NCBI GenBank assembly: GCA_937901905.1
Contig: CALDIF010000084.1
Span: 8,290 to 72,289 of the forward strand
Length of the DNA stretch: 64,000 nucleotides
Direction of reading: 5' to 3'
DNA from: an uncultured Porphyromonadaceae bacterium
Lineage (GTDB): Bacteria > Bacteroidota > Bacteroidia > Bacteroidales > Muribaculaceae
Below the pieces are notes generated by a model. That model had not been told where the DNA came from, made no database searches, and saw only the letters and a program-made list of their open reading frames with translations. Below are positions 1 through 64,000 of this stretch, piece after piece; positions within the stretch are counted from its first letter, which is position 1; each line of letters begins with the position of its first letter. The position numbers and the translations under genes were made by a program.

Positions 1-274
1 GATTGTACACCCACAGTCCTATGGGGAATGGGGTGCGATAATAGGGCGAATAGAGTGGGTTATTGGGTTTGACATTGATGACATCAAAGATTTTGGACTC
101 CACCTCTGCCTCAAGCTTGACACTGTCGGGCGCGTGATATTTGAGTGATTTCACTCCGGTATATAACACATCGTTTTCGCCCAATCGGCACGTTGTGGAG
201 CACGAGCCGAGCATCATGACGACAAGCATCACTACAGTGACTGACAATAGATGATATAAGCGAAACGTTTTCAT
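1..274 (-). CDS. TamL/TamA-like outer-membrane assembly lipoprotein, N-terminal part (gene continues off the left edge)
   Basis: Not in the ORF track because it is open at the window edge. The reverse-strand ATG at 274..272 overlaps the tamB stop (ATGA). My translation is MKTFRLYHLLSVTVVMLVVMMLGSCSTTCRLGENDVLYTGVKSLKY..., a signal peptide plus lipobox Cys. It sits directly downstream of TamB, as in Bacteroidetes TamB-TamL pairs. The family call rests mainly on context. Confidence 0.5.
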   Translation of the reverse strand, partial: MKTFRLYHLLSVTVVMLVVMMLGSCSTTCRLGENDVLYTGVKSLKYHAPDSVKLEAEVESKIFDVINVKPNNPLYSPYYRTPFPIGLWVYN

Positions 275-3200
275 CTGTCGAGAGGTTCTGCATTAACACC
301 GATGCTGTCGACAGGCAATGTGTCGAGCGGCACGGTGAAGTATTGTGGTTGAACGGTGTCGACGGGCTGTGTCTTGACCGACTTGCGACGACGGAACAAA
401 TCATCAATGCGTGCCAACTTGTGCTTGAGTACAAAGCCGACACCCATTCGCGACACTTGCCCCTCGAGCACGCTCTCAAAATCGGTATGACGGAACAATC
501 TCACCAACATGTTACCGCTGTCGGTGAGCAGATACTCAAGCGAGACCTCGCTCAGCAAGTTGTTGGCAATGCTCTCGCTCGAAGTGGCATCGGTGCTGTA
601 CTCGCCACCGACAATGATTTTGAAACGATCGTTAAACAACGATTTCGACAAGCGATAACTGTAACTGGTCTGCACGCCACTTTTGTTTTGTCCCTCATAC
701 TGGTTGATACCCAACTGCAAGTCCACGCCCTTAACAATCTTGTTCGCCCAGCCGTTGATTTGCGAGTTGACAAAGGAGAAAAGGGCCGAACCGGCGGTGA
801 GATTGTTGATGTTATTAGAGGCATCGTTGCCACTATAGGTGTTGTACAACAACATGTTAATGGCTGTTTGCGAACGCTGCTCGCTGCTCATCGACTGCAA
901 GTCGTTTTGCACGCTCATGTCGTCGGCACTCATGTCAAACGACAGTTTAATGCCATTCAAGTTACCGCCCAACACGGCTGTTACATCAAAATTCACCACG
1001 GTGCTGCCGTTGTCGCCGCTCACGCTGGTTTTGACACGGTCGGTCGCACTCAAGTCGAGCGTGGGATTGAGCAACTCGCCCGTCCACGTGATAGAACTGC
1101 CTTGCGCGATGGTGAAGTTTTTTTGAGAAATCAACGGCGGGGTGTACCGCACCATGCCCGACTCGACCGTATATGTCCCGGTAAAGTCGTTCTTACCGGC
1201 AAAGTCCATACGGTATTTGAACCTGCCGCCACCGGTGACATTGGCATAATCATTGCCATCACTCGAGAGAAATACATTCAACTTGGCACCGTCGCGCACT
1301 TCCATGTTAGCGAGCACCGTATAGGACAGGCTCTCGGCGGCGGTTTTCAACACAGGCGTGAACACGTCGGTCGTATCACTCAGGTTGACAAAGGTCACCA
1401 TATCCTCGTCAAAGTCGGTGTCCGTCGAGTTAACCTCGTCCTGCATAACATAGGTCACATTGGTGGAATGCAACAATGCCAAGTCGGCATTGATGTCCAA
1501 GCGGTGACCCACAGTTCTCACTCGTGCCGTGGCATCGACAAACGCCTTACCGAACAACTCGCTGAAGTCGCGTTGCTCACCGTCGACAACCCGGACATTG
1601 CTGCCCGTCAAGTCGAGCGTCACAACGGGACTTGTCAAGTCACGCAAATTCACCACACCGTTAATGTCCAGCGGTTCATCGTTGGAGCCGTACAACTTGT
1701 AGTGGTCAAATGCTATCACATTATCCTTGATGAACAACTTTTTATCACTCAAGCGCAACTCGACACTATACAACGGAGCACGCACGCACGCCGAGTCGGC
1801 GGCAAGACGTCCGTTAACAAGCGGATTATCGAGCGTTCCGGTCAAGGATAATGTGCCGGTGAGATAACCGCGCATACTCACCATTTTCATCGGTATGAAT
1901 GCCGACGCGCGACGCAAGGGGAACCGGGAGAGTGACAAATTAAGGTTCAACGGCGATGAGACATCTGCATCATTGAGTGCACCCGATAACAGTGCCACGT
2001 GTTCGCCGTCGACCGTCATGTCGGCTTCTATATCGGTTGTAACCGAGTTCGGGTCGATAGTGTAGGTGGTGTTGAGACCGATGTCCCCTACCCGACGATT
2101 ATTGTAAGTGAAGTCCTTGAGTGACATCCGGCCCGTTCCCTCGAGGTTGCTGCCGTCAAACCTCAAGTCGGAGTCAATGTCAAGTCGCCCTGTCATGGGT
2201 GAAAATGACGACAGGAACCGGGTCCACTCGCTCAGTTGCAAGTTCTCGACATCGATGTGTATATCCTCGCTCGTCGCCCCTGGTGCTCGCATCGTCAGCA
2301 ATTTCAGCGCACTCAAGTCGCTTCTCAAGTCAATGTCGGCATCAATCATGCGAGTGTGATAATCGTAGTTGGCATAGTTGTCGTTATTGATTTGCCACTT
2401 GCGATAGCCTATGGTCATCTCCTGTGGGAACAAGCGGGCGACTACCGCACTATCGGTGAGCGTAGCGTGACACCCCAAGCGATAACCCACCTGGCGGTCG
2501 ATGTTTTGCTGCGTCACGAGGAAGTCTATTGTGGAGCCGAGAATGCCGCCTTCGAGGTCAACACGCGCAAACTCGTCCATCGTTCCGCGACGATTACCCA
2601 TGTGAGCCTTAAAAGCAAGATATTTGTTTTCCCATTGTCCGGCGCGCAGTGTCAGGGTGTCAATAGCCGTGGCACCGATACTCACCGAATTAACCCTACC
2701 CTCCAGGCGGAACAGGGTGTCGTTGCTCGCTTCAAGTGACGCGTTGCGGAAGTCAATATCGTAGCCCGCAACATAGCGTTGCAGCAGTCCGTCGCGTCCC
2801 ATCGTGGCCGACAGGGTGAACGGCGGCAGTGCGGCTTGTAGGGTATCAATATTCAGGGCTCGACGTTCAAGTTGGGACATGGCAACGTTGCCGGTCGCCT
2901 GCAAGCGCGCCAATAGCGTGTCGACACCGCATGCAGCGGTTAACGTGACGTGGTTATCCTCGTTGTCAAACCTCGCCGTCACAGCGCTGTCGGTAGCGTC
3001 GAACGAGAAGGACGCGCTATCGGCAACGAAAGTGTCATCGGCGACACGACAACGCATACCGGTCAACGCGATGTCTGCCGTACCGGTCTTGGCAGCGGCA
3101 TCTATATTACAATGCAGGTCTATCAAGCCACTGCCGTTGCACGCGAAGTCGGCAAACCCCATTTGCTTCAAGTCCACGTTGGTCACCCTGCCGGTCGCGT

Positions 3201-5160
3201 CCATCTTACACCGCGTGCCGTCCAACACACCGTCGACATTGAGATCCACGGCACAATAATCGTTGACCGTAACGAGGTTACCCTTAAAGGCACCGGCTCC
3301 CAAACTGCCGTCGAATGTCAAATTTTCATACTCAACACCATTGTACTGAGCCTTGACGAGATCAATGCGAGCCACAGCGTCGGTGGCGGGATTGGCGAAG
3401 TCAAATCCGCGACCGTGAGCCCTCACGCGAGCCGTCACGTCGCCGATACCGTAGAGTGGCAACACGGCCTTGACGGGAAAGTTCTTCAGCGTCATGTCGA
3501 TGTCGTAACTCTCGCGCGACGTGTCGAACGACGCGCGCCCCACTGCCTCTCCGGTTCGCAAGGTCATCGCAGCGTCAGCACTGACATCGGTGCCGTGCAG
3601 CGATGCCTTACCCTTCACTCTCATCGGTGGCAAGTTCACTTCGCTCGCCATGTTTTTGTCGAGCACAAGAGGTTTGACAAAGTCGATATTGGCAAGGGTG
3701 GCATCAAAGTCGATATCGCCCGCCATGCGTGAGGGGTCGGTGGGATTGAGTATAGTACCGCCTACAGTGGCGGTGATATAGCGTGGCATGTCGGCACGCA
3801 CACCTTCAAGATGCAACTTGTCCATGTTGCCTGTTACCGTGCCACTGACCGCGAGCGGACGATATTGGGGCACGCCGTCAAGCATCGGTTTCAGCCCGGG
3901 TAAAGCACGCGCAACCTCTTGCAATGCAATTTGTGACGAGGTCGTGAGGGACATCTGACCGCCGGGGGCGCCCTCGAGCATAGCCATGTCGACATGACCG
4001 TCCAGATTAATCTCGCTGAGCAACGTGGCGAGATGCACTCCACCAAGCGTAACACCGGTGGTATCGACCGCAATATCACCGGTCGCGCCTTTCACGCTCA
4101 ATCCGCTACGCTCGTTCGCGGTAATCTCACTCACATGTAATCGAGTGGTCAAGCCCTCGTTGTACAGACTGTCAACTGCTATGTTAACATCGGTGAGAAC
4201 GATATGATCGGTATCTAACCCCGTCGCCGGTACCGAGCCGTTCACGGCGTAGGTGGCGGCACTACGTGTGACACGCACACTCCCGACCTCAACACGCCAC
4301 GCGCTTTCATCATCGGTTGACGTTGTCTCGGTCGACGACACCTGATGCAAAGCGGCGTAACGCTCCGCCTCCCACAACGTCGGATAAATATAATTGACCG
4401 CAACACTATCGCCCGACGCCGCGGCGACCGACACGCGTCGTTCGCCGGTATCTACCACACCATCACTAACGCTCAAGTTGGACACGTGAGCCGTGAGGTT
4501 ATCAATAGTAGGCATCATGGTCATCGTGTAATCCACGTCGTTCAAACTCAAGTGACGCGCGGTGATGTGCCACGGTTCTGAAGGCTCGTCAATGCTGTCG
4601 GGCTCCACACGGTCACTATAATAAGCCAATGTGACACGACCTCCGTTCAGAGTGGCATCATCAATATCTATGCTGTTAGCGCGTAGGTTGACAGCGCCGG
4701 TGTTAAGCCCGACATAATCGACATCGGCACGCACATCGAGCGAGGTGTCCTCGGCGACGAAGTGCACTCGCGCACTCGTCAGCCACACGCTATCGGTCAC
4801 CACGTTGAGATGCAACAACGGTTTGACGGCAAGTCGGGCGGTGAGGTTGTCAGCAACCACAAGCGTGTCCCCGTCGTGCTTCACCACACTCAATCCGTCA
4901 ATACTCACGTCAAGAGGCCATTCAATGAGAATGCGACGCAAGGACACGTCCATGCCGAGCGTTTCGCTCGCCTTGGCACATGCCCATCGGGCAACGACAT
5001 TTTGCACTTGGGGAATATATAACACGGCTGGCAATGCGACAATCAAGGCGACAACAACCGCAAGCACCCACACCGCGCGGTGTGAGCGACGCCGCTTCGG
5101 TGTCTCGGGTGTTTGTTCGCCTTGTTGCTCGGCTACAAGTTCCTTATCTTGTTCTGCCAT
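271..5160 (-). CDS. tamB: Translocation and assembly module protein TamB (AsmA-like, very large beta-rich envelope protein)
   Basis: 1637-aa ORF in the track. It has an N-terminal TM anchor (AVWVLAVVVALIVALPAVLY), a long repetitive beta-rich body and a conserved C-terminal TamB/DUF490-like tail (QLGINQYEG...SYSYRLS...FKIIVGGEYS). The likely start is MAEQDKE at 5160, 29 nt downstream of a -7 box, rather than the ORF-track start at 5184. Confidence 0.8.
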   Translation of the reverse strand: MAEQDKELVAEQQGEQTPETPKRRRSHRAVWVLAVVVALIVALPAVLYIPQVQNVVARWACAKASETLGMDVSLRRILIEWPLDVSIDGLSVVKHDGDTLVVADNLTARLAVKPLLHLNVVTDSVWLTSARVHFVAEDTSLDVRADVDYVGLNTGAVNLRANSIDIDDATLNGGRVTLAYYSDRVEPDSIDEPSEPWHITARHLSLNDVDYTMTMMPTIDNLTAHVSNLSVSDGVVDTGERRVSVAAASGDSVAVNYIYPTLWEAERYAALHQVSSTETTSTDDESAWRVEVGSVRVTRSAATYAVNGSVPATGLDTDHIVLTDVNIAVDSLYNEGLTTRLHVSEITANERSGLSVKGATGDIAVDTTGVTLGGVHLATLLSEINLDGHVDMAMLEGAPGGQMSLTTSSQIALQEVARALPGLKPMLDGVPQYRPLAVSGTVTGNMDKLHLEGVRADMPRYITATVGGTILNPTDPSRMAGDIDFDATLANIDFVKPLVLDKNMASEVNLPPMRVKGKASLHGTDVSADAAMTLRTGEAVGRASFDTSRESYDIDMTLKNFPVKAVLPLYGIGDVTARVRAHGRGFDFANPATDAVARIDLVKAQYNGVEYENLTFDGSLGAGAFKGNLVTVNDYCAVDLNVDGVLDGTRCKMDATGRVTNVDLKQMGFADFACNGSGLIDLHCNIDAAAKTGTADIALTGMRCRVADDTFVADSASFSFDATDSAVTARFDNEDNHVTLTAACGVDTLLARLQATGNVAMSQLERRALNIDTLQAALPPFTLSATMGRDGLLQRYVAGYDIDFRNASLEASNDTLFRLEGRVNSVSIGATAIDTLTLRAGQWENKYLAFKAHMGNRRGTMDEFARVDLEGGILGSTIDFLVTQQNIDRQVGYRLGCHATLTDSAVVARLFPQEMTIGYRKWQINNDNYANYDYHTRMIDADIDLRSDLSALKLLTMRAPGATSEDIHIDVENLQLSEWTRFLSSFSPMTGRLDIDSDLRFDGSNLEGTGRMSLKDFTYNNRRVGDIGLNTTYTIDPNSVTTDIEADMTVDGEHVALLSGALNDADVSSPLNLNLSLSRFPLRRASAFIPMKMVSMRGYLTGTLSLTGTLDNPLVNGRLAADSACVRAPLYSVELRLSDKKLFIKDNVIAFDHYKLYGSNDEPLDINGVVNLRDLTSPVVTLDLTGSNVRVVDGEQRDFSELFGKAFVDATARVRTVGHRLDINADLALLHSTNVTYVMQDEVNSTDTDFDEDMVTFVNLSDTTDVFTPVLKTAAESLSYTVLANMEVRDGAKLNVFLSSDGNDYANVTGGGRFKYRMDFAGKNDFTGTYTVESGMVRYTPPLISQKNFTIAQGSSITWTGELLNPTLDLSATDRVKTSVSGDNGSTVVNFDVTAVLGGNLNGIKLSFDMSADDMSVQNDLQSMSSEQRSQTAINMLLYNTYSGNDASNNINNLTAGSALFSFVNSQINGWANKIVKGVDLQLGINQYEGQNKSGVQTSYSYRLSKSLFNDRFKIIVGGEYSTDATSSESIANNLLSEVSLEYLLTDSGNMLVRLFRHTDFESVLEGQVSRMGVGFVLKHKLARIDDLFRRRKSVKTQPVDTVQPQYFTVPLDTLPVDSIGVNAEPLDR

Positions 5161-5188
5161 GGTTTGCTCGAGTAATAATACCAAGCAG

Positions 5189-5196
5189 CAAAGTTA
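5189..5196 (-). promoter_or_regulatory. Bacteroidetes -7 promoter box (TAACTTTG on the minus strand) for tamB
   Basis: The plus strand reads CAAAGTTA, which matches TAnnTTTG on the minus strand. It lies 29 nt upstream of the ATG at 5160. Confidence 0.45.
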
Positions 5197-5261
5197 CAAA
5201 AAAAGGGTGCACCGACAAAACTACTCACGCCTATTTTCGTCCATCTCACGCAAACGATGGC

Positions 5262-5456
5262 TTATTTGCTATGGGGAAGTCTCTCTTCAAGAGAGATGGG
5301 TGTTTGGGACACAATGATTGACATCATCTCGGTGGGAGTGACCACGATGGGTGTGCGAGGGAAATGCTTGATGTTGCCGATCACCGAATACGCATCGTCT
5401 TTCGACAGCGCAACCTCATAGAACACCACATCTTTCGGGTCGCTATAGCACTTAGG
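5262..5456 (-). pseudogene. C-terminal remnant of a PIN-family toxin (TA-system toxin); N-terminal half missing
   Basis: My translation of the reverse strand is PKCYSDPKDVVFYEVALSKDDAYSVIGNIKHFPRTPIVVTPTEMMSIIVSQTPISLEERLPHSK*. It resembles the conserved C-terminus of PIN nucleases (D-x-x-D..FxEvAl...yLVTGNxKHFP....vvTP.Eml). There is no start codon, and the frame opens right at the stop of the upstream gene. Confidence 0.5.
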
Positions 5457-6210
5457 TATTTATTGTAATATGGAGCGTTCCTTGACACTCGGGATAGCCT
5501 GAGCAGCCCCAGAATTGCCGACCGGCATTGGTGCCGCGTTTTATGGTGCGTTTTATCATCGTTTTGCCGCAAACGGGACACCGCGGAGCACCTTGCTCAA
5601 TAGCCTTGGTTGATTGCGTCACTAATCGCTCCTTAGTGAGATTCTCGGTGAAGCCACCCGACTGTTTGAATTCATCAAGTTGTTTCGAAATCATTTTCTG
5701 CAACATATTGATATTGCGGTTAATGAGTTGCTTAAGCGCATTGACTCTCACGGCGAGATCGTCACTCTCGATCCATGGCGCGAAGCGCCGCCGTTGCGCC
5801 TGAATGTGAAGCCATGCCTCTCGCTCAATGTCAATGCCGTATTTGGGACTCTCTAACTGCAGGTTCATGAAATTGCGGTAATTCTCGCTTTCTTTCGCCC
5901 ATGGTTCAATGTTGTAGGTAAGCGAGAATGCCATGAAGTCACTAAGAAGTTCGCTCAACGTCGCGCGAGCTACATCGGTGAGACGCATCTCCGTCTCGCG
6001 GCTCGTCTGGCGCCGCGAACTGCCCTCAGCAATATTGGCGGGCGCACTGCGCGCAGCCATCACCATTTGGTAGTAAAGGCGTCCGCCGGGGTCGTTGTCC
6101 TTGTTCAAGTATCTCCGGCAGAAACCGATTGTCGCCTGATGAATGATGTGCGACATGACCCATGCGTCAAGAAAGTAGTAGCCTTTGACCGACTTGATTT
6201 CGATTGGCAT
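5452..6210 (-). CDS. Four-helix-bundle protein (23S rRNA IVS-protein family with suffix domain) fused to a C-terminal topoisomerase-type C4 zinc ribbon
   Basis: 252-aa ORF. The N-terminus (FLDAWVMSHIIHQATIGF...ARSAPANIAEGSSR) matches the motif of four-helix-bundle/IVS proteins. The C-terminus reads CPVCGKTMIKRTIKRGTNAGRQFWGCSGYPEC, which is a zf-C4_Topoisom-like motif. Confidence 0.7.
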   Translation of the reverse strand: MPIEIKSVKGYYFLDAWVMSHIIHQATIGFCRRYLNKDNDPGGRLYYQMVMAARSAPANIAEGSSRRQTSRETEMRLTDVARATLSELLSDFMAFSLTYNIEPWAKESENYRNFMNLQLESPKYGIDIEREAWLHIQAQRRRFAPWIESDDLAVRVNALKQLINRNINMLQKMISKQLDEFKQSGGFTENLTKERLVTQSTKAIEQGAPRCPVCGKTMIKRTIKRGTNAGRQFWGCSGYPECQGTLHITINT

Positions 6211-6252
6211 AGTTATTGAGATTTTTGTATTTCAATTATTCAAATTTTTAAA

Positions 6253-6298
6253 CACTCGATTGCTCGATCACTCGATTGCTCGATCACTCGATCACTCG
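6253..6298. repeat. Tandem 8-bp repeat YRCTCGAT, about 5.75 copies (a 16-mer CACTCGATTGCTCGAT twice, then CACTCGATCACTCG)
   Basis: Read directly from the sequence. It lies 43-88 nt upstream of the four-helix-bundle gene start. Confidence 0.9.
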
Positions 6299-6363
6299 TT
6301 ATTCAACTCGTCACCCATGCGATACTTGATGTCGTAGTTGATGAACTTCTATTCTTTTTGCCT

Positions 6364-6513
6364 CTTCCGAAATTTGGAGTGATGGCTGTGATATACGGCG
6401 TGGCTGCTGCTCATGCGCCAGCTACTAAACACCTAAAAATCATCTCGCAAGATTTATCGGCGAGATAACGTTTTGCCGAAAGCTCCATATCTATCACTCC
6501 AAATTTCGGAAGA
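6364..6513. repeat. 150-bp element bounded by a perfect 20-bp inverted repeat (CTTCCGAAATTTGGAGTGAT ... ATCACTCCAAATTTCGGAAG)
   Basis: The arms are at 6364-6383 and 6494-6513. The interior holds a second hairpin, ATCTCGC-N9-GCGAGAT. No ORF of meaningful size is present. Confidence 0.85.
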
Positions 6514-6825
6514 CCCATATAAATGGGTGCAGACCAACCGCGATGTATCGTTAAGACTCAACACGTTCACCCAAATCGACCTCAAGACTTAGCTTTATGA
6601 GCAGTATACATTACCGCCAGAACAAGAAAACGTGGAGGAAGGGTTATGAACGTTTATTATCGTAAAAATTGATGAACGATTATTTAAGTGCGTGTTACAA
6701 CTATCGTTTTTCAAACAAAAATATTTAGCACAATATCGGATCAGATTCGAGAAATTGGTGCAATTCGTAGTCGTTTATCCTCACGTCGACTTGAGTCTAT
6801 CTGCGTCTATTACCGAAGAATTTCC

Positions 6826-6833
6826 TAATTTTG
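6826..6833 (+). promoter_or_regulatory. -7 box TAATTTTG, about 155 nt upstream of the 6987 gene
   Basis: Exact TAnnTTTG match in an intergenic region. Confidence 0.35.
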
Positions 6834-6986
6834 CACTTGCCAGTTGACTCTACAAACAGTGTAACAGAACAGTGTAAAAATGGGGGAGAATTTGTTTTTT
6901 AGACATTATTTTGCGAAATTTGCATTTCAGACCGATTTGATAGGTCTTGATAACAGATGGTCGTTTAACATTCTAAAATTGTCATC

Positions 6987-7403
6987 ATGGCTTATAATCC
7001 ATATTACAATTCCATGAACGGGTATCCCAACGGGCAACAACCGCCCGAACCTCGCGTCAACAAAATAGCAATTATCGGATTCTTGTTAACGGTCGTGGGG
7101 TTTGCCATGATTGTCAACCCTTTTGGTCTGTCTATATTGCCACACATCGCCATGCTGATGATATTGGCGGGTATCGTGGCGTCCGTTGCGGCATGGGCAT
7201 TCAAGCCATGGTGGATGGCCGCCTTGGGCTGTGCTCCGGGCATGATTATCATAGCCATTTTTATCATTATGTGCGTGGCTGTCGGTCAATATCGCCCTCC
7301 CAAAGAAGCGATTGAGTATATCGACTCGCTCTTGGTGATTGATGAAGCCGACACACTCGACACAGATGACATTATCACTAACATTCCCGATACCATACCA
7401 TGA
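6987..7403 (+). CDS. Hypothetical small membrane protein (Pro/Gln-rich N-terminus, 3 predicted TM helices)
   Basis: 138-aa ORF with hydrophobic segments IAIIGFLLTVVGFAMIV, IAMLMILAGIVASVAAWAF and GMIIIAIFIIMCVAV. I do not recognise a family. Confidence 0.6.
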   Translation: MAYNPYYNSMNGYPNGQQPPEPRVNKIAIIGFLLTVVGFAMIVNPFGLSILPHIAMLMILAGIVASVAAWAFKPWWMAALGCAPGMIIIAIFIIMCVAVGQYRPPKEAIEYIDSLLVIDEADTLDTDDIITNIPDTIP

Positions 7404-7546
7404 TACTGATAGACACAATCGACACGGTGGTCAATGTCTTGATCATCGTTGCAATGCTATTGATAGCCGGTGCCGGCGTGATGGTACTTATAGGCATCGT
7501 GGGGTTGATTAGACATTTATTACGCAAGAAAAACAACAATGATTAG
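7400..7546 (+). CDS. Hypothetical 48-aa single-TM peptide, overlapping both neighbouring genes
   Basis: Below the ORF-track size cut-off. My translation is MILIDTIDTVVNVLIIVAMLLIAGAGVMVLIGIVGLIRHLLRKKNNND*. Its ATG overlaps the upstream stop (ATGA at 7400-7403), and its TAG at 7544-7546 lies 8 nt inside corA. Confidence 0.4.
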   Translation: MILIDTIDTVVNVLIIVAMLLIAGAGVMVLIGIVGLIRHLLRKKNNND

Positions 7547-8471
7547 TTACTGGAAATGTCGGGAGGGTTTCACCGAGATCAATCAGTGGAAGTCGGGGTG
7601 TTGGGTTAAAGTGACAAGTCCCACACCGGGCGACATCGCGTTGCTCGCCGAACGCTTTGCCGTGCCGCGCGACTTTGTACACGATGCCGAGGACGTTGAG
7701 GAACGGCCGCGCGTAGACCACGAGGACAACTGGTTGCTCGTGTTCGTGCGCGTGCCGTGCAAGCAGACTGACGATGACGGGGACACCGTGTTCACCACTG
7801 CCCCACTCGCCATCTTAATTCGCGACGACGTATTCATCACGGTGAATCACTACGATTGTGAAGTGCTTGATGACTTCATTAGGTGGAGCAATCGTCGCCG
7901 TATGCGTGCATGCAAAGGGTTCGACTTGTTGCTGTCGCTGATGCTGTCAACCTCGGTGTGGTACCTCAAGTATCTCAAGCAAATGAACGTGATGATGAAT
8001 GTTGCCGAACAACGCTTGGAAGAGAAGATGGATAACGATGAATTGATGCGCATGATGGGCATAGGCAAGTTCCTAATCTATTTTATCACGTCCCTTAAAG
8101 GGAACTCGATGGTGCTCGCTCGCATCAAGATGAGACTGCGCACATTACCTCACGACGAGGATTTGCTTGAAGATGTCGAAATCGAGACTCAACAGGCACT
8201 GGATACAGCCGGCATATACAGCAACATTCTTGATCGCCAGCAAGAGGCTTACTCGTCGGTAATCGGCAACAATCTCAACCGCATCATGAAAACGCTTACC
8301 GTAGTAACGATCCTGCTGATGATACCCACTGTCGTGGCGGGTTACTACGGCATGAACGTGCCCAATGGCATGGAGGAGTGGTGGCTCGGTTTTCCGGTTG
8401 CCCTTGTCATATCTGCCGTACTGATTGCAGTGGGTTATCTCATGATGAGTCACAGTAAGTTTTTCAAATAA
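7539..8471 (+). CDS. corA: CorA-family magnesium/cobalt transporter
   Basis: 310 aa, with the signature GYYGMN (GMN motif) before the last TM helix and two C-terminal TM helices. Confidence 0.9.
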   Translation: MISYWKCREGFTEINQWKSGCWVKVTSPTPGDIALLAERFAVPRDFVHDAEDVEERPRVDHEDNWLLVFVRVPCKQTDDDGDTVFTTAPLAILIRDDVFITVNHYDCEVLDDFIRWSNRRRMRACKGFDLLLSLMLSTSVWYLKYLKQMNVMMNVAEQRLEEKMDNDELMRMMGIGKFLIYFITSLKGNSMVLARIKMRLRTLPHDEDLLEDVEIETQQALDTAGIYSNILDRQQEAYSSVIGNNLNRIMKTLTVVTILLMIPTVVAGYYGMNVPNGMEEWWLGFPVALVISAVLIAVGYLMMSHSKFFK

Positions 8472-8476
8472 GTGAG

Positions 8477-9391
8477 ATGGATTATCAGGCTATTATTGAC
8501 AAGGTTTTTGAACAAATCGCGCCGTTGCGTGGAGTAGGCAAACAGGCTGATTATATACCCGCTCTCGCCGAGGTCAACCCCGACCGCTGTGGCATAGCAA
8601 TGCGCACCCTGAACGGCTCGTATTACAGCACGGGCGACGCCACGGTGAGGTTTTCGCTCCAAAGTATCAGCAAGGTATTCGCGCTCGCCATGGCGATGCA
8701 CCTCGAGGGCGACAACCTGTGGACACGCATGGGCAAAGAGCCGTCGGGAGCGGCTTTCAACTCGCTCATTCAGTTGGAACTGGAGCACGGCATTCCTCGC
8801 AATCCCTTTATCAATGCCGGTGCGATAGTGTTAAGCGACATCTTGGTCGAGCACCTGCCTTCTCCTGAAAATCGTTTCATCGAGTTTGTGCGCAGTCTTG
8901 CCAAATGCCCCACTATAAACTACAACTACGGTGTAGCCTTGAGCGAGAAAAAACAGGCGTATCTCAACACCGCCATCGCCAACTTGTTGAAATATCACGG
9001 CAACATACGTGGCGACATCGATCGTGTGTTACAATTCTACTTCCTGGTGTGCAGCATCGAGATGAGTTGTGCCGAATTATCACAAGCCTTTTTGCCATTT
9101 GCCGACCACCAACAGCGGTTTGATTACGACGGAGTGACACTCACGTCGTCGCACGTAAAACGCATGAATGCAATCATGCAAACGTGCGGTTTCTACGACG
9201 AAGCCGGTGAATTTTCATTTTTGGTCGGACTTCCGGGCAAGAGTGGCGTGGGCGGCGGCATCGCGGCTCTTTATCCGGGGCGTTACGCTGTGGCGGTATG
9301 GAGTCCGCGCCTCAACCCCAAGGGCAACAGCGTGGTCGGCATGAAGGCACTGGAATTGCTCACCACATTCACTGCCGAATCAATTTTTTAG
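8477..9391 (+). CDS. glsA: Glutaminase A
   Basis: 304 aa. It carries GKQADYIPALAEVNP, SISKVF and GLPGKSGVGGGI, all typical of the glutaminase family. Confidence 0.9.
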   Translation: MDYQAIIDKVFEQIAPLRGVGKQADYIPALAEVNPDRCGIAMRTLNGSYYSTGDATVRFSLQSISKVFALAMAMHLEGDNLWTRMGKEPSGAAFNSLIQLELEHGIPRNPFINAGAIVLSDILVEHLPSPENRFIEFVRSLAKCPTINYNYGVALSEKKQAYLNTAIANLLKYHGNIRGDIDRVLQFYFLVCSIEMSCAELSQAFLPFADHQQRFDYDGVTLTSSHVKRMNAIMQTCGFYDEAGEFSFLVGLPGKSGVGGGIAALYPGRYAVAVWSPRLNPKGNSVVGMKALELLTTFTAESIF

Positions 9392-9432
9392 CGAACACAA
9401 TTTTGAGATATTCATACACCTTTCATACTACA

Positions 9433-9465
9433 AAAGACCACCGGTTGTTGCCGGTGGTCTTTTGT
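9433..9465. terminator. Bidirectional rho-independent terminator between glsA and cysE
   Basis: AAAGACCACCGG-TTGTTG-CCGGTGGTCTTT forms a 12-bp stem, flanked by A-run and T-run sequence. Confidence 0.75.
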
Positions 9466-9466
9466 G

Positions 9467-10381
9467 TCAAATCCCTGCGCCATCACTGTACATCGGTTGC
9501 TCGATTGGTCGTCCTTGGATTACACGCGAGTGCGGAGGTACATCGCGCGTGAGCCACACGTTACCGCCGATCACGCTGTCATGACCGATGGTGATGCGCC
9601 CCAATATCGAGGTGTTGCTATACACCACCACCCTATCTTCAATGATAGGATGCCTGGGCAGATCAATCGGTCGACCTGTCTCGTCGTGCTCAAAATTGCG
9701 CGCACCCAATGTCACTCCTTGATACAACATCACGTGGTTACCGATGATGCTAGTGGCTCCGATCACGATACCCGTACCATGGTCTATCGCGAAGTACTCA
9801 CCTATCGTCGCCGCCGGATGTATATCAACACCCGTGGTCGAGTGGGCCATCTCGGTAATGATGCGCGGCAAGATAGGGACACCCAACAAGTGCAAGGCGT
9901 GTGCCACACGATAATGCAACATCACCGTGCTTACCGGATAGCCGAAAATCACTTCACTGAGGCTTGTAACAGCCGGATCATTGAGCGAAACCGCCTCAAT
10001 GTCGGTAAGCAACAAATCGCGTATTGCCGGCAACCCGTTGACGAATTGCACCGCAATATCTTTCGCCTCGACACATCGTTCCTCGTCGTCACGAAAACCG
10101 GCAAACACAAGAGCCGATGCGACTTGTTTACGCACAATCATGAACACTTGTTCAAGATCTACTCCCACATGATGCAGACGAGCCTCCTCAATGACATGAC
10201 CGTTGTCGAAATAACCCGGGAAGAGCAGTCGACGCAGTAGCACCATCAGTTCGCTGATCATGGTCACAGCGGGCATGGTGCTATGGCGCGACAATGCCAA
10301 TCGTCGCTCGTTATCACAACTCTCGGTCAACTTGAGGGTGGCATCGCGAATGATGACACCGATTTGCTTGCGATCCATCAT
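9467..10381 (-). CDS. cysE: Serine O-acetyltransferase (long form)
   Basis: 304 aa with hexapeptide-repeat region [43 protein letters not shown]. Its start overlaps the cysK stop (ATGA). Confidence 0.88.
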   Translation of the reverse strand: [304 protein letters not shown]

Positions 10382-11292
10382 GAGAATAATCCGGTTGACA
10401 GATAGCGCTCACCCGTGTCGGGGAGTAATGCGACAATCGTCTTTCCCACATAGGCTTCATCACGAGCCAAACGCAACGCGGCAGCGCACGAGGCACCCGA
10501 CGAGATACCGACCAACAAGCCCAAAGTGCGTGCGAGCGTACGGGCAGCCTCGGCAGCCTCCTCGTCACTCACGGTGAGGACACGGCTGACTACATTGGCA
10601 TCGTAGGTAGCGGGCACAAAGCCGGCTCCTATACCTTGTATCTTGTGCTTGCCTGCCACACCGGTCGACAAAACAGCCGAACTTGCAGGCTCGACAGCCA
10701 CGATTTCAACTTCGGGGTTGTGACGACGCAAGGCGCGTCCCACACCACTCACTGTGCCGCCTGTTCCGACACCGGCAACAAAGACATCGACAACGCCCCC
10801 GGTGTCACGCCATACCTCCTCACCGGTCGTACGCTCGTGTATTGCCGGATTGGCGGGATTGACAAACTGACCGAGGATTACCGCGCCCTCGATTGTGGAA
10901 CGCAACTGCTCGGCACGAGCAATAGCCCCCTTCATGCCCTCGGCTCCGGGGGTGAGTTCCAACTCTGCCCCGTACGCCTTGAGGAGGTTGCGACGTTCGA
11001 CGCTCATAGTGTCGGGCATGGTGAGTATAACACGATAGCCACGTGATGTTCCCACCCAAGCCAAGCCCACACCGGTGTTGCCGCTTGTAGGCTCGATAAT
11101 AGTTGCACCGGGGCTCAACACGCCACGTTGCTCGGCATCTTCAATCATCGCGAGAGCGATGCGATCTTTCACGCTACCGCCCGGATTATAATACTCCAAC
11201 TTGAGCAACAAGCGAGCACCGCCGCCCACCACCGGTGTGGCGTCGACCAACGGGGTATTACCCACGAGGTCGGTCATTTTTGCATAAATCAT
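10378..11292 (-). CDS. cysK: Cysteine synthase A (O-acetylserine sulfhydrylase)
   Basis: 304 aa. It has the PLP-enzyme motifs NPGGSVKDR, TSGNTG and GVGTGGT. Confidence 0.92.
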   Translation of the reverse strand: MIYAKMTDLVGNTPLVDATPVVGGGARLLLKLEYYNPGGSVKDRIALAMIEDAEQRGVLSPGATIIEPTSGNTGVGLAWVGTSRGYRVILTMPDTMSVERRNLLKAYGAELELTPGAEGMKGAIARAEQLRSTIEGAVILGQFVNPANPAIHERTTGEEVWRDTGGVVDVFVAGVGTGGTVSGVGRALRRHNPEVEIVAVEPASSAVLSTGVAGKHKIQGIGAGFVPATYDANVVSRVLTVSDEEAAEAARTLARTLGLLVGISSGASCAAALRLARDEAYVGKTIVALLPDTGERYLSTGLFS

Positions 11293-11326
11293 AATTTTAC
11301 AAACTTTGAATTTTGATTAAGAAATC

Positions 11327-11368
11327 CATCTGATCTGGGTCGTCACTTCGGGCGACCCAGATCAGATG
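11327..11368 (-). terminator. Strong hairpin (16-bp perfect stem) downstream of the Wza-like gene and upstream of cysK
   Basis: CATCTGATCTGGGTCG-N10-CGACCCAGATCAGATG. The T-tract on the minus strand is only modest. Confidence 0.6.
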
Positions 11369-11424
11369 TGTTTTAATAATACGAGCAACGGTCGTCGCCA
11401 ATTCCCGGCTTACACGTCAACGTA

Positions 11425-12225
11425 TCACTTGGTCAAGGTAATAACGAATGTTGCGATTGACATCAGCAAACTCAATGTGGTGAACGCGAATGTCACGCCC
11501 GGAGGCATCTGCCATGATGAGCGCGCCTTGCTGGCGTTAGGCTCGACGTACACGATGTCGTTTTGCTGCAAGTAAAAATCACTCGACACAAGCAAGTTGG
11601 CATCGTTAAGGTTCACCGTTTTCACTTGTCGTGTGCCGTCACTATTGGTGTGCACTATCATCACATTGTCACGTCGACCTTGAATTGTGAGGTCGCCTGC
11701 CATTGCCAGTGCCTCAAGCACGTTGAGTCGACCGTTGGGAGCCTTGACGGCACCGGGGGTTTTCACTTCACCCATGACATACACATGAAAGTTTTGCAAG
11801 CGAACCTCAACAACGGGACGCTCGGTGATATATCGCGGATAAATCTGCGAAGCGATGTAGTCGGCGGTTGCACTGATTGTCATGCCACCCACATGCAATC
11901 GACCTAACACGGGGAAGTCGATATTACCCTTGTTATCAACGAGATAGTAATATATCGAATTCTCGGTGTTATTATTCAAACTGTTGTTTGTGCCCACAAT
12001 CTCGGTTTTGTTGAATATCTTTACCAAGTCGGGCTGGCTGCACGACACGTTAATTTGGATCAAGTCGCCGGCTATCAACGGTTGTTCCACATTCTTGGCG
12101 GCATTGTTGAGTACGCTTTGAGGCAGGCTCGAGGCATCAATCATATAGGGAACCTCCTTGGTCGAACCGCAACCCGCGAGCATGAGTGTCAACAAGGCGA
12201 CACTCAATATAGTCTTAATATTCAT
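11425..12225 (-). CDS. Polysaccharide export outer-membrane lipoprotein (Wza-like, Poly_export + SLBB)
   Basis: 266 aa with lipoprotein signal LMLAGCGS. It also has GDLIQINV, VDNKGNIDFPVLGRLHVGGMT and VYVMGEVKTPG, typical of the Wza/KpsD family. Confidence 0.85.
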   Translation of the reverse strand: MNIKTILSVALLTLMLAGCGSTKEVPYMIDASSLPQSVLNNAAKNVEQPLIAGDLIQINVSCSQPDLVKIFNKTEIVGTNNSLNNNTENSIYYYLVDNKGNIDFPVLGRLHVGGMTISATADYIASQIYPRYITERPVVEVRLQNFHVYVMGEVKTPGAVKAPNGRLNVLEALAMAGDLTIQGRRDNVMIVHTNSDGTRQVKTVNLNDANLLVSSDFYLQQNDIVYVEPNASKARSSWQMPPGVTFAFTTLSLLMSIATFVITLTK

Positions 12226-12242
12226 AATCAGGCGTTTTGCTT

Positions 12243-13448
12243 TTAGAGACCGATTTTCTTAGCGATATTCTTGGGGACACCTGCCTTGTTGAGGTAAATG
12301 TCCAACGTCTTGGCACGGAAGAATGCCTTGCTCACATAGAAATAGCCGTCGTACACTTGATTGGTGTCCCAACTGTTTTGAACTTTATAATATTCGTGAC
12401 CCTCTTGGTCAACAGCCTTGCCCATGATCACCATGCCGTGATCGTCGGTGGTTTCCTTGTTGTCGAACATCGCTTGACGTTCTTCTTGGGTCACCCACTG
12501 CTCTTCAACCGGGCCCTTGATGTCCCACTTCTCTTCCTCGCGATCCTTGTCACTCAACTTTGCCCAGCGTGCCATGTCGGTGCCGGCAGCATCGGGTACC
12601 TCTTTGTCAACGGGAAGCACAGCGAAGCCTTTGCGCCACTTGAAGCCCGGCTCGCTCACGTCGGCACCCCATGCGATGGTGTAACCGTTATCCAAGGCAT
12701 AATCCACAATCTCGATCAATTCATCGACAGGGACATTTTGGAAAGACTCCCATAGCCAGTTGTCGGCCACTTCGAGTACAAACGGTTTGTAGAACTGATG
12801 ATGGGTGAACGAGGTTATGGAAACATAGTCATTGAGGTCGATGGGCAACGAGGCTGCAAAACTCTGCGGAGTGTAAGTCTTACCTTCCCAAGTGAAACTC
12901 TCGGGCAACTTACCCATGTAGGCATCGAGTATGCCGGTGAGACCGTCGATCCAAGCCGGGGTCAACTTCTTCAATTTGCGCTCATTGATCACGCTCACAT
13001 AGCCCTGAAGGGTTGCGGTGAGTTCGGCAGTATTGAACTTCTTGTCGCCATGGGTCATTCCGGTATACACGTCGACCGGCACCATGCCATAGTTCTCCCA
13101 CACGTAGGGGACATCGTGAGCGGCACCTCCCTCGGCAAAATTGATTTCGCCGTCCATGCGAACATTCTTGATAGCCTTGTCAAGGTAGCAGTGGTAAACC
13201 ACGAATCCCTCGCTGAGGTGCACCTGCTTGCCTGTCTTGCGCAAAATTTCGCTCTCTAAAAAGGAGTTGGTCGAGTAGCACCAACACGTACCACTCTTGT
13301 TCTGATCCTTGACCGGAGTCGTAGCAATAACCTTCACGTCGGTAAAGGTAAAGCCGGTGCTGTCCGGATCAACAATTTTGTCATCGGCAAAGCACCACGA
13401 CGATGTCATCAACATCGCCATTGCCATGAATGATAATCGGTTTGTCAT
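12243..13448 (-). CDS. pepC: Aminopeptidase C / bleomycin hydrolase-type cysteine peptidase (C1B)
   Basis: Active-site context QNKSGTCWCYS. The likely start is MTNRLSFMAMAMLM (signal peptide) at 13448, rather than the ORF-track start at 13484. Confidence 0.85.
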   Translation of the reverse strand: MTNRLSFMAMAMLMTSSWCFADDKIVDPDSTGFTFTDVKVIATTPVKDQNKSGTCWCYSTNSFLESEILRKTGKQVHLSEGFVVYHCYLDKAIKNVRMDGEINFAEGGAAHDVPYVWENYGMVPVDVYTGMTHGDKKFNTAELTATLQGYVSVINERKLKKLTPAWIDGLTGILDAYMGKLPESFTWEGKTYTPQSFAASLPIDLNDYVSITSFTHHQFYKPFVLEVADNWLWESFQNVPVDELIEIVDYALDNGYTIAWGADVSEPGFKWRKGFAVLPVDKEVPDAAGTDMARWAKLSDKDREEEKWDIKGPVEEQWVTQEERQAMFDNKETTDDHGMVIMGKAVDQEGHEYYKVQNSWDTNQVYDGYFYVSKAFFRAKTLDIYLNKAGVPKNIAKKIGL

Positions 13449-13459
13449 CTTGTAGGTAA

Positions 13460-14089
13460 TTATTTGGTTAATGTTATTACACAATTATTGTCGTGGTAAT
13501 CAATCTCGGCTATTCCCATGCGACACATCGCCACAACGATTTGCTCTGCCACCTCATCACTGCAGTGTAGCAAGCGAGTGGCTCCCTTGACCGTGATTGC
13601 GCCATGCGAGCCGATGTAGTCAAGCAAGCGACGCTCACGCTCACCGAGGCTGATGGTCGCAGCCCCACTCTCGCTCATCACGCGCTCGTGAACCCGACCG
13701 ACAACGACATTCTCGTCGGCAACGCGATAGTAAGCCACATAGTTGCCATGCTCGTCGGGTGCGGTCACCGGACGTGTATCGGCGATGCCGATTATAGCCT
13801 CAACCACTATCTTGCCATGCACGTTGTGATTGACAAATTCCACAGGCTGTGGCGGACGGCAGTACATTGAGGCGGCTTGTTCGACCATGTATATTTCCTC
13901 CTCACTGCTCACTCCGGCAACGATGCCGTTATCCTTGACACCGATGAGCAATCTGCCACCGGCATGGTTGGCAAACGCTGCGATGCTGCGCGCTATCTTG
14001 CGAGAGTCGGCAATACGGAATTTGAAATCCTGTCGCTCATGCTCGCCATGAGTAATCAACTCCTCGATGTATGCAGCACCGTGTCTCAT
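13460..14089 (-). CDS. AlbA_2 (Schlafen-like) putative DNA-binding domain protein with a C-terminal HTH-like region
   Basis: ERQDFKFRIADSRKIARSIAAFANHAGGRLLIGVKDNGIVAGV matches the AlbA_2 core. The ATG at 14089 is preferred over the GTG at 14095. Confidence 0.65.
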   Translation of the reverse strand: MRHGAAYIEELITHGEHERQDFKFRIADSRKIARSIAAFANHAGGRLLIGVKDNGIVAGVSSEEEIYMVEQAASMYCRPPQPVEFVNHNVHGKIVVEAIIGIADTRPVTAPDEHGNYVAYYRVADENVVVGRVHERVMSESGAATISLGERERRLLDYIGSHGAITVKGATRLLHCSDEVAEQIVVAMCRMGIAEIDYHDNNCVITLTK

Positions 14090-14091
14090 TG

Positions 14092-15192
14092 TCACTTGAT
14101 TACTTGTTTTAAAACAGGCAACAACTTGGCAGCGTAGTAGAGGAAGCCCACATCGGTGGCATGAATGCCGTCAACAAAACCCTCGCCGTCGGGACCGTAC
14201 AAACCCTCACAATCAACGTAGTAGAGATTGTCGGGGTTATCGGCAAGCAATCGCTCGTAGTTTTTGCGCCATTCCACGTTCTTCTCGGGCAGATAAGAAC
14301 TGTAATAGGCACTATACTTGGTATAGGAATACATCGGCCCCTCGACCATGATGATGGGCACGTCGGGACGCAACGTGCGCAGTATATTGACAAAGCCGTA
14401 AGTTAGCGTGTCGCACATCATCTTGGTGCAGTTGGGCACCGGGTCAAGCACATACGCCGCCACATCGGGTATCGCGGCCATTACCCGTGCCATGCAACTA
14501 TCCATCTTGGCTTGACCGCTGAAACCGAGGTTGACACACTCCACACCCAATTCGCGCTGCAAGATGTTGGTAGACACCATGCCCGGACGCGTGGCACAAC
14601 CGCCCTGCATGATGCTCGTGCCGTAAAACACGACCTTACCGCCCACTCGGGGCGAGACCACTTGCGGCATAGTGAGTACGGCGGTACTGTCCACGCCGAT
14701 GTCGATCCAATTCACACCGTCGTAAAGCGACAAGTAAGCCAAATACTCGTGCATACGCCCGTCGAGCCTGTCGATAAAGACCTTGGTTTGAATAGAGTCC
14801 TTCGTGGGACGGTTACAGTTGACAAAGTGCCACTTGCCGTCGTCCTCATCGAGGATATAAAGGTCTACACCTTTGGTGCCGGTGTCGGCCATGTGCGCCA
14901 TGTGGAACTGGTTGCGAATGTTGTAGTGCATTGCAACACAACGCGAGTCGGTCGCAAAGCGTATACCGATGCCCGCGCTGCAGCGAGCCAACCACCACAA
15001 GCCGTCACGCACGCTGTCCTCCATATACTTGGGCAGACGCGAATACAACGGGTCATCAAAGCCGTTGTTTATTATGCGGAACTGCGTCGCATCGACATAG
15101 CGCAACGTGTCGGATTTGGTGAAATCCTGAGCCTCGACCGCTGTACAAGCAATCAATGTAATGGCGAGCAGCAATAAAAAACGTTTTATCAT
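14092..15192 (-). CDS. SGNH/GDSL hydrolase (CE2-like carbohydrate esterase architecture), secreted
   Basis: It has a signal peptide (MIKRFLLLLAITLIACTAVEAQ), block I (FYGTSIMQG) and a C-terminal DGIHATD (Asp-x-x-His) motif. The start is at 15192. Confidence 0.7.
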   Translation of the reverse strand: MIKRFLLLLAITLIACTAVEAQDFTKSDTLRYVDATQFRIINNGFDDPLYSRLPKYMEDSVRDGLWWLARCSAGIGIRFATDSRCVAMHYNIRNQFHMAHMADTGTKGVDLYILDEDDGKWHFVNCNRPTKDSIQTKVFIDRLDGRMHEYLAYLSLYDGVNWIDIGVDSTAVLTMPQVVSPRVGGKVVFYGTSIMQGGCATRPGMVSTNILQRELGVECVNLGFSGQAKMDSCMARVMAAIPDVAAYVLDPVPNCTKMMCDTLTYGFVNILRTLRPDVPIIMVEGPMYSYTKYSAYYSSYLPEKNVEWRKNYERLLADNPDNLYYVDCEGLYGPDGEGFVDGIHATDVGFLYYAAKLLPVLKQVIK

Positions 15193-15265
15193 AATATTTT
15201 CAAACAACAAGGAGGCGCCGCCCTCAAGCGACGACCTCCTCTACAGTGTTCGTTTCATCAGTGAC

Positions 15266-15955
15266 TTACTCGAGCGTACCGGCGTTGGCGGCTTCGATCA
15301 TTGCCTCGTTGGCACTGATGTATATCTCAACGCGACGGTTCTGGGCGCGACCGGGCTCGGTGTCGTTGCTTGCGACAGGATAGTCGTAGGCACAACCCTC
15401 GGCACTCATGCGAGCTGAACTCACACCGGCATTCATCAGATAGGTCTTCACCGAGTTGGCGCGAGCCAACGACAATTTCTCGTTAGTTGCACGACTGCCC
15501 GTATTGTCGGTGTGACCGGCGATTTGAATGTTAGTGTCGGGATTATTAATGAGCGAGGTGGCAAAGGTGTTCAATGCACTCTTGGCACTGTTGCTCAAGT
15601 TGCTCTTGCCCGTTGCGAACAAGATGCCGCTCTCGAGGGTCACCTTGAGCGCGGGGTTATCGTTCCGGTCGGTAACGGTCTCAACAGTTGCGCCCTCAAT
15701 ATTCTCGAGTTCTTTCTTCTGCTTGTCCATCTTCTTGCCGATGAGCGTACCGGCGACACCACCGGCGACAGCACCGACGGCAGCACCGATAGCGGCACCC
15801 TTACCCTTGCCGAATATAGCACCTAAACCCGCACCCACAGCAGCACCGCCACCGGTACCGATTATCGCACCCTTTCCGGTGTTACTCATTGAACTACAAC
15901 CTACCGTTGTAATCAACAATAGTGCGCTAAGCACCATGCAAATCATCTTTTTCAT
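15266..15955 (-). CDS. OmpA-family lipoprotein with an N-terminal glycine-zipper region
   Basis: Lipobox TTVGCSS, a Gly-zipper (GAIIGTGGGAAVGAGLGAIFG...), and an OmpA_C core (IAGHTDNTGS...NEKLSLARANSV...NRRVEI). Confidence 0.9.
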   Translation of the reverse strand: MKKMICMVLSALLLITTVGCSSMSNTGKGAIIGTGGGAAVGAGLGAIFGKGKGAAIGAAVGAVAGGVAGTLIGKKMDKQKKELENIEGATVETVTDRNDNPALKVTLESGILFATGKSNLSNSAKSALNTFATSLINNPDTNIQIAGHTDNTGSRATNEKLSLARANSVKTYLMNAGVSSARMSAEGCAYDYPVASNDTEPGRAQNRRVEIYISANEAMIEAANAGTLE

Positions 15956-16000
15956 CTCGTGTAAACTGTAATTTGGTTACTAACTGATATTTCTAATATG

Positions 16001-16008
16001 CAAAGGTA
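16001..16008 (-). promoter_or_regulatory. -7 box (TACCTTTG on the minus strand) for the OmpA-family gene
   Basis: The plus strand reads CAAAGGTA, 46 nt upstream of the ATG at 15955. Confidence 0.45.
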
Positions 16009-16090
16009 AACAATTTTATCAATTTACTGCTCAAATTAACACATTTTATCAGTATTTTGCAATATAAAATTCGCCATAGGTAATCGCGCC

Positions 16091-18079
16091 TTAACTCTTC
16101 AAGGTTATGGGGCGGTAAGCACGTTCCTTGATTGCACCGGAACGGAATGCGCGCAACAACTCCTGCAGGTCGGCAATTTGATGTCTCAATTCCTCGCCCT
16201 TGTCGGTATCCTTGACCATCATGCGGTGATTGGTCATCTCAACCAATTGGACGGTCGACTTGATGTCTTGCCCCAATTCAACGGCATTTTCTATTGAGGT
16301 GAACGGCTCGTGTTGTACCAGTTGAAATCCTCGAGAGTGATACACGAGAGTATAACCGGCTATACCGGTTTCGGGTTGATAAGCCTTGGAGAAACCGCCA
16401 TCAATCACCATCAGTTTGCCTCCGGCTTTGATCGGGTTCTCTCCCTTAATTGTCTTGACGGGCACATGCCCGTTGATGATGTGCCTATATTGTCCCGTGA
16501 CACCGAATTCATCGAGAATCATGTCCACCACGGTCTCGTCATCGCGCAAACGGTAATATGCTCCTTTAACCTCGGTATGCGCCGCTTTATCGGTAATGAA
16601 ATAGCGTTCGAAAGTTGCCATCTTGTCCTTGTCGAATGCCGGTGAGTTCTTGCCACACCACAAGTACCACACATAGTCGAGGGCAAATGCCTGTTGTTCG
16701 GGCGTGTCGGCTCCGAAGTAAGCCTCGCGAATTAAATTTCCCACACAGTCGAGCAATGCCTTTCCATGATAGGTATTGCCGGCAATGACAATGTCTTTTA
16801 ACGTACCGTCGTCATTGAGCGGCATGGACGCGTGATACAACAAGTTGCCGTTAGCAACGGTGTAGATACAACCGTTACGGAACAGGCACTTGATGTGACG
16901 GCGCAATTTTTCACTTCGCACAAACGAGCGATGCAATTTCTCCACAACAGTCTGCTCATCGGGAGTTAAAGCATAGGGTGCATCGGGATCTACCGTCGGG
17001 AAATTCATGTCGCACATGGGGTACACAGCATCGCCCACGGTCACTGTGGCTTCGGCGCGATTGATGCGATGCAGCAATAAGCGGTCGTCCATTTCGAACT
17101 CCGGACGGCGTATAATCGTGGCCGCCTCCAACTTGAACTGGATTATGGCAATAGCCTTGTGCATACGCGCGACAAGTGCGGCGGTGCGATAATGCTCGGG
17201 GCTCAAAGAGTCGGTATCACGGGGCATAAAACGCTCGCACTCGTCGTCGGCATAGGTCTCGAGTGCAAAGGTTGCTAACGGCAGCAGATTAATACCGTAT
17301 CCGTCTTCCAACACGCTCTGATTACCGTAGCGCAAGGCGATGCGAACCACGTTGGCGATGCAGCAATCGTTCCCGCTCGCGGCTCCCATCCACAAGATGT
17401 CATGATTACCCCACTGGAAATCAAAATCGTGATAATTACACAGTATATCCATTATCTTGTCAGGACTCGGACCGCGATCGTACACATCACCCAAAATGTG
17501 CAAGCGGTCAATAGTGAGTTGCTGGATTAGGTTGCACATTGCAATGATGAAACTGTCGGCTTGACCGGTCGAAATGATAGTGCGTACCACCACGTCGACG
17601 TAGGCTTGCTTATTGGGGTCGCTCGATGTCTCGTGCAACAGTTCTTGAATGATGTAAGAATAATCGTCAGGCAATGCCTTGTGTACCTTGCTGCGAGTGT
17701 ACTTGGACGACACGCTGCGACACACCCTCACAAGACGATTAATAGTAATGAAATACCAGTCGCCCAACTCGTCGCTCTCGTCAATTTCTTGCTTAATCAA
17801 GTCCAACTTGCGCTCGGGATAGTAGATGAGCGTGCACAACTCTTGCTGCTCACGATGACCGAGGGTCTCGTTGAATATTTCACGCACTTTGCGCTTGATT
17901 GTGCCGGAGGCATTGCGCAGCACGTGCTGGAATGCTTCGTACTCTCCGTGCAAGTCGGCAAGAAAATGCTCGGTGCCTTTGGGCAAGTTTAAAATTGCTT
18001 CAAGGTTAATAATCTCGGTGCTGGCAGTCGCGATGTTAGGGAAATTGCGCGACAACAACGACAGGTATCGCAAATCCAT
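16091..18079 (-). CDS. fbp: Fructose-1,6-bisphosphatase, class 3
   Basis: The N-terminus reads MDLRYLSLLSRNFPNIATASTEIINLEAILNLPKGTEHFLADLHGE, and the metallophosphatase motifs GDVYDRG and GNHD are present. The start at 18079 is preferred over 18142, because the ORF-track extension runs through a hairpin. Confidence 0.92.
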   Translation of the reverse strand: MDLRYLSLLSRNFPNIATASTEIINLEAILNLPKGTEHFLADLHGEYEAFQHVLRNASGTIKRKVREIFNETLGHREQQELCTLIYYPERKLDLIKQEIDESDELGDWYFITINRLVRVCRSVSSKYTRSKVHKALPDDYSYIIQELLHETSSDPNKQAYVDVVVRTIISTGQADSFIIAMCNLIQQLTIDRLHILGDVYDRGPSPDKIMDILCNYHDFDFQWGNHDILWMGAASGNDCCIANVVRIALRYGNQSVLEDGYGINLLPLATFALETYADDECERFMPRDTDSLSPEHYRTAALVARMHKAIAIIQFKLEAATIIRRPEFEMDDRLLLHRINRAEATVTVGDAVYPMCDMNFPTVDPDAPYALTPDEQTVVEKLHRSFVRSEKLRRHIKCLFRNGCIYTVANGNLLYHASMPLNDDGTLKDIVIAGNTYHGKALLDCVGNLIREAYFGADTPEQQAFALDYVWYLWCGKNSPAFDKDKMATFERYFITDKAAHTEVKGAYYRLRDDETVVDMILDEFGVTGQYRHIINGHVPVKTIKGENPIKAGGKLMVIDGGFSKAYQPETGIAGYTLVYHSRGFQLVQHEPFTSIENAVELGQDIKSTVQLVEMTNHRMMVKDTDKGEELRHQIADLQELLRAFRSGAIKERAYRPITLKS

Positions 18080-18123
18080 GATGATATAGGGTGATAAAAG
18101 GGCTTCTACAGTAAGCGACATTA

Positions 18124-18165
18124 ACGACACCGCTGCAAGCATCGTTAATGTCGCTGTTATTTACA
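18124..18165 (-). terminator. Hairpin with a 14-bp perfect stem between the phosphosugar mutase gene and fbp
   Basis: AGCGACATTAACGA-N14-TCGTTAATGTCGCT. Confidence 0.55.
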
Positions 18166-18202
18166 CAATATTGTCAATTTTCAAGAATGACACGCTGTCA
18201 AA

Positions 18203-19957
18203 TCAAATTCCGAGGTCACGGCAAATGGTGTCAATCTTGGCATCTGCCCACTCGTTCTTGGCATCGTAAGCATCGGCACTCTCAAGAGTATCGTGTACCT
18301 CAATGTAGAACTTGATCTTGGGTTCGGTGCCACTGGGACGTATTGAAACCTTGGTGCCGTCCTCAGTGAAATATTGCAACACGTTACTGGTGGTGGGCAT
18401 TTCAAGAGGAGTCACCTCGCCTGTCTTGACATCACGCTGCTGCAGCAACTGGAAGTCGCGAATAAGCACCACGGGCGAGCCGGCGATTTCTTTTTGGGGA
18501 TTTTCGCGGAAGTTCTTCATCATCAACGCGATTTCCTCGGCACCGCTCTTACCCGGACGCACGACACTGATGCCACGCTCCTTGCTGTAACCGTAGGTCA
18601 TGTAAACATCAATGAGCATGTCGTTGAGTGACATTCCCTTATCCTTTGCCCATGCGGCAATCTCCGCCATCAAGGGGATTGACGAAACCGAGTCCTTATC
18701 GCGGGCGAATGTCTCGGGAAGGTAGCCGTAACTCTCCTCACCGCCACCGAGGTACTTGGCTTCGGTGCCCTCAAGGTCGCGCATCACAGTTGCAATCCAC
18801 TTGAAGCCGGTGTAGCAGTCGTACATCTTGATGCCTAATTTCTTGGCCATCTTGGCTATCAACTCGCTGGTCACAATGGTCTTGACAATGTACTCGTTGC
18901 CAGTCAAACGCCCCAACTCCTTGTTGCGAGCCATCAAGTAATAGTGGAAAATGATCTGGATTTGATTGCCGTTAAGCAGGTCGTAAACGCCCTTGGTGTT
19001 CTTGATGACAACTGCGATACGGTCGGCATCGGGGTCGCTTGCCATGGCGATGTCTGCCTGCGTCTCGGTCGCCTTGTCGATTGCCATCTTCATCGTGGGA
19101 GGCATCTCGGGGTTGGGTTTTCCGTCAACAGTGGGGAACTCGCCGGTCATCACGTCCTGCTCGGGCACGTGAATGATGTTGGTAAAGCCCCAACGCTCCA
19201 ATGAACGCGGAATGATGTAACGTCCCACGCCGTGGATAGGAGTATACACGATTTTGAGGTCGTGTTGACGGGCATCAATATCGGGACTGAGTGAGAGCGT
19301 GTGTATTTGCTCGAGATATTGCTCATCAATGTTCTCACCGATAGTCTCAATCAAGTCGGGATTACCCTCAAAGCGCACTTCGCTGATGTCCTTGATTGCC
19401 TCCACATACTTGATGATATTGACATCATGAGGCGATACGACTTGGGCACCGTCGTCCCAGTAAGCCTTGTATCCGTTGTACTCCTTGGGGTTGTGGCTCG
19501 CAGTGATGTTAACACCGCTTTGGCAACCGAGCAGGCGCACAGCGTAACTCAACTCGGGTGTCGGACGGGGACCTTCAAACAAGTACACTTTAATGCCGTT
19601 AGCCGAGAAGACATTGGCAACAGTCTCGGCAAACAAGCGACTGTTGTTGCGCACGTCGTGTCCCACAACGACCTTGATTTGGTCAAGGTGCTTGAATGCC
19701 TCGTTGAGGTAGTTGGCAAGACCTTGAGTAGCCGAGCCGACAGTGTAGATATTCATGCGGTTGCAACCGGCACCCATGATGCCACGCAAACCACCGGTAC
19801 CGAACTCAAGAGTTTTATAGAAGGACTCAATCAAATCGGTCTTGTCCTCACTGTCGAGCATACGGCGCACCTCGGCACGTGTTGCCTCATCATAACCATC
19901 GCCCAACCATTGTTGTGCGACTGCCGTCACTTGTTGTAACAATTGTTCGTCGTTCAT
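18203..19957 (-). CDS. Phosphoglucomutase/phosphomannomutase-family phospho-sugar mutase
   Basis: 584 aa with the active-site loop TASHNPKEYNGYK and the Mg-binding segment ASDPDADR. Confidence 0.9.
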   Translation of the reverse strand: MNDEQLLQQVTAVAQQWLGDGYDEATRAEVRRMLDSEDKTDLIESFYKTLEFGTGGLRGIMGAGCNRMNIYTVGSATQGLANYLNEAFKHLDQIKVVVGHDVRNNSRLFAETVANVFSANGIKVYLFEGPRPTPELSYAVRLLGCQSGVNITASHNPKEYNGYKAYWDDGAQVVSPHDVNIIKYVEAIKDISEVRFEGNPDLIETIGENIDEQYLEQIHTLSLSPDIDARQHDLKIVYTPIHGVGRYIIPRSLERWGFTNIIHVPEQDVMTGEFPTVDGKPNPEMPPTMKMAIDKATETQADIAMASDPDADRIAVVIKNTKGVYDLLNGNQIQIIFHYYLMARNKELGRLTGNEYIVKTIVTSELIAKMAKKLGIKMYDCYTGFKWIATVMRDLEGTEAKYLGGGEESYGYLPETFARDKDSVSSIPLMAEIAAWAKDKGMSLNDMLIDVYMTYGYSKERGISVVRPGKSGAEEIALMMKNFRENPQKEIAGSPVVLIRDFQLLQQRDVKTGEVTPLEMPTTSNVLQYFTEDGTKVSIRPSGTEPKIKFYIEVHDTLESADAYDAKNEWADAKIDTICRDLGI

Positions 19958-20014
19958 GTTGTTTAAATGATATAGTTATTTAAAGATTAATAAGTCACGA
20001 TAATAATATTCCCA

Positions 20015-20022
20015 CAAATATA
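20015..20022 (-). promoter_or_regulatory. -7 box (TATATTTG on the minus strand) for the mutase gene
   Basis: The plus strand reads CAAATATA, 58 nt upstream of the ATG at 19957. Confidence 0.4.
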
Positions 20023-20137
20023 CACATTTTTCGTCGTACCACAAATTTTCAAGTCGAAAAAGCGCACTTGAAGCGCATTTCGGTCACTCAAATGACTGCT
20101 CGCTTGTGTGAAACACGCCATGTGCGCCACACTTGTC

Positions 20138-20818
20138 CTATCGCAGCGAAGACAAAATACTTTTTAATATCGCGAAAGTGTGGCGAGGTGCGTCCTGCCA
20201 AAAGGCGGTGTAATCGAGTGTGTTGTCATGGCTCGCCATCGGAGAATCGCTAATGACGCGCAGACTCATGAACGGGACGTGCATCACGTGGCATACTTGG
20301 GCTATAGAACCGCTTTCCATGTCAAGGGCGAGCACATCGGGATAGTCACGCTTGATGGCAAGAGCACGCTCGGTCGTGTCGACAAACCAATCGCCCGAAC
20401 AAATCAAACCTTTGTGAATACCGGCTTCGTCGGGAACTCCGTCAACCAATTTTTTGTCTGCCTCAAAATAATGCGGTAAACCTTGAATACGCCCCAACTC
20501 GGTCTCGGGACCGCACCACACGTCATGGTAAGCGACTCTCTCGCCCACCACAACATCGCCCATAGCGAGCGACGAGTCACCGGCTCCGGCGACACCGGTA
20601 TTGATCACCGCATCAGGGGCGAATTTACTCACCATGAGAGTTGTGCCCACGGCGGCATTCACCTTTCCTATACCGCATTTCATAGCGACCACATCGATAC
20701 CACCGATTTTACCGATGACAAATGTCATGTTATTGTCAAGGACACGACTGGCATTATCAATCTCGTCAAGGAGAAGTTCCATCTCCTTGTCCATTGCCAC
20801 AATTACACCAATTCGCAT
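20138..20818 (-). CDS. mtnN: 5'-methylthioadenosine/S-adenosylhomocysteine nucleosidase
   Basis: 226 aa. It begins MRIGVIVAMDKEMELL and contains GIGKVNAA and ALDMESGSIAQV, the PNP_UDP_1 fold typical of Pfs/MtnN. Confidence 0.88.
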   Translation of the reverse strand: MRIGVIVAMDKEMELLLDEIDNASRVLDNNMTFVIGKIGGIDVVAMKCGIGKVNAAVGTTLMVSKFAPDAVINTGVAGAGDSSLAMGDVVVGERVAYHDVWCGPETELGRIQGLPHYFEADKKLVDGVPDEAGIHKGLICSGDWFVDTTERALAIKRDYPDVLALDMESGSIAQVCHVMHVPFMSLRVISDSPMASHDNTLDYTAFWQDAPRHTFAILKSILSSLR

Positions 20819-20846
20819 GAATAGTTAAGTTTAGTTGTTTGAGTTG

Positions 20847-20854
20847 CAAATTTA
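20847..20854 (-). promoter_or_regulatory. -7 box (TAAATTTG on the minus strand) for mtnN
   Basis: The plus strand reads CAAATTTA, 29 nt upstream of the ATG at 20818. Confidence 0.45.
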
Positions 20855-21017
20855 CGGTTAATTCCCGACTTTTGCAACAGTATCATCAACACTGCCGTGC
20901 GCGTCCATATACCACTCACACGCAACGGTGTGTCCCGATTTGCTGTTTCGGAACGTTTGGCGCACGTTGATTTTTAAAAAACGCGTCACAGTTTGGTGAA
21001 AACTGTAAACTTTTTTG

Positions 21018-21025
21018 TAATTTTG
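21018..21025 (+). promoter_or_regulatory. -7 box TAATTTTG for marC, with TTTG at 20992-20995 as a possible -33 element
   Basis: Exact TAnnTTTG match 33 nt upstream of the ATG at 21058. Confidence 0.5.
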
Positions 21026-21057
21026 CGTTTCGAAAAACTGATAATGCAAGAAAATTC

Positions 21058-21639
21058 ATGTTCTCACAATTTAATTTTCAGCAATCGCTCAGCGCGTTTC
21101 TTGTTCTCATAGGTATAATAGATATTATCGGCTCTATCCCCATCATACTGCAGTTGAGGGAAAAAGGTCGCGAAGTGAGCGCGTGGAAAGCCACGTTAAT
21201 TTCTTTCGGATTGATGGTGGGCTTTTTTTTCGGTGGCAACTGGATACTGCAAATTTTCGGGTGTACAATTGAGGCATTTGCTGTCGCAGGTTCGATATTA
21301 ATCTTTTTCATGGGGCTTGAAATGGTATTGGACGTAGAGATTTTCAAAAACACCGGTCCCATCAAGGAAGCCACTCTTGTACCTATCGTCTTCCCATTGA
21401 TTGCGGGTGCCGGCACGTTCACCACGTTAATATCACTGCGCGCGATGTATGCCGACATCAATATCTTGTTGGGCTTGATTGTCAACATGGTGTGGGTTTA
21501 TGTTGTGATACGGTCAACCGATGTGATACGTCGCTTGCTCGGCATCAGCGGTATTTATTTCATTCGCAAGTTCTTCGGTATTATTCTGCTCGCCATTTCG
21601 GTTAAGATGTTCACCGAGAACCTTGCCAATTCACTATAA
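21058..21639 (+). CDS. MarC-family (UPF0056/NAAT) integral membrane protein
   Basis: 193 aa with six hydrophobic segments. The N-terminus FLVLIGIIDIIGSIPIIL is typical of MarC. Confidence 0.8.
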   Translation: MFSQFNFQQSLSAFLVLIGIIDIIGSIPIILQLREKGREVSAWKATLISFGLMVGFFFGGNWILQIFGCTIEAFAVAGSILIFFMGLEMVLDVEIFKNTGPIKEATLVPIVFPLIAGAGTFTTLISLRAMYADINILLGLIVNMVWVYVVIRSTDVIRRLLGISGIYFIRKFFGIILLAISVKMFTENLANSL

Positions 21640-21665
21640 CCGTACCAACTTTTCATTATTATCCA

Positions 21666-24092
21666 ATGAGTTTGATTGATAAAGATAATTGTCACAATAT
21701 ACACGTCCAACCCAAGGTGAGTGCCATTATCACCGAGGTTCATCAAGACAAGGTGGGTGGCGAGCAGGCAGCACAGTTGTCCTCACAGGCGGTGTATCCT
21801 TTGTTACCGTTGCGTGGCACGGTTTTATTTCCCAACCTTGCCTTGCCGGTTGCCATTGAGCGCAAATCCTCATTAAGCCTTGTCAAGGAAGCCGATAAGG
21901 AAGGTTTTATCATCGCTGTGGTGTGCCAAGTGGTTGCCGATGCCGAACGTCCCGAACTCAAAGAGTTAGGCGCAGTGGGCACCTATGCCCGTGTGCTCAA
22001 ACTCATTCACATGCCCGATGACAGTTACACTGTGATATTACACGGCATCAAGTCGTTTGCCCTTGGCGAAATTGTTTCACGAGAGCCTTACTATAAGGCG
22101 CTTACCACCCCTATAGAAGCCGGAGAAGCTCCGCGACGCAATGCCGAGTTCAAGGCTTTGATGCAGTCCATAAGTGAGATAACCCGTCACATGCTCGAAA
22201 TAATGGGCGATGGAGGGCAGGAATTGCAATTCTCGTTAAACAACATCAAAGACCGCAAGTTATTGATTGACTTCCTTGCAATGAACTTGCCCTTTGACGT
22301 GAAGCAGAAACAAGCGATGCTCGAGGAGAACAATGTGATGCATCGCGGTTACATGCTCTACCGGTGCTTGCAACAAGAAAACCAGTTGCTCGAGTTGCGC
22401 GACAATATACGCACTCGCACCCAAATGGACATCAGTCAGCAACAGCGCGAGCACTTCCTGCAACAACAGTTGCGAACCATACAAGAGGAATTGGGTACCG
22501 ACGTGAACGACATGGAGACGCTTCAAAAACGCTATGAAGCACGACGCTCGTCCATGCCCGATGACGCTTGCACCATGTTTGAACGAGAATTGCGCAAGTT
22601 GGAACGTCTTAATCCGCAGGCTCCCGATTATAGCGTACAGTATAATTATTTGGACGAATTTCTCAACCTGCCGTGGAACACCTATTCGACCGACAACTTT
22701 GACCTCAAGCATGCCGAACGTCGTCTCAATCGCGACCACTACGGCTTGGACAAGGTTAAGGAGCGCATTCTCGAGCACTTGGCTGTGTTGAGTTTGCGTG
22801 GCGATTTCAAGTCGCCCATATTGTGTCTGTACGGTCCGCCGGGAGTCGGCAAGACATCGCTCGGGAAGTCAATTGCAACAGCGTTGGGCCGTAAGTACGC
22901 GCGCATATCACTCGGCGGTTTGCACGACGAGTCGGAAATCAGAGGTCATCGACGCACATACGTCGGCGCGATGTCAGGACGCATCATGAGTGCCATTTCT
23001 CATTGTGGCACATCTAATCCTGTCATTGTACTCGACGAGATCGATAAGGTTGGTGTTGACTACAAGGGCGACCCCCGGAGTGCGTTGCTTGAGGTGTTGG
23101 ATCCGGAACAAAACAGCCATTTCCACGACAATTACATTGATGTTGACTATGACTTGTCGCACGTCTTATTCATCGCAACGGCCAACAACCTGTCAACAGT
23201 GTCACAGCCGCTGCTCGACCGCATGGAGGTAATTGAACTCAACAGTTACATGCTCGAAGAGAAAATTGAGATTGCCAAGCGACATCTTGTTCCAAAACAG
23301 TTGGAAGAAAACGGTTTCGCCAAGCGCGAGGTGCGTTTTACCGATGCCACTCTCTCGGCTCTCGCGACCGGCTACACCCACGAGGCCGGAGTTCGACAAT
23401 TGGAAAAAGCCATTGCCTCGGTCTTGCGCAAGTTGGCGCGCAAGAAGGTCATGGGCGAAGAGTACCCCACCGGTGTACGTCCCGCGATGTTACACGAGTT
23501 GTTAGGAGCCGAACGCTACAAGCCCGACCGATACGAGGGCAACACATTTACCGGTGTGGTAACCGGATTGGCATGGACGCGTGTGGGAGGCGAAATACTC
23601 TACGTTGAGTCGTCATTGGCAGCCGGAAAGGGCGAGAAACTCACGCTGACCGGCAACCTCGGTGACGTGATGAAAGAAAGTGCTGTTATCGCCTTGCAGT
23701 ACTTGCGCAGTCATGCCGATGAATTGGGCATTGACATTGACATGTTCGACAAGTATAATGTCCACATTCATGTGCCCGAAGGTGCAATTCCCAAGGACGG
23801 GCCGTCGGCAGGTGTGACGATGGTTACCTCATTGGCATCATCGTTCACGCAACGTTTGGTCAAGCCCAAGTATGCCATGACGGGCGAGATAACGTTGAGG
23901 GGCAAGGTGCTGCCGGTGGGTGGTATCAGTGAGAAAATTCTTGCTGCCAAGCGAGCCGGTATAACCGATATAATTCTATGTCGCGACAACGAGAAAGACA
24001 TTAACGAAATCAAACCTCAGTATATAGGAGGTCTCACATTCCACTATGTTGACACTGTTGCCGATGTATTGAACCTCGCTCTGCTGCCGTGA
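21666..24092 (+). CDS. lon: ATP-dependent endopeptidase La (Lon protease)
   Basis: 808 aa with a LON N-domain ([13 protein letters not shown]), Walker A (GPPGVGKTS) and the protease Ser motif (PKDGPSAGV). Confidence 0.95.
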
Positions 24093-24109
24093 GAGCGTGA
24101 TTACAGTAA

Positions 24110-24150
24110 ATGTGAGGCGTGATACCGTTTTCAAGTATCACGCCTCACAT
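24110..24150. terminator. Bidirectional terminator hairpin (16-bp stem) between lon and the amylase gene
   Basis: ATGTGAGGCGTGATAC-N9-GTATCACGCCTCACAT, followed by CTGTTTAATTTT. Confidence 0.75.
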
Positions 24151-24191
24151 CTGTTTAATTTTAATAACTTATGTGACTGCTCAAAGCGACA

Positions 24192-25610
24192 TCATTTAGT
24201 CAATATCAATGCCGACATCGGGGCAAGTGTAGTGCGCAATACACCTTTCTTCACTTGCACACGTTGAGCGGTGACCGCATCACGATATTTACCGTTTGCT
24301 ATGGTCAACGCCAACGCCACATCTGCCGCCGATTCATCAAGATTAATGATAACAGCAGCGTCGGTTCCGCGCTCGACAATGATTTGCTTTCCGTCGTCAC
24401 TGAAGATCAAATGCTCGGGCTTGCCCATGTTGGCATGGCGGAACTCATTAACAGCGCGCACGAGCGGATGCTTGAACTCGTCGTTACCGACCTTGCCAAT
24501 CTCATTATCACCCCAATAATTATCACGAGTGCTTCCGTGAGGGCGTGAATAGAATAGCGGTGTACCGAATTGACGTGCTGCAAGGAACACCCAACCCAAG
24601 CGCACCAATTCATCGCTCATGCCCGCCGAGGCGTGCTCATTACAGTAGGTATCATGCGACTCAACCCATGTTACCAGATGGGCAGGGTCTACCGAATGGT
24701 GCCATGACAGCAAATTATCGGCATGAGCATTGTGCTTATTCAACACGTTGCGCAGTACCCAACCGAGGTTACTTGCTGTGAGATCCATATACTTGGCATA
24801 ACCTTGTTCCGGCACATTCTTGTCCTGCAACACTTCGCCGTAAATAAACAATTCATCACGGGGAACAGCCAGTGACAAGCCCTTGACCGGCTTACGCCCC
24901 GTTGCAACGTCCCAAAAGTCGTTTTGCGGCGAACGTGGATCCCGCGGTTCATCAGGCAAGCCGATGTGCTTGGCCGTGTCGTAACGGAACCCACGAGCAC
25001 CACATGCCAACACGTCGTTCACATATTGCATGTAGTAATATTGGAAGTCGGGATTTTCGGTATTCACATCGGGCAAAGTCCCCATTTCACCGGTTGTACA
25101 CTGATAACGGTCGCTATAATCTTTAATGGGCCACAATCCGTTAGCGTGGAACAAATTCTCGCGTCCGCCCACAGCACTGTCAAGACGGGCATTGATACAA
25201 CGGCGATCAATCACCGTGTGGTTAGGCAGCACGTCAACGATCACACGCACTCCAAGACGGTTAGCCTCAGCACACATAGCCTTGAATTCGTCACGAGTAC
25301 CCAGTTGGTAGTTGCCTATAGTCCAATCGGTGGGCTGATAATGATAATACCACTTGCCATTGCCGAATAACTGACGACCGCCATTGTCGCCCACGTAACA
25401 CTCGTTAATGGGCGAGGTCTGCACGATAGTATAACCGGCCTCCTTAATCTCGGGCAAGTGCTCACGAATTGTGTTGAACGACCACGACCACGCGTGGAGA
25501 ATAATCTCGTTGTTACCTTGCACCGCAACCGGTTCGGCAGCGTCGGTTGCTATCGGAGCCAAGGCGATGGCGAGCACAGCAATGGATAAATGTTGAAAAA
25601 TGCGTTTCAT
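24192..25610 (-). CDS. Secreted GH13 alpha-amylase
   Basis: 472 aa with a signal peptide and the GH13 regions DVLPNH, GFRYDTAKH, YGEV and WVESHD. Confidence 0.9.
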   Translation of the reverse strand: MKRIFQHLSIAVLAIALAPIATDAAEPVAVQGNNEIILHAWSWSFNTIREHLPEIKEAGYTIVQTSPINECYVGDNGGRQLFGNGKWYYHYQPTDWTIGNYQLGTRDEFKAMCAEANRLGVRVIVDVLPNHTVIDRRCINARLDSAVGGRENLFHANGLWPIKDYSDRYQCTTGEMGTLPDVNTENPDFQYYYMQYVNDVLACGARGFRYDTAKHIGLPDEPRDPRSPQNDFWDVATGRKPVKGLSLAVPRDELFIYGEVLQDKNVPEQGYAKYMDLTASNLGWVLRNVLNKHNAHADNLLSWHHSVDPAHLVTWVESHDTYCNEHASAGMSDELVRLGWVFLAARQFGTPLFYSRPHGSTRDNYWGDNEIGKVGNDEFKHPLVRAVNEFRHANMGKPEHLIFSDDGKQIIVERGTDAAVIINLDESAADVALALTIANGKYRDAVTAQRVQVKKGVLRTTLAPMSALILTK

Positions 25611-25665
25611 AGAATATCTTGTAAAACAATGGTTATTAGTCCGGTCACGGTTTTCTCTGTCACTG

Positions 25666-25673
25666 CAAAGTTA
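25666..25673 (-). promoter_or_regulatory. -7 box (TAACTTTG on the minus strand) for the amylase gene
   Basis: The plus strand reads CAAAGTTA, 56 nt upstream of the ATG at 25610. Confidence 0.45.
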
Positions 25674-25674
25674 C

Positions 25675-25709
25675 AAAAAAAACGACATCTGCCAAGCAAA
25701 TGTCGTTTT
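25675..25709 (-). terminator. Rho-independent terminator of groEL
   Basis: On the minus strand, AAACGACAT-N11-ATGTCGTTT forms a 9-bp stem followed by a T8 tract. It lies 25 nt after the groEL stop. Confidence 0.85.
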
Positions 25710-25733
25710 AAAGTTAATTGGAACGATGGCCTA

Positions 25734-27395
<1,662 letters not shown>

Positions 27396-27419
27396 TTACT
27401 AATGATTAATCAAAATAAA

Positions 27420-27695
27420 TCAAGCATTGATAACGATAGCCAAAATGTCGCTTTGGCGCATCATCAACAACTTGTCGCCATCTACCTCAATCTCGGTACC
27501 GGCATACTTGCCATAGAGTACGGTATCACCTGCCTGAACTTGCATCTGCTCGTCCTTGGTTCCGTTACCAACTGCCTTGACGATACCCTTGAGGGGTTTT
27601 TCTTTGGCACTATCGGGGATGATGATACCGCCGACCACTTCTTCTGCTTTTGCGGGCTCCACGAGAACGCGATCACCCAACGGTTTGATTGTCAT
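27420..27695 (-). CDS. groS: Co-chaperonin GroES
   Basis: 91 aa, beginning [14 protein letters not shown] and containing [12 protein letters not shown]. Confidence 0.95.
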
Positions 27696-27801
27696 GATTG
27701 ATTTATATTAATATTAATGTTAATAGTTCAATTTGCTGCATCGCATCGCGATACACCGGCTTTATTGCACTGACCGTGCCAACGACCGAAACATGACGTT
27801 T

Positions 27802-27840
27802 TGTCACATTTGTGACAGTGACATTTCTGTCATCATGTCA
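27802..27840. promoter_or_regulatory. Cluster of TGTCAC/GTGACA half-sites upstream of groES (TGTCACA-TT-TGTGACA inverted repeat plus further GTGACA, TGTCAT and TGTCA copies)
   Basis: Read directly from the sequence, 107-145 nt upstream of the groES ATG. No CIRCE element and no TAnnTTTG box occur in this spacer. Confidence 0.35.
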
Positions 27841-27845
27841 AGCGA

Positions 27846-27873
27846 ATGCCCGACTGCATGTGCAATCGGGCAT
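27846..27873 (-). terminator. Hairpin immediately after yraN
   Basis: ATGCCCGA-N12-TCGGGCAT forms an 8-bp stem, starting 4 nt after the yraN stop. Confidence 0.45.
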
Positions 27874-27876
27874 CGT

Positions 27877-28260
27877 TCAACGGTAGGTGTATAGCGGCAC
27901 TTCGAAAGCGTGGGGGTAGAAATCGATACTCATTGTGTCGTCTTGATGCTTCACCACTATCATGACATCAAATTGAATATCTATGTCAAGATTGTAGTGA
28001 TGCACATATCCGTTGGCGGCATTGACGAGATTGCGAATTTTCTTGGGCGTGATAGTTTGCATGAAATCGAAATCGTCGTTTTCACTGCGTGTCTTGACTT
28101 CCACGATGTGGAGCACACGCGCTTGCTCTTCTTGAGCGACTATATCCACCTCAAGATGATTAAGACGCCAATTGACATCTCGCACCACATATCCCCTACT
28201 CACGAGATAGTCGCAAGCCAATTTTTCGCCCGCTTGCCCCAGCCTGTTGTGCAGTGCCAT
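27877..28260 (-). CDS. yraN: YraN-family (UPF0102) endonuclease-like protein
   Basis: 127 aa. GQAGEKLACDYLVSRGYVVRDVNWR...EVDIVA...HIVEVKTR is the YraN signature. Its ATG shares one base with the htpG TAA stop. Confidence 0.8.
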   Translation of the reverse strand: MALHNRLGQAGEKLACDYLVSRGYVVRDVNWRLNHLEVDIVAQEEQARVLHIVEVKTRSENDDFDFMQTITPKKIRNLVNAANGYVHHYNLDIDIQFDVMIVVKHQDDTMSIDFYPHAFEVPLYTYR

Positions 28261-30305
28261 TACATCATGTCAACACTACGTTGCACAAAACGGTTCAATG
28301 CCTCTCCCCTCAACAGTCCGCACGAGAGCAAAGCAATGTCTATAAGTTGGTGCACACGTTCTTGAGACGAAGCATATTCGGTGATCACCGCACTGCGTTG
28401 TTCGTTCAAGTCGTTCAAACGCTTCTCGTTCTCTTCCAATTCCTTCTTGCGGTCCTCGGGGACTTCGGTGGTGTCCTTGTTGAGGTCTCGCAAGGCATTG
28501 ACCACATTTTGAGTCGAAGCAATATCTTTGTCAAGAGGCTCAAGCGATGCTTGAAGAGCCGACTCGGCATCGGCAAGTATCAACTTCACAAGGCGGTGAT
28601 CGGTGTTCAGTGTCAAACTGTAATAATCGGGCATTTCGCCATAGAAACTCATACCCGCTTGGTATTGTGCCATATCCTTCATGCGACGCATGTACTCACT
28701 TTGTGTCATCACAACCGGCGCGGCTTGGTCGCCGAGCGCAGCAAGTGCCACCATGAATTCCGCCTTGTCGAGATGAGGCACTTGGGATTGGAACAAACGA
28801 TTGACCACGTCACGTTGAGCCGTAGTCAAGTCAACTTCACGATTCTCGTCCTTGCGAATCAAGTTAGACGGCACGTCGGCATCAACGCGCATGAAACGCA
28901 CCTTTTCCAACTTTTGTTCCAACAGTCCGGTGAATGGCACGTCCAATTGACCGTCCATCATCAACACGTCGTAACCGAGGTCAGCGGCAGCACGTATGTG
29001 GGTGTACTGCGCATCACGGTCGGTTGCATACAGATAGATGTGGTTGCCGTCTTTATCCGTTTGATTTGCCTCAACCAGTGTCTTGTAATCATCGAGGGTG
29101 AAGAACTTGCCGTCAACGTTCTCGAGCAAAGCGAACTTGAGTGCTTGCTCACAGAACTTCTCGTCGGTCAGCATTCCGTACTCGATAAAAATCTTGATGT
29201 CGTTCCACTTCTGCTCGAACTGTGTGGGATCGCTCTTGGCAATCTCGCGCAAGCGATCCGACACTTTCTTGGTGATGTGTTGGGAAATCATCTTGACATT
29301 TCGGTCGGCTTGCAAGTAGGAGCGCGACACGTTCAAGGGAATGTCGGGCGAGTCAATCACACCTTGCAACAAGGTGAGGAACTCGGGAACAACGCCTTCA
29401 ACACTGTCGGTAACAAAAACTTGGTTGCAATACAGTTGAATGCGATCTTTGCGAATGTCAAGGTTATTCTTGATTTTCGGGAAATACAAGATGCCCGTTA
29501 ACGTGAACGGATAGTCCACATTGAGGTGTATCCAGAACAGAGGATCGTCTTGAGCGGGTTGTATGGCACGATAGAAGTTCAAGTAATCATCATCGGTCAA
29601 GTCGGTGGGTTTGCGAGTCCACAACGGCTCAACATCGTTGATGATATTATCCTCATCGGTTTCGACTTGTCGGTTGTCCTTCCATTGTTTCTTTTTACCG
29701 AAAACGACCGGCACCGGCAAGAAACGGCAATACTTGCGCAACAACGCTTCGATGCGTTGATCTTCAAGGAATTCTTTCTCGTCTTCGGCGATATGCAAAA
29801 CGATATCGGTTCCTCGCTCGGATTTCTCCATCGTGTCCATTTCAAACTCGGGAGAACCGTCACAGGACCAACTTACCGCTTCAGCACCGTCCACATGACT
29901 CAAAGTGTGAATTTCCACCTTGTCCGAGACCATGAAAGCACTATAAAAGCCCAAGCCGAAGTGACCGATGATAGACGATGCCGTATCCTTGTACTTGGTC
30001 AAGAATTCTTCGGCACCCGAGAATGCGATTTGATTAATGTAACGGTCCACTTCATCGGCTGTCATGCCTATGCCGTTATCTCTTACCGTGAGCGTGCCCG
30101 CTTCCTTGTCAACAATCACGCTTACCTTGAGGTCATCGGTTGACCCGTTAAACTCGCCTGCGAGAGCCAAAGTCTTGAGTTTTTGGGTAGCATCTACAGC
30201 ATTCGAAACAAGTTCGCGCAAGAAAATCTCGTGATCACTGTAGAGAAACTTCTTAATAACGGGGAAAATATTGTTAGTTGTTACCCCAATTGTTCCTTTT
30301 GCCAT
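28260..30305 (-). CDS. htpG: Molecular chaperone HtpG (Hsp90)
   Basis: 681 aa with HATPase motifs (IFLRELVSNAVDA, DNGIGMT, IGHFGLGFYSAFMV). Confidence 0.95.
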   Translation of the reverse strand: MAKGTIGVTTNNIFPVIKKFLYSDHEIFLRELVSNAVDATQKLKTLALAGEFNGSTDDLKVSVIVDKEAGTLTVRDNGIGMTADEVDRYINQIAFSGAEEFLTKYKDTASSIIGHFGLGFYSAFMVSDKVEIHTLSHVDGAEAVSWSCDGSPEFEMDTMEKSERGTDIVLHIAEDEKEFLEDQRIEALLRKYCRFLPVPVVFGKKKQWKDNRQVETDEDNIINDVEPLWTRKPTDLTDDDYLNFYRAIQPAQDDPLFWIHLNVDYPFTLTGILYFPKIKNNLDIRKDRIQLYCNQVFVTDSVEGVVPEFLTLLQGVIDSPDIPLNVSRSYLQADRNVKMISQHITKKVSDRLREIAKSDPTQFEQKWNDIKIFIEYGMLTDEKFCEQALKFALLENVDGKFFTLDDYKTLVEANQTDKDGNHIYLYATDRDAQYTHIRAAADLGYDVLMMDGQLDVPFTGLLEQKLEKVRFMRVDADVPSNLIRKDENREVDLTTAQRDVVNRLFQSQVPHLDKAEFMVALAALGDQAAPVVMTQSEYMRRMKDMAQYQAGMSFYGEMPDYYSLTLNTDHRLVKLILADAESALQASLEPLDKDIASTQNVVNALRDLNKDTTEVPEDRKKELEENEKRLNDLNEQRSAVITEYASSQERVHQLIDIALLSCGLLRGEALNRFVQRSVDMM

Positions 30306-30384
30306 TTTATTGTAAAAGTTTAAAAATTAATATTCGGTTGTTTGTCATCATTATTATTGACGAGACATTAACTGTCGCGGTAGT

Positions 30385-30399
30385 GTGACACACTGTCAC
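30385..30399. promoter_or_regulatory. Inverted repeat GTGACA-CAC-TGTCAC between the clpC-like stop and htpG
   Basis: Read directly from the sequence. It uses the same hexamer pair as the groES-upstream cluster. It could equally be a weak terminator stem for the clpC-like gene. Confidence 0.3.
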
Positions 30400-30400
30400 G

Positions 30401-32539
30401 TCAATCGACGCGTGCGGTCACCGATGCCTGCTTGCGCAACGTGATTTTGCCGTCAACGGCATCGATGATAATGTCATCGCCGGTAACCGCTGCCGACTGC
30501 AACATCAACTCGCTGAGGGGATCTTCGATCAACGATTGCAATGCACGCCTCAACGGTCGCGCACCGTATTGTGTGTCAAATCCCTCGCTGATAATCACAT
30601 CACGGGCGGCATCGGTCATTGACATCACCCACCCCGCTGCGGCTGCACGCTCGGCAAAGGTCGCAAATTCTATATCAATAATCTGCGATATGTGCTCGCG
30701 TTCAAGCGGGGCGAACGTGATAATATCATCAACACGATTGAGGAATTCGGGCGAGAAAGTGCGGTTCAAAGCCTTGCGAATTACGGCATCGCTACGCTGC
30801 TTATCCACAACCGGGGTATGATAGCCGATTCCTGCACCGAAGTCTTTTAACTCGCGTGTGCCGATATTACCTGTCATTATCACTATCGTATTGCGGAAAC
30901 TGATGTGGCGTCCCACACTGTCGGTGAGTACTCCCTCGTCAAGCACTTGCAGCAACATGTTAAACACGTCGGGGTGAGCCTTCTCAATCTCATCAAAGAG
31001 CACGACGCTGTAAGGGTGACGACGCACTTTCTCGGACAACTGACCACCCTCGTCGTATCCCACGTAACCCGGAGGTGCACCCACCAAGCGCGACACGTTG
31101 AATTTCTCCATATATTCGCTCATGTCAATGCGAATAAGAGCGTCCTCGCTATCGAACAAATACTCGGCAAGACGCTTGGCAAGCAAGGTCTTACCCACAC
31201 CGGTGGGACCGAGGAACAGGAACGAGCCAATGGGTCGATGCGGGTCACGCAGGCCGGCACGATTGCGACGAATTGCACGCGCTATCTTATCAATTGCCTC
31301 ATCTTGTCCTACGACTTGACGCTTGAGTTCGTCGTTCATTGCAAGCAAACGCGAACCTTCGCTTTGCGCTACCCGTTGAGTGGGCACACCGGTCATCATA
31401 GCGACAACAGCGGCAACATCATCTTCGTCAACGGTTACACGTGATTGCAGCGAATCGCTTTGCCACTGCTCGCGCATCTGTTTCACTTGCTTCTCGAGCG
31501 ACTCTTGGCGGTCACGATAAAAAGCGGCTCGCTCAAAGTTTTGTTCATGAGCGGCAGCGAGTTTAAGTTCGCGAGCCTCGGTAAGTTCTCGTTCAAGAGC
31601 CTCGACTTCGGCAGGAACAACAACCTTGGAAATTCGCGAACGCGCTCCCGCTTCGTCCATCGCGTCAAGAGCCTTGTCCGGGAAATGACGATCGGCAACA
31701 TAACGATCGGTGAGTGCCACACAGGCCTGCAACGCGGCATCGGTATAATTCACCTTATGGTGATTTTCATATAAATCCTTGACGTGTCGCAATATTTCAA
31801 GTGTTTGTTCGGCTGTGGTCGGCTCGACAAGAACCTTTTGAAAGCGACGCTCGAGGGCACCGTCTTTCTCGATACTCTTGCGATACTCGTCGAGCGTTGT
31901 CGCGCCTATACACTGTAACTCACCGCGTGCTAAAGCGGGTTTGAGCAGATTGGCGGCATCCATGCTACCCTCGGCGGCACCGGCTCCCACTATATTGTGA
32001 ATTTCGTCGATGAACAGTATGACCTCACTGTGCTCGGTCGCCTCCTCTATTATCGCTTTAATGCGCTCCTCAAATTGGCCGCGATATTTGGTACCGGCGA
32101 CCAGCGAAGCCATGTCAAGCGCGATAATGCGCTTTTCGAGCAACACATGAGGCACTTCACGACGAGTGATGCGCAGTGCCAAGCCCTCTATGATAGCACT
32201 CTTCCCCACCCCGGGTTCACCGACGAGGACGGGATTGTTTTTCTTGCGACGACTCAAAATTTGCGCCAAGCGTTCAATTTCCACTTCACGCCCCACGACG
32301 GGATCCAACTTACCCCGACGCGCTTGAAGAGTGATGTCTTTGCCATACTTGTCGAGCGCGGGCGTGCCGTTGTCAGCAGGCACGTCATTTTGTCGCGTGA
32401 CATTTTGTCGCATCGCGAATTGTCGCCCCTTCTCATGTGGCACATCAGTCTCTTCCTCGTCGGTATCAAAGGCATCAATCACTACCGGCAACGGAGGTGC
32501 AATGTGAGTTGCAAAATTATCTATATCGTTGTGTTTCAT
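30401..32539 (-). CDS. Clp/Hsp100 AAA+ ATPase, ClpC-like (two NBDs and a UVR-like linker) but lacking the Clp N-domain
   Basis: 712 aa. The first Walker A (GEPGVGKSA) sits near residue 110, about 100 residues earlier than in full-length ClpC/ClpB. A UVR-like segment ([17 protein letters not shown]) and a second Walker A (GPTGVGKT) are present. Only 97 nt of spacer lie upstream. Confidence 0.85.
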
Positions 32540-32636
32540 TTAATTAACAGTCTTGTCAACATTAAGTGGTCATAATGACACTATAGGCACACACGGCAGT
32601 GTACCCACTTTGACAACTGCAAATGGCGTGCCATTA

Positions 32637-33872
32637 TCACTCCACTCTCATTGACGCACCCGGTTGCACTCGCGACACTATGGTTGACGGCAACCACAGG
32701 GCAAGCAATGCGACCGCAATGAACCCCAAATTCAACAACAATATTTCACCTACCGGGATCACGACCGGCACACTGTTCATGTAGTAAGACACGGGGTCGA
32801 GTTTGATGATGTGAAAATGTTGTTGAAGCAACATGAGTGTTATTGCCAACACATTACCTATTACCATTGCTTGCACGACGACCTTGGCGGTCATGGCAAT
32901 AAAGACGGTTCGCACCCCTGCATTGCCGGTGCCGAGAGCCTTGAGTAAACCGATAGTCCTCGTGCGTCGCAGCACAATCATCAACAACGTCGATATAACT
33001 GCAAAACAACTCACTATAAGCATCAACACGATTATCACAGCCACGTTGGTGTCGAGCATGTCAAGCCACGCGAAAAATGAACGATGTTTCATTGTTACCG
33101 GCACCATAGTATATTGTTGTGAACTATCAGCATTTACCATTAAGGCTGCGTAAAGTGAGATAGCGACCGCTTCGCTCTCAACGGGATCTTTGAGGGTTAT
33201 CTCAACAGTGTGACACCGGGTTGTGTCACTACCGGTCATCACTTCGAGCAATGCCTTGTTGCCTATCGCCGTCATGCGGTCGAAAGCATCTAATTGTGTG
33301 TTAAAAACACCGACGACAGTCAACTTGCGCACCTTGATGCCATTAACGGCAAAGTAGGCATTCACACGTTCTCCTACATTCAATGACAAACGGTCGGCAA
33401 CGGTCTCGGACAGTATTATTGCTGTAGTATCGGTCGGGGACGGCATGGTACCATCCACTATGCAGCCGGCGAGATATTCGCCGTCATAATCACGATCCAC
33501 GCCGCGAAGTTGCAATGCTTCAAAATCATGCTCGGTTTTGAGCATCAACGGCTCGATCATCGTGCCGGTAACCGACGTTATGCAGGCTCGCATCTTGGGG
33601 TCGGCATTCACTACCGACCTCACATCATTGATGTTAATCATCGCGCTGTCGCCCAGCGAAGGCATCCACGCGTCATATACCTCGATGTGGGGCACCAAAC
33701 CGTATAATTTCCCCTCTATTGTTCGTTTAAATCCTGTTGTGACGCACAACGACACAATCATCACCGCCACTGCAATGGCAATAGTAGTTATCGCTACCGC
33801 ACGATTAACCGTTGTGCGCTCGCCGTCGCCATTGAGACTTAGCCTCCGGGCTATATAAATCCATCGGTTCAT
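32637..33872 (-). CDS. FtsX-like ABC transporter permease (LolC/E-like)
   Basis: 411 aa. It has an N-terminal TM helix, a large periplasmic loop (MacB_PCD-like) and three C-terminal TM helices with LLKALG. Confidence 0.75.
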   Translation of the reverse strand: MNRWIYIARRLSLNGDGERTTVNRAVAITTIAIAVAVMIVSLCVTTGFKRTIEGKLYGLVPHIEVYDAWMPSLGDSAMININDVRSVVNADPKMRACITSVTGTMIEPLMLKTEHDFEALQLRGVDRDYDGEYLAGCIVDGTMPSPTDTTAIILSETVADRLSLNVGERVNAYFAVNGIKVRKLTVVGVFNTQLDAFDRMTAIGNKALLEVMTGSDTTRCHTVEITLKDPVESEAVAISLYAALMVNADSSQQYTMVPVTMKHRSFFAWLDMLDTNVAVIIVLMLIVSCFAVISTLLMIVLRRTRTIGLLKALGTGNAGVRTVFIAMTAKVVVQAMVIGNVLAITLMLLQQHFHIIKLDPVSYYMNSVPVVIPVGEILLLNLGFIAVALLALWLPSTIVSRVQPGASMRVE

Positions 33873-33882
33873 GGGTAATGAT

Positions 33883-34728
33883 TCACTTCTTCAACCCTTC
33901 AGTTCTATCAAAATCGGTCAGGTTTTCAACATCGGCACGGGTTAGGGAATCCAAGTCGGGGAAGAAATGCAGTCCCGTTACCCGCTCCACCTGTGACAAC
34001 GAATAGGTGTATAACTCCTTCTTGTCCTTGTCAGATGAATTACGATAGATAAAACCGATAGCGCGCGGCCCGTTGAGGCACAATACAACCTTGAAAAAAG
34101 CGTCGGGTACAGCGACTTGATTTTCTCCGATGAATTGCATTGTGTTGCTCTTGAAATACATCGGACCGGTGACGATGTATATGTCACCGTATTGTTCAGC
34201 CCACTTGCGACATGAATTTTCTATTGTGTTCCAAGCACCGGTATTGAGACTCCGGTCTTGCGGGCATATATTGGTCAGCAGGAACGTCTTGCTCATCGCC
34301 TCATAATTCCACTTGTTGTCACCTGCCGGACACAAGTGACCGCGAGTGTAACCGCTCTTCTTGTAATCGATATTACAGGCGCGTGGCATGGGCACATCGG
34401 TGTCCTCACGATAGTCGTTGGTGCGAGGTATCGGTCCGGTAGTGTGCGAGCCGTACAGATGCCATGCGACCCAATTGGGGCAGCGAGTATCACAATTGTA
34501 GGACACCACGTAGGACTTACGGACAAGCATCTGCTCGGATACACCCTCGATAGGTGACACTGTACCGACACCATGGAAATCGGTGGGGTCGTCAACACGC
34601 ACCGGCTGCTCGACAGGAGGTGTGCTGACAAAGGCTGCCGACTCGGCTGCCGATAATTTTTCGTCTTTGCTATGGGTGCACGACACACATAGCAACAACG
34701 ACAATGATATGACAAGTAACTTATTCAT
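33883..34728 (-). CDS. DNA/RNA non-specific endonuclease (NucA/Endonuclease_NS family), lipoprotein
   Basis: Lipobox LLCVSCT and active-site region GYTRGHLCPAGD (RGH motif). Confidence 0.88.
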   Translation of the reverse strand: MNKLLVISLSLLLCVSCTHSKDEKLSAAESAAFVSTPPVEQPVRVDDPTDFHGVGTVSPIEGVSEQMLVRKSYVVSYNCDTRCPNWVAWHLYGSHTTGPIPRTNDYREDTDVPMPRACNIDYKKSGYTRGHLCPAGDNKWNYEAMSKTFLLTNICPQDRSLNTGAWNTIENSCRKWAEQYGDIYIVTGPMYFKSNTMQFIGENQVAVPDAFFKVVLCLNGPRAIGFIYRNSSDKDKKELYTYSLSQVERVTGLHFFPDLDSLTRADVENLTDFDRTEGLKK

Positions 34729-34737
34729 TCTTTTCTT

Positions 34738-34773
34738 GACTGTTGCGCATGCAAAGACTGTTGCGCATGCAAA
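34738..34773. repeat. Perfect tandem duplication of the 18-mer GACTGTTGCGCATGCAAA
   Basis: Read directly from the sequence. It lies in the divergent promoter region between the nuclease gene and the ABC-importer operon. The second copy runs into the -7 box at 34770-34777. Confidence 0.9.
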
Positions 34774-34777
34774 GTTA
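34770..34777 (-). promoter_or_regulatory. -7 box (TAACTTTG on the minus strand) for the nuclease gene
   Basis: The plus strand reads CAAAGTTA, 42 nt upstream of the ATG at 34728. Confidence 0.45.
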
Positions 34778-34870
34778 GTAAAACAAAACTTGTGTTACAA
34801 CTTTTGTTGCTCCATATCGGATTTGACAACTTGTAAACTTCATTTGTCTTGTCATATCAAGGAAAATCGT

Positions 34871-34878
34871 TAATTTTG
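34871..34878 (+). promoter_or_regulatory. -7 box TAATTTTG for the ABC importer operon
   Basis: Lies 25 nt upstream of the ATG at 34904. Confidence 0.45.
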
Positions 34879-34903
34879 CAGTAAATAATGCGATTTGAAT
34901 GTG

Positions 34904-36007
34904 ATGAATTTCCGTTTATTGATACTTTTGTTGGCATTGGTGTCATTGGGTTGTAGGCGTGCCGACACCAATATCGACCCGAACACAGTTAAGGACGAAG
35001 CGCCCACGGCATCACTACTAACCCTTGTCACTCACGACAAATACACCCTCGCCACGATAGATAACCCGTGGGGCAAAGGTGTGTTGCGTCAATATGCTCT
35101 CGTGCCTCGCAATACCGATTTACCCGACTCTTTACCTGCAGGTGCGGTCGTTGTACGCACCCCGATACAACGGGCACTGGTATATTCGGTGGTACACAGC
35201 AGTTTGTTAAAAGAATTGGGTGGCGGCGATGCTATTGGCGGTGTTGTTGATGCCATGTTTTTCACCGACCCCGAGGTTGGCGATGCCGTTAAAGCCGGCA
35301 CTATTGCCGACTGCGGTTCGAGTGCTGCACCCGACATCGAAAAAATCATCGCCTTGCAGCCCGATGCCGTTATTTTGGACACTTACCAGAGTTTCAGTTA
35401 TGGGCAGTTGAGCCACACGTCGGCACCCGTCATCGAATGTGCCGACTATATGGAAACGACTCCGTTAGGTCGTGCCGAATGGGTGAAATTTTATGGAACC
35501 TTGATTGGTCAACGCGAGCGAGCCGACTCGCTCTTCAACGCAGTAAAAGAGAGTTACCAATCGACCCGGTCACAGTGCGCCACTGCCAAGCGTCGACCTC
35601 GCGTACTGACCGAGACTGTCATCAGCGGCATTTGGAATGTCCCCGGCGGCAACAGTTACATGGCACGGTTGCTCGACGATGCCGGCGGTGACTACCCGTG
35701 GCGAGACACCGACAGTGCCGGCTCGTTGAACCTTGACATCACGAGCGTACTCGCGACAGCGCAAGATGCCGACGTGTGGCTCATCAAGTCGTTCAATATT
35801 CACACCCTTTCCGACTTGCTTGCCGCCAATGCGCTCAACGCCGAGTTTGCCGCTTACAAGTCGGGCAATGTGTACGTGTGCGACACCAACCGTTCGCGCT
35901 TGTACGAGAAATTTCCGTTTCACCCCGACGTGCTGTTGAGAGAATATCACAACATCTTCATCGGCAAGGATAAGGAGTTGATTTTTTTCAAGCGCATTGA
36001 CCGATGA
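34904..36007 (+). CDS. ABC transporter substrate-binding lipoprotein (FecB/BtuF-type, iron-chelate or cobalamin)
   Basis: MNFRLLILLLALVSLGCRR gives a lipobox, and the body is Peripla_BP_2-like (IIALQPDAVIL). The ATG at 34904 is preferred over the TTG at 34895. Confidence 0.8.
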   Translation: MNFRLLILLLALVSLGCRRADTNIDPNTVKDEAPTASLLTLVTHDKYTLATIDNPWGKGVLRQYALVPRNTDLPDSLPAGAVVVRTPIQRALVYSVVHSSLLKELGGGDAIGGVVDAMFFTDPEVGDAVKAGTIADCGSSAAPDIEKIIALQPDAVILDTYQSFSYGQLSHTSAPVIECADYMETTPLGRAEWVKFYGTLIGQRERADSLFNAVKESYQSTRSQCATAKRRPRVLTETVISGIWNVPGGNSYMARLLDDAGGDYPWRDTDSAGSLNLDITSVLATAQDADVWLIKSFNIHTLSDLLAANALNAEFAAYKSGNVYVCDTNRSRLYEKFPFHPDVLLREYHNIFIGKDKELIFFKRIDR

Positions 36008-37038
36008 ACGGACACCGATTTACCATAGTAATGGGGATAACAGGCTTGTTGCTTGTAATTACTGCCGTGGCTTGTTTACTGCACGGCACGGTAGACATTG
36101 ATGCCCTTGCCGTGTGGCACGCGTTGACCGGCCAGGGTAGCGGCAATCACGCGTGGGATATAATTGTTGTCCACAGCCGCTTGCCCATGATAGTGACAGC
36201 GGCTCTGTGCGGAGCGGCTCTGTCGGTAGCCGGTCTGTTGTTGCAAACGACATTTGACAATCCCCTCGCGGGACCGTCAATATTGGGGGTGTCAAGCGGG
36301 GCGGGTCTCGGTGTTGCCATCGTGATGCTCGCCATGGGCGGGACGGCACCGGGCATGGCAGACTTGCAACTGAGTGCCGGTGTCACAGTACTTGCCGCCG
36401 CATGGCTGGGTGCCATTGCTGTGCTCGCTATACTGATAGCCATGGCATCAATAGTGCGCAACAGCACCATGCTACTCATCGTGGGCATTCTTGTCAGTTA
36501 CTTGACAGGTAGCATTATTTCTTTGTTAAACTCGGTTGCCAACGAACAAGGTGTTCACAGTTATGTGGCATGGGGGTTAGGCACGTTCGGCGGTGTGAGC
36601 ACAGCACAACTGCCCCTTTACAGTGCAGTCATTATCATTGCTATAATCGGAGCGTTCTTGATGATCAAGCCACTCAACGCACTGTTATTGGGGACACGAT
36701 ATGCCGAGAACCTCGGAGTCAACACGCGACGAACACGAGTAATACTGCTATTGTTAACAGGAGTACTCACAGCAACAGTGACCGCCTACTGCGGTCCCAT
36801 AGGCTTCATTGGACTTGTAGTACCACACATCGCACGCCTCGCCCTCGGCACCGGAAATCACACTCACCTCATACCGGCATCAGCCCTAATGGGAGCGGTT
36901 GTAACACTATTGTGTGCTTTATTAAGCGTGAGCGGTCCTCACGGAGTCATTCCAATCAATGCAATCACTCCGATTATCGGTGTTCCCGTGATCATCTATA
37001 TCATTATCAACCGTCGACGCATCAACTACTTCAACTGA
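36004..37038 (+). CDS. FecCD/BtuC-family ABC permease
   Basis: 344 aa and very hydrophobic. It has NPLAGPSILGVSSGA and GPIGFIGLVVPH motifs. Its ATG overlaps the upstream stop (ATGA). Confidence 0.9.
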   Translation: MNGHRFTIVMGITGLLLVITAVACLLHGTVDIDALAVWHALTGQGSGNHAWDIIVVHSRLPMIVTAALCGAALSVAGLLLQTTFDNPLAGPSILGVSSGAGLGVAIVMLAMGGTAPGMADLQLSAGVTVLAAAWLGAIAVLAILIAMASIVRNSTMLLIVGILVSYLTGSIISLLNSVANEQGVHSYVAWGLGTFGGVSTAQLPLYSAVIIIAIIGAFLMIKPLNALLLGTRYAENLGVNTRRTRVILLLLTGVLTATVTAYCGPIGFIGLVVPHIARLALGTGNHTHLIPASALMGAVVTLLCALLSVSGPHGVIPINAITPIIGVPVIIYIIINRRRINYFN

Positions 37039-37040
37039 CA

Positions 37041-37808
37041 ATGGGAGCGATTTTGACAACCCACTCGCTGGAGGTGGGATATGACGGCAAGCCTCTTCTC
37101 GGCAACATGACACTCTCGCTTCACGGTGGTGAGATGACAGCCTTGCTGGGACGCAACGGCGCGGGTAAATCCACGTTGTTGAAAGTGCTGACTCGCGCCG
37201 AACGACCTTTAGGCGGGACAATCACCGTTAACGGGCGTGAAATATGGCAATACACTGCGTCGCAGTGGGCTCGCACGATGTCTGTCGTCACCACCGAACG
37301 CACTATGGTTGGAGCGTTAACGGTCACCGAGGTCGTCTCGTTGGGCAGACAACCGCACACGGGTGTGCTGGGGCGACTTAACGCTACCGACCGCGACATC
37401 GTGCGACATGCGATTGACGCAGTGGGCATGAACGACCTGGCAACGCGCTATTTCGCTTCGCTGAGCGATGGTGAGCGACAAAAGGCGATGATAGCGCGCG
37501 CGATAGCCCAACAAACACTGATTATCGTTCTTGATGAACCGACAGCGTTTCTCGACGTGGCAAGCCGCATCGAGACGATGCAACTGCTACACGACATTGC
37601 CCGTACCGAGGGCGTTGCCGTGTTGCTAAGCAGTCACGACGTGAGTCAATCGGTCACCGTTGCCGACAAGTTATGGGTTATTGACAGTGCGAGACGGTTG
37701 CACGACGGCACGCCCGACGAGATCATCGGCAAGGGCACAATGAATAATGTGTTTGAAAATCAGCACATTCGTTTCGACCGCACCCGTTTGGACTACTACA
37801 TGGAATAG
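37041..37808 (+). CDS. ABC transporter ATP-binding protein (FecE/BtuD-like)
   Basis: Walker A GRNGAGKST, signature LSDGERQ and Walker B IIVLDEPT. The true start is MGAILTTHSLEV at 37041. The ORF-track 5' extension from 36570 overlaps the permease and is spurious. Confidence 0.9.
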   Translation: MGAILTTHSLEVGYDGKPLLGNMTLSLHGGEMTALLGRNGAGKSTLLKVLTRAERPLGGTITVNGREIWQYTASQWARTMSVVTTERTMVGALTVTEVVSLGRQPHTGVLGRLNATDRDIVRHAIDAVGMNDLATRYFASLSDGERQKAMIARAIAQQTLIIVLDEPTAFLDVASRIETMQLLHDIARTEGVAVLLSSHDVSQSVTVADKLWVIDSARRLHDGTPDEIIGKGTMNNVFENQHIRFDRTRLDYYME

Positions 37809-37824
37809 TCCCTATTCCCGACAG

Positions 37825-38415
37825 TTATATCTCGCGTATAACGCGACACGGATTACCGGCGGCGAGCACTCCGGCGGGAATGTCGTGCGTCACCACGCTG
37901 CCGGCACCTATCACCGTGTTACTGCCGATAGTCACACCGGGCACCACGGTTACGTTTCCACCGATCCACACGTTGTCACCAACCGTAATCGGTAATGAAT
38001 ACTCCAAGCCCCTATTGCGTTGCTCTACATCAAGAGGGTGACCGGCAGTATAGAAACTGCAATTGGGACCGAGAAACACATGGTCACCGAACGTAACACG
38101 CGCCTCATCGAGAATCATAAGATTGGCATTGGCAAAAAAATCCTCACCGACCTCAATGTTAAACCCGTAATCACACATGAAGGGCGAGATTATTTTAAAA
38201 CGCTCACCCGTGTGACCCAACAAAGTACGCATCAAGGTAGCACGCCCCTCAAGGTCGCTCGGCAACATCATGTTATAGCGGTGACACGCGTCGTGGCATC
38301 GGTCTAACAACTCAAGCAACTCGGGGTAACCCACAGCATCGTACAGGTCACCACTCATCATCTCTCGCAATATTTCTTCTATCGTCTTCACTGCGCTGCA
38401 ATTATTTTCGGTCAT
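37825..38415 (-). CDS. maa: Sugar O-acetyltransferase (maltose/galactoside acetyltransferase family)
   Basis: 196 aa with a Mac N-terminal region plus hexapeptide repeats ([27 protein letters not shown]). Confidence 0.85.
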
Positions 38416-38429
38416 AACTCACGCGTCCG

Positions 38430-39395
38430 TCACTCGTCAAGGTCAATCAACACATATTGCTTCGACCCCAAACCTATCATTTCGGCATAGTCGGTAATAT
38501 AAGTGCCGTGCTGACGATTGATGCGCTCGATGAGAGGTTTGTTGTCATCACCCGGGCGACCGCTGTAATTGAACACCTTGTCAAGACATGCCTGATCGAC
38601 GGCAACGGGGTCGAGCGATGCCATGATGCCCATGTCCTGCAACTCGGGTTTTGCAGGGTGACCGTCGCAGTCACAGTCGACCGACATATTATTCATAACG
38701 TTGATGTAAATCACACGACCGCCGAAGTAATTGTGAACGGCTTGAGCAGCGGCAGCCATCGACTCGAGGAAATCGTCCTGGGTGGGACCGGCTGCGATAT
38801 ACTCGGGTGTCCACGTCAACTGTGCATCGGTCGTCTTACCTGCCGAGTGAATATAGGCCTTGCCTGCAGTTGAGGCGACTCCGATGCTCGCATTCTTGAG
38901 CACACCACCAAATCCGCCCATAGCATGTCCCTTGAAATGAGCAAGATTAATCATGAAGTCATACCCCATGAGGTGTTCGCCTACAATATCATATTTCAGG
39001 TGACGCTTGTCCTTGATTGGAATGCGTATTTCGCCGAACTCGTCCATCAGGTCGACGGCAAAGATCGAGTCGAAACCGTGTTCATGAATTGTTTCCCAAT
39101 GTTTTAGAGGATCTTGACGCGAGCCTCCATAGGCGGTACAACATTCAACTATTGTCCCGTTAACCTCATCAACGAGATTTCTAATCAGTGTCGGTTTCAA
39201 GTAATGGTTATTACCGCCCTCGCCTGTTGAGATCTTCACTGCCACGCGCCCGGTTGCCTCGCAATCCAACGCTTTGTAAATCTTCACTAACGACTCGGGA
39301 GTTATCTCACCGGTAAAATACACTTTCGACTGCGCATAAGTCATCACGTTCGTCACCAGCAACAATGCGGTTAATATCAATCTGCTCGTTTTCAT
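38430..39395 (-). CDS. DUF362 domain-containing protein, secreted
   Basis: The start at 39395 (MKTSRLILTALLLVTNVMTYAQ) gives a signal peptide. The body (VYFTGEITPESL...VAVKISTGEGGN...HFKGHAMGGFGG) matches my memory of DUF362. Confidence 0.6.
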   Translation of the reverse strand: MKTSRLILTALLLVTNVMTYAQSKVYFTGEITPESLVKIYKALDCEATGRVAVKISTGEGGNNHYLKPTLIRNLVDEVNGTIVECCTAYGGSRQDPLKHWETIHEHGFDSIFAVDLMDEFGEIRIPIKDKRHLKYDIVGEHLMGYDFMINLAHFKGHAMGGFGGVLKNASIGVASTAGKAYIHSAGKTTDAQLTWTPEYIAAGPTQDDFLESMAAAAQAVHNYFGGRVIYINVMNNMSVDCDCDGHPAKPELQDMGIMASLDPVAVDQACLDKVFNYSGRPGDDNKPLIERINRQHGTYITDYAEMIGLGSKQYVLIDLDE

Positions 39396-39422
39396 AGTTT
39401 GATTGTCATTTAAATTTTGCAA

Positions 39423-39430
39423 CAAAGATA
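39423..39430 (-). promoter_or_regulatory. -7 box (TATCTTTG on the minus strand) for the DUF362 gene
   Basis: The plus strand reads CAAAGATA, 28 nt upstream of the ATG at 39395. This supports the shorter start. Confidence 0.45.
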
Positions 39431-39601
39431 CAACTTTATTTTTACAGTTTACACCTTTAGCCGCTAACAATCGTTCGGCAACACCCATTGCACTGCTGAC
39501 AGGACGTGGGGCGAACGAAAACAAGAGGGTGCGTCACGACCTTGACACACCCCCTTTTATCGGCAACCTGTCGTGTAGCGGCAGTTACCGCTTACATGAT
39601 T

Positions 39602-42600
39602 TTAATTTATCAATTTGAAAGTCTTGTCGGCAATACGGACGATGAGCACACCGGCAGGCACCTCAATAGTGTTGCTGCCGACATTAACCGATACCAGCCG
39701 TTCACGACCGTCTACCGTGAGAATGCTCACCACCCCGTCAACGGGCGTGTCAATCACGAGCATGCCACCCACGATGCGTGCGACCGATTGTGAGTCGCTC
39801 ACGTCCACCACACCTGTAGTGGAATCCACGGTCACGATACAAGTTGCACTGTAACCGCCGACAGCGGCAGTGATTGTCGATACTCCGCTTTGCAAGCCGG
39901 TGATGTTTCCTCCGACAACGGCGGCACGTCGAGGAGCGTTGCTACCTGTTCTCAACGGTGACACGTCGCCGCTTGACACGCTCACCACTGTCGGGTCGCT
40001 ACTCGTCCAAGTGATCGGTGTACTCACGTTGGTGCCACTCACGGTTGCCTGCAACGAGAATGTCGCGCCCAAACCCAACCTGAAGGCGGGATATTCAAGC
40101 GTCACCCCGGTTATCGTTTCGGTCATATCGTCAAAATAAACGACATTATAGTGTCCTTCACCATCGACTGTGGTACCAAGTTCATAGTAACGGTCACTAT
40201 TGATGTTGTAAATATTCACCGTTTGAGTTCCGCTGCCATTATTAATCACAATATTGACTGCATAATCTTCTGCCGTGATTTCATATTCCATATAATACCA
40301 CGGCATACCGTCGATCATCTTCACATTATCACTCAATGTACCGGGCCACGTCGTGAGCACAGTCGAGGCGTCCCATGAGTGGAAGTACACGTTATCCCAG
40401 TCATCGGGCAACTTAAAATAAACGGTAGCGATATACGGTTCAAAGGGTGTTGTTTCACTTACGTTATATTTTCCCTGACCATCGGTAGTGGTGTCGAGTT
40501 CGTAGTAAACTGTTTCCGTAATCCCGGTGATGTCCACCGTTTGTTTACCATTGTTATTGTTGTTGATTACAACATTCACATTGGCACCTTCGGTAGCGAT
40601 GGTAAAGGTGCGGTAACACCATGTTTCGCCTCCGATGACAACTGTCGTCGTCGCACCTCCGGGCCAATCGTCGTTGAGAGTCGTTCCGTCGGCATTATTA
40701 ATGGTTCCATCACTCCCCCATGCATGCATCATCACCGTGTCCCAACCGCTCGCAGGTTTCTTGAAGTAAACGGTCACATCGTAGGGGGTGAACTGTATCA
40801 CCGGATCAACGGGGTCGGGGTCTGACGGGTCAAGCACCTCGTATTTGCCGTTATTTAATAACGCTCCGAGTTTGTAATACACGTCGCCGGTAATACCCGT
40901 TATGTCGTTAGTTTGGCTTCCGTCACCATTACTGAAAATGACGTTGAAACTGTAATTGTCGTCCGCCCTCTCAAATGTGTGATAGTAGTAGGTATCACCA
41001 TCTATCACTGTTGTGGCTGTTATCTCGGTGCCGGGCCAGCTGCCCAATGCCTTACTGTCGTTGCTGTCCCAACTATAGTAGTACACATGTTCCCAACCCG
41101 GATCCTTGAAATAGACTGTTGCCGTGAGTGGTACCACGACTTGGTCGGTTATATCATCCACAGTGTATGGAGAATTATTGTTACCTCCACCCGTGATCTC
41201 AAAGAAAACATCTTCGGTAATACCCTCAAGATTTTCGGTTTGATTGGTATTGCCGTTACTACCCTTGTTAAAAACAAGATTAACGGTATAGGAACTCGAA
41301 GTTTTGGGATAAGAGAAATAGTAATAGGTTACGCCATCTATTTCCTTGGTCGCCGTAACGCGCTCGCCGGGCCACGTGCCGTTAGGATTTTCGCCGTCAC
41401 TGTCCCACGAGTAGTAATAGACATTAGTCCAGCCATAACTTGAACCGGGATCCTTGAGGTACACCGTGATGGGGTCGGGTATGGTGTAAGAACGTTCGGC
41501 GTTGCTACCCGACACCACGTTGTTTCCATTCAATAGAGCCACCTTGAGCGTCATGCTTTCATCAACACGCACAGTCGAGCCACCGGACACCCGTGTCCCG
41601 TTGTCGGCAGCAGGTGTCGTACCGTCGGTGGTATACACCAGCGTGGTGTAGGACGATGACACCGCTGTGAGTGTCACATCAAACGCGGTGCCATAATAAC
41701 CCGACGGTTTATCTATCCACGCCAAATTTGCCGAAGTGGGCATAAAATACTTGTAGTTGTCGCCTTCTAAAATTTCAACCGTGTTACTCGGTCCGGCATA
41801 GGTGTCAACATTACTGCCCACGGCACATATCAGTGTTGTCTTGGTTCCGGTGGTTGTCACCACATAACGTGACGCGGTGGAAGAGGACTGTGAATAGGTG
41901 CTTGTGTTGGTCACACCTGCAGCCTTGCGTGCTGCAATCATATTCTTCAATTCGGCGGAATAGGCTTTCCAATGTGGCAAGAAGATACACGGTGTACCGG
42001 GCATGGCAAGCATGAAAGCGTTGGCTGCCAAAATGTCGTGTTCTATCGGATCCTTGCTGTAACCGGTCACGTTGCCGCGATCCTGTGTATCATGATTTTC
42101 AACAAACGTCACAGCCCACTGCTTATAACTGCCACTCTCGAAATTGTTACTTACCAACGGATAACCGCCACCCCCGGTATTAGCCTGACCGAGTTTTGTC
42201 CAATCGTTGTCGTTAATCGCGTTACGCACCGTATATCGAAACTGGAAGTCGAACGCAGCACTGGTGGGTACACCGCTTGATTTGGTGCCGTCTATCCAAG
42301 TCTTTATTTCACTGCCGGTTTTCCAGCACTCGCCCACACTGAACTGCGGTTGAGCCGAATTGTTGTACATTGCAGTGTAAATGGGAGAATAACCCGCCAC
42401 CATGTCGTAACGGAAACCCACGTACCCGAGGTCATTGAGCAACATGTTCAAGTAAGCCTTGACGTTGTTCTGCACATTTGTACTGGTGTGATCCAGGTCA
42501 CGCATACCGGTCTAGCCGTCACCCGTGTCGGGATTACCGAGATTTTCACCGCTTTGCAAGTGTTGCGCAGTCTCACCACCATCATCGTCACTCACAATAT

Positions 42601-43036
42601 CACTCGCTGTGAGACGGTAGGTAACACCATTATATGTTTCACTTACAAAATCAGTCCAGTTGCTTTCGTTTTGACGGTGATTGATAACCACATCACCGAT
42701 AATACCGATGTTATGAGCGGACATCGTGGCGACCATAGTACGCAACTCGCTCTCGGTACCGAACGAACTGTTGTAGTGCCCCGGGAACCAATATCTGGGG
42801 GAATAACCCATTTGATTACCGTCACCGCAATTACCGGCATTAGGTATCCAAAGTAAATCAATGTGACCGTCCAAGTCGGCTGCCATGCTCTGCAAGTTTG
42901 TCCACTTGGTGTCAGCATAACTGTCCCATGAGAAACCTTGCATCATCACGCCACCGTAGTTACCGGGCCAACCCTGTGCTATAGCAGCACTTGAAGTGAG
43001 CATTACTGCCGACATCAATGTTAGTGTTGTTTTCAT
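39602..43036 (-). pseudogene. GH13 alpha-amylase with an Fn3/CHB_HEX_C-like segment, four tandem starch-binding-like modules, a Big_2 domain and a T9SS C-terminal sorting domain, interrupted by one in-frame TAG (42512-42514)
   Basis: ORFs 42512..43036 and 39602..42505 are in the same frame. The junction reads ...NPDTGDG*TGMRDLDH..., which lies inside the conserved GH13 catalytic region. The N-terminal piece has a signal peptide and DVVINH. The C-terminal piece has GFRYDMV and FVENHD. Confidence 0.8.
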
Positions 43037-43123
43037 CGCGTTATATCTTGGTTATATGTTATATGTTATATGATAAAAAATTGTTGAACTATCAGATTTA
43101 CAAACTTTGAGTGCTTTGGACAA

Positions 43124-43131
43124 CAAATCTA
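43124..43131 (-). promoter_or_regulatory. -7 box (TAGATTTG on the minus strand) upstream of the large amylase gene
   Basis: The plus strand reads CAAATCTA, 88 nt upstream of the ATG at 43036. Confidence 0.35.
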
Positions 43132-43210
43132 CACATTATCTTGAAAAAAAACAACAAATCACAAGCAAAAACAGCAAAATTGCCCGAAAACGATAGTACG
43201 AAACAAAATA

Positions 43211-43242
43211 TTTGCGGAAATATGTAAAAAATGTTACCTTTG
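43211..43242 (+). promoter_or_regulatory. Bacteroidetes promoter: -33 TTTG (43211-43214) and -7 TACCTTTG (43235-43242)
   Basis: Both elements are present with 20-nt spacing. They lie about 140 nt upstream of the HerA-like gene. Confidence 0.5.
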
Positions 43243-43380
43243 CGGATAATGAAACTCACGGTCGGATCTCATTTGCTCGGATGTCTCGCTATCTTGCCGT
43301 TGTTTACACGACAACGATGGGTTGTGCACCTCAAGTCAAATCAATAGAAACCGCCGTTAAAACAACTAAAATCAAACACA

Positions 43381-44964
43381 ATGTACGAACAAGACGGACG
43401 TGGCTTATACATCGCACACAGCGACAACGGCCCTATTAGCATTACCGCTCGCATGGCAAATCGCCACGGGTTGATTGCCGGTGCAACCGGCACGGGTAAG
43501 ACGGTTTCACTACAAGTGTTAGCCGAAACATTTTCTCAAATGGGAGTTCCCTGTTTCATGGCAGACATGAAGGGCGATTTGTCGGGCATCAGCCAAGCCG
43601 GCAAGTTGAGCGGTTTTATCGAGAAACGCATGCCGGAGTTCGGTATTGAAAACCCGCAATTTGCAGCATGCCCCGTCCGTTTCTACGATGTTTACGGTCA
43701 GCAAGGTCACCCCATGCGCGCCACCATTTCGGCTATGGGACCCGACTTGTTGGGACGCCTGCTCGAACTGAACGACACTCAAACCGGAGTGCTGCACATC
43801 ATCTTCCGTATTGCCGATGAACGCGGTTGGTTCATGGACGACATCAAGGACTTGCGCGCCATGCTTGACCATGTTGCTCGCAATGCTAAAGCATACACGA
43901 CCCGCTATGGCAATGTATCATCATCGAGCGTCGGTGCAATTCAACGCGCTTTGCTATCGCTCGAGAACCAGGGCGGAGACAAGTTCTTCGGGTTGCCCGA
44001 ATTTGACATCAACGACCTGCTCGCCGTGAAAGACGGCAAAGGCGTGATGAGCGTGCTCGCTGCCGACGAACTGATGCTGCGCCCGAAGTTATACAGTACA
44101 TTCTTGCTATGGCTCATGAGTGAATTGTACTCCACCTTGCCCGAGGTGGGCGACCTTGACAAGCCCAAGTTGATTTTCTTCTTTGACGAGGCACACATGC
44201 TATTTGACGGCACGAGTAAGGCAATGGTTGACAAAATCGAACAAGTGATACGTCTTATTCGCAGTAAGGGTGTCGGCATTTATTTTGTCACCCAGAGCCC
44301 GACCGACATTCCCGATGTTATATTGGGGCAATTGGGTAACAGGGTGCAACACGCGTTGCGCGCTTTCACGCCCAAAGATCAAAAAGCGGTCAAGACGGCT
44401 GCCGACACGTTCCGTGCCAATCCGACCTTCCGCACCGACGAAGCCATCATGAACCTCGAGACCGGCGAAGCCTTGGTGAGCGTGCTTGATGAGAAAGGTG
44501 CTCCTACGGTGGTTGAACGAGCCAAGATGCTGTTCCCACTCAGCCAAATCGGTGCGATTAGCGAGGGGCAGCGACTTGATGCGATAAAGAGTTCAGCCAT
44601 CTACGGCAAATATGACACGACCGAAGATCGCGAGAGCGCATTCGAGGCTTTGCTTGCCGAGGACGAGGAGCGCGCCGAGTTGGAAGCCCGTGAAGCCGAG
44701 GCTGCAGCCGAGTTGGAGGCGAAAAAGAAAGAAGAAAAAGCGAATGGCAACAAGCCATCCACGATGAAAAAGGTGTGGAAAGCCATTATTACCGCTATCA
44801 CCACTACTATCGCCACGATAATAGGCTCGAGTGTCAGCAACAAGATTACCGGCAAGAAGAGTAATACCACGGGCAAGACCGCTGCCGGTCGCGTTGCCAA
44901 GAATGCGACAAGTGCAGCCACTCGCACCATCATACGCGATGTGCTGGGCAACGTCATCAAGTAA
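43381..44964 (+). CDS. HerA-like helicase domain / DUF853 (YjgR-like) ATPase
   Basis: 527 aa with Walker A GATGTGKT and Walker B LIFFFDEAH. The C-terminus has a charged coiled segment followed by a hydrophobic tail. Confidence 0.85.
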   Translation: MYEQDGRGLYIAHSDNGPISITARMANRHGLIAGATGTGKTVSLQVLAETFSQMGVPCFMADMKGDLSGISQAGKLSGFIEKRMPEFGIENPQFAACPVRFYDVYGQQGHPMRATISAMGPDLLGRLLELNDTQTGVLHIIFRIADERGWFMDDIKDLRAMLDHVARNAKAYTTRYGNVSSSSVGAIQRALLSLENQGGDKFFGLPEFDINDLLAVKDGKGVMSVLAADELMLRPKLYSTFLLWLMSELYSTLPEVGDLDKPKLIFFFDEAHMLFDGTSKAMVDKIEQVIRLIRSKGVGIYFVTQSPTDIPDVILGQLGNRVQHALRAFTPKDQKAVKTAADTFRANPTFRTDEAIMNLETGEALVSVLDEKGAPTVVERAKMLFPLSQIGAISEGQRLDAIKSSAIYGKYDTTEDRESAFEALLAEDEERAELEAREAEAAAELEAKKKEEKANGNKPSTMKKVWKAIITAITTTIATIIGSSVSNKITGKKSNTTGKTAAGRVAKNATSAATRTIIRDVLGNVIK

Positions 44965-45010
44965 AGCAGTCAACATTTCATTTACCCGTCGGTGCGGTCG
45001 GACTTGAACT

Positions 45011-45053
45011 CGAATAGCCATACGCGGACACATTCGTCCCTATCGGCTATTCG
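45011..45053 (+). terminator. Compound hairpin after the HerA-like gene
   Basis: CGAATAGCC-N25-GGCTATTCG with an inner GGAC/GTCC stem. The T-tract is weak. Confidence 0.4.
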
Positions 45054-45128
45054 ATGTTTGAGTGTGTATATCATCGGTTTGATTTAAATATCGTCATTGG
45101 GTAAAAACCTTACCCGTACGCTTGGTTA

Positions 45129-45572
45129 ATGGAGTTTCTGATACAATTCGGATACTTGGGACTGTGCTTGAGTGCATTCATCGCCGGCAGTGTATTGCCA
45201 CTGAGTAGCGAATTGGTGTTGAGCGCATGTATTCTCAAGTTGCACTTGTCGCCCATGCTGTGCCTGCTATGGGCGACAGTGGGCAACGTGGGTGGCGGCA
45301 TGACTTGCTATTGGTTAGGTTCGTTGGGCAACATGGAGTGGATTGAGCGTTATGCCCACGTGAGTCATGAGAAGTTGGAGCGCGCCCGACGATGGGTGGA
45401 ACATCGGGGAGCATGGATGGCATTTTTCGCGTTTTTACCCATTCTCGGCAGTGCAATAACGGTCGCCCTCGGCTTCATGCATGCCGACAAAAAGATTGTC
45501 TTGGCGGCAATGACCGTCGGGAAGGCATTGCGTTACGGCATTCTCATCGCCGGACTGCTGTCAGTGTTTTGA
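45129..45572 (+). CDS. YqaA-family (DedA/VTT-related) membrane protein
   Basis: 147 aa. FGYLGLCLSAFIAGSVLPLSSELVL...GNVGGGMTCYWLG is typical of YqaA. Confidence 0.75.
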   Translation: MEFLIQFGYLGLCLSAFIAGSVLPLSSELVLSACILKLHLSPMLCLLWATVGNVGGGMTCYWLGSLGNMEWIERYAHVSHEKLERARRWVEHRGAWMAFFAFLPILGSAITVALGFMHADKKIVLAAMTVGKALRYGILIAGLLSVF

Positions 45573-45647
45573 TTTTTCACCATTTATAGGGATTTTCATC
45601 AAGTCACATCGCCACAAATAGTTATAGCGCAAGGGAAGAATTATGTA

Positions 45648-45655
45648 TATATTTG
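45648..45655 (+). promoter_or_regulatory. -7 box TATATTTG for feoAB
   Basis: Lies 18 nt upstream of the ATG at 45674. Confidence 0.45.
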
Positions 45656-45673
45656 CAGGAAATATCCACATCG

Positions 45674-48196
45674 ATGAAATTATCAGAACTTAAAACCGGT
45701 GAAAGCGGTATCATAGTCAAGGTGGCGGGTCACGGCAGTTTTCGCAAGCGCATCGTTGAGATGGGTTTTATTCGCGGCAAGCAGGTTGACGTACTCTTGG
45801 CCGCACCGTTGCGCGACCCGGTGAAATATAAGATAATGGGCTACGAGGTGAGTCTGCGCCACGAGGAAGCCGACCACATTGAGGTTGTCAGGGTTGATGA
45901 AGTCGAGACGCCGCTCATCGGCGAGATTGAGAAAACGGAGCCTAAACTCGAGCAAGTTCGTGCCGAGGCGGTGCGCCGTCGTCGTGTTATCAATGTCGCG
46001 CTTGTGGGCAATCCCAATTGCGGCAAGACATCACTGTTCAACTATGCCAGCGGTGCCCATGCCCGGGTGGGCAACTACAGCGGTGTCACCGTCGATGCCA
46101 CCGTTGCCACGGCTCACTTTGAGGGCTACGAATTCAACTTGATTGACTTGCCGGGCACTTATTCCTTAACGGCCTACAGCCCCGAGGAGTTGTACGTGAG
46201 GCGTCACATTATCGACACCACTCCCGACATCGTGATAAATGTCATTGACGCGAGCAACCTCGAGCGCAATCTCTACTTGACCACACAACTCATCGACATG
46301 AACCTCAAGATGGTGTGTGCATTGAACATGTACGATGAGTTCGAGCGACGTGGCGACAAACTGGACATCAACACGCTGAGCACACTGCTCGGCGTGCCGA
46401 TGATTCCCACCTCGTTCAAGAGCGGACGTGGCGTGGACTTGTTATTCCATGTTATCATCAACATGTATGAGGGTGTTGACTTCATTGACAGCGACGGGCA
46501 CATCAATCCGGAGGTTGCCGAGGACATTAGGAAATGGCACGAGGACAACGTGAGCGGCATACCTCACGAGCACCCCGAGGACTTTGCGAGCGGTGACACC
46601 CCCGAGCACAACTACTACCGTCACATTCACGTCAATCACGGTCCTCACATCGAGCGTGCCATTGACATGGTGAAACTCACCTTGCAGGGCGAGGGCGGAG
46701 CCGACCGCACCCGTCACAGTACCCGTTATCTGGCGATTAAGTTGCTGGAGAACGACAGCGAAGCACTCAAGGTCGCTCACGACATGCCCGGCAGTGAAGC
46801 GGTTCTCGCTGTGACCGAAATGGCCAAAGCACAAATCGCCGCCGACACACGGGAAGATAGCGAGACCGCTATCATGAATGCCAAGTACGGCTTTATTCAC
46901 GGCGCACTGCAAGAGGCTGAGTACGCCGAGGGTACAGAACATGACAACTATCGCACAACCCACTTCCTCGACCACATTTTATCCAATCGTTACATCGGAT
47001 TTCCACTGTTTTTCATCATCATGTTTGTGATGTTCTACGTGACCTTCACGCTGGGCGAATATCCGATGCAGTGGATCGAAGCGGGTGTTGAATGGTTGAA
47101 CGCAACAGTCACCGCCCACATGAGCGAGGGACCGCTGCAAGCCATGATAACCGACGGCATCATCGGTGGTGTCGGTTCGGTAATCGTGTTTTTGCCACAG
47201 ATATTGATTTTGTATGCTTTCATCTCGTTCATGGAAGACTGCGGATACATGGCACGAGCGGCGTTCATCATGGACAAGGTGATGCACACCATCGGTTTAC
47301 ACGGCAAGTCGTTCATACCGCTTGTGATGGGTTACGGCTGTAATGTTCCTGCCGTGATGGCAACACGCACCATCGAGAGTCATCGCAGCCGGTTGATAAC
47401 GATGATGATATTACCCTTCATGAGTTGCAGTGCACGGCTACCCATATACTTGATGCTGACCGGAGCCTTTTTTGCGCCCGAGCATCGCGCGTTTGTCATG
47501 ATTTCACTCTACGCCGTTGGGGTGCTGATCGCCGCTTGTGTCAGCAAAGTTTACAGTACATTTATCACTCGCGAGCCCGACTCGCCGTTTGTAATGGAGT
47601 TGCCGCCTTACCGCTGGCCCACAATGCAAGCCACCCTGCGGCACACGTGGGAAAAAGGCAAGGAATACCTCAAGAAGATGGGTGGTATCATACTCGTGGC
47701 GAGCGTCATCGTGTGGGCACTCTCCTACTTTCCCCACAATGCATCGCTCGACAAGCAGGCACAGCAAGAACACAGTTATATAGGCATGATGGGAAAAACG
47801 ATAGAGCCGGTCTTTGCACCGCAAGGCTTTAACTGGAAACTCGATGTCAGCCTTATTGCAGGTGTCGGCGCAAAAGAAATTGTAGCGTCAACATTAGGCG
47901 TGATTTACACCGATGATGACAGTTACAGCGATGACGACACCTTCGAGGGTGCCGAACATGAGCGCAAGTATGCCGAGTTACATCAGGCGATGGCTGCCGA
48001 CGGCATCACACCACTTAGTGCCTATGCTTACCTGTTGTTCATCTTACTGTACTTCCCGTGTATAGCAACTATCGTCGCCATCAAGAACGAGTTGGGCTCG
48101 TGGCGCAAAGCGGCAGGCATAGCAGCTTACACGACTGCGTTGGCATGGGTGGTGAGTGCCCTATTCTTCCAAGCGGGTGTTTTATTGGGCTATTGA
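45674..48196 (+). CDS. feoB: Ferrous iron transporter FeoB with an N-terminal FeoA domain (fusion)
   Basis: FeoA region MKLSELKTGESGIIVKV...GFIRGKQV, G-domain VALVGNPNCGKTSLFN, and a polytopic membrane domain. The ATG at 45674 is preferred over the TTG at 45653. Confidence 0.92.
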   Translation: MKLSELKTGESGIIVKVAGHGSFRKRIVEMGFIRGKQVDVLLAAPLRDPVKYKIMGYEVSLRHEEADHIEVVRVDEVETPLIGEIEKTEPKLEQVRAEAVRRRRVINVALVGNPNCGKTSLFNYASGAHARVGNYSGVTVDATVATAHFEGYEFNLIDLPGTYSLTAYSPEELYVRRHIIDTTPDIVINVIDASNLERNLYLTTQLIDMNLKMVCALNMYDEFERRGDKLDINTLSTLLGVPMIPTSFKSGRGVDLLFHVIINMYEGVDFIDSDGHINPEVAEDIRKWHEDNVSGIPHEHPEDFASGDTPEHNYYRHIHVNHGPHIERAIDMVKLTLQGEGGADRTRHSTRYLAIKLLENDSEALKVAHDMPGSEAVLAVTEMAKAQIAADTREDSETAIMNAKYGFIHGALQEAEYAEGTEHDNYRTTHFLDHILSNRYIGFPLFFIIMFVMFYVTFTLGEYPMQWIEAGVEWLNATVTAHMSEGPLQAMITDGIIGGVGSVIVFLPQILILYAFISFMEDCGYMARAAFIMDKVMHTIGLHGKSFIPLVMGYGCNVPAVMATRTIESHRSRLITMMILPFMSCSARLPIYLMLTGAFFAPEHRAFVMISLYAVGVLIAACVSKVYSTFITREPDSPFVMELPPYRWPTMQATLRHTWEKGKEYLKKMGGIILVASVIVWALSYFPHNASLDKQAQQEHSYIGMMGKTIEPVFAPQGFNWKLDVSLIAGVGAKEIVASTLGVIYTDDDSYSDDDTFEGAEHERKYAELHQAMAADGITPLSAYAYLLFILLYFPCIATIVAIKNELGSWRKAAGIAAYTTALAWVVSALFFQAGVLLGY

Positions 48197-48231
48197 TTGG
48201 CTACCATGGCATCACGGGACAAGACACACGG

Positions 48232-49242
48232 CTACTTGTCGTAAGCATCGAGAGCGTTGCGCAACTCGTACTGAATTTGAGTGACCACAGCCGGTGGTGA
48301 AATGATGCGCACACCGGCACCGAAGCCCAACATGACAGAGTAAAACTCCTTGTTGGGTATTAGCGACACCTCAAAGGTCACCGCTCCGTCACTGTGACGC
48401 TCCACCTCATGCTGACTGTGGTGAAGGGGTTTGGTGGATATATATGCCGCTTGCAGGCGTGATGCCTTGAATTGTATTGTTTGCCTCACTCCGATGCGGG
48501 TAACCCCTATAATGTCATCAAAGTAAGTTGCCGGATCGAAACGCGGATTGTCGCGATAGACAAAGTTCTCCATCACTTTGAAGTCAACAATGCGATCGAG
48601 TGCGAAATTATATAACTTGTGATCAGATGCACGCGAACAAAACAGGAACCAACGATTGTTGTATTCCTTGAGCATGTGTGGGAAGACGATATAGTTTTGT
48701 GGCTGTCGCGCATTGAACGACAGGTAACGCACCTTGATGGTCTCGCGCCTGACAATGTGATTGTATAACGGATTAAGCAGTTCCAGCCCCTTGAAGTCGT
48801 CGTTGCGTTCAAAGTCCACCACAGGATACTTGCGACCGCGCGCCATACCTATACTGTCCTGCAAACGACTGACAATGTCACTCATGCGGTCAAAATGGTT
48901 GAAACGTTCCATTTGACGCAACAAGTCAACCGCCTCGCTGATGCGGTCGATGTCGGCAGGTGTGAGCGGCAGTTTAGTGATGGAATAATCGGGGTCACTA
49001 TACCTGTAATACTTGTGGTCGTACACCTCAATGGGAGCTTCATAACCCAACTTCTCGCTACGCATTATTTGTATATCCCCCTGCACCGTGCGTACACTCA
49101 CACCGTCGCGCTTGCCCTCGAACTCACAGAGCGCATCGGAACACGCCCTCACCAAGTCTTGCAGCGTCCACCGACGATAACGATTACGCAAACAACGATC
49201 TATCGTCTTGTAACGAATTAATGCATTCTTATTTACCGGCAT
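48232..49242 (-). CDS. HTH + WYL-domain transcriptional regulator
   Basis: 336 aa with an N-terminal wHTH-like region (ALIRYKTIDRCLRNRYRRWTLQDL) and a WYL-type core (NNRWFLFCSRASDHKLYNFALDRI). Confidence 0.75.
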   Translation of the reverse strand: MPVNKNALIRYKTIDRCLRNRYRRWTLQDLVRACSDALCEFEGKRDGVSVRTVQGDIQIMRSEKLGYEAPIEVYDHKYYRYSDPDYSITKLPLTPADIDRISEAVDLLRQMERFNHFDRMSDIVSRLQDSIGMARGRKYPVVDFERNDDFKGLELLNPLYNHIVRRETIKVRYLSFNARQPQNYIVFPHMLKEYNNRWFLFCSRASDHKLYNFALDRIVDFKVMENFVYRDNPRFDPATYFDDIIGVTRIGVRQTIQFKASRLQAAYISTKPLHHSQHEVERHSDGAVTFEVSLIPNKEFYSVMLGFGAGVRIISPPAVVTQIQYELRNALDAYDK

Positions 49243-49265
49243 AACAACTGTATCATGTTTCGTTG

Positions 49266-49273
49266 CAAATTTA
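49266..49273 (-). promoter_or_regulatory. -7 box (TAAATTTG on the minus strand) for the WYL regulator
   Basis: The plus strand reads CAAATTTA, 24 nt upstream of the ATG at 49242. Confidence 0.45.
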
Positions 49274-49356
49274 CAATTTCATTCCGACTGATACAAACAA
49301 ATGGTTTGATAAATTTGATTTAACTCTCTTTAACACCGGCGTTTATTAATTATTAT

Positions 49357-49364
49357 TATCTTTG
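49357..49364 (+). promoter_or_regulatory. -7 box TATCTTTG for rfbB
   Basis: Lies 23 nt upstream of the ATG at 49388. Confidence 0.45.
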
Positions 49365-49387
49365 CGCCATTAACAAACGGTTATCTA

Positions 49388-50569
49388 ATGAAGACCTATC
49401 TCATTACCGGCGGAGCGGGATTTATAGGCTCCAATTTTGTAAAATATGTGCTTGACAAGTGGGGCACCGAAGTCAGTGTTGTTATACTTGATGCGCTCAC
49501 CTATGCCGGCAATTTGACGAGTTTGAGTGATGTCCTCGACTCGGACAACGTGACAATGGTGCGTGGCGACATCGGTGACAGCGCTCTCGTTACAACGTTG
49601 TTGAGAACACACAACCCTGACTTTATCGTCAATTTTGCCGCCGAGAGTCATGTAGACCGCAGTATCACCGGTCCGCGCCTATTTCTCGAAACAAACATTT
49701 TAGGAACACAGAATTTATTGGAATGTGCCCGCCACGCGTGGAAGGGCGAGGAACACTTGCACAAATTCTTACAAGTCAGTACCGACGAGGTGTACGGCTC
49801 GCTGAATAAAGAATATGATGAGCCACGTCCGCTCGTTGTGAGCGAGGCATTGAAAGAAGTCGTCGGCACTCGTGACGACCTCGTGTGCTACGGCTCACTC
49901 TTTTTCACCGAGCAGACACCTGTCGCGCCACGGTCGCCTTACAGCGCAAGTAAAACATCGGCCGATTTGCTCACGCTCGCCTATCACGAGACCTACGGCT
50001 TGCCGGTGAACATCACGCGTTGCAGTAACAATTACGGTCCCTATCACTTCCCGGAGAAACTGATTCCGCTTGTGATTAATAATATCTTACAAGGCAAGTC
50101 ATTGCCGGTGTACGGCAAGGGGCTCAATGTGCGTGACTGGCTTTACGTGACCGATCACTGCAAGGCGATAGATCTCGTTTTGCGTCACGGTCGTGTGGGA
50201 GAGATATACAATATAGGCGGATTTAACGAGCAGAGCAACATTGATATTGTAAAACAAATAATTGCCATTATCGCTCGCATCATGCACACCGAGCCCGATT
50301 ACCGCAGGTTGCTCGAGTGTCCTGTCGAGGTGATTAATGAGGACTTGATCACCTATGTTACCGATCGTCCGGGGCACGATATGCGCTACGCCATTGACCC
50401 GACAAAGATAGCGACCGAATTGGGGTGGTATCCCGAAACGCCGTTTGCCACCGGCATCGAACTCACCGTACGTTGGAATCTTGACAATCGCCGGTGGGTC
50501 AAAGATGTCACGTCGGGTGAATACATGCAATACTACGAGCGACAATACAACGGTCGTCATGATAATTAA
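49388..50569 (+). CDS. rfbB: dTDP-glucose 4,6-dehydratase
   Basis: 393 aa with GGAGFIGSNF (Rossmann fold), the SYSASK catalytic YxxxK context and a DRPGHDMRYAID motif. Confidence 0.92.
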   Translation: MKTYLITGGAGFIGSNFVKYVLDKWGTEVSVVILDALTYAGNLTSLSDVLDSDNVTMVRGDIGDSALVTTLLRTHNPDFIVNFAAESHVDRSITGPRLFLETNILGTQNLLECARHAWKGEEHLHKFLQVSTDEVYGSLNKEYDEPRPLVVSEALKEVVGTRDDLVCYGSLFFTEQTPVAPRSPYSASKTSADLLTLAYHETYGLPVNITRCSNNYGPYHFPEKLIPLVINNILQGKSLPVYGKGLNVRDWLYVTDHCKAIDLVLRHGRVGEIYNIGGFNEQSNIDIVKQIIAIIARIMHTEPDYRRLLECPVEVINEDLITYVTDRPGHDMRYAIDPTKIATELGWYPETPFATGIELTVRWNLDNRRWVKDVTSGEYMQYYERQYNGRHDN

Positions 50570-50644
50570 TTCTCATACGGGCACTGCTTGCCCCCACGAG
50601 AGCCGAATAACAATAAAATAACACCTAACACGTCAACCGATAAC

Positions 50645-51547
50645 ATGAAAGGAATCGTACTTGCCGGAGGCAGTGGTACACGACTTTATCCCATCACCCG
50701 AGGCATATCCAAACAGTTACTGCCCATATATGACAAACCCATGGTATACTACCCTATCTCGGTACTCATGTTGGCAGGAATTCGAGAGATCTTGATAATC
50801 AGCACACCACACGACTTGCCGTTGTTCCGTCGTATGTTGGGTGACGGTTCGTCACTCGGAATACAATTCAGTTATGCCGAGCAACCTCGTCCCGAGGGCT
50901 TGGCTCAAGCATTTATTATCGGGCGCGAGTTCATCGGCGATGACGACGTGTGCATGGTGCTGGGTGACAACATTTTTTATGGTCAGGGGTTCACAGGTAT
51001 GCTACGTGATGCGGTGAGGCTCACGAGCGAGAGCCGCACGGCACATTTGTTCGCCTATCCCGTGCCCGATCCGCAGCGGTTCGGCGTGGTGGCTTTCGAT
51101 AACAACGGACGTGCGACAAGCATTGAGGAGAAACCCGTCAATCCCCGGTCACACTATGCCGTTACCGGTCTATACTTCTATCCTAACGACGTGACTCGTG
51201 TTGCAGCCGAAATCAAGCCCAGCGCTCGCGGCGAATTAGAGATAACGAGTGTCAACGAGTGGTACTTGGAACGGCGACGAGTGCAAGTAACCACGTTAGG
51301 TCGTGGCTTCGCATGGCTCGACACCGGCACATTCTCGTCCATGCTCGATGCGTCCAACTTTGTCCAGACTATCGAAACATTGCAAGGCATTCAAGTGGCT
51401 GCATTGGAAGAAATTGCCTATCGCAAGGGTTGGATCGATCGCGAACAACTGCTCACACTTGCTGCAGTAATGGAGAAAAACCACTATGGTCAATACTTAA
51501 TCAACCTCGCCAATAATGGAAAACAATACCCGACCACAACTGATTAA
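50645..51547 (+). CDS. rfbA: Glucose-1-phosphate thymidylyltransferase
   Basis: The protein begins [33 protein letters not shown]. The start at 50645 is preferred over the ORF-track start at 50588. Confidence 0.93.
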
Positions 51548-51968
51548 CTTGTCGCAGATAACCGACCGTCGCGGCAATCTCACCGCTATCGAAAGTGCCG
51601 GTGAATTGATACCATTCGAGATCAAGCGAGTTTACTATTTATATGATGTGCCTGCCGGAGCCGAGCGAGGCGGACACAGTCATCGCTCGTGTCATGAGGT
51701 GCTGATTGCGCTCAGCGGCAGTTTTGATGTCACTATTGACGACGGTCGCCGGCATCGCACGATCACCCTCAATCGTCCTTTTCAAGCCCTGCACATCGTG
51801 CCGGGAATATGGCGCACATTACAAAACTTTGCGTCGGGGTCGGTGTGTCTCGTGTTGGCAAGCGAGCACTACGACGAGTCGGACTATGTGCGCCGTTATT
51901 TGTCATTTTTGAAGTTGAAACGCGAGGAGCCTGCCGGTGCTCGTGTCACAATCGGAGACCTCACATGA
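51516..51968 (+). CDS. dTDP-4-dehydro-6-deoxy-hexose 3,4-ketoisomerase (FdtA/QdtA/WxcM-like cupin)
   Basis: 150 aa. [12 protein letters not shown]...[24 protein letters not shown] matches the FdtA family. It overlaps the rfbA 3' end by 32 nt. Confidence 0.75.
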
Positions 51969-53107
51969 ACATTCCCTTTCTTGACCTGAAAGCGTCAGGC
52001 GCAGCGATTGAAGCGCAGTTGATCGCAGCGGCGACCGATGTGATAACGAGCGGTCGCTATTTGCGTGGCGAGCAAACTGCGGCACTTGAGCGAGATGTGG
52101 CACGGTTGTGCGAAACGCGCCACTGCGTAGCGGTGAGTAACGGACTTGATGCCTTGCGACTCGTTTTACGGGCATGGATTGAACTGGGCTTGTTACACCA
52201 CGGCGACAAGGTTGCGGTGCAGGCAAACACCTACGTGGCGAGCGTACTCGCCATCAGCGACATGGGGCTTGTGCCCGTCCTCGTGGAGCCGTCATTGCAA
52301 ACGATGAACATTGACACCGATGCCCTGCGCGAAGCGGTCGAACACGATAAAGGCATACGGGCTGTGATGCCGGTACACCTCTACGGTTCACCTTGTTGGG
52401 ACACTACATTGCTCGACGTTGTCGAGCAACACGGTTTGCTCGTACTGGAAGATAATGCACAAGCCATCAATGCCACGTCACCCCACATCGGGATTAACGG
52501 CAAGTTCAAGACCGGCTCACTCGGTAATGCGGCGGCTTGCAGTTTTTACCCGACAAAAAACCTCGGAGCACTGGGCGATGCCGGTGCCGTGACGACCGAT
52601 GACACCACACTTGCCGATACCGTCAGGGCGTTGGCAAACTACGGCAGCGACCGACGTTACCACAATATATATAAGGGGTATAATTGTCGCATTGACGAAA
52701 TACAGGCCGCCATGTTGCGTGTCAAGATCAAGCACTTGGAAACCGAGACAACCCGACGACAACTCATAGCCACGACCTACGATGAGCACATCAGCAATCC
52801 TGTCGTGACTCGACCGCTGATTAATAACAACCGTGGGCAGGTGTGGCATCAGTACGTGATACGCGTGCGCTGCGGTGCACGCGACCGCCTGCGCGAATAT
52901 CTCGCCGGAGCCGGTGTGGGCACCGACATTCATTACGCCGTGCCACCTCATCGACAGCCATGCTATGCCGGTGCTTTCAATAACATTTCATTACCGCTTA
53001 CCGAACAGTTGGCGAGCGAGGTCGTCAGCCTACCTATCGCTGCACCGCTCACCGTGACTCAAGCGACCGAAATTGCCGATTTGATTAATCGCTTCGATGC
53101 AGTTTGA
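51965..53107 (+). CDS. DegT/DnrJ/EryC1/StrS-family sugar aminotransferase (FdtB/QdtB-like)
   Basis: The true start is [10 protein letters not shown] at 51965 (ATGA overlap with the isomerase gene). The PLP-Lys context SFYPTKNLGALGDAG is present. Confidence 0.88.
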   Translation: MNIPFLDLKASGAAIEAQLIAAATDVITSGRYLRGEQTAALERDVARLCETRHCVAVSNGLDALRLVLRAWIELGLLHHGDKVAVQANTYVASVLAISDMGLVPVLVEPSLQTMNIDTDALREAVEHDKGIRAVMPVHLYGSPCWDTTLLDVVEQHGLLVLEDNAQAINATSPHIGINGKFKTGSLGNAAACSFYPTKNLGALGDAGAVTTDDTTLADTVRALANYGSDRRYHNIYKGYNCRIDEIQAAMLRVKIKHLETETTRRQLIATTYDEHISNPVVTRPLINNNRGQVWHQYVIRVRCGARDRLREYLAGAGVGTDIHYAVPPHRQPCYAGAFNNISLPLTEQLASEVVSLPIAAPLTVTQATEIADLINRFDAV

Positions 53108-54500
53108 TTCCTACATATACGGCATTTTTCTGCCCATAGTGTTCGTGTTGTATTGGTCGTTGCGCCACCGCCTCGGAGCGCAAAACCTCTTGTTACTTGC
53201 CGCAAGTTATCTGTTTTACGGCTGGTGGGATTGGCGTTTCCTGTCACTGATATTATTCACCTCACTGACGACTTATTGTACCGGATTGTTTATCAAGCCT
53301 GACGGGTCACGTGGCTCGCGATATTTGACGGTATTGAACATCGTTGTCAACCTTGCTGTGTTGGCGGTATTTAAATATCTGAATTTCTTCGCCACCGAGT
53401 TGTCCCTTTTATTGACGACCATGGGTATTCACGCCGGGTGGACAACGCTCAACCTTGTGTTGCCGGTGGGCATCTCATTCTACACGTTCCAAGCCATCAG
53501 TTACACCATTGACGTGTATCGCGGTGACGTGCCTGCGACCCGTCGTGTTGTGCCTTTTCTCGTATATGTGAGTTTCTTTCCGCAATTAGTCGCCGGTCCC
53601 ATCGAACGAGCGAGCAATCTGCTGCCACAATTCCTGCGTGTGAAACAATGGGATTATGCCGTCGCAGTAACCGGAATGCGACAAATCCTGTGGGGACTGA
53701 CCAAGAAAATTGTCATTGCCGACACTCTCGCGGGTGCGGTAGATATTGATTTCTATCACCCCGGCGCGATGAATCCCCTCGCATTGATAGTGGGCGCCGT
53801 GCTGTTCTCATTCCGGATTTATGCCGATTTCTCGGGTTATAGTGACATTGCCATCGGCTCGGCACGGTTATTGGGCATCAAGTTACAGCCTAATTTCCGT
53901 TACCCCTTCTTTTCGCGTTCATGGCGAGAATTGTGGCAGCGGTGGCACATCTCATTAATGACGTGGTTCAAACTCTATGTTTACTTTCCGTTAGGCGGTT
54001 CGCGTCATGGCAGAGTGCGAACGACAGTTGCCACATTGACAGTGTTTCTGTTGTCGGGACTGTGGCACGGAGCCGACTACACTTTCGTCTTGTGGGGGTT
54101 GGCAGGAGGATTGTTGCTGATACCGTCGGTGTGGTTGCGCCCACAACGCGAAATCGGCGAGCCTCAGTTAAAAGATATTCCGCGATGTTTAGCGGTGTTC
54201 GCCGGTTTCACCGCAGTATTTGTCCTGTTTCGCGTCAACGACATGGCTCACCTCAACGAGTGGCTCGGCACGATTGTGCACGGCAACTATAGCCTCAACT
54301 ACGTTTACGGGTGGGTAGAATTGGTCAAGTACGTTATTCCGCTCGTCGTAGTCGAGTGGTTGGGACGACACGAGGAATTTCCCCTCGCCCGCCTGCCGTT
54401 CCCCACCGTGGTTCGCTGGCTAATCTACTGGACACTGACCGCCTTGATTATTTTCCATTGTCATGGTGTTGATCGACAGTACATTTATTTCCAATTTTGA
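53097..54500 (+). CDS. MBOAT-family membrane-bound O-acyltransferase (AlgI/DltB-like)
   Basis: 467 aa and polytopic, with a conserved His context (LLSGLWHGADYTF). Its start overlaps the aminotransferase 3' end by 11 nt. Confidence 0.88.
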   Translation: MQFDSYIYGIFLPIVFVLYWSLRHRLGAQNLLLLAASYLFYGWWDWRFLSLILFTSLTTYCTGLFIKPDGSRGSRYLTVLNIVVNLAVLAVFKYLNFFATELSLLLTTMGIHAGWTTLNLVLPVGISFYTFQAISYTIDVYRGDVPATRRVVPFLVYVSFFPQLVAGPIERASNLLPQFLRVKQWDYAVAVTGMRQILWGLTKKIVIADTLAGAVDIDFYHPGAMNPLALIVGAVLFSFRIYADFSGYSDIAIGSARLLGIKLQPNFRYPFFSRSWRELWQRWHISLMTWFKLYVYFPLGGSRHGRVRTTVATLTVFLLSGLWHGADYTFVLWGLAGGLLLIPSVWLRPQREIGEPQLKDIPRCLAVFAGFTAVFVLFRVNDMAHLNEWLGTIVHGNYSLNYVYGWVELVKYVIPLVVVEWLGRHEEFPLARLPFPTVVRWLIYWTLTALIIFHCHGVDRQYIYFQF

Positions 54501-54503
54501 ATT

Positions 54504-55538
54504 ATGAAACGCGGATCAATATCACACTTCATCACTCGCACGCTCATTGCAGCATTGCCGTTGGCTATGCTGGTTGTCACATATTTATTGACCGATCCGT
54601 TCCGCGTGATTCGTCACTACGACGACGGGACGGGGGCGCGCAGTGACACCGTGCGTTTTAGCGTGAATGCCGGGTGGGTGGCAATTACCAACTTCGAACG
54701 TTATCAACCGACATACCGCTACGACAGTTTCATTTTCGGGTCGTCGATGTCACAAAATTTTTCGGTTGCTCATTGGCAACAGTACCTGCCCGAGGGGTCA
54801 CGAGCCTATCACATGGATCAATCGATGGAAACAATAGAGGGAATGACCGACAAACTGCGTTGGTTGCTCTCGCGTGGCGACACCGTGCGACACGCCCTCA
54901 TCATCATTGAACAGGAAATGTTACTTCGCGAACCGATTGATGATGATTTCCTTTTTGCCCGACCGCCACAAACACTTACCCTACCGTTTGCTACCGTTCG
55001 GTTCCACATCACTGCATTCAACAGTTTCAAGGATCCCGATTTCCTCTCATGGCGATTTACCGACGGTGATATTCGCTCTGCATGGGGGTTACGGTTTGCC
55101 ACGACCGATATTCAAGACCGCATCAAGGAGTGTAATGAGAGTTATTATGCCCGTTTTGACTCACTCATAGCCGTTGATCCCGAAGAATATTACACGCCCG
55201 AGCGATTGCGTCGCATTGACGTGACCGTTGAGCCGACACCCGAGCGACCGGCAATTGACCGGCATCGCTTAGACCGACTGTTGTCGCTGCGCGACATGCT
55301 TCACCGACATCACAGCGATTACAACATCATCATCGTTCCGCGTTTCAAACGCACGATGTTACACCCGAGCGACCGTGCAGTCCTCATCGCCTTATTCGGT
55401 GCCGGGCGTGTGCACGACTTCTCGCACGACACAGTTCTCGCCGACAATCCCCACTATTACTACGACCACGCTGCACACCCCACATCAGCCACTTGCCGCC
55501 TCCTGCTTGACCTCACCTATCAAGCGATTGCCGAATAA
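54504..55538 (+). CDS. Hypothetical membrane-anchored protein, possible partner of the MBOAT enzyme
   Basis: 344 aa with an N-terminal TM helix. It starts 3 nt after the MBOAT gene. It contains FIFGSSMSQNF, a weak SGNH block-I-like GSS motif. The functional link rests on context only. Confidence 0.5.
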   Translation: MKRGSISHFITRTLIAALPLAMLVVTYLLTDPFRVIRHYDDGTGARSDTVRFSVNAGWVAITNFERYQPTYRYDSFIFGSSMSQNFSVAHWQQYLPEGSRAYHMDQSMETIEGMTDKLRWLLSRGDTVRHALIIIEQEMLLREPIDDDFLFARPPQTLTLPFATVRFHITAFNSFKDPDFLSWRFTDGDIRSAWGLRFATTDIQDRIKECNESYYARFDSLIAVDPEEYYTPERLRRIDVTVEPTPERPAIDRHRLDRLLSLRDMLHRHHSDYNIIIVPRFKRTMLHPSDRAVLIALFGAGRVHDFSHDTVLADNPHYYYDHAAHPTSATCRLLLDLTYQAIAE

Positions 55539-55937
55539 CGCCACAAACTCCGAACCGACTCCGAACACCCCCCTCGCCTGCGACACTTCGCTCCCGACAC
55601 TTCGCACCCGGTGGTTGGTATAAGTCGCTTCTCTCCCATCGCTTCGCTCGCGACATGGCGAGAAAAGTAAGACCGCATATTAATCGTTCCTTGGAGAGGA
55701 ACACTAACCACCCTAACACCTCACGTCTGTTATCGTCTATATTTGCCACGCAGAAATGCGTAAAATTCAGCAGATTAATGGTGCAATTCGTGTAATTAGT
55801 AGTCCCAATTGATGACAAAATGACCGAAAAGTGTACTTCTTCACAAAAACATTGCCCTCGTTGTGCAGAGTTTAGAAATTAAATTGTGCTTTTGTGGAAA
55901 AAATCGGTGTTCTACTACAAAAATATTCCATAACTCG

Positions 55938-56696
55938 ATGGTTTTCGAACGACAATCCTATCTGCAAGAACTCATCTCAGCCGAAGGCAACGAGATGATA
56001 AAAATAGTGACGAGAACTCGCCGCTGTGGTAAGTCATACCTTCTGTTTAATCTCTATCGCAGCCAACTGCTAAAGCGAGGAGTGTATGAAGACCACTTAA
56101 TACAGGTGAATCTTGAAGACCGCCGCAACAAACATTTGCGCAATCCTGATGCGCTGACCGAAGCCGGTATTAACCTCAGTCCGAACACCATTGCTCGCTA
56201 TTTGGCTCACCCTTCACGATGCGTTTCTCATAAGCGAGGCATTGCGCTATGATGTAAAAGGGCGCAAATATATCGGCACCGAAACCAAATATTATTTCGA
56301 GGACATTGGCATCCGTAATACCATTCTTGACTTCCGCCGGTTGGAGTTCAACCACACGATGGAGAATGTCATATATAACGAGCTGCGTCGCCTGCATTAT
56401 AGCGTGGATGTGGGGCGCGTGCAGACTTTCAAGCAAAACAAGGATGTGAAAAGCGTCCGCAGCAACATAGAAATCGACTTCGTGGTAAACCGCCATGACG
56501 AAGGATCTATATCCGGTGTGCCTATGCTTTGCCCGACAAGGAGAAAACCGAACAAGAGCAAGCCTCGCTCATGCAAGTGGGCTACAGCTTCCGCAAGGTC
56601 ATCATCGTGGGTGACCGCTACCATTCCGGCTACAATGAGTCCGGCATCTTTCTCCTCAACATTTACGACTTCTTGTTGGGCAAGGTGCGATTATAG
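55938..56696 (+). pseudogene. Decayed AAA-family ATPase (AAA_14 + DUF4143 type), with an internal deletion plus at least two frameshifts
   Basis: The N-terminal piece MVFERQSYLQELI...TRTRRCGKSYLLFNLY carries a degenerate Walker A. It jumps directly to the DUF4143 region. The text LHDAFLISEALRYDVKGRKYIGTETKYYFEDIGIRN continues in a second frame. The tail AYALPDKEKTEQEQASLMQVGYSFRKVIIVGDRYH...NIYDFLLGKVRL* is in a third frame. Confidence 0.7.
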
Positions 56697-56799
56697 TATT
56701 CCGACGATTTTAATCAGCCCCAAAATCGTATGGGCTATATTGAAAATCAATAGAAACAACGAACTCGTGATAACGGTTTTGCCCTACACAGACTCAATT

Positions 56800-57654
56800 T
56801 CAATATTCCACATAACCGGTGCCATAGCAGTTGTCACAGTTGCTATGATAGTGACCGGCAGGGCGTTCACGGCGACACTCGGCACAGTACTTGAAATCGC
56901 CGGGATCGTATATCATTTTCTCCACTCGCCCTGTGGCTTTACACACATAACATTCGTGTCGCTGCTTTGCACTCCCTGACGATGATGGTGTGACATTGGA
57001 AGCGGGAGGTACTCCGCTGAAATCAAATTGCATATAGGCACCGGGGTTGCTGATGATATTGTTCAGCACATCCATTGGGTTAGTCGATACTTGTTGTTGT
57101 GATGTTTGTGTTCCACGCCATGTAACGCAGAATTGGTCAGACGATCCGGGGTAAACGCTGTTGAGAGAACCATCTGTATTGTATAGATAGAAGTTGGTTT
57201 TAACTAAATATGATTCGACCGACTCGACGTAAGCCCCCTCCGGTGCCTTTATGGCTTCATAGGGCAGAAAAAAGACAAAGTCGTCGTAGCGCGTACAATC
57301 ATAACCCGGTGTGCATAGCCTTATCAAATCTACCGCACCTCGTCCGTCTTGAGAATAGGATGTTTGAGTCGCGGGCACTAAACCGCCGTTCGGATAGGTC
57401 ACGTAAAGGTGGACATCGACCTTGCACCCTTTCACTTCATTGGCAAAGAATGAAATGGTCACTTTCATTCCATTTTTCCCTTCCTCAACGACATTGTGCT
57501 CTATACCCGAACTGAAGATGCTGAACGATGGTGCTGCAACAACATATATCAGCAACGGAGAAAGCAAGTTCAAGACAAAAAGTAATAGCAGTTTGATAAT
57601 ATTGCAGTCTTTTCGGTCGTAAATTGATGATAACAATCTTCTCATAATCGTCAA
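56800..57654 (-). CDS. Hypothetical membrane-anchored protein with a C-terminal DnaJ-type CxxCxGxG zinc-finger module
   Basis: 284 aa with an N-terminal TM helix (IIKLLLLFVLNLLSPLLIYVVAAP). The C-terminus reads CYVCKATGRV...CAECRRE...CDNCYGTGYVEY. I do not recognise the central domain. Confidence 0.55.
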   Translation of the reverse strand: MTIMRRLLSSIYDRKDCNIIKLLLLFVLNLLSPLLIYVVAAPSFSIFSSGIEHNVVEEGKNGMKVTISFFANEVKGCKVDVHLYVTYPNGGLVPATQTSYSQDGRGAVDLIRLCTPGYDCTRYDDFVFFLPYEAIKAPEGAYVESVESYLVKTNFYLYNTDGSLNSVYPGSSDQFCVTWRGTQTSQQQVSTNPMDVLNNIISNPGAYMQFDFSGVPPASNVTPSSSGSAKQRHECYVCKATGRVEKMIYDPGDFKYCAECRRERPAGHYHSNCDNCYGTGYVEY

Positions 57655-57962
57655 TTCCGCAGCACTTTAGTTTAACTTTCTTTATACGTTCCTGAGCAAC
57701 ATTTTGTTGCTCAGGATTTGGCCATGTCAGATTTTTCACTTACCTAAGTGCTGCAAATATAGACAAGTAAAATCATCTGGTGGCAAGTTGCAAAAATACA
57801 AATAAAATCTGAGAAATCATTCTTTTGGTAGGAATATTTCACGTAAGAGAGCAATTCATGTGGAAGTATTTCAGGATTATTTCCGTCGTATAATATTTAG
57901 GACAATATTGATTTAGAATATGTTTTTTCCAAAAAAACAGTCCCCATCTCGCAAAAAAACAC

Positions 57963-57970
57963 TACCTTTG
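57963..57970 (+). promoter_or_regulatory. -7 box TACCTTTG, candidate promoter of the PAPS-reductase/ATPase operon
   Basis: Exact TAnnTTTG match, 12 nt upstream of the 36-bp palindrome and about 420 nt upstream of the first candidate start. Confidence 0.4.
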
Positions 57971-57981
57971 TGGTTTGAAAG

Positions 57982-58017
57982 AGTCATATTCTTTGAATTA
58001 ATTCAAAGAATATGACT
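57982..58017. promoter_or_regulatory. Perfect 36-bp palindrome AGTCATATTCTTTGAATT|AATTCAAAGAATATGACT (candidate operator)
   Basis: Read directly from the sequence. It has 18-bp arms, no spacer and no mismatch, and lies immediately downstream of the -7 box. Confidence 0.6.
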
Positions 58018-58386
58018 GCAATCTCAACCGTTAACGTGTTAACAAACTGAGATTTACATATTAACGTAAAAGCGTTCATTTACGCTTTGTTCTTTGGCCG
58101 CCAAGAACCTAGGAAATTCTGATAACTGCCACAAGAACATAGCAACAATGGCGCACGTGGTGTATATGTTCACCATCTCCACGCCCCATGTGGGCGGAGT
58201 GTGGGTGGGTTATATACAGGCGTGGAGTCTTGTTGCTCGTTCTGGCAGTAAGGCATCCTAGGGCTATTGGTGGCGGACGAGCAACGATAAGAGGCTCCCG
58301 CTTTTCGTTATATGTACCACTAGTAATCATAACATAAACCTGCCGGATGAAGGAGCCCCAACCGACACAAAAATGAAAGCAGATTC

Positions 58387-60942
58387 TTGTTTAAAGTCGT
58401 TTGGGATAGGGAATATAATGGAGTTCGTTTGACGATGTCCTCAAAAGGAGATGCGTTGAACGTGTCGCCACGTCCTGTTTTTTGGGAAGAACTAGACCTT
58501 CTCGGATTAAACAAGCTGGGGTGGATATATCCTCATGTTGACGAGCCTCTATTATGGGCATGCGAGAGAAGATATTTTTACAATGGCGACTTTGTTTTAG
58601 AGGTTAAAGGCGGCAATATCTTTGATTCACCCACAGTTATACAGCAGGAAGGTTTCGAATCTCTGATATTGAAACCTGTAGATATGGAACGCCTCCGCTC
58701 AGTCAACGAAGACACTATGTTCATCATTGAGCATGAGGCGATGGACTTTATCAATCAAACCTTTCGACGATATAAGAATATCCACGACGTCTCAAAAAAG
58801 AACCCCAATCTGGATTTCCAGCAATTGGCCACCAATCTTGGAAAGAAAAATAAAGAAGAGCACGTTGTAGTCAAAGAAGACTGTGATTCTTTTGATGTGA
58901 TGCCATTAAGCAAGGCTGAAGAGTTAGGAAAAGCCCCGATTCTAAATAGCGGCATTGAAATTTTCATCGTTTCATTCTCCGGTGGGAAAGATTCTCAAGT
59001 CGTCCTAGACCTTGTTTCCAGAGTTGTTCCTGCAGAAGATTTTATAGTCATATATTCTGATACCGGCTATGAACTGCCGCCTTCATTGAAACTCTACGAT
59101 GAAGTTAAAGAGTATTACTCCGCAAAATATCCGAATCTAAAGTTCTATACAGCTAAGAATCATCAGCCTGTTTTGTATTATTGGGACGAAATCGGAGCAC
59201 CAAGTCGAATTCATCGCTGGTGCTGCAGCATTATGAAATCCGCCCCTCTTACCAGGTTACTCAAAAGCATTGTGGGCAAGGGGAAGCAACCCAATGCATT
59301 ACTTTTTGACGGAGTAAGGGCAGAAGAAAGCCCGAGCCGTTCAACACGTTCAAGGACAGGACAAAACGTAAAACACAACAAAATTATCAATGTGAGTCCA
59401 ATTCTTGAATGGAGCGCAATTGAAATTTACCTGTATCTTCTTTTCAATAATCTTCCAATCAATGAAGCCTACCGCAGAGGTCTCTCTCGTGTGGGTTGTG
59501 TCATTTGTCCATATTCATCTACATGGAGTGAAGAACTTTGTGGGCAATTATATCCAGATACTCTATCTCCTTTTGTTCACAAGATTAGAGAGGGCCTGGA
59601 AAAATCAAAAACCACTGGTGTTGACAACTACATTCGTACCGGTCGGTGGAAAATGCGCGCGGGAGGAAGATATTTACATTGTGAGTCAAATGTGAATTTT
59701 ATGAGTACATCACCAGACTTTCGAGCTGTAATAACAGCTCCGAAGGAGAACCTCTTGATGTGGCTACATGTGTTGGGAGACTTTAATCTGCAGCAAGAAG
59801 AAAGTATTATATACATAGACTTGAGGCATCAAAAGCATATATACAAATGCTCAATACAAGACAAAAGTGAATCTCTGATTTTTGAGGTTAAAGGTATTGA
59901 TCCAAAAGATGTTGTTTTCATTAGCCATCTAAAAAAAGTTGCGTACAAAGCAACGTATTGTGTTCATTGTGAGGTTTGTGAAGTGGAATGTCCTACAGGT
60001 GCCCTTTCTGTAGTTCCAATAGTAAATATTAACAAAAAGAAATGTGTTCACTGCATGAAGTGCTTAGACTTTGATGGCAAAGGTTGCCATGCTGCAAGTT
60101 CGATAAGTACTTCTGACACAAGTATGATGACTAATCCATTAAAAAATATGGCACAGGGTTCTAAATCAGGCATAAACCGCTATAATGACGGTATTGGTAT
60201 GCGTTCTAATTGGGTTGAGAAATTTTTCGATACCTACGAATTTTTCTTTGATAATAATGACCACGGTCTCAATCCTAAATATCAAATACCTCCCTTCATT
60301 AACTGGCTGCGCGAGGCACTTATCCTTGAACAAGATGGGAAAAATATCACAGAAAGTGGCTTGTATATGGCCAAGGCTTTTACTTCTAAACCACAAATTG
60401 TGTGGGAGCTTATTTTCATTGGTCTTTGTGAGAACTCAGAAATATGTTCTTGGTTCCAAAGTACTATTGATTTTAATCGTACATATACACGTGAAGAAAT
60501 GGATATTATCCTACAAGACAGTTATCCGGATTTGAAAGATCGTACTCTGCGCAATCCTTTCAATTCTCTCCTTAACACATTTAAAGAGAGTCCTTTAGGC
60601 TCAACTATTCCCATTGGTGTACTGTCTAAAGAAAAAAACAAAGTTCTTCTGACGCGTCAACCACATTCAGAGATTTCTTTGTGTGCAGTTGCATACTCAC
60701 TCTATCGTTATGCTGAGCGCCAAAAACGCTATTCCCTAGCGGTTTCTGAGTTTTATGATGAGAACCAAAAGGAGGGCATCTACCGCCAATTCGGTCTCAA
60801 TAAGGATACTTTTGAGCGACTTCTCCTTTCACTTCAGGAAGAAAGCAACCATGTCCTTCGCGCTGAATTGAACATGGGCTTGGACAACATCATCCTTCGA
60901 GAGGATCTCAATTCAATTGACATTCTTAAAATGATGCTTTAA
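58387..60942 (+). CDS. PP-loop ATP pyrophosphatase / PAPS-reductase-family protein with a 2x[4Fe-4S] ferredoxin-type insert and a long C-terminal domain (BrxP-like / DndC-related)
   Basis: 851-aa ORF. The PP-loop SFSGGKDS is at 58972-58995, and RWCCSIMK and GCVICPYSS contexts follow. The ferredoxin motifs are CVHCEVCEVECP (59959-59994) and CVHCMKCLDFDGKGC (60043-60087). The start is uncertain, either TTG at 58387 or ATG at 58435. Confidence 0.75.
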   Translation: MFKVVWDREYNGVRLTMSSKGDALNVSPRPVFWEELDLLGLNKLGWIYPHVDEPLLWACERRYFYNGDFVLEVKGGNIFDSPTVIQQEGFESLILKPVDMERLRSVNEDTMFIIEHEAMDFINQTFRRYKNIHDVSKKNPNLDFQQLATNLGKKNKEEHVVVKEDCDSFDVMPLSKAEELGKAPILNSGIEIFIVSFSGGKDSQVVLDLVSRVVPAEDFIVIYSDTGYELPPSLKLYDEVKEYYSAKYPNLKFYTAKNHQPVLYYWDEIGAPSRIHRWCCSIMKSAPLTRLLKSIVGKGKQPNALLFDGVRAEESPSRSTRSRTGQNVKHNKIINVSPILEWSAIEIYLYLLFNNLPINEAYRRGLSRVGCVICPYSSTWSEELCGQLYPDTLSPFVHKIREGLEKSKTTGVDNYIRTGRWKMRAGGRYLHCESNVNFMSTSPDFRAVITAPKENLLMWLHVLGDFNLQQEESIIYIDLRHQKHIYKCSIQDKSESLIFEVKGIDPKDVVFISHLKKVAYKATYCVHCEVCEVECPTGALSVVPIVNINKKKCVHCMKCLDFDGKGCHAASSISTSDTSMMTNPLKNMAQGSKSGINRYNDGIGMRSNWVEKFFDTYEFFFDNNDHGLNPKYQIPPFINWLREALILEQDGKNITESGLYMAKAFTSKPQIVWELIFIGLCENSEICSWFQSTIDFNRTYTREEMDIILQDSYPDLKDRTLRNPFNSLLNTFKESPLGSTIPIGVLSKEKNKVLLTRQPHSEISLCAVAYSLYRYAERQKRYSLAVSEFYDENQKEGIYRQFGLNKDTFERLLLSLQEESNHVLRAELNMGLDNIILREDLNSIDILKMML

Positions 60943-60952
60943 AAACGAAGTA

Positions 60953-63900
60953 ATGGCAACAAAATTTTCCGACTTTATAAAAATTCAGGATTTTCTTCCT
61001 GTGTACGACATGACGGATGAGTCGTCTTCAGTATGGAGTTCATTCATCCCGACCAAACAGTTCTGTGACCTACTACAACGCAGTGTCACAGCATTCACTT
61101 CCGGGGAAATCAGTAAGCGCCGCTCTATGTGGGTGCGTGGCACTTTCGGAACAGGTAAGAGTCATGCCGGCAGTGTTGTTCGCCACCTGCTCTGCGACCC
61201 AATTGAGGACGTTGACGATTATATACAGAACTTGCCCGGCGAAGCACTTCGTGCCCAGCTTACAGCTATCCGCAAGCAAAAGAAGTATTTCCCTGTGGTG
61301 ATGAAAGGAGTTGAAAGCGCCTATAATATTCCGCGCTTCTCCCTTTCAGTTCAGCGAAAAACAAAAGAGGCTCTTGCGGCGGCCGGACATTCCGATATCG
61401 TGGTTCGTTCTGACTTCGACAAAGCAATCCGTTGGGTCGAGAGTCACAAATCGAGGATTGACGAGTTGATAGCTCTCAGCGATGAATTGGCATCAGAGGC
61501 TCCCACTTACGACAAGCTACTAGCTAAATTGAAATCCTTTGACATCGATGTGTTCCTGCATTTGGAGGAAGTTCTCGCTGTTGACGACACCTACTTATCA
61601 AGCGACAACATCAGCGACTGGCTTGTGGAAGTGGGAAAGGAAATAGAGGAAGCAGGTATTGCCAACGGTTTGATTATCTTTTGGGATGAGTTCACCAGTG
61701 TGATGGACACGCTGAAGAGTGACCGAATCAATGTTCTCCAGAACATCGCCGAGAAATCGCAAAACAACAATGTTTTTCTCTATCTTATTTCCCACCGTAC
61801 GGAGAGTGCCAGTCTTGACGCAAAAGGCAAAGACATCACCAAGATGAGCGACCGCTACGATCTTGTGGACTATCAAATGGATGAAATTTCGACCTACTTG
61901 ATTTTGCGACACACCTTCACCATCTCCAATGAGCAAAAATTGGGAATAGAGACCTGGGGAACAAACAATAAAATTGACAAGCACCTCTATGATTATTTGT
62001 GCGAGAGTAATTCTTTGGAGGAAAAAGACCACATCCAAAACCTATTTCCACTTCACCCATACACAGCCTTCCTATGCTCAAAGATGGCGAACATTATGGG
62101 GTCAGCGAACCGAAGTGTGCTTCGATTTATGAATGACGACAAGAACGGTTTCAAGCAGTTTATAGATGAACCGACAAACTATGAGTTGAAGATGATGCTG
62201 ACTGCTGACTGGCTATGGGACTTCTTCTATTCCGAATTTGCCAATGAGCCACTTTGCACAGCATTTACTAATGTTTTCACCTCACACTTGAGTAAGGTGG
62301 AAAAAATGGGTGATGACTATGTCCGTGTTTTCAAAGTCATTCTTTTGCTCAACGCGCTTAGCGTCAAGTTCAAGAGTTCGCCCGCTAAATATGCTCCCAA
62401 TGAAACAAATCTAAAGTTTATCTTCTCGGGCGACCGCTGCGAGGGTAAAATGAAGATAATCTTAAATTGGCTCGACGAAACCAAGATTATCGCTCGTGAC
62501 ATCTTTGGGGAGTTCAAAATATCGGTTTCAGCCTACAACCCTGCAGAAATCACAAAGGAGAAAGCCGCTGTCACTACAACTTTCAAAACCGCTATTGAAT
62601 ACTTGAAATATAACGACAAGTGTCGTCAGGAAATAACGAGGATTTTCCTTGTCGGAGAGCGCCTTATGCGCAAGTGTGAGCCTCAATTCTATGCTTGTGA
62701 GGAGGCTGAAGCTGTACTGCGCAGCAAATTGAATAAGTACACTCGCGAGAAGCCGAACTTTTTGCACGTTGCTATATTCTTCTCGATTACCGATGAAGCA
62801 AGAGACATCATGGAGAATCGCATTAAAGAGTTCTCGGTGGAATTTGAAAACATGATGTTCATCATTCCTACAGAAGTATTTACATCAACTGCACAAACCC
62901 ATTTCATTGATGCCGTTGCACAAGCGAATGTTAGCCGTTCTCACTTCAACACCGACGATGCCGGTCAGTTTGAGAATGCTGCCAAAGAATACGTTGCAAA
63001 GTGGAAGAACCGCATGAATGGAGGAACGTACGTTATGTACTTTAATGGGCAAAGGTCAAGTGATGGTATATTCAGCAACATCTACAATGTCATCAATAAG
63101 AAGTTCAGTCTTCAGATATTCTCTGCCGGAATGGAAAGCGTAAAACCGCTTCATAACGAATCGATGACCTACTTTGCCAACAAGAACTTCAAGGCTCTAT
63201 CATTACAAATCCTTCAGAAAAGGACCCGAGATGAAATGCTTTCTTTTGGAGGTTCTGTTCGTCCGACTAAACATATCTTCATGGAGGGCGAAAACAACCT
63301 TGTAAGCGACACTTGTGAATTAACCGATGTGGCAAAAGCCGGCTCATCGTGGCTTAACAAAATATGTAAAGAAGTTGATTTGCTTATTGAGGCAGCAAAG
63401 AAAAAGTATGCCGATCGCTTTTCATTGAGCGATATCCTTGTCCCTCTTATGCGTCCACCATACGGGTTGTTTGCCAATCCCGCTAATTATGCTGTGCTTG
63501 GTTTTGCTTTGCGCAAACATAAAGAAGATCTATTCAACCCCAGCACTTCTCAACCTGTAGGTGACGAAAAACTCAATGACATGATTGAGATTTTGCTGAA
63601 GATGTGGGATCAAGGCTCAAGCGAAACGAGCAACAAACTATTGCTCCGTTTCGGCTCAATAGAAGAACGCAATCTAACCAGCATTCTCGGTGAGGTGTTT
63701 AACCTCAGCATTGTCAAAGGAGTAACTATGAGCGATTTAAAGAGCTTAAATTACGCCAAATGGAGTATCACAGAGTTCTGTAAGCAAATTGCCAAATACC
63801 CGCTTTGGTCACTCCTATACTGCGATAAAATCAAGGAAAAGGGTAATTGCAAAAAGGCACTAACCGACTTGATTTCACTCTTTAACCAAGACAGTTATTC

Positions 63901-64000
63901 ATTACCTAAGATTAAAGAGTTGCTACATGAGATTAAGAAAGAACAGATTGACCTCTATGTCCTATTTACCAATGAGTCAAACTACAAAAACGGCTTCAAC
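60953..64000 (+). CDS. Large P-loop ATPase, BrxC/PglY-like (DUF499-type), partial; continues beyond the window
   Basis: Absent from the ORF track because there is no stop in the window. My hand translation from the ATG at 60953 gives 1016 codons with no stop. It begins MATKFSDFIKIQDFLPVYDM. It has Walker A RGTFGTGKSH (61139-61165), a Walker-B-like GLIIFWDEF, and LFPLHPYTAFLCSKMANIMG. It starts 10 nt after the upstream gene. Confidence 0.7.
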   Translation, partial: MATKFSDFIKIQDFLPVYDMTDESSSVWSSFIPTKQFCDLLQRSVTAFTSGEISKRRSMWVRGTFGTGKSHAGSVVRHLLCDPIEDVDDYIQNLPGEALRAQLTAIRKQKKYFPVVMKGVESAYNIPRFSLSVQRKTKEALAAAGHSDIVVRSDFDKAIRWVESHKSRIDELIALSDELASEAPTYDKLLAKLKSFDIDVFLHLEEVLAVDDTYLSSDNISDWLVEVGKEIEEAGIANGLIIFWDEFTSVMDTLKSDRINVLQNIAEKSQNNNVFLYLISHRTESASLDAKGKDITKMSDRYDLVDYQMDEISTYLILRHTFTISNEQKLGIETWGTNNKIDKHLYDYLCESNSLEEKDHIQNLFPLHPYTAFLCSKMANIMGSANRSVLRFMNDDKNGFKQFIDEPTNYELKMMLTADWLWDFFYSEFANEPLCTAFTNVFTSHLSKVEKMGDDYVRVFKVILLLNALSVKFKSSPAKYAPNETNLKFIFSGDRCEGKMKIILNWLDETKIIARDIFGEFKISVSAYNPAEITKEKAAVTTTFKTAIEYLKYNDKCRQEITRIFLVGERLMRKCEPQFYACEEAEAVLRSKLNKYTREKPNFLHVAIFFSITDEARDIMENRIKEFSVEFENMMFIIPTEVFTSTAQTHFIDAVAQANVSRSHFNTDDAGQFENAAKEYVAKWKNRMNGGTYVMYFNGQRSSDGIFSNIYNVINKKFSLQIFSAGMESVKPLHNESMTYFANKNFKALSLQILQKRTRDEMLSFGGSVRPTKHIFMEGENNLVSDTCELTDVAKAGSSWLNKICKEVDLLIEAAKKKYADRFSLSDILVPLMRPPYGLFANPANYAVLGFALRKHKEDLFNPSTSQPVGDEKLNDMIEILLKMWDQGSSETSNKLLLRFGSIEERNLTSILGEVFNLSIVKGVTMSDLKSLNYAKWSITEFCKQIAKYPLWSLLYCDKIKEKGNCKKALTDLISLFNQDSYSLPKIKELLHEIKKEQIDLYVLFTNESNYKNGFN

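Follow-up and report, generated by a model that had tools for sequence, protein, structure and literature searches.

A BREX type 4 locus, brxP-brxC-pglZ-brxL, in the genome of an uncultured Bacteroidales bacterium

Two same-strand genes at the end of a 64,000-nt stretch of DNA from an uncultured Bacteroidales bacterium (contig CALDIF010000084.1, positions 8,290 to 72,289; hereafter the window) raise the question of whether they open a BREX type 4 locus and, if so, what that locus would do. The original prediction, made from the sequence letters, had read them as a gene with a PAPS-reductase domain and a gene for a BrxC/PglY-family ATPase, together the first half of such a locus, and had expected pglZ and brxL downstream. 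BREX type 4 was reportedly defined by Goldfarb and colleagues in 2015.

Gene content and setting of the locus

The first gene, brxP (58387..60942, + strand), encoded an 851-aa BREX type 4 PAPS-reductase-domain protein resembling an SspD-SspB fusion, from a TTG start. The second, brxC (60953..64000, + strand), encoded a P-loop ATPase homologous to SspC and exited the window without a stop, 1016 codons after its ATG start. As originally noted, the genes were 10 nt apart (60943-60952) in AT-richer DNA: GC content was 0.39-0.45 between 56 and 64 kb, compared with about 0.48-0.56 in most other parts of the window. The downstream genes were readable on the source contig L037, whose alignment to the window, 15,566 nt long, showed 0 mismatches. 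There, the full brxC (12519-15938, 1139 aa) was followed on the same strand by the two genes expected, pglZ (15951-18398; 815 aa; NCBIfam NF033445 BREX_PglZ_4, 530.8 bits vs cutoff 140) and brxL (18402-19838; 478 aa; TIGR02688, 428 bits vs 329.3). Gene spacing was 10, 12, 3 and 1 nt on a single strand across the window and L037, and two small accessory genes lay after brxL, giving a locus of six or seven genes in total. The operon lies within roughly 13-14 kb of AT-rich, island-like DNA; the assembly derives from a bioreactor metagenome.

This order was shared by related Bacteroidales loci (36 in total), where pglZ came after brxC in 30 of the 30 that reached past brxC, and brxL came next in 27 of the 27 that reached past pglZ, with 0 counterexamples. 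Catalytic motifs and cysteines were invariant across the aligned homologues. Gene identities, order, intactness and conservation are established here and, judged by sequence, confirm that the two window genes open a complete and canonical BREX type 4 locus, brxP-brxC-pglZ-brxL, of which they are the first half; gene 2 fell inside the BrxC family and gene 1 was assigned to neither DndC nor CysH. Among the profiles named in the original prediction, PF01507 and the PADLOC models for BrxP, BrxC, PglZ and BrxL returned matches, those of the two window genes well beyond chance, but PF08665 and DUF499 did not; the BrxC and PglZ family calls rest on PADLOC and NCBIfam models and not on Pfam.

No methyltransferase gene (PglX/PglXI) was present among the L037 genes called between and around brxP and brxL, again as predicted, and the sole PADLOC 'MTase_II' match was marginal (E 0.0039) and fell on the PP-loop domain of gene 1. 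Since PglX is lacking, the mark would be a backbone sulfur and not N6-methyladenine. Near gene 1, neither the window flanks nor L037 contained dndB, dndD, dndE, sspA or sspE. The window yielded neither tRNA genes nor any Rfam match at gathering thresholds. A WYL-WCX gene at 48232-49242 was considered as the regulator BrxR and rejected, as it lies 9 kb off, beyond an unrelated sugar-nucleotide operon.

The putative modification genes brxP and brxC

The statement in the original prediction that no modification chemistry had been published for BREX type 4 is outdated. Systems of the brxPCZL type make phosphorothioate (PT) DNA, as demonstrated by genetics and LC-MS/MS (Yuan et al., bioRxiv 2024; Nat Commun 2026, PMC12914056), with BrxP described as an SspD-SspB fusion, BrxC as an SspC homologue, and brxP plus brxC as the minimal PT set. 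In B. salyersiae, brxC deletion abolished PT, and brxP, mcrA and brxC together gave PT to B. thetaiotaomicron (PMC12914056). The B. salyersiae brxC mutant was not complemented by heterologous brxC or sspC (PMC12914056); components thus cannot be exchanged at will between systems, and the activity of a given locus is not to be assumed. The BREX type 4 system of B. salyersiae DSM 18765 (PMC12914056), also from the order Bacteroidales, shares with the locus described here its four core genes and their order, and by architecture its BrxP likewise combines a PAPS reductase domain, Fe-S motifs and DUF4007; it differs in carrying mcrA between brxP and brxC along with other extras, whereas the accessory genes here are different ones, two of them located after brxL.

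The best explanation, and a very probable one, is an intact BREX type 4 operon combining Ssp-like PT writing with exclusion by PglZ and BrxL. By analogy with the published systems, we infer that the locus would produce PT, at a target motif, and would restrict phages. It is an ordinary locus, one more intact brxPCZL example in a bioreactor Bacteroidales genome, with predicted chemistry of a kind already published; the family has been catalogued in 457 taxa and genetically tested, and the domain architectures of BrxP and PglZ are covered in a 2026 NAR survey.

BrxP matched PADLOC PDLC02510 from end to end (E 5.9e-247; protein 1-850 vs profile 1-775/779) and had 2289 homologues at E<=1e-20. Of these, the closest (100%) was P0001, the 835-aa public gene call, whose start codon is the ATG at 58435. 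The TTG at 58387, the start originally proposed, is the better one, because close BrxP homologues were all 851 aa long, with their N-terminus MFKV(V/I)WD aligned to it. An exact-sequence look-up of the 851-aa protein with either L or M as first residue gave no match, the public call beginning at the later ATG.

Three elements were recognized along BrxP. The PP-loop/PAPS-reductase domain (58966..59511, + strand; aa 194-375; Pfam PF01507 E 3.4e-32) carried the SFSGGKDS motif noted in the original prediction (aa 196-203) and matched the PAPS reductases 7lhr and 1sur in the PDB at E 2e-07 to 1e-05. Its CC...CxxC cysteines (C279, C280, C371 and C374) were invariant in 63 homologues and would be expected to hold a 4Fe-4S cluster like that of APS reductase and DndC. 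Ferredoxin-type 2x[4Fe-4S] motifs (59938..60069, + strand; aa 518-561; Pfam Fer4 PF00037 E 3.4e-05 and related Fer4 families) followed, an element reported for BrxP in PMC12839542, and their cysteines (C525/528/531/535 and C553/556/559/567) were all invariant (alignment A4). The C-terminal region (60178..60936, + strand; aa 598-850) was DUF4007/SspB-like, matching the PADLOC C-terminal model PDLC02511 at E 2.2e-18, and the Pfam DUF4007 match at aa 742-849 scored 23 bits, under the cutoff of 27; the same region is described as a BrxA-like HTH triad in PMC12839542, where BrxP is also reported to lack a DndC-specific cysteine dyad. With 63 close homologues as input, AlphaFold modelled BrxP poorly (mean pLDDT 46.9).

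The PAPS-reductase domain matched SspD (E 9.8e-14), DndC (E 1.9e-08) and CysH (E 1.5e-17) in part, which could suggest that gene 1 encodes a conventional DndC or SspD, or a metabolic CysH-type enzyme, and adjoins an ATPase gene by chance. These matches were confined to aa 192-377, whereas the BrxP model spans all 851 aa, pglZ and brxL lie directly downstream, and the dnd and ssp partner genes sought nearby were missing, which makes such a coincidence barely conceivable. As candidates, DndC (TIGR03183, 27.3 bits vs the equivalog cutoff of 290.4), assimilatory CysH/APS reductase (TIGR00434, 64.2 vs 165.1 bits; TIGR02055, 67.1 vs 235.3 bits; about 215-260 aa expected vs 851 aa) and PAPS reductase (TIGR02057, 40.5 vs 254.2 bits) were all rejected. 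SspD of an Ssp system was likewise rejected, the match being partial and at the domain level and the D and B functions being fused.

BrxP might also install something other than a phosphorothioate, e.g. a different sulfur- or adenylate-derived adduct on DNA or elsewhere. The protein does have parts that are absent from DndC and most SspD, namely aa 1-190, to which no Pfam domain was matched, an alpha+beta domain and the 2x[4Fe-4S] motifs. On the other hand, the type 4 systems tested, from several Bacteroidales genera, all yielded PT dinucleotides (PMC12914056), and the window protein matched the general BrxP profile throughout its length; a different chemistry is very unlikely.

The window fragment of BrxC matched the PADLOC models PDLC02490 (E 1.9e-130) and PDLC02472 (E 3.4e-128), and the full protein matched at E 2.4e-139 over profile positions 3-1127/1133, which bears out the proposed BrxC/PglY-family assignment. 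The motifs originally pointed out were all present in the translation: Walker A GTFGTGKSH (61139..61165, + strand; aa 63-71), Walker B LIIFWDEF (61670..61693, + strand; aa 240-247) and LFPLHPYTAFL (aa 364). BrxC had no Pfam match (including DUF499 and DUF6079) and no NCBIfam match. It matched the SspC profile only in part (E 2.6e-18), and its similarity to the solved type 1 BrxC (9zn5) was very distant (E 0.3) and restricted to the P-loop.

The original prediction had set a Dnd/Ssp-like phosphorothioation module against the BREX reading. The two readings coincide and do not compete, since BrxP is an SspD and SspB fusion and BrxC an SspC homologue. Phosphorothioation defence by SspABCD-SspE and by SspFGH was reportedly described by Xiong and colleagues in 2020 and Wang and colleagues in 2021. 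The modification chemistry of the present locus would be the same, with SspD and SspC matches in BrxP and BrxC and an SspB/DUF4007-like C-terminus in BrxP. It differs from Ssp in that SspD and SspB are fused, SspA, SspE and SspFGH are lacking and PglZ and BrxL would serve in restriction instead; its matches to Ssp profiles were also partial and far weaker than those to Brx profiles. From its sequence, the locus would work like Ssp, yet it is not an Ssp member. In Dnd systems, a PP-loop sulfur transferase of the PAPS-reductase fold and a P-loop ATPase write PT with sulfur derived from a cysteine desulfurase. The present locus also has a PP-loop PAPS-reductase-fold protein and a P-loop ATPase, but it differs from Dnd by the low DndC equivalog score given above and by having no dndB, dndD, dndE or dndFGH.

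The modification half would operate like the Ssp system, with BrxP uniting the PP-loop ATP-pyrophosphatase domain, the Fe-S clusters and the SspB/BrxA-like DNA-binding region. The persulfide sulfur for PT would come from a housekeeping cysteine desulfurase. None is encoded in the locus: a class V aminotransferase was detected neither in the eleven Pfam-scanned window ORFs that could accommodate one (mostly 340-530 aa) nor, by Pfam scan, among the unassigned ORFs downstream of brxL. In this respect the locus resembles the B. thetaiotaomicron reconstitution, which relied on SufS; a cysteine desulfurase is occasionally associated with BREX type 4 loci (PMC12839542). Within host DNA, the mark would be expected at only some copies of the motif.

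The putative exclusion genes pglZ and brxL

PglZ matched its PADLOC model at E 1.6e-84 and had no Pfam PF08665 match and no PDB sequence match. BrxL was matched by PADLOC (E 3.5e-195) and by the Pfam families BrxL_N (E 5.5e-24) and BrxL_ATPase (E 1.6e-108), and was a short form without the Lon protease domain. With BREX type 1 (brxABC-pglX-pglZ-brxL) the locus shares a BrxC-family ATPase, PglZ and BrxL, the N-terminal and AAA+ parts of BrxL matching the BrxL structure 8emc (E 1.3e-43 over residues 24-461). It differs from type 1 in lacking PglX, in the missing Lon domain of BrxL and in its very distant BrxC, and the BrxA- and BrxB-like modules, which are separate genes in type 1, are fused into BrxP and PglZ in type 4 (PMC12839542).

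In the exclusion half, PglZ, which has an N-terminal extension, would act as a phosphatase/nuclease-like protein, whereas BrxL in its short form would make an MCM-like AAA+ ring; together they would be expected to block the replication of unmarked incoming DNA. The locus could instead be a PT epigenetic module, in which BrxP and BrxC write PT, PglZ and the short BrxL have no part in restriction, and the mark serves gene regulation or a redox role or restriction is delegated to accessory readers with a sulfur-binding domain (SBD). Such a module would fit the dispensability of pglZ and brxL for PT synthesis and the statement that phage exclusion by gut type 4 systems awaits investigation (both PMC12914056), as well as the missing Lon protease domain and the PT-reader (SBD) accessory genes of many related loci. 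Yet all related loci of sufficient length had PglZ and BrxL conserved, intact and in strict synteny, and BrxL was the most conserved of the four core proteins, with a mean pairwise identity of 0.87. The locus also lies in an AT-rich, island-like region, and the BREX type 4 copy of one relative (L013) is adjoined by an IetAS defence pair. Taken together, conservation, synteny, the island and the IetAS neighbour fit a defence system under selection, and a module devoted to PT writing is improbable next to the combined writing and exclusion system favoured here.

Accessory genes, target specificity and the upstream region

The locus raises no new question alone; its value is as material for two type 4 BREX problems, namely what determines the PT target motif and how the exclusion half (PglZ, BrxL and the accessory proteins) senses the mark. 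For the first, the relevant part is the middle of BrxP (aa ~400-750), which comprises the alpha+beta domain and the first DNA-binding modules and was hypervariable in a cassette-like manner; the regions flanking it were 72-90% identical to the window protein. By analogy with a target-recognition domain, this middle part may determine the PT target motif.

For the second, the accessory genes are of interest. The family found after brxL had a common N-terminal module of 35 aa (M..EELeLiL.LikKh.LPlSPILEYAIkEK). Some of its members, present in many related loci, carried an SBD and no nuclease. Both accessory genes on L037 possessed the shared N-terminal module, and no SBD/'mcrA' gene was present there. 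The accessory protein P0121 (254 aa) gave a fair predicted model (pLDDT 77.6); a PDB fold search with it returned nothing below E 0.1, and the protein had no Pfam match and no PDB sequence match. Accessory proteins may serve the four core genes by docking through the helical N-terminal module; SBD-bearing members may be nuclease-free phosphorothioate readers, whereas other members, including both in this locus, are without recognizable fold relatives. The module shared between the SBD proteins of relatives and the accessory proteins of this locus is what makes the latter relevant to mark sensing. The joint proposal, in which swappable accessory proteins dock via the ~35-aa module and the BrxP middle sets the PT motif, is tentative and rather doubtful as a whole; if both ideas were true, they would give a handle on how the mark is read and on what sets sequence specificity in type 4 BREX.

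The intergenic region 5' of brxP (57655..58386, + strand; 732 nt) presumably holds the promoter and leader. A sigma-70 promoter scan carried no information, as the promoter consensus of Bacteroidota is a different one. Conservation did not extend into the region, homology in the 36 related loci beginning at 58388, and Rfam searches around its hairpin gave only chance-level matches at E<=1. A metagenome scan with a 22-mer from the hairpin tip retrieved a single contig (L038), a chance match, as its flanks do not align. Within the region, an inverted-repeat search identified a 36-nt perfect palindrome (57982-58017), followed by a long GC-rich imperfect hairpin at about 58090-58280 (~190 nt), and the RNA fold had z = -4.2 on the + strand and -3.6 on the - strand.

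The BREX type 4 operon and its four genes

The locus is a canonical operon of BREX type 4 (brxP-brxC-pglZ-brxL), a known kind of system with published modification chemistry; type 4 has been catalogued in 457 taxa (2026 NAR survey, PMC12839542). Two same-strand genes, 10 nt apart in AT-richer DNA, had been noted at the window end, and both were recovered: an open frame of 851 codons with a TTG start (58387-60942, + strand) and a frame running from ATG 60953 to the window end through 1016 codons with no stop (+ strand). The GC content was 0.39-0.45 from about 56 kb, whereas most of the window lies at about 0.48-0.56. The motifs named in the original prediction were also present, namely the PP-loop SFSGGKDS (residue 196) in the first protein, and the Walker A GTFGTGKSH (residue 63), the Walker B LIIFWDEF (residue 240) and LFPLHPYTAFL (residue 364) in the second.

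Gene 1 and the BrxP profile of PADLOC aligned over their full lengths (protein residues 1-850, profile positions 1-775 out of 779; E 5.9e-247). Based on Pfam, it possessed a PAPS-reductase domain (residues 194-375; E 3.4e-32), ferredoxin-type 4Fe-4S motifs (around residues 518-561) and a sub-threshold DUF4007 match (residues 742-849). The published BrxP layout consists of the PAPS reductase, a Mog1p/PsbP-like alpha+beta domain, a 4Fe-4S motif and DUF4007, the latter modelled as a BrxA-like triad of a HTH and two winged-helix domains (PMC12839542). Four cysteines (C279, C280, C371 and C374) formed a CC...CxxC pattern and, like the eight cysteines of the ferredoxin motifs, were invariant in 63 homologues. 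Assignments of gene 1 to DndC (27.3 bits for a curated cutoff of 290.4) and to CysH (64.2 bits for a cutoff of 165.1) were rejected, both matches covering the PP-loop domain only; those to SspD and APS reductase were also restricted to this domain and far under the curated cutoffs.

GTDB, scanned with a single genome for each species, yielded 36 related loci (BrxC identity 50-85%). DNA homology with these loci starts exactly at 58388, and the close homologues of BrxP are all 851 aa long with the N-terminus MFKV(V/I)WD, which indicates that TTG 58387, the start given in the original prediction, is the homologous brxP start. The public call for this protein (P0001, 835 aa), which starts at a later ATG (58435), is thus 16 codons short at its N-terminus.

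The reading of gene 2 as BrxC/PglY-like was borne out by matches to three PADLOC BrxC profiles (E 1e-110 to 1e-130). SspC profiles gave a partial match only (E 2.6e-18), and no Pfam or NCBIfam model matched.

The BrxP homology search retrieved P0001 (100% identical), encoded on a 103,132-bp contig from a bioreactor metagenome (ENA ERZ922529 k127_611234). A 22.2-kb segment of this contig (L037, where window position p corresponds to p-48434) showed 0 mismatches to the window across 15,566 overlapping bases. It contained the complete brxC (L037 12519-15938; 1139 aa) and, as predicted, both pglZ and brxL downstream. The pglZ gene (L037 15951-18398; 815 aa) lay 12 nt past brxC (PADLOC E 1.6e-84; NCBIfam BREX_PglZ_4, 530.8 bits for a cutoff of 140), and brxL (L037 18402-19838; 478 aa) 3 nt past pglZ (PADLOC E 3.5e-195; TIGR02688, 428 bits for a cutoff of 329.3; Pfam BrxL_N and BrxL_ATPase). 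Many type 4 PglZ proteins are fused to an inactive STAND domain (PMC12839542). Residues 24-461 of BrxL aligned to positions 28-459 of a solved BrxL structure of 679 aa (PDB 8emc; E 1.3e-43). BrxL in this lineage is therefore a short form, with the N-terminal and MCM-like AAA+ parts and without the Lon protease domain.

Phosphorothioation and the proposed mechanism

In the original prediction, type 4 was a system with no known published mechanism or modification chemistry. This is out of date, phosphorothioate (PT) modification having been reported by Yuan et al. (bioRxiv June 2024; Nat Commun 2026, PMC12914056), who described BrxP as effectively a fusion of SspD and SspB, and BrxC as a homologue of SspC. 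Deletion of brxC in Bacteroides salyersiae abolished PT, B. thetaiotaomicron given brxP, mcrA and brxC acquired it, and pglZ, brxL and the accessory genes were not needed (PMC12914056). An Ssp/Dnd-like PT module had been put forward as an alternative reading of the locus; PT is indeed the accepted type 4 mechanism, and the module is therefore no rival to the BREX type 4 reading.

By homology, a housekeeping cysteine desulfurase would load the sulfur, BrxP with BrxC would write PT into part of the copies of a short motif, and PglZ and BrxL would constitute the exclusion arm. A cysteine desulfurase is found in 56% of type 4 loci (PMC12839542); none was detected in this locus, in the Pfam-scanned window ORFs (mostly 340-530 aa) or in the ORFs past brxL. 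The exclusion role of PglZ and BrxL is the least secure part of this scheme. Among the related loci extending far enough, PglZ followed BrxC (30 of 30) and BrxL followed PglZ (27 of 27) with no exception, and BrxL was the most conserved of the four proteins (mean pairwise identity 0.87); this strict conservation argues that both are functional.

The variable BrxP middle and the accessory genes

Nearly all 36 related loci came from Bacteroidales MAGs of the gut, rumen or faeces. The cassettes in the small number of bins with other labels were near-identical and may reflect transfer or misbinning. The remaining novelty lies in the variable region of BrxP and in a family of accessory modules, neither of which falls wholly inside the original finding.

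Conservation along BrxP was followed in 27 full-length homologues, as identity to the window protein. Residues 1-380 and 751-851 showed 72-90% identity in all homologues except that of locus L029 (68% and 61%, respectively), compared to 38-43% for residues ~400-750 (window 59584-60636) in one half of this set. At 70% identity, this middle formed about nine clusters and each flank two. Its cassette-like pattern resembles that of target-recognition domains and, speculatively, the middle might set the target motif. Further variable stretches were located in PglZ (residues 251-500) and BrxC (residues 1051-1100).

Directly past brxL, 18 of the 26 loci with downstream DNA possessed one to three same-strand accessory genes, sharing a ~35-aa N-terminal module (M..EELeLiL.LikKh.LPlSPILEYAIkEK) followed by differing C-terminal domains. 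An HMM of this module recovered 29 genes in 19 loci (L037, L002, L003, L004, L008, L009, L012, L013, L016-L020, L027, L028, L030, L031, L033 and L035); in L035, the module gene lies between brxP and brxC. One class of ~200 aa combined the module with a sulfur-binding domain (SBD), its profile matching PDB 8h0l 'SBDHga1' (E 5.3e-27), and had members in several loci (L013 17323-17931, L002 7978-8601, L012 8437-9066, L017 17324-17935, L027 17325-17936, L028 9514-10137, L035 1757-2377 and L019 17455-18453). Based on this match, its members are predicted PT-DNA readers without a nuclease domain, and probably correspond to the gene type named mcrA by Yuan et al. The locus of the window lacks the SBD class; its contig encoded two other members of the module family, of 157 aa (L037 19840-20313) and 254 aa (L037 20435-21199), 4.3-5.6 kb beyond the window end. 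The 254-aa protein matched nothing in Pfam or, by sequence or fold, in the PDB; its predicted structure, of fair confidence (pLDDT 77.6), comprised a helical hairpin and two alpha/beta domains. A 51-aa ORF (L037 20268-20423) overlaps the 3' end of the 157-aa gene in another frame, and the two may represent a frameshifted longer gene.

The upstream region

Homology among the related loci ends at the brxP start codon, and the 732 nt located 5' of brxP are therefore outside the conserved cassette. This region contained a perfect 36-nt palindrome (57982-58017; AGTCATATTCTTTGAATT/AATTCAAAGAATATGACT), a possible operator or terminator, and, about 100 nt upstream of brxP, a GC-rich imperfect hairpin of ~190 nt in AT-rich surroundings (58090-58280; RNA fold z = -4.2 on the + strand). 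No second copy of the hairpin was found in the window or in 37 loci, nor any Rfam match, and a metagenome scan with a 22-mer from its tip matched a single, unrelated contig.

The final gene before the operon (56800-57654, - strand; 281-284 aa) had no family match; the N-terminus of its product is hydrophobic, and the C-terminus is Cys-rich and similar to a DnaJ-type zinc finger. Two overlapping ORF fragments (55863-56979, + strand) with sub-threshold AAA_14 and DUF4143 matches mark the left edge of the AT-rich island, and are probably an ATPase pseudogene disrupted by a frameshift. They are preceded by a sugar-nucleotide/surface-polysaccharide operon (49388-55538, + strand) encoding a dehydratase/epimerase, a nucleotidyl transferase, FdtA, a DegT aminotransferase, an MBOAT acyltransferase and a protein without assignment. 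A 336-aa protein with WYL and WCX domains (48232-49242, - strand) had the architecture of BrxR/CapW-type defence regulators; a connection with the BREX genes is doubtful, given its position 9 kb upstream of brxP with this unrelated operon in between. In one relative (L013), an IetA-IetS defence pair (3143-6839; PADLOC E 2.3e-153 and 1.4e-242) was located immediately upstream of the BREX type 4 operon, an adjacency consistent with the cassette residing in a defence island.

Follow-up and report, generated by a model that had tools for sequence, protein, structure and literature searches.

Type 4 BREX is said to go back to the classification of Goldfarb et al. 2015, and the SspABCD phosphorothioation system is reportedly that of Xiong et al. 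2020. To the three earlier established routes to phosphorothioate DNA, dnd, ssp and tdp, BREX type 4 adds a fourth, and it shows enrichment among Bacteroidales of the gut. In Bacteroides, genetics has shown phosphorothioate DNA to be made by brxP and brxC when the host has the cysteine desulfurase SufS (Yuan et al., Nat Commun 2026, preprint 2024; PMC12914056): deletion of brxC in B. salyersiae abolishes phosphorothioates, and brxP, mcrA and brxC together confer them on B. thetaiotaomicron, which brxC alone does not do. The provision of SufS in trans is an assumption of those authors, who describe BrxP as an SspD-SspB(DUF4007) fusion and report phosphorothioate dinucleotides in Bacteroidales isolates (Prevotella, Parabacteroides, Bacteroides and Butyricimonas) that have brxPCZL without a complete dnd or ssp set (PMC12914056). 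A 2026 NAR survey describes a 4Fe-4S region and a Mog1p/PsbP-like alpha+beta domain in BrxP, which lacks DndC's own cysteine dyad (PMC12839542). SspB has been called a nickase (PMC8092258), and DUF4007/SspB a triple-wHTH binder (PMC10853773, PMC12839542); nicking versus binding is disputed.

The window, the whole 64,000-nucleotide stretch of DNA analysed here, encodes on its + strand an 851-aa protein (58387..60942) that is very probably BrxP, the known enzyme by which a type 4 BREX phage-defence operon inserts sulfur into DNA. The PADLOC BrxP profile PDLC02510 matches it at E 5.9e-247, aligning aa 1-850 with profile positions 1-775 of 779. The initial annotation had proposed a DNA-modification enzyme, which the BrxP identity bears out, and the open reading frame list and the located residue positions show the frame and every motif it quoted to be real. 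Its adjectives fared less well. The architecture that it called unusual is standard for BrxP, as judged from the full-length PADLOC profile and from hundreds of matching representatives of 765-851 aa, most members of the wider family having 765-805 aa; this multi-domain build is already in the literature (PMC12914056, PMC12839542) and does not make a new kind of enzyme. Nor does "self-contained" apply, given that BrxC was required in the Bacteroides genetics, whose authors assume SufS to act in trans (PMC12914056), and that neither the locus nor the tested ORFs of the window yielded a cysteine desulfurase gene. Working from sequence alone, the initial annotation had nevertheless correctly rediscovered the modification enzyme of BREX type 4.

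The brxP frame of 851 codons is unbroken, and all family-invariant residues are kept. Its TTG start is supported, because orthologues begin with ATG or GTG at the same codon and because W6 and L15, within FKVVWDREYNGVRL (aa 2-15), are invariant in an alignment of 128 sequences. Public records place the brxP start 16 codons too late; we found no description of this.

Downstream of brxP by 10 nt begins brxC/pglY, coding for an SspC-like ATPase (60953..64000, +; PADLOC BrxC E 1.6e-130, SspC E 3e-18), which is cut by the window end. A public contig (L001), which matches 15,566 nt of the window without a difference, carries brxC at full length (1139 aa, PADLOC E 2.4e-139), followed by pglZ (E 1.6e-84) and then brxL (E 3.5e-195). 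All three are full length relative to their profiles, brxL being of a short 478-aa form that has its own PADLOC model (PDLC02505, 482 positions). The operon is therefore a complete type 4 BREX, brxP-brxC-pglZ-brxL, and adds one further complete brxPCZL operon, from a bioreactor metagenome. That the protein opens such an operon had gone unnoticed in the initial annotation. The partners and the host order, Bacteroidales, are those of the B. salyersiae brxPCZL operon, and the two BrxP proteins have in common the domain order PAPS reductase, alpha+beta, 4Fe-4S and DUF4007; phosphorothioate formation that depends on brxP and brxC has been shown for the B. salyersiae genes. The phosphorothioation role with BrxC and a desulfurase is accordingly assigned to the window protein by homology, and is in our judgement highly likely.

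The genomic neighbourhood of homologues points the same way. Sixteen full-length homologues, drawn from Bacteroidales, Firmicutes, Aminicenantes and other lineages, had enough DNA beyond them to show the next gene, and in all 16 it is a BrxC homologue; PglZ and BrxL homologues are also present at most of these loci. Of the named relatives, Bacteroidales and Bacteroidaceae MAGs are the nearest. In related loci, a sulfur-binding-domain gene (PDB 8h0l, E 3e-8), for a reader of phosphorothioate DNA, stands between brxP and brxC and gives independent support to a phosphorothioate role. Compared with BREX type 4 of B. salyersiae, the window locus lacks a reader or McrA-like gene in the brxP-brxC interval, and no brxR adjoins the operon. 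A WYL-WCX gene at 48232-49242 was considered as the operon's BrxR and rejected, as a 6-gene sugar-nucleotide cluster of normal GC lies between. The operon itself sits within an island of low GC, the genome being Bacteroidales-like; no tRNA gene was found at the island edge. Among the genes called within 10 kb none matched a methyltransferase (PglX), and neither the three small ORFs after brxL nor a 284-aa ORF upstream had a match in Pfam or PADLOC. An AAA ATPase gene near brxP is broken. A scan for sigma-70 promoters and terminators around brxP was uninformative, the consensus patterns not being those of Bacteroidetes.

At the centre of the protein is a PP-loop/PAPS-reductase core (aa 191-378; 58957..59520), recognized by Pfam PF01507 (PAPS_reduct; aa 194-375, E 3.4e-32) and by Foldseek (1sur and 2goy, E about 2e-8). 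Its SGGKDS loop (aa 198-203, nucleotides 58978-58995) is invariant across the BrxP family alignments. The core contains two cysteine contexts, RWCCSIMK (aa 277-284) and RVGCVICPYSS (aa 368-378). In phmmer alignments, C279-C280 (59221..59226) fall on the CC of 2goy (ECCGIRK) and 7lhr (ECCRLRK), and C371-x-x-C374 (59497..59508) on the GCEPC of 2goy and the GCAPC of 7lhr; the CC and CxxC at these positions we take to be the cluster ligands of APS reductase. Together, the two contexts predict an APS-reductase-type [4Fe-4S] site, of which they would form the first and second halves. Because these residues align with the ligands of APS reductase, three clusters are predicted for BrxP and not two, the number implied by the initial annotation from the ferredoxin pair, whose eight cysteines are indeed invariant. 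The quoted motifs are not accidental: of the 20 cysteines, exactly 12 are conserved in a set of 75 full-length representatives with pairwise identities up to 50%, namely C279 (100%), C280 (96%), the invariant C371 and C374, and the ferredoxin eight; the other eight reach no more than 9%.

Beyond the core lie a helical linker (aa 379-430) and an alpha+beta domain (aa 431-510; together 59521..59916), delimited from the secondary structure of the model, and then a two-cluster ferredoxin region (aa 511-575; 59917..60111). The latter contains CxxCxxCxxxCP at 59959-59994 (CVHCEVCEVECP, aa 525-536) and CxxCxxC-N7-C at 60043-60087 (CVHCMKCLDFDGKGC, aa 553-567), the second motif having a 7-residue spacer and no CP. 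It scores 23.9 bits with Pfam Fer4 against a cut-off of 21.1, and its profile matches polyferredoxins at E 3e-14. C525, C528, C531, C535, C553, C556, C559 and C567 are invariant in both the 75 and the 128 sequences, which supports the earlier proposal that they are probably cluster ligands.

The earlier four-part description of the protein names real parts; it missed a fifth, the linker plus alpha+beta domain that separates core and ferredoxin region, and its N-terminal region of about 190 aa, given as unrecognised, consists of three pieces. The first (aa 1-98; 58387..58680) is a conserved beta-rich domain with W6, L15, R29, P30, V31, E35, W46, P54, W57, R61, Y63, G67 and G76 invariant in the 128 sequences. 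Here the absence of recognition holds, since Pfam and NCBIfam gave no match for aa 1-100 and Foldseek found nothing significant in PDB or BFVD (best E 0.43 and 0.2) with this domain; the AF2 model of aa 1-132 has a pLDDT of 92.6. The second piece is a long helix leading into the core (aa 100-130, DSSP helix H100-129; 58684..58776), and this one is recognizable: the alignment of NCBIfam PRK08557 begins at aa 102 and takes the helix as part of a PAPS-reductase-like family. The third is a lineage-restricted insertion of 55 aa (aa 135-190; 58789..58956) that the window protein adds and most of the wider BrxP family lacks; aa 101-190 show 59% gaps and 11% conservation in the 75 representatives, and aa 131-190 are modelled with low confidence (pLDDT 43-62). 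For the aa 1-98 domain and the insertion, which are minor points, we found no earlier description.

The C-terminal module (aa 596-851; 60172..60939), within which the initial annotation had quoted GLNPKYQ... (aa 627-652) and YSLAVSEF... (aa 782-804), had reminded its author of the DUF4007 proteins of phosphorothioation systems, and several comparisons agree. Pfam DUF4007 (PF13182) matches aa 742-849 at E 5.1e-5 and 23.0 bits, below its gathering cut-off of 27, and finds 20/62 diverse relatives at E<=1e-3 (best 2.2e-9). The PADLOC split-BrxP model PDLC02511 matches at E 2e-18, and PADLOC SspB matches are present in relatives. Neither a whole-protein sequence search nor a C-terminal profile found an SspB chain in the PDB; it was the fold comparison alone that did so. 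With a structure model of pLDDT 87.3, Foldseek matched the SspB crystal structures 6juf and 6lb9 at E 1-3e-4, probability 1.00 and TM 0.52-0.55 (6juf_A: E 1.1e-4, probability 1.00, 309 columns, TM 0.52 by target; 6juf_B and 6lb9_A similar). As modelled, then, the C-terminus of BrxP has an SspB-like fold, and the module is putatively DNA-binding.

Set beside the Ssp systems, BrxP joins in one chain what are separate proteins there: its PP-loop core matches PADLOC SspD (E 1e-13) and its C-terminus shares the modelled SspB fold (probability 1.00 against 6juf/6lb9), while the N-terminal, alpha+beta and two-cluster ferredoxin regions are additions outside the PADLOC SspD profile. The operon is coupled to PglZ and BrxL and not to SspE or SspFGH. 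With DndC, BrxP has in common that both are PAPS-reductase-family PP-loop ATP pyrophosphatases with an iron-sulfur cluster, predicted for BrxP, for DNA phosphorothioation; the similarity is weak (PADLOC DndC E 2e-8; TIGR03183 27.3 bits against a cut-off of 290.4), and the partners differ from those of DndABCDE, with no DndD, DndE or DndB.

We propose a plausible scheme for how these parts may work together. [quoted passage not shown] The DUF4007/SspB-like module would bind the DNA target, and the PP-loop core, an ATP pyrophosphatase in the manner of SspD and DndC, would use ATP. The [4Fe-4S] cluster on C279, C280, C371 and C374 could handle sulfur that arrives as a persulfide, with the ferredoxin clusters plausibly supplying or relaying electrons for this chemistry. 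The aa 1-98 domain may dock BrxC or the sulfur donor, and the fastest-varying parts, the alpha+beta domain and parts of DUF4007, may carry sequence specificity. A more specific joint reading is tentative, and we hold it to be rather less than an even bet: BrxP would be a three-cluster enzyme whose two ferredoxin clusters act as an electron wire within the protein, leading to a catalytic APS-reductase-type cluster; aa 1-98 would have a new fold and serve to dock BrxC or the persulfide donor; and an exchangeable target-recognition cassette would be made up of the hypervariable alpha+beta stretch aa 461-500 and the DUF4007 helices aa 641-700 and 741-780.

The resemblance of the core to sulfate-assimilation enzymes raises the question of whether the protein might be an APS/PAPS reductase fused to its electron-supplying ferredoxin and unrelated to DNA. 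Homology links the core to CysH and APS reductases, and it shares fold and CC...CxxC motif, at aligned positions, with assimilatory enzymes such as 2goy and 7lhr; moreover, its best NCBIfam match is PRK13795 (archaeal PAPS-reductase-ferredoxin fusions; E 3e-43), and fusions of this type exist without brx genes (L024-L041). Yet these PRK13795/PRK08557 fusions, whose function is unknown, align with the core and C-terminal ferredoxin over aa 194-561 and have no detectable BrxP N-terminal domain, no DUF4007 and no brx neighbours, while every NCBIfam score falls far short of its cut-off (for example cysH TIGR00434 64 vs 165 bits; TIGR02055 67 vs 235 bits). The protein has no catalytic ECG[LI]H motif at its C-terminus, the extra domains include an SspB-like DNA-binding C-terminus that has no place in sulfate reduction, brxP lies on a low-GC island, and every full-length homologue examined stands in a brxPCZL operon. 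Homologues solely in metabolic contexts were what the initial annotation had named as refuting its proposal; they were found in defence operons instead. The metabolic reading is thus close to refuted and the least probable of those considered.

Somewhat better placed, though still improbable, is a BrxP-family enzyme that makes a DNA mark other than phosphorothioate, or phosphorothioate by another chemistry or strandedness, its three clusters serving a redox or radical step absent from Ssp and Dnd. Classical SspD has neither the ferredoxin region nor the N-terminal domain, its 277-position PADLOC profile aligning to aa 194-377 only; DndC has been claimed to use S-adenosylmethionine via its cluster, a mechanism that is unsettled (PMC10853773); and the window clade lacks the sulfur-binding-domain gene of its sister clades. 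Against this, the catalytic motifs are invariant family-wide, including in those clades, and brxPCZL Bacteroidales isolates lacking complete dnd or ssp sets do contain phosphorothioate dinucleotides (PMC12914056). A decayed or inactive locus, with a protein that no longer functions, we consider very unlikely. It would accord with the TTG start where orthologues have ATG, the broken AAA ATPase gene nearby, the short BrxL and the absence of desulfurase and reader genes from the locus; however, the frame runs through 851 codons without a break and keeps all residues invariant in the family, brxC, pglZ and brxL are full length, the short BrxL corresponds to a PADLOC model of its own, and TTG is a legitimate bacterial start. 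The preferred reading remains that of BrxP in a phosphorothioate-forming type 4 BREX operon.

To specialists, the locus offers modest value in its three-cluster prediction, an N-terminal domain without assignment and the start-codon correction. We found no earlier description of the variability peaks in the alpha+beta and DUF4007 domains. Between close homologues no part varies more than the alpha+beta domain (identity 62%, overall 81%), where entropy peaks at aa 461-500. Relative to the closest species-representative locus, aa 376-761 have no nucleotide similarity, while both flanks are similar. A map of these fastest-evolving BrxP segments could guide specificity-swap experiments.

Our analysis identifies the 851-aa PP-loop protein encoded at 58387-60942 (+) as BrxP, an ordinary member of a family with a published architecture and function. 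The PADLOC BrxP profile matches it over its whole length (E 5.9e-247), and a BrxC/PglY ORF begins 10 nt past the brxP stop codon and exits the window end (E 1.6e-130). A publicly deposited bioreactor-metagenome contig (L001), identical to the window across 15,566 nt, carries full-length brxC (1139 aa), pglZ (815 aa, E 1.6e-84) and, past the window end and within 18402-21943 of L001, brxL (478 aa, E 3.5e-195), which is of a short form that has its own PADLOC model and lacks the Lon protease part. The brxP-brxC-pglZ-brxL operon is complete, the arrangement of BREX type 4. It sits on a low-GC island (brxP 0.40, brxC 0.43, remaining window 0.51), and among named relatives, MAGs of Bacteroidales and Bacteroidaceae come closest.

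BREX type 4 systems have been reported to make phosphorothioate (PT) DNA (Yuan et al., Nat Commun 2026, PMC12914056; preprint June 2024). In that study, deletion of brxC abolishes PTs in Bacteroides salyersiae, and B. thetaiotaomicron gains PTs from brxP, mcrA and brxC together and not from brxC alone; modification does not require pglZ or brxL. The same study describes BrxP as "effectively a SspD-SspB fusion" of PAPS-reductase and DUF4007 domains. A 2026 NAR survey (PMC12839542) adds that an extra Mog1p/PsbP-like alpha+beta domain precedes a conserved ferredoxin-type 4Fe-4S region, and resolves DUF4007 into a BrxA-like HTH and two wHTH modules. Because the same domains are described for BrxP in these two sources, the four-part architecture that the initial annotation called unusual is the family norm, and the feature was already known. 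Its proposal of a DNA modification enzyme, on the other hand, was right.

The ORF and every peptide string quoted for it were found in the order described: SGGKDS (the PP-loop, aa 198-203), RWCCSIMK (aa 277-284), RVGCVICPYSS (aa 368-378), CVHCEVCEVECP (aa 525-536), CVHCMKCLDFDGKGC (aa 553-567) and two C-terminal strings. Comparison with orthologues indicates that the TTG codon is the correct start: the same codon is an ATG or GTG start in orthologues from a dozen genomes, with an N-terminus that reads M-[FY]-K-[VI]-x-W-D. W6 and L15 do not vary across 128 relatives. A public gene call for the same protein (P0001, 835 aa, 100% identical) starts at the ATG of codon 17, so it lacks window 58387-58434 and therefore truncates a conserved domain.

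That domain is the first of three pieces in the N-terminal 190 residues. It is beta-rich, spans aa 1-98 with 13 invariant residues, and is modelled confidently (pLDDT 92.6 in a model of aa 1-132); its best hits, at E 0.43 in PDB and E 0.2 in BFVD, fall short of significance, neither Pfam nor NCBIfam recognises it, and we found no description of it in the available parts of PMC12914056 or PMC12839542. A long helix follows (aa 100-130), which falls within the alignment to NCBIfam PRK08557, a PAPS-reductase-like family, and then a low-confidence insertion (aa 135-190) that most of the wider family lacks and that L002, L003 and L007, homologues of the Bacteroidales type, have kept.

In the core, Pfam places PAPS_reduct at aa 194-375 (E 3e-32), and Fer4 also scores above threshold. 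In an AlphaFold2 model built from 128 sequences (pLDDT 87.3, pTM 0.81), Foldseek matches the core in the PDB to PAPS and APS reductases (E ~2e-8) and to the sulfurtransferase TtuA (E 6e-6). A family search returned 2,899 representatives at E<=1e-3, and across 75 full-length representatives conservation is limited to 12 of the protein's 20 cysteines. Eight of these are the ferredoxin cysteines, which are 100% conserved, and the other four, C279, C280, C371 and C374, align to the CC and CxxC of APS reductases 2goy and 7lhr, the [4Fe-4S] ligands of that enzyme. Since this core set comes in addition to the eight ferredoxin cysteines, the alignment predicts three clusters in BrxP rather than the two proposed initially. 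While sharing CC and CxxC with APS reductases, BrxP differs from CysH enzymes in that the 851-aa protein has no catalytic ECG[LI]H tail, and every score against NCBIfam cysH, APS reductase and DndC is far under the cut-off.

The suggested link of the C-terminus to DUF4007 and phosphorothioation also held. The Pfam DUF4007 score is slightly below the cut-off (23 bits against 27), 20 out of a diverse set of 62 relatives match DUF4007 (best 2.2e-9), C-terminal segments of several relatives match PADLOC SspB models (best 1.9e-7), and Foldseek pairs the C-terminus with the SspB crystal structures 6juf and 6lb9 over about 300 columns (probability 1.00, TM 0.52-0.55, E 1-3e-4).

The similarity of the core to assimilatory reductases raises the possibility of a purely metabolic family, and gene context argues against it. 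We judged context in 16 full-length homologues with sufficient downstream DNA, from species-representative genomes (L003-L010, L012-L019, L021, L023) of Bacteroidales, Firmicutes, Aminicenantes and other lineages. A BrxC homologue is next in 16/16, and tblastn detects PglZ and BrxL homologues too in most; because none of the 16 lies in a sulfate-assimilation setting, the metabolic reading is very unlikely and a defence context is favoured. In L004 and L007-L009, a gene of about 150 aa between brxP and brxC (L007:12503-12964) encodes a stand-alone sulfur-binding domain (PDB 8h0l SBDHga1, E 3.2e-8). Such domains are readers of PT-DNA, and the gene in these sister loci provides an independent link between the family and PT; the window, with its 10-nt brxP-brxC gap, and its clade lack it. 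In split BrxP forms the N-domain stays with the core-ferredoxin half, and DUF4007 is a separate protein of about 260 aa (PADLOC PDLC02511). Archaeal homologues (L024-L041; Thermoproteus, Methanosarcinales, Bathyarchaeia, Heimdallarchaeota and others), whose family is the function-unknown PRK13795 type of NCBIfam, share only the core and two-cluster ferredoxin (aa ~194-561); brx neighbours, the BrxP N-domain and DUF4007 are all missing. This form may be the ancestral module.

From these data, a working scheme can be suggested. In relatives, BrxP and BrxC are needed for PT synthesis (PMC12914056), and the authors of that study assume that the host SufS cysteine desulfurase is the sulfur source. 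In the window's BrxP, the DUF4007 module would engage the DNA target, BrxC, an SspC-like ATPase, would drive loading or scanning, the PP-loop core would use ATP and the core cluster would handle sulfur; more speculatively, the two ferredoxin clusters could deliver electrons and the N-domain could dock a partner. SspB, a relative of the DUF4007 module, has a reported DNA-nicking activity that is disputed. According to the NAR survey (PMC12839542), 56% of type 4 loci come with a cysteine desulfurase. No desulfurase gene was found in the locus or among the tested window ORFs, and therefore the enzyme is not the self-contained one that had been proposed.

Residual interest lies in the unassigned N-terminal domain, the three-cluster prediction and a variable cassette. 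Against L002, a Bacteroidales MAG locus and the closest species-representative one, the 5' third and 3' end of brxP and all of brxC have 71-75% nucleotide identity, whereas over central brxP (59511-60669, aa 376-761: the alpha+beta domain, ferredoxin region and initial part of DUF4007) nucleotide similarity is undetectable. By this comparison brxP appears mosaic relative to L002, with protein identity ranging by domain from 0.89 (N-domain) down to 0.28 (alpha+beta domain). Variability among 116 close homologues peaks at aa 461-500, 641-700 and 741-780, which are candidate specificity surfaces.

Several neighbouring genes deserve mention. Three small ORFs 3' of brxL on L001 (157, 254 and 126 aa), with no match in Pfam or PADLOC, are candidate accessory or effector genes. 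The gene is directly preceded by a 284-aa brxP-antisense-oriented ORF (56800-57654, -), which is without Pfam or PADLOC match and has a hydrophobic N-terminus and serial C-terminal CxxC pairs (CYVCK...CAEC...CDNC). An AAA ATPase gene at 55863-56979 (PADLOC PDC-S01, weak AAA_14) is probably a pseudogene, since it is split over two overlapping frames; it lies at a GC drop from ~0.51 to 0.42 that is likely the edge of the defence island, with no tRNA gene nearby. WYL-WCX regulators are frequent controllers of defence systems, and a BrxR-like one lies 9 kb upstream of brxP (48232-49242, -); its link to the operon is doubtful because a normal-GC sugar-nucleotide and O-acyltransferase cluster lies in between. 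Off the low-GC island, a HerA-like ATPase (43381-44964, +) matches PADLOC HerA and mad8 weakly and Pfam HerA_C with E 9e-204.
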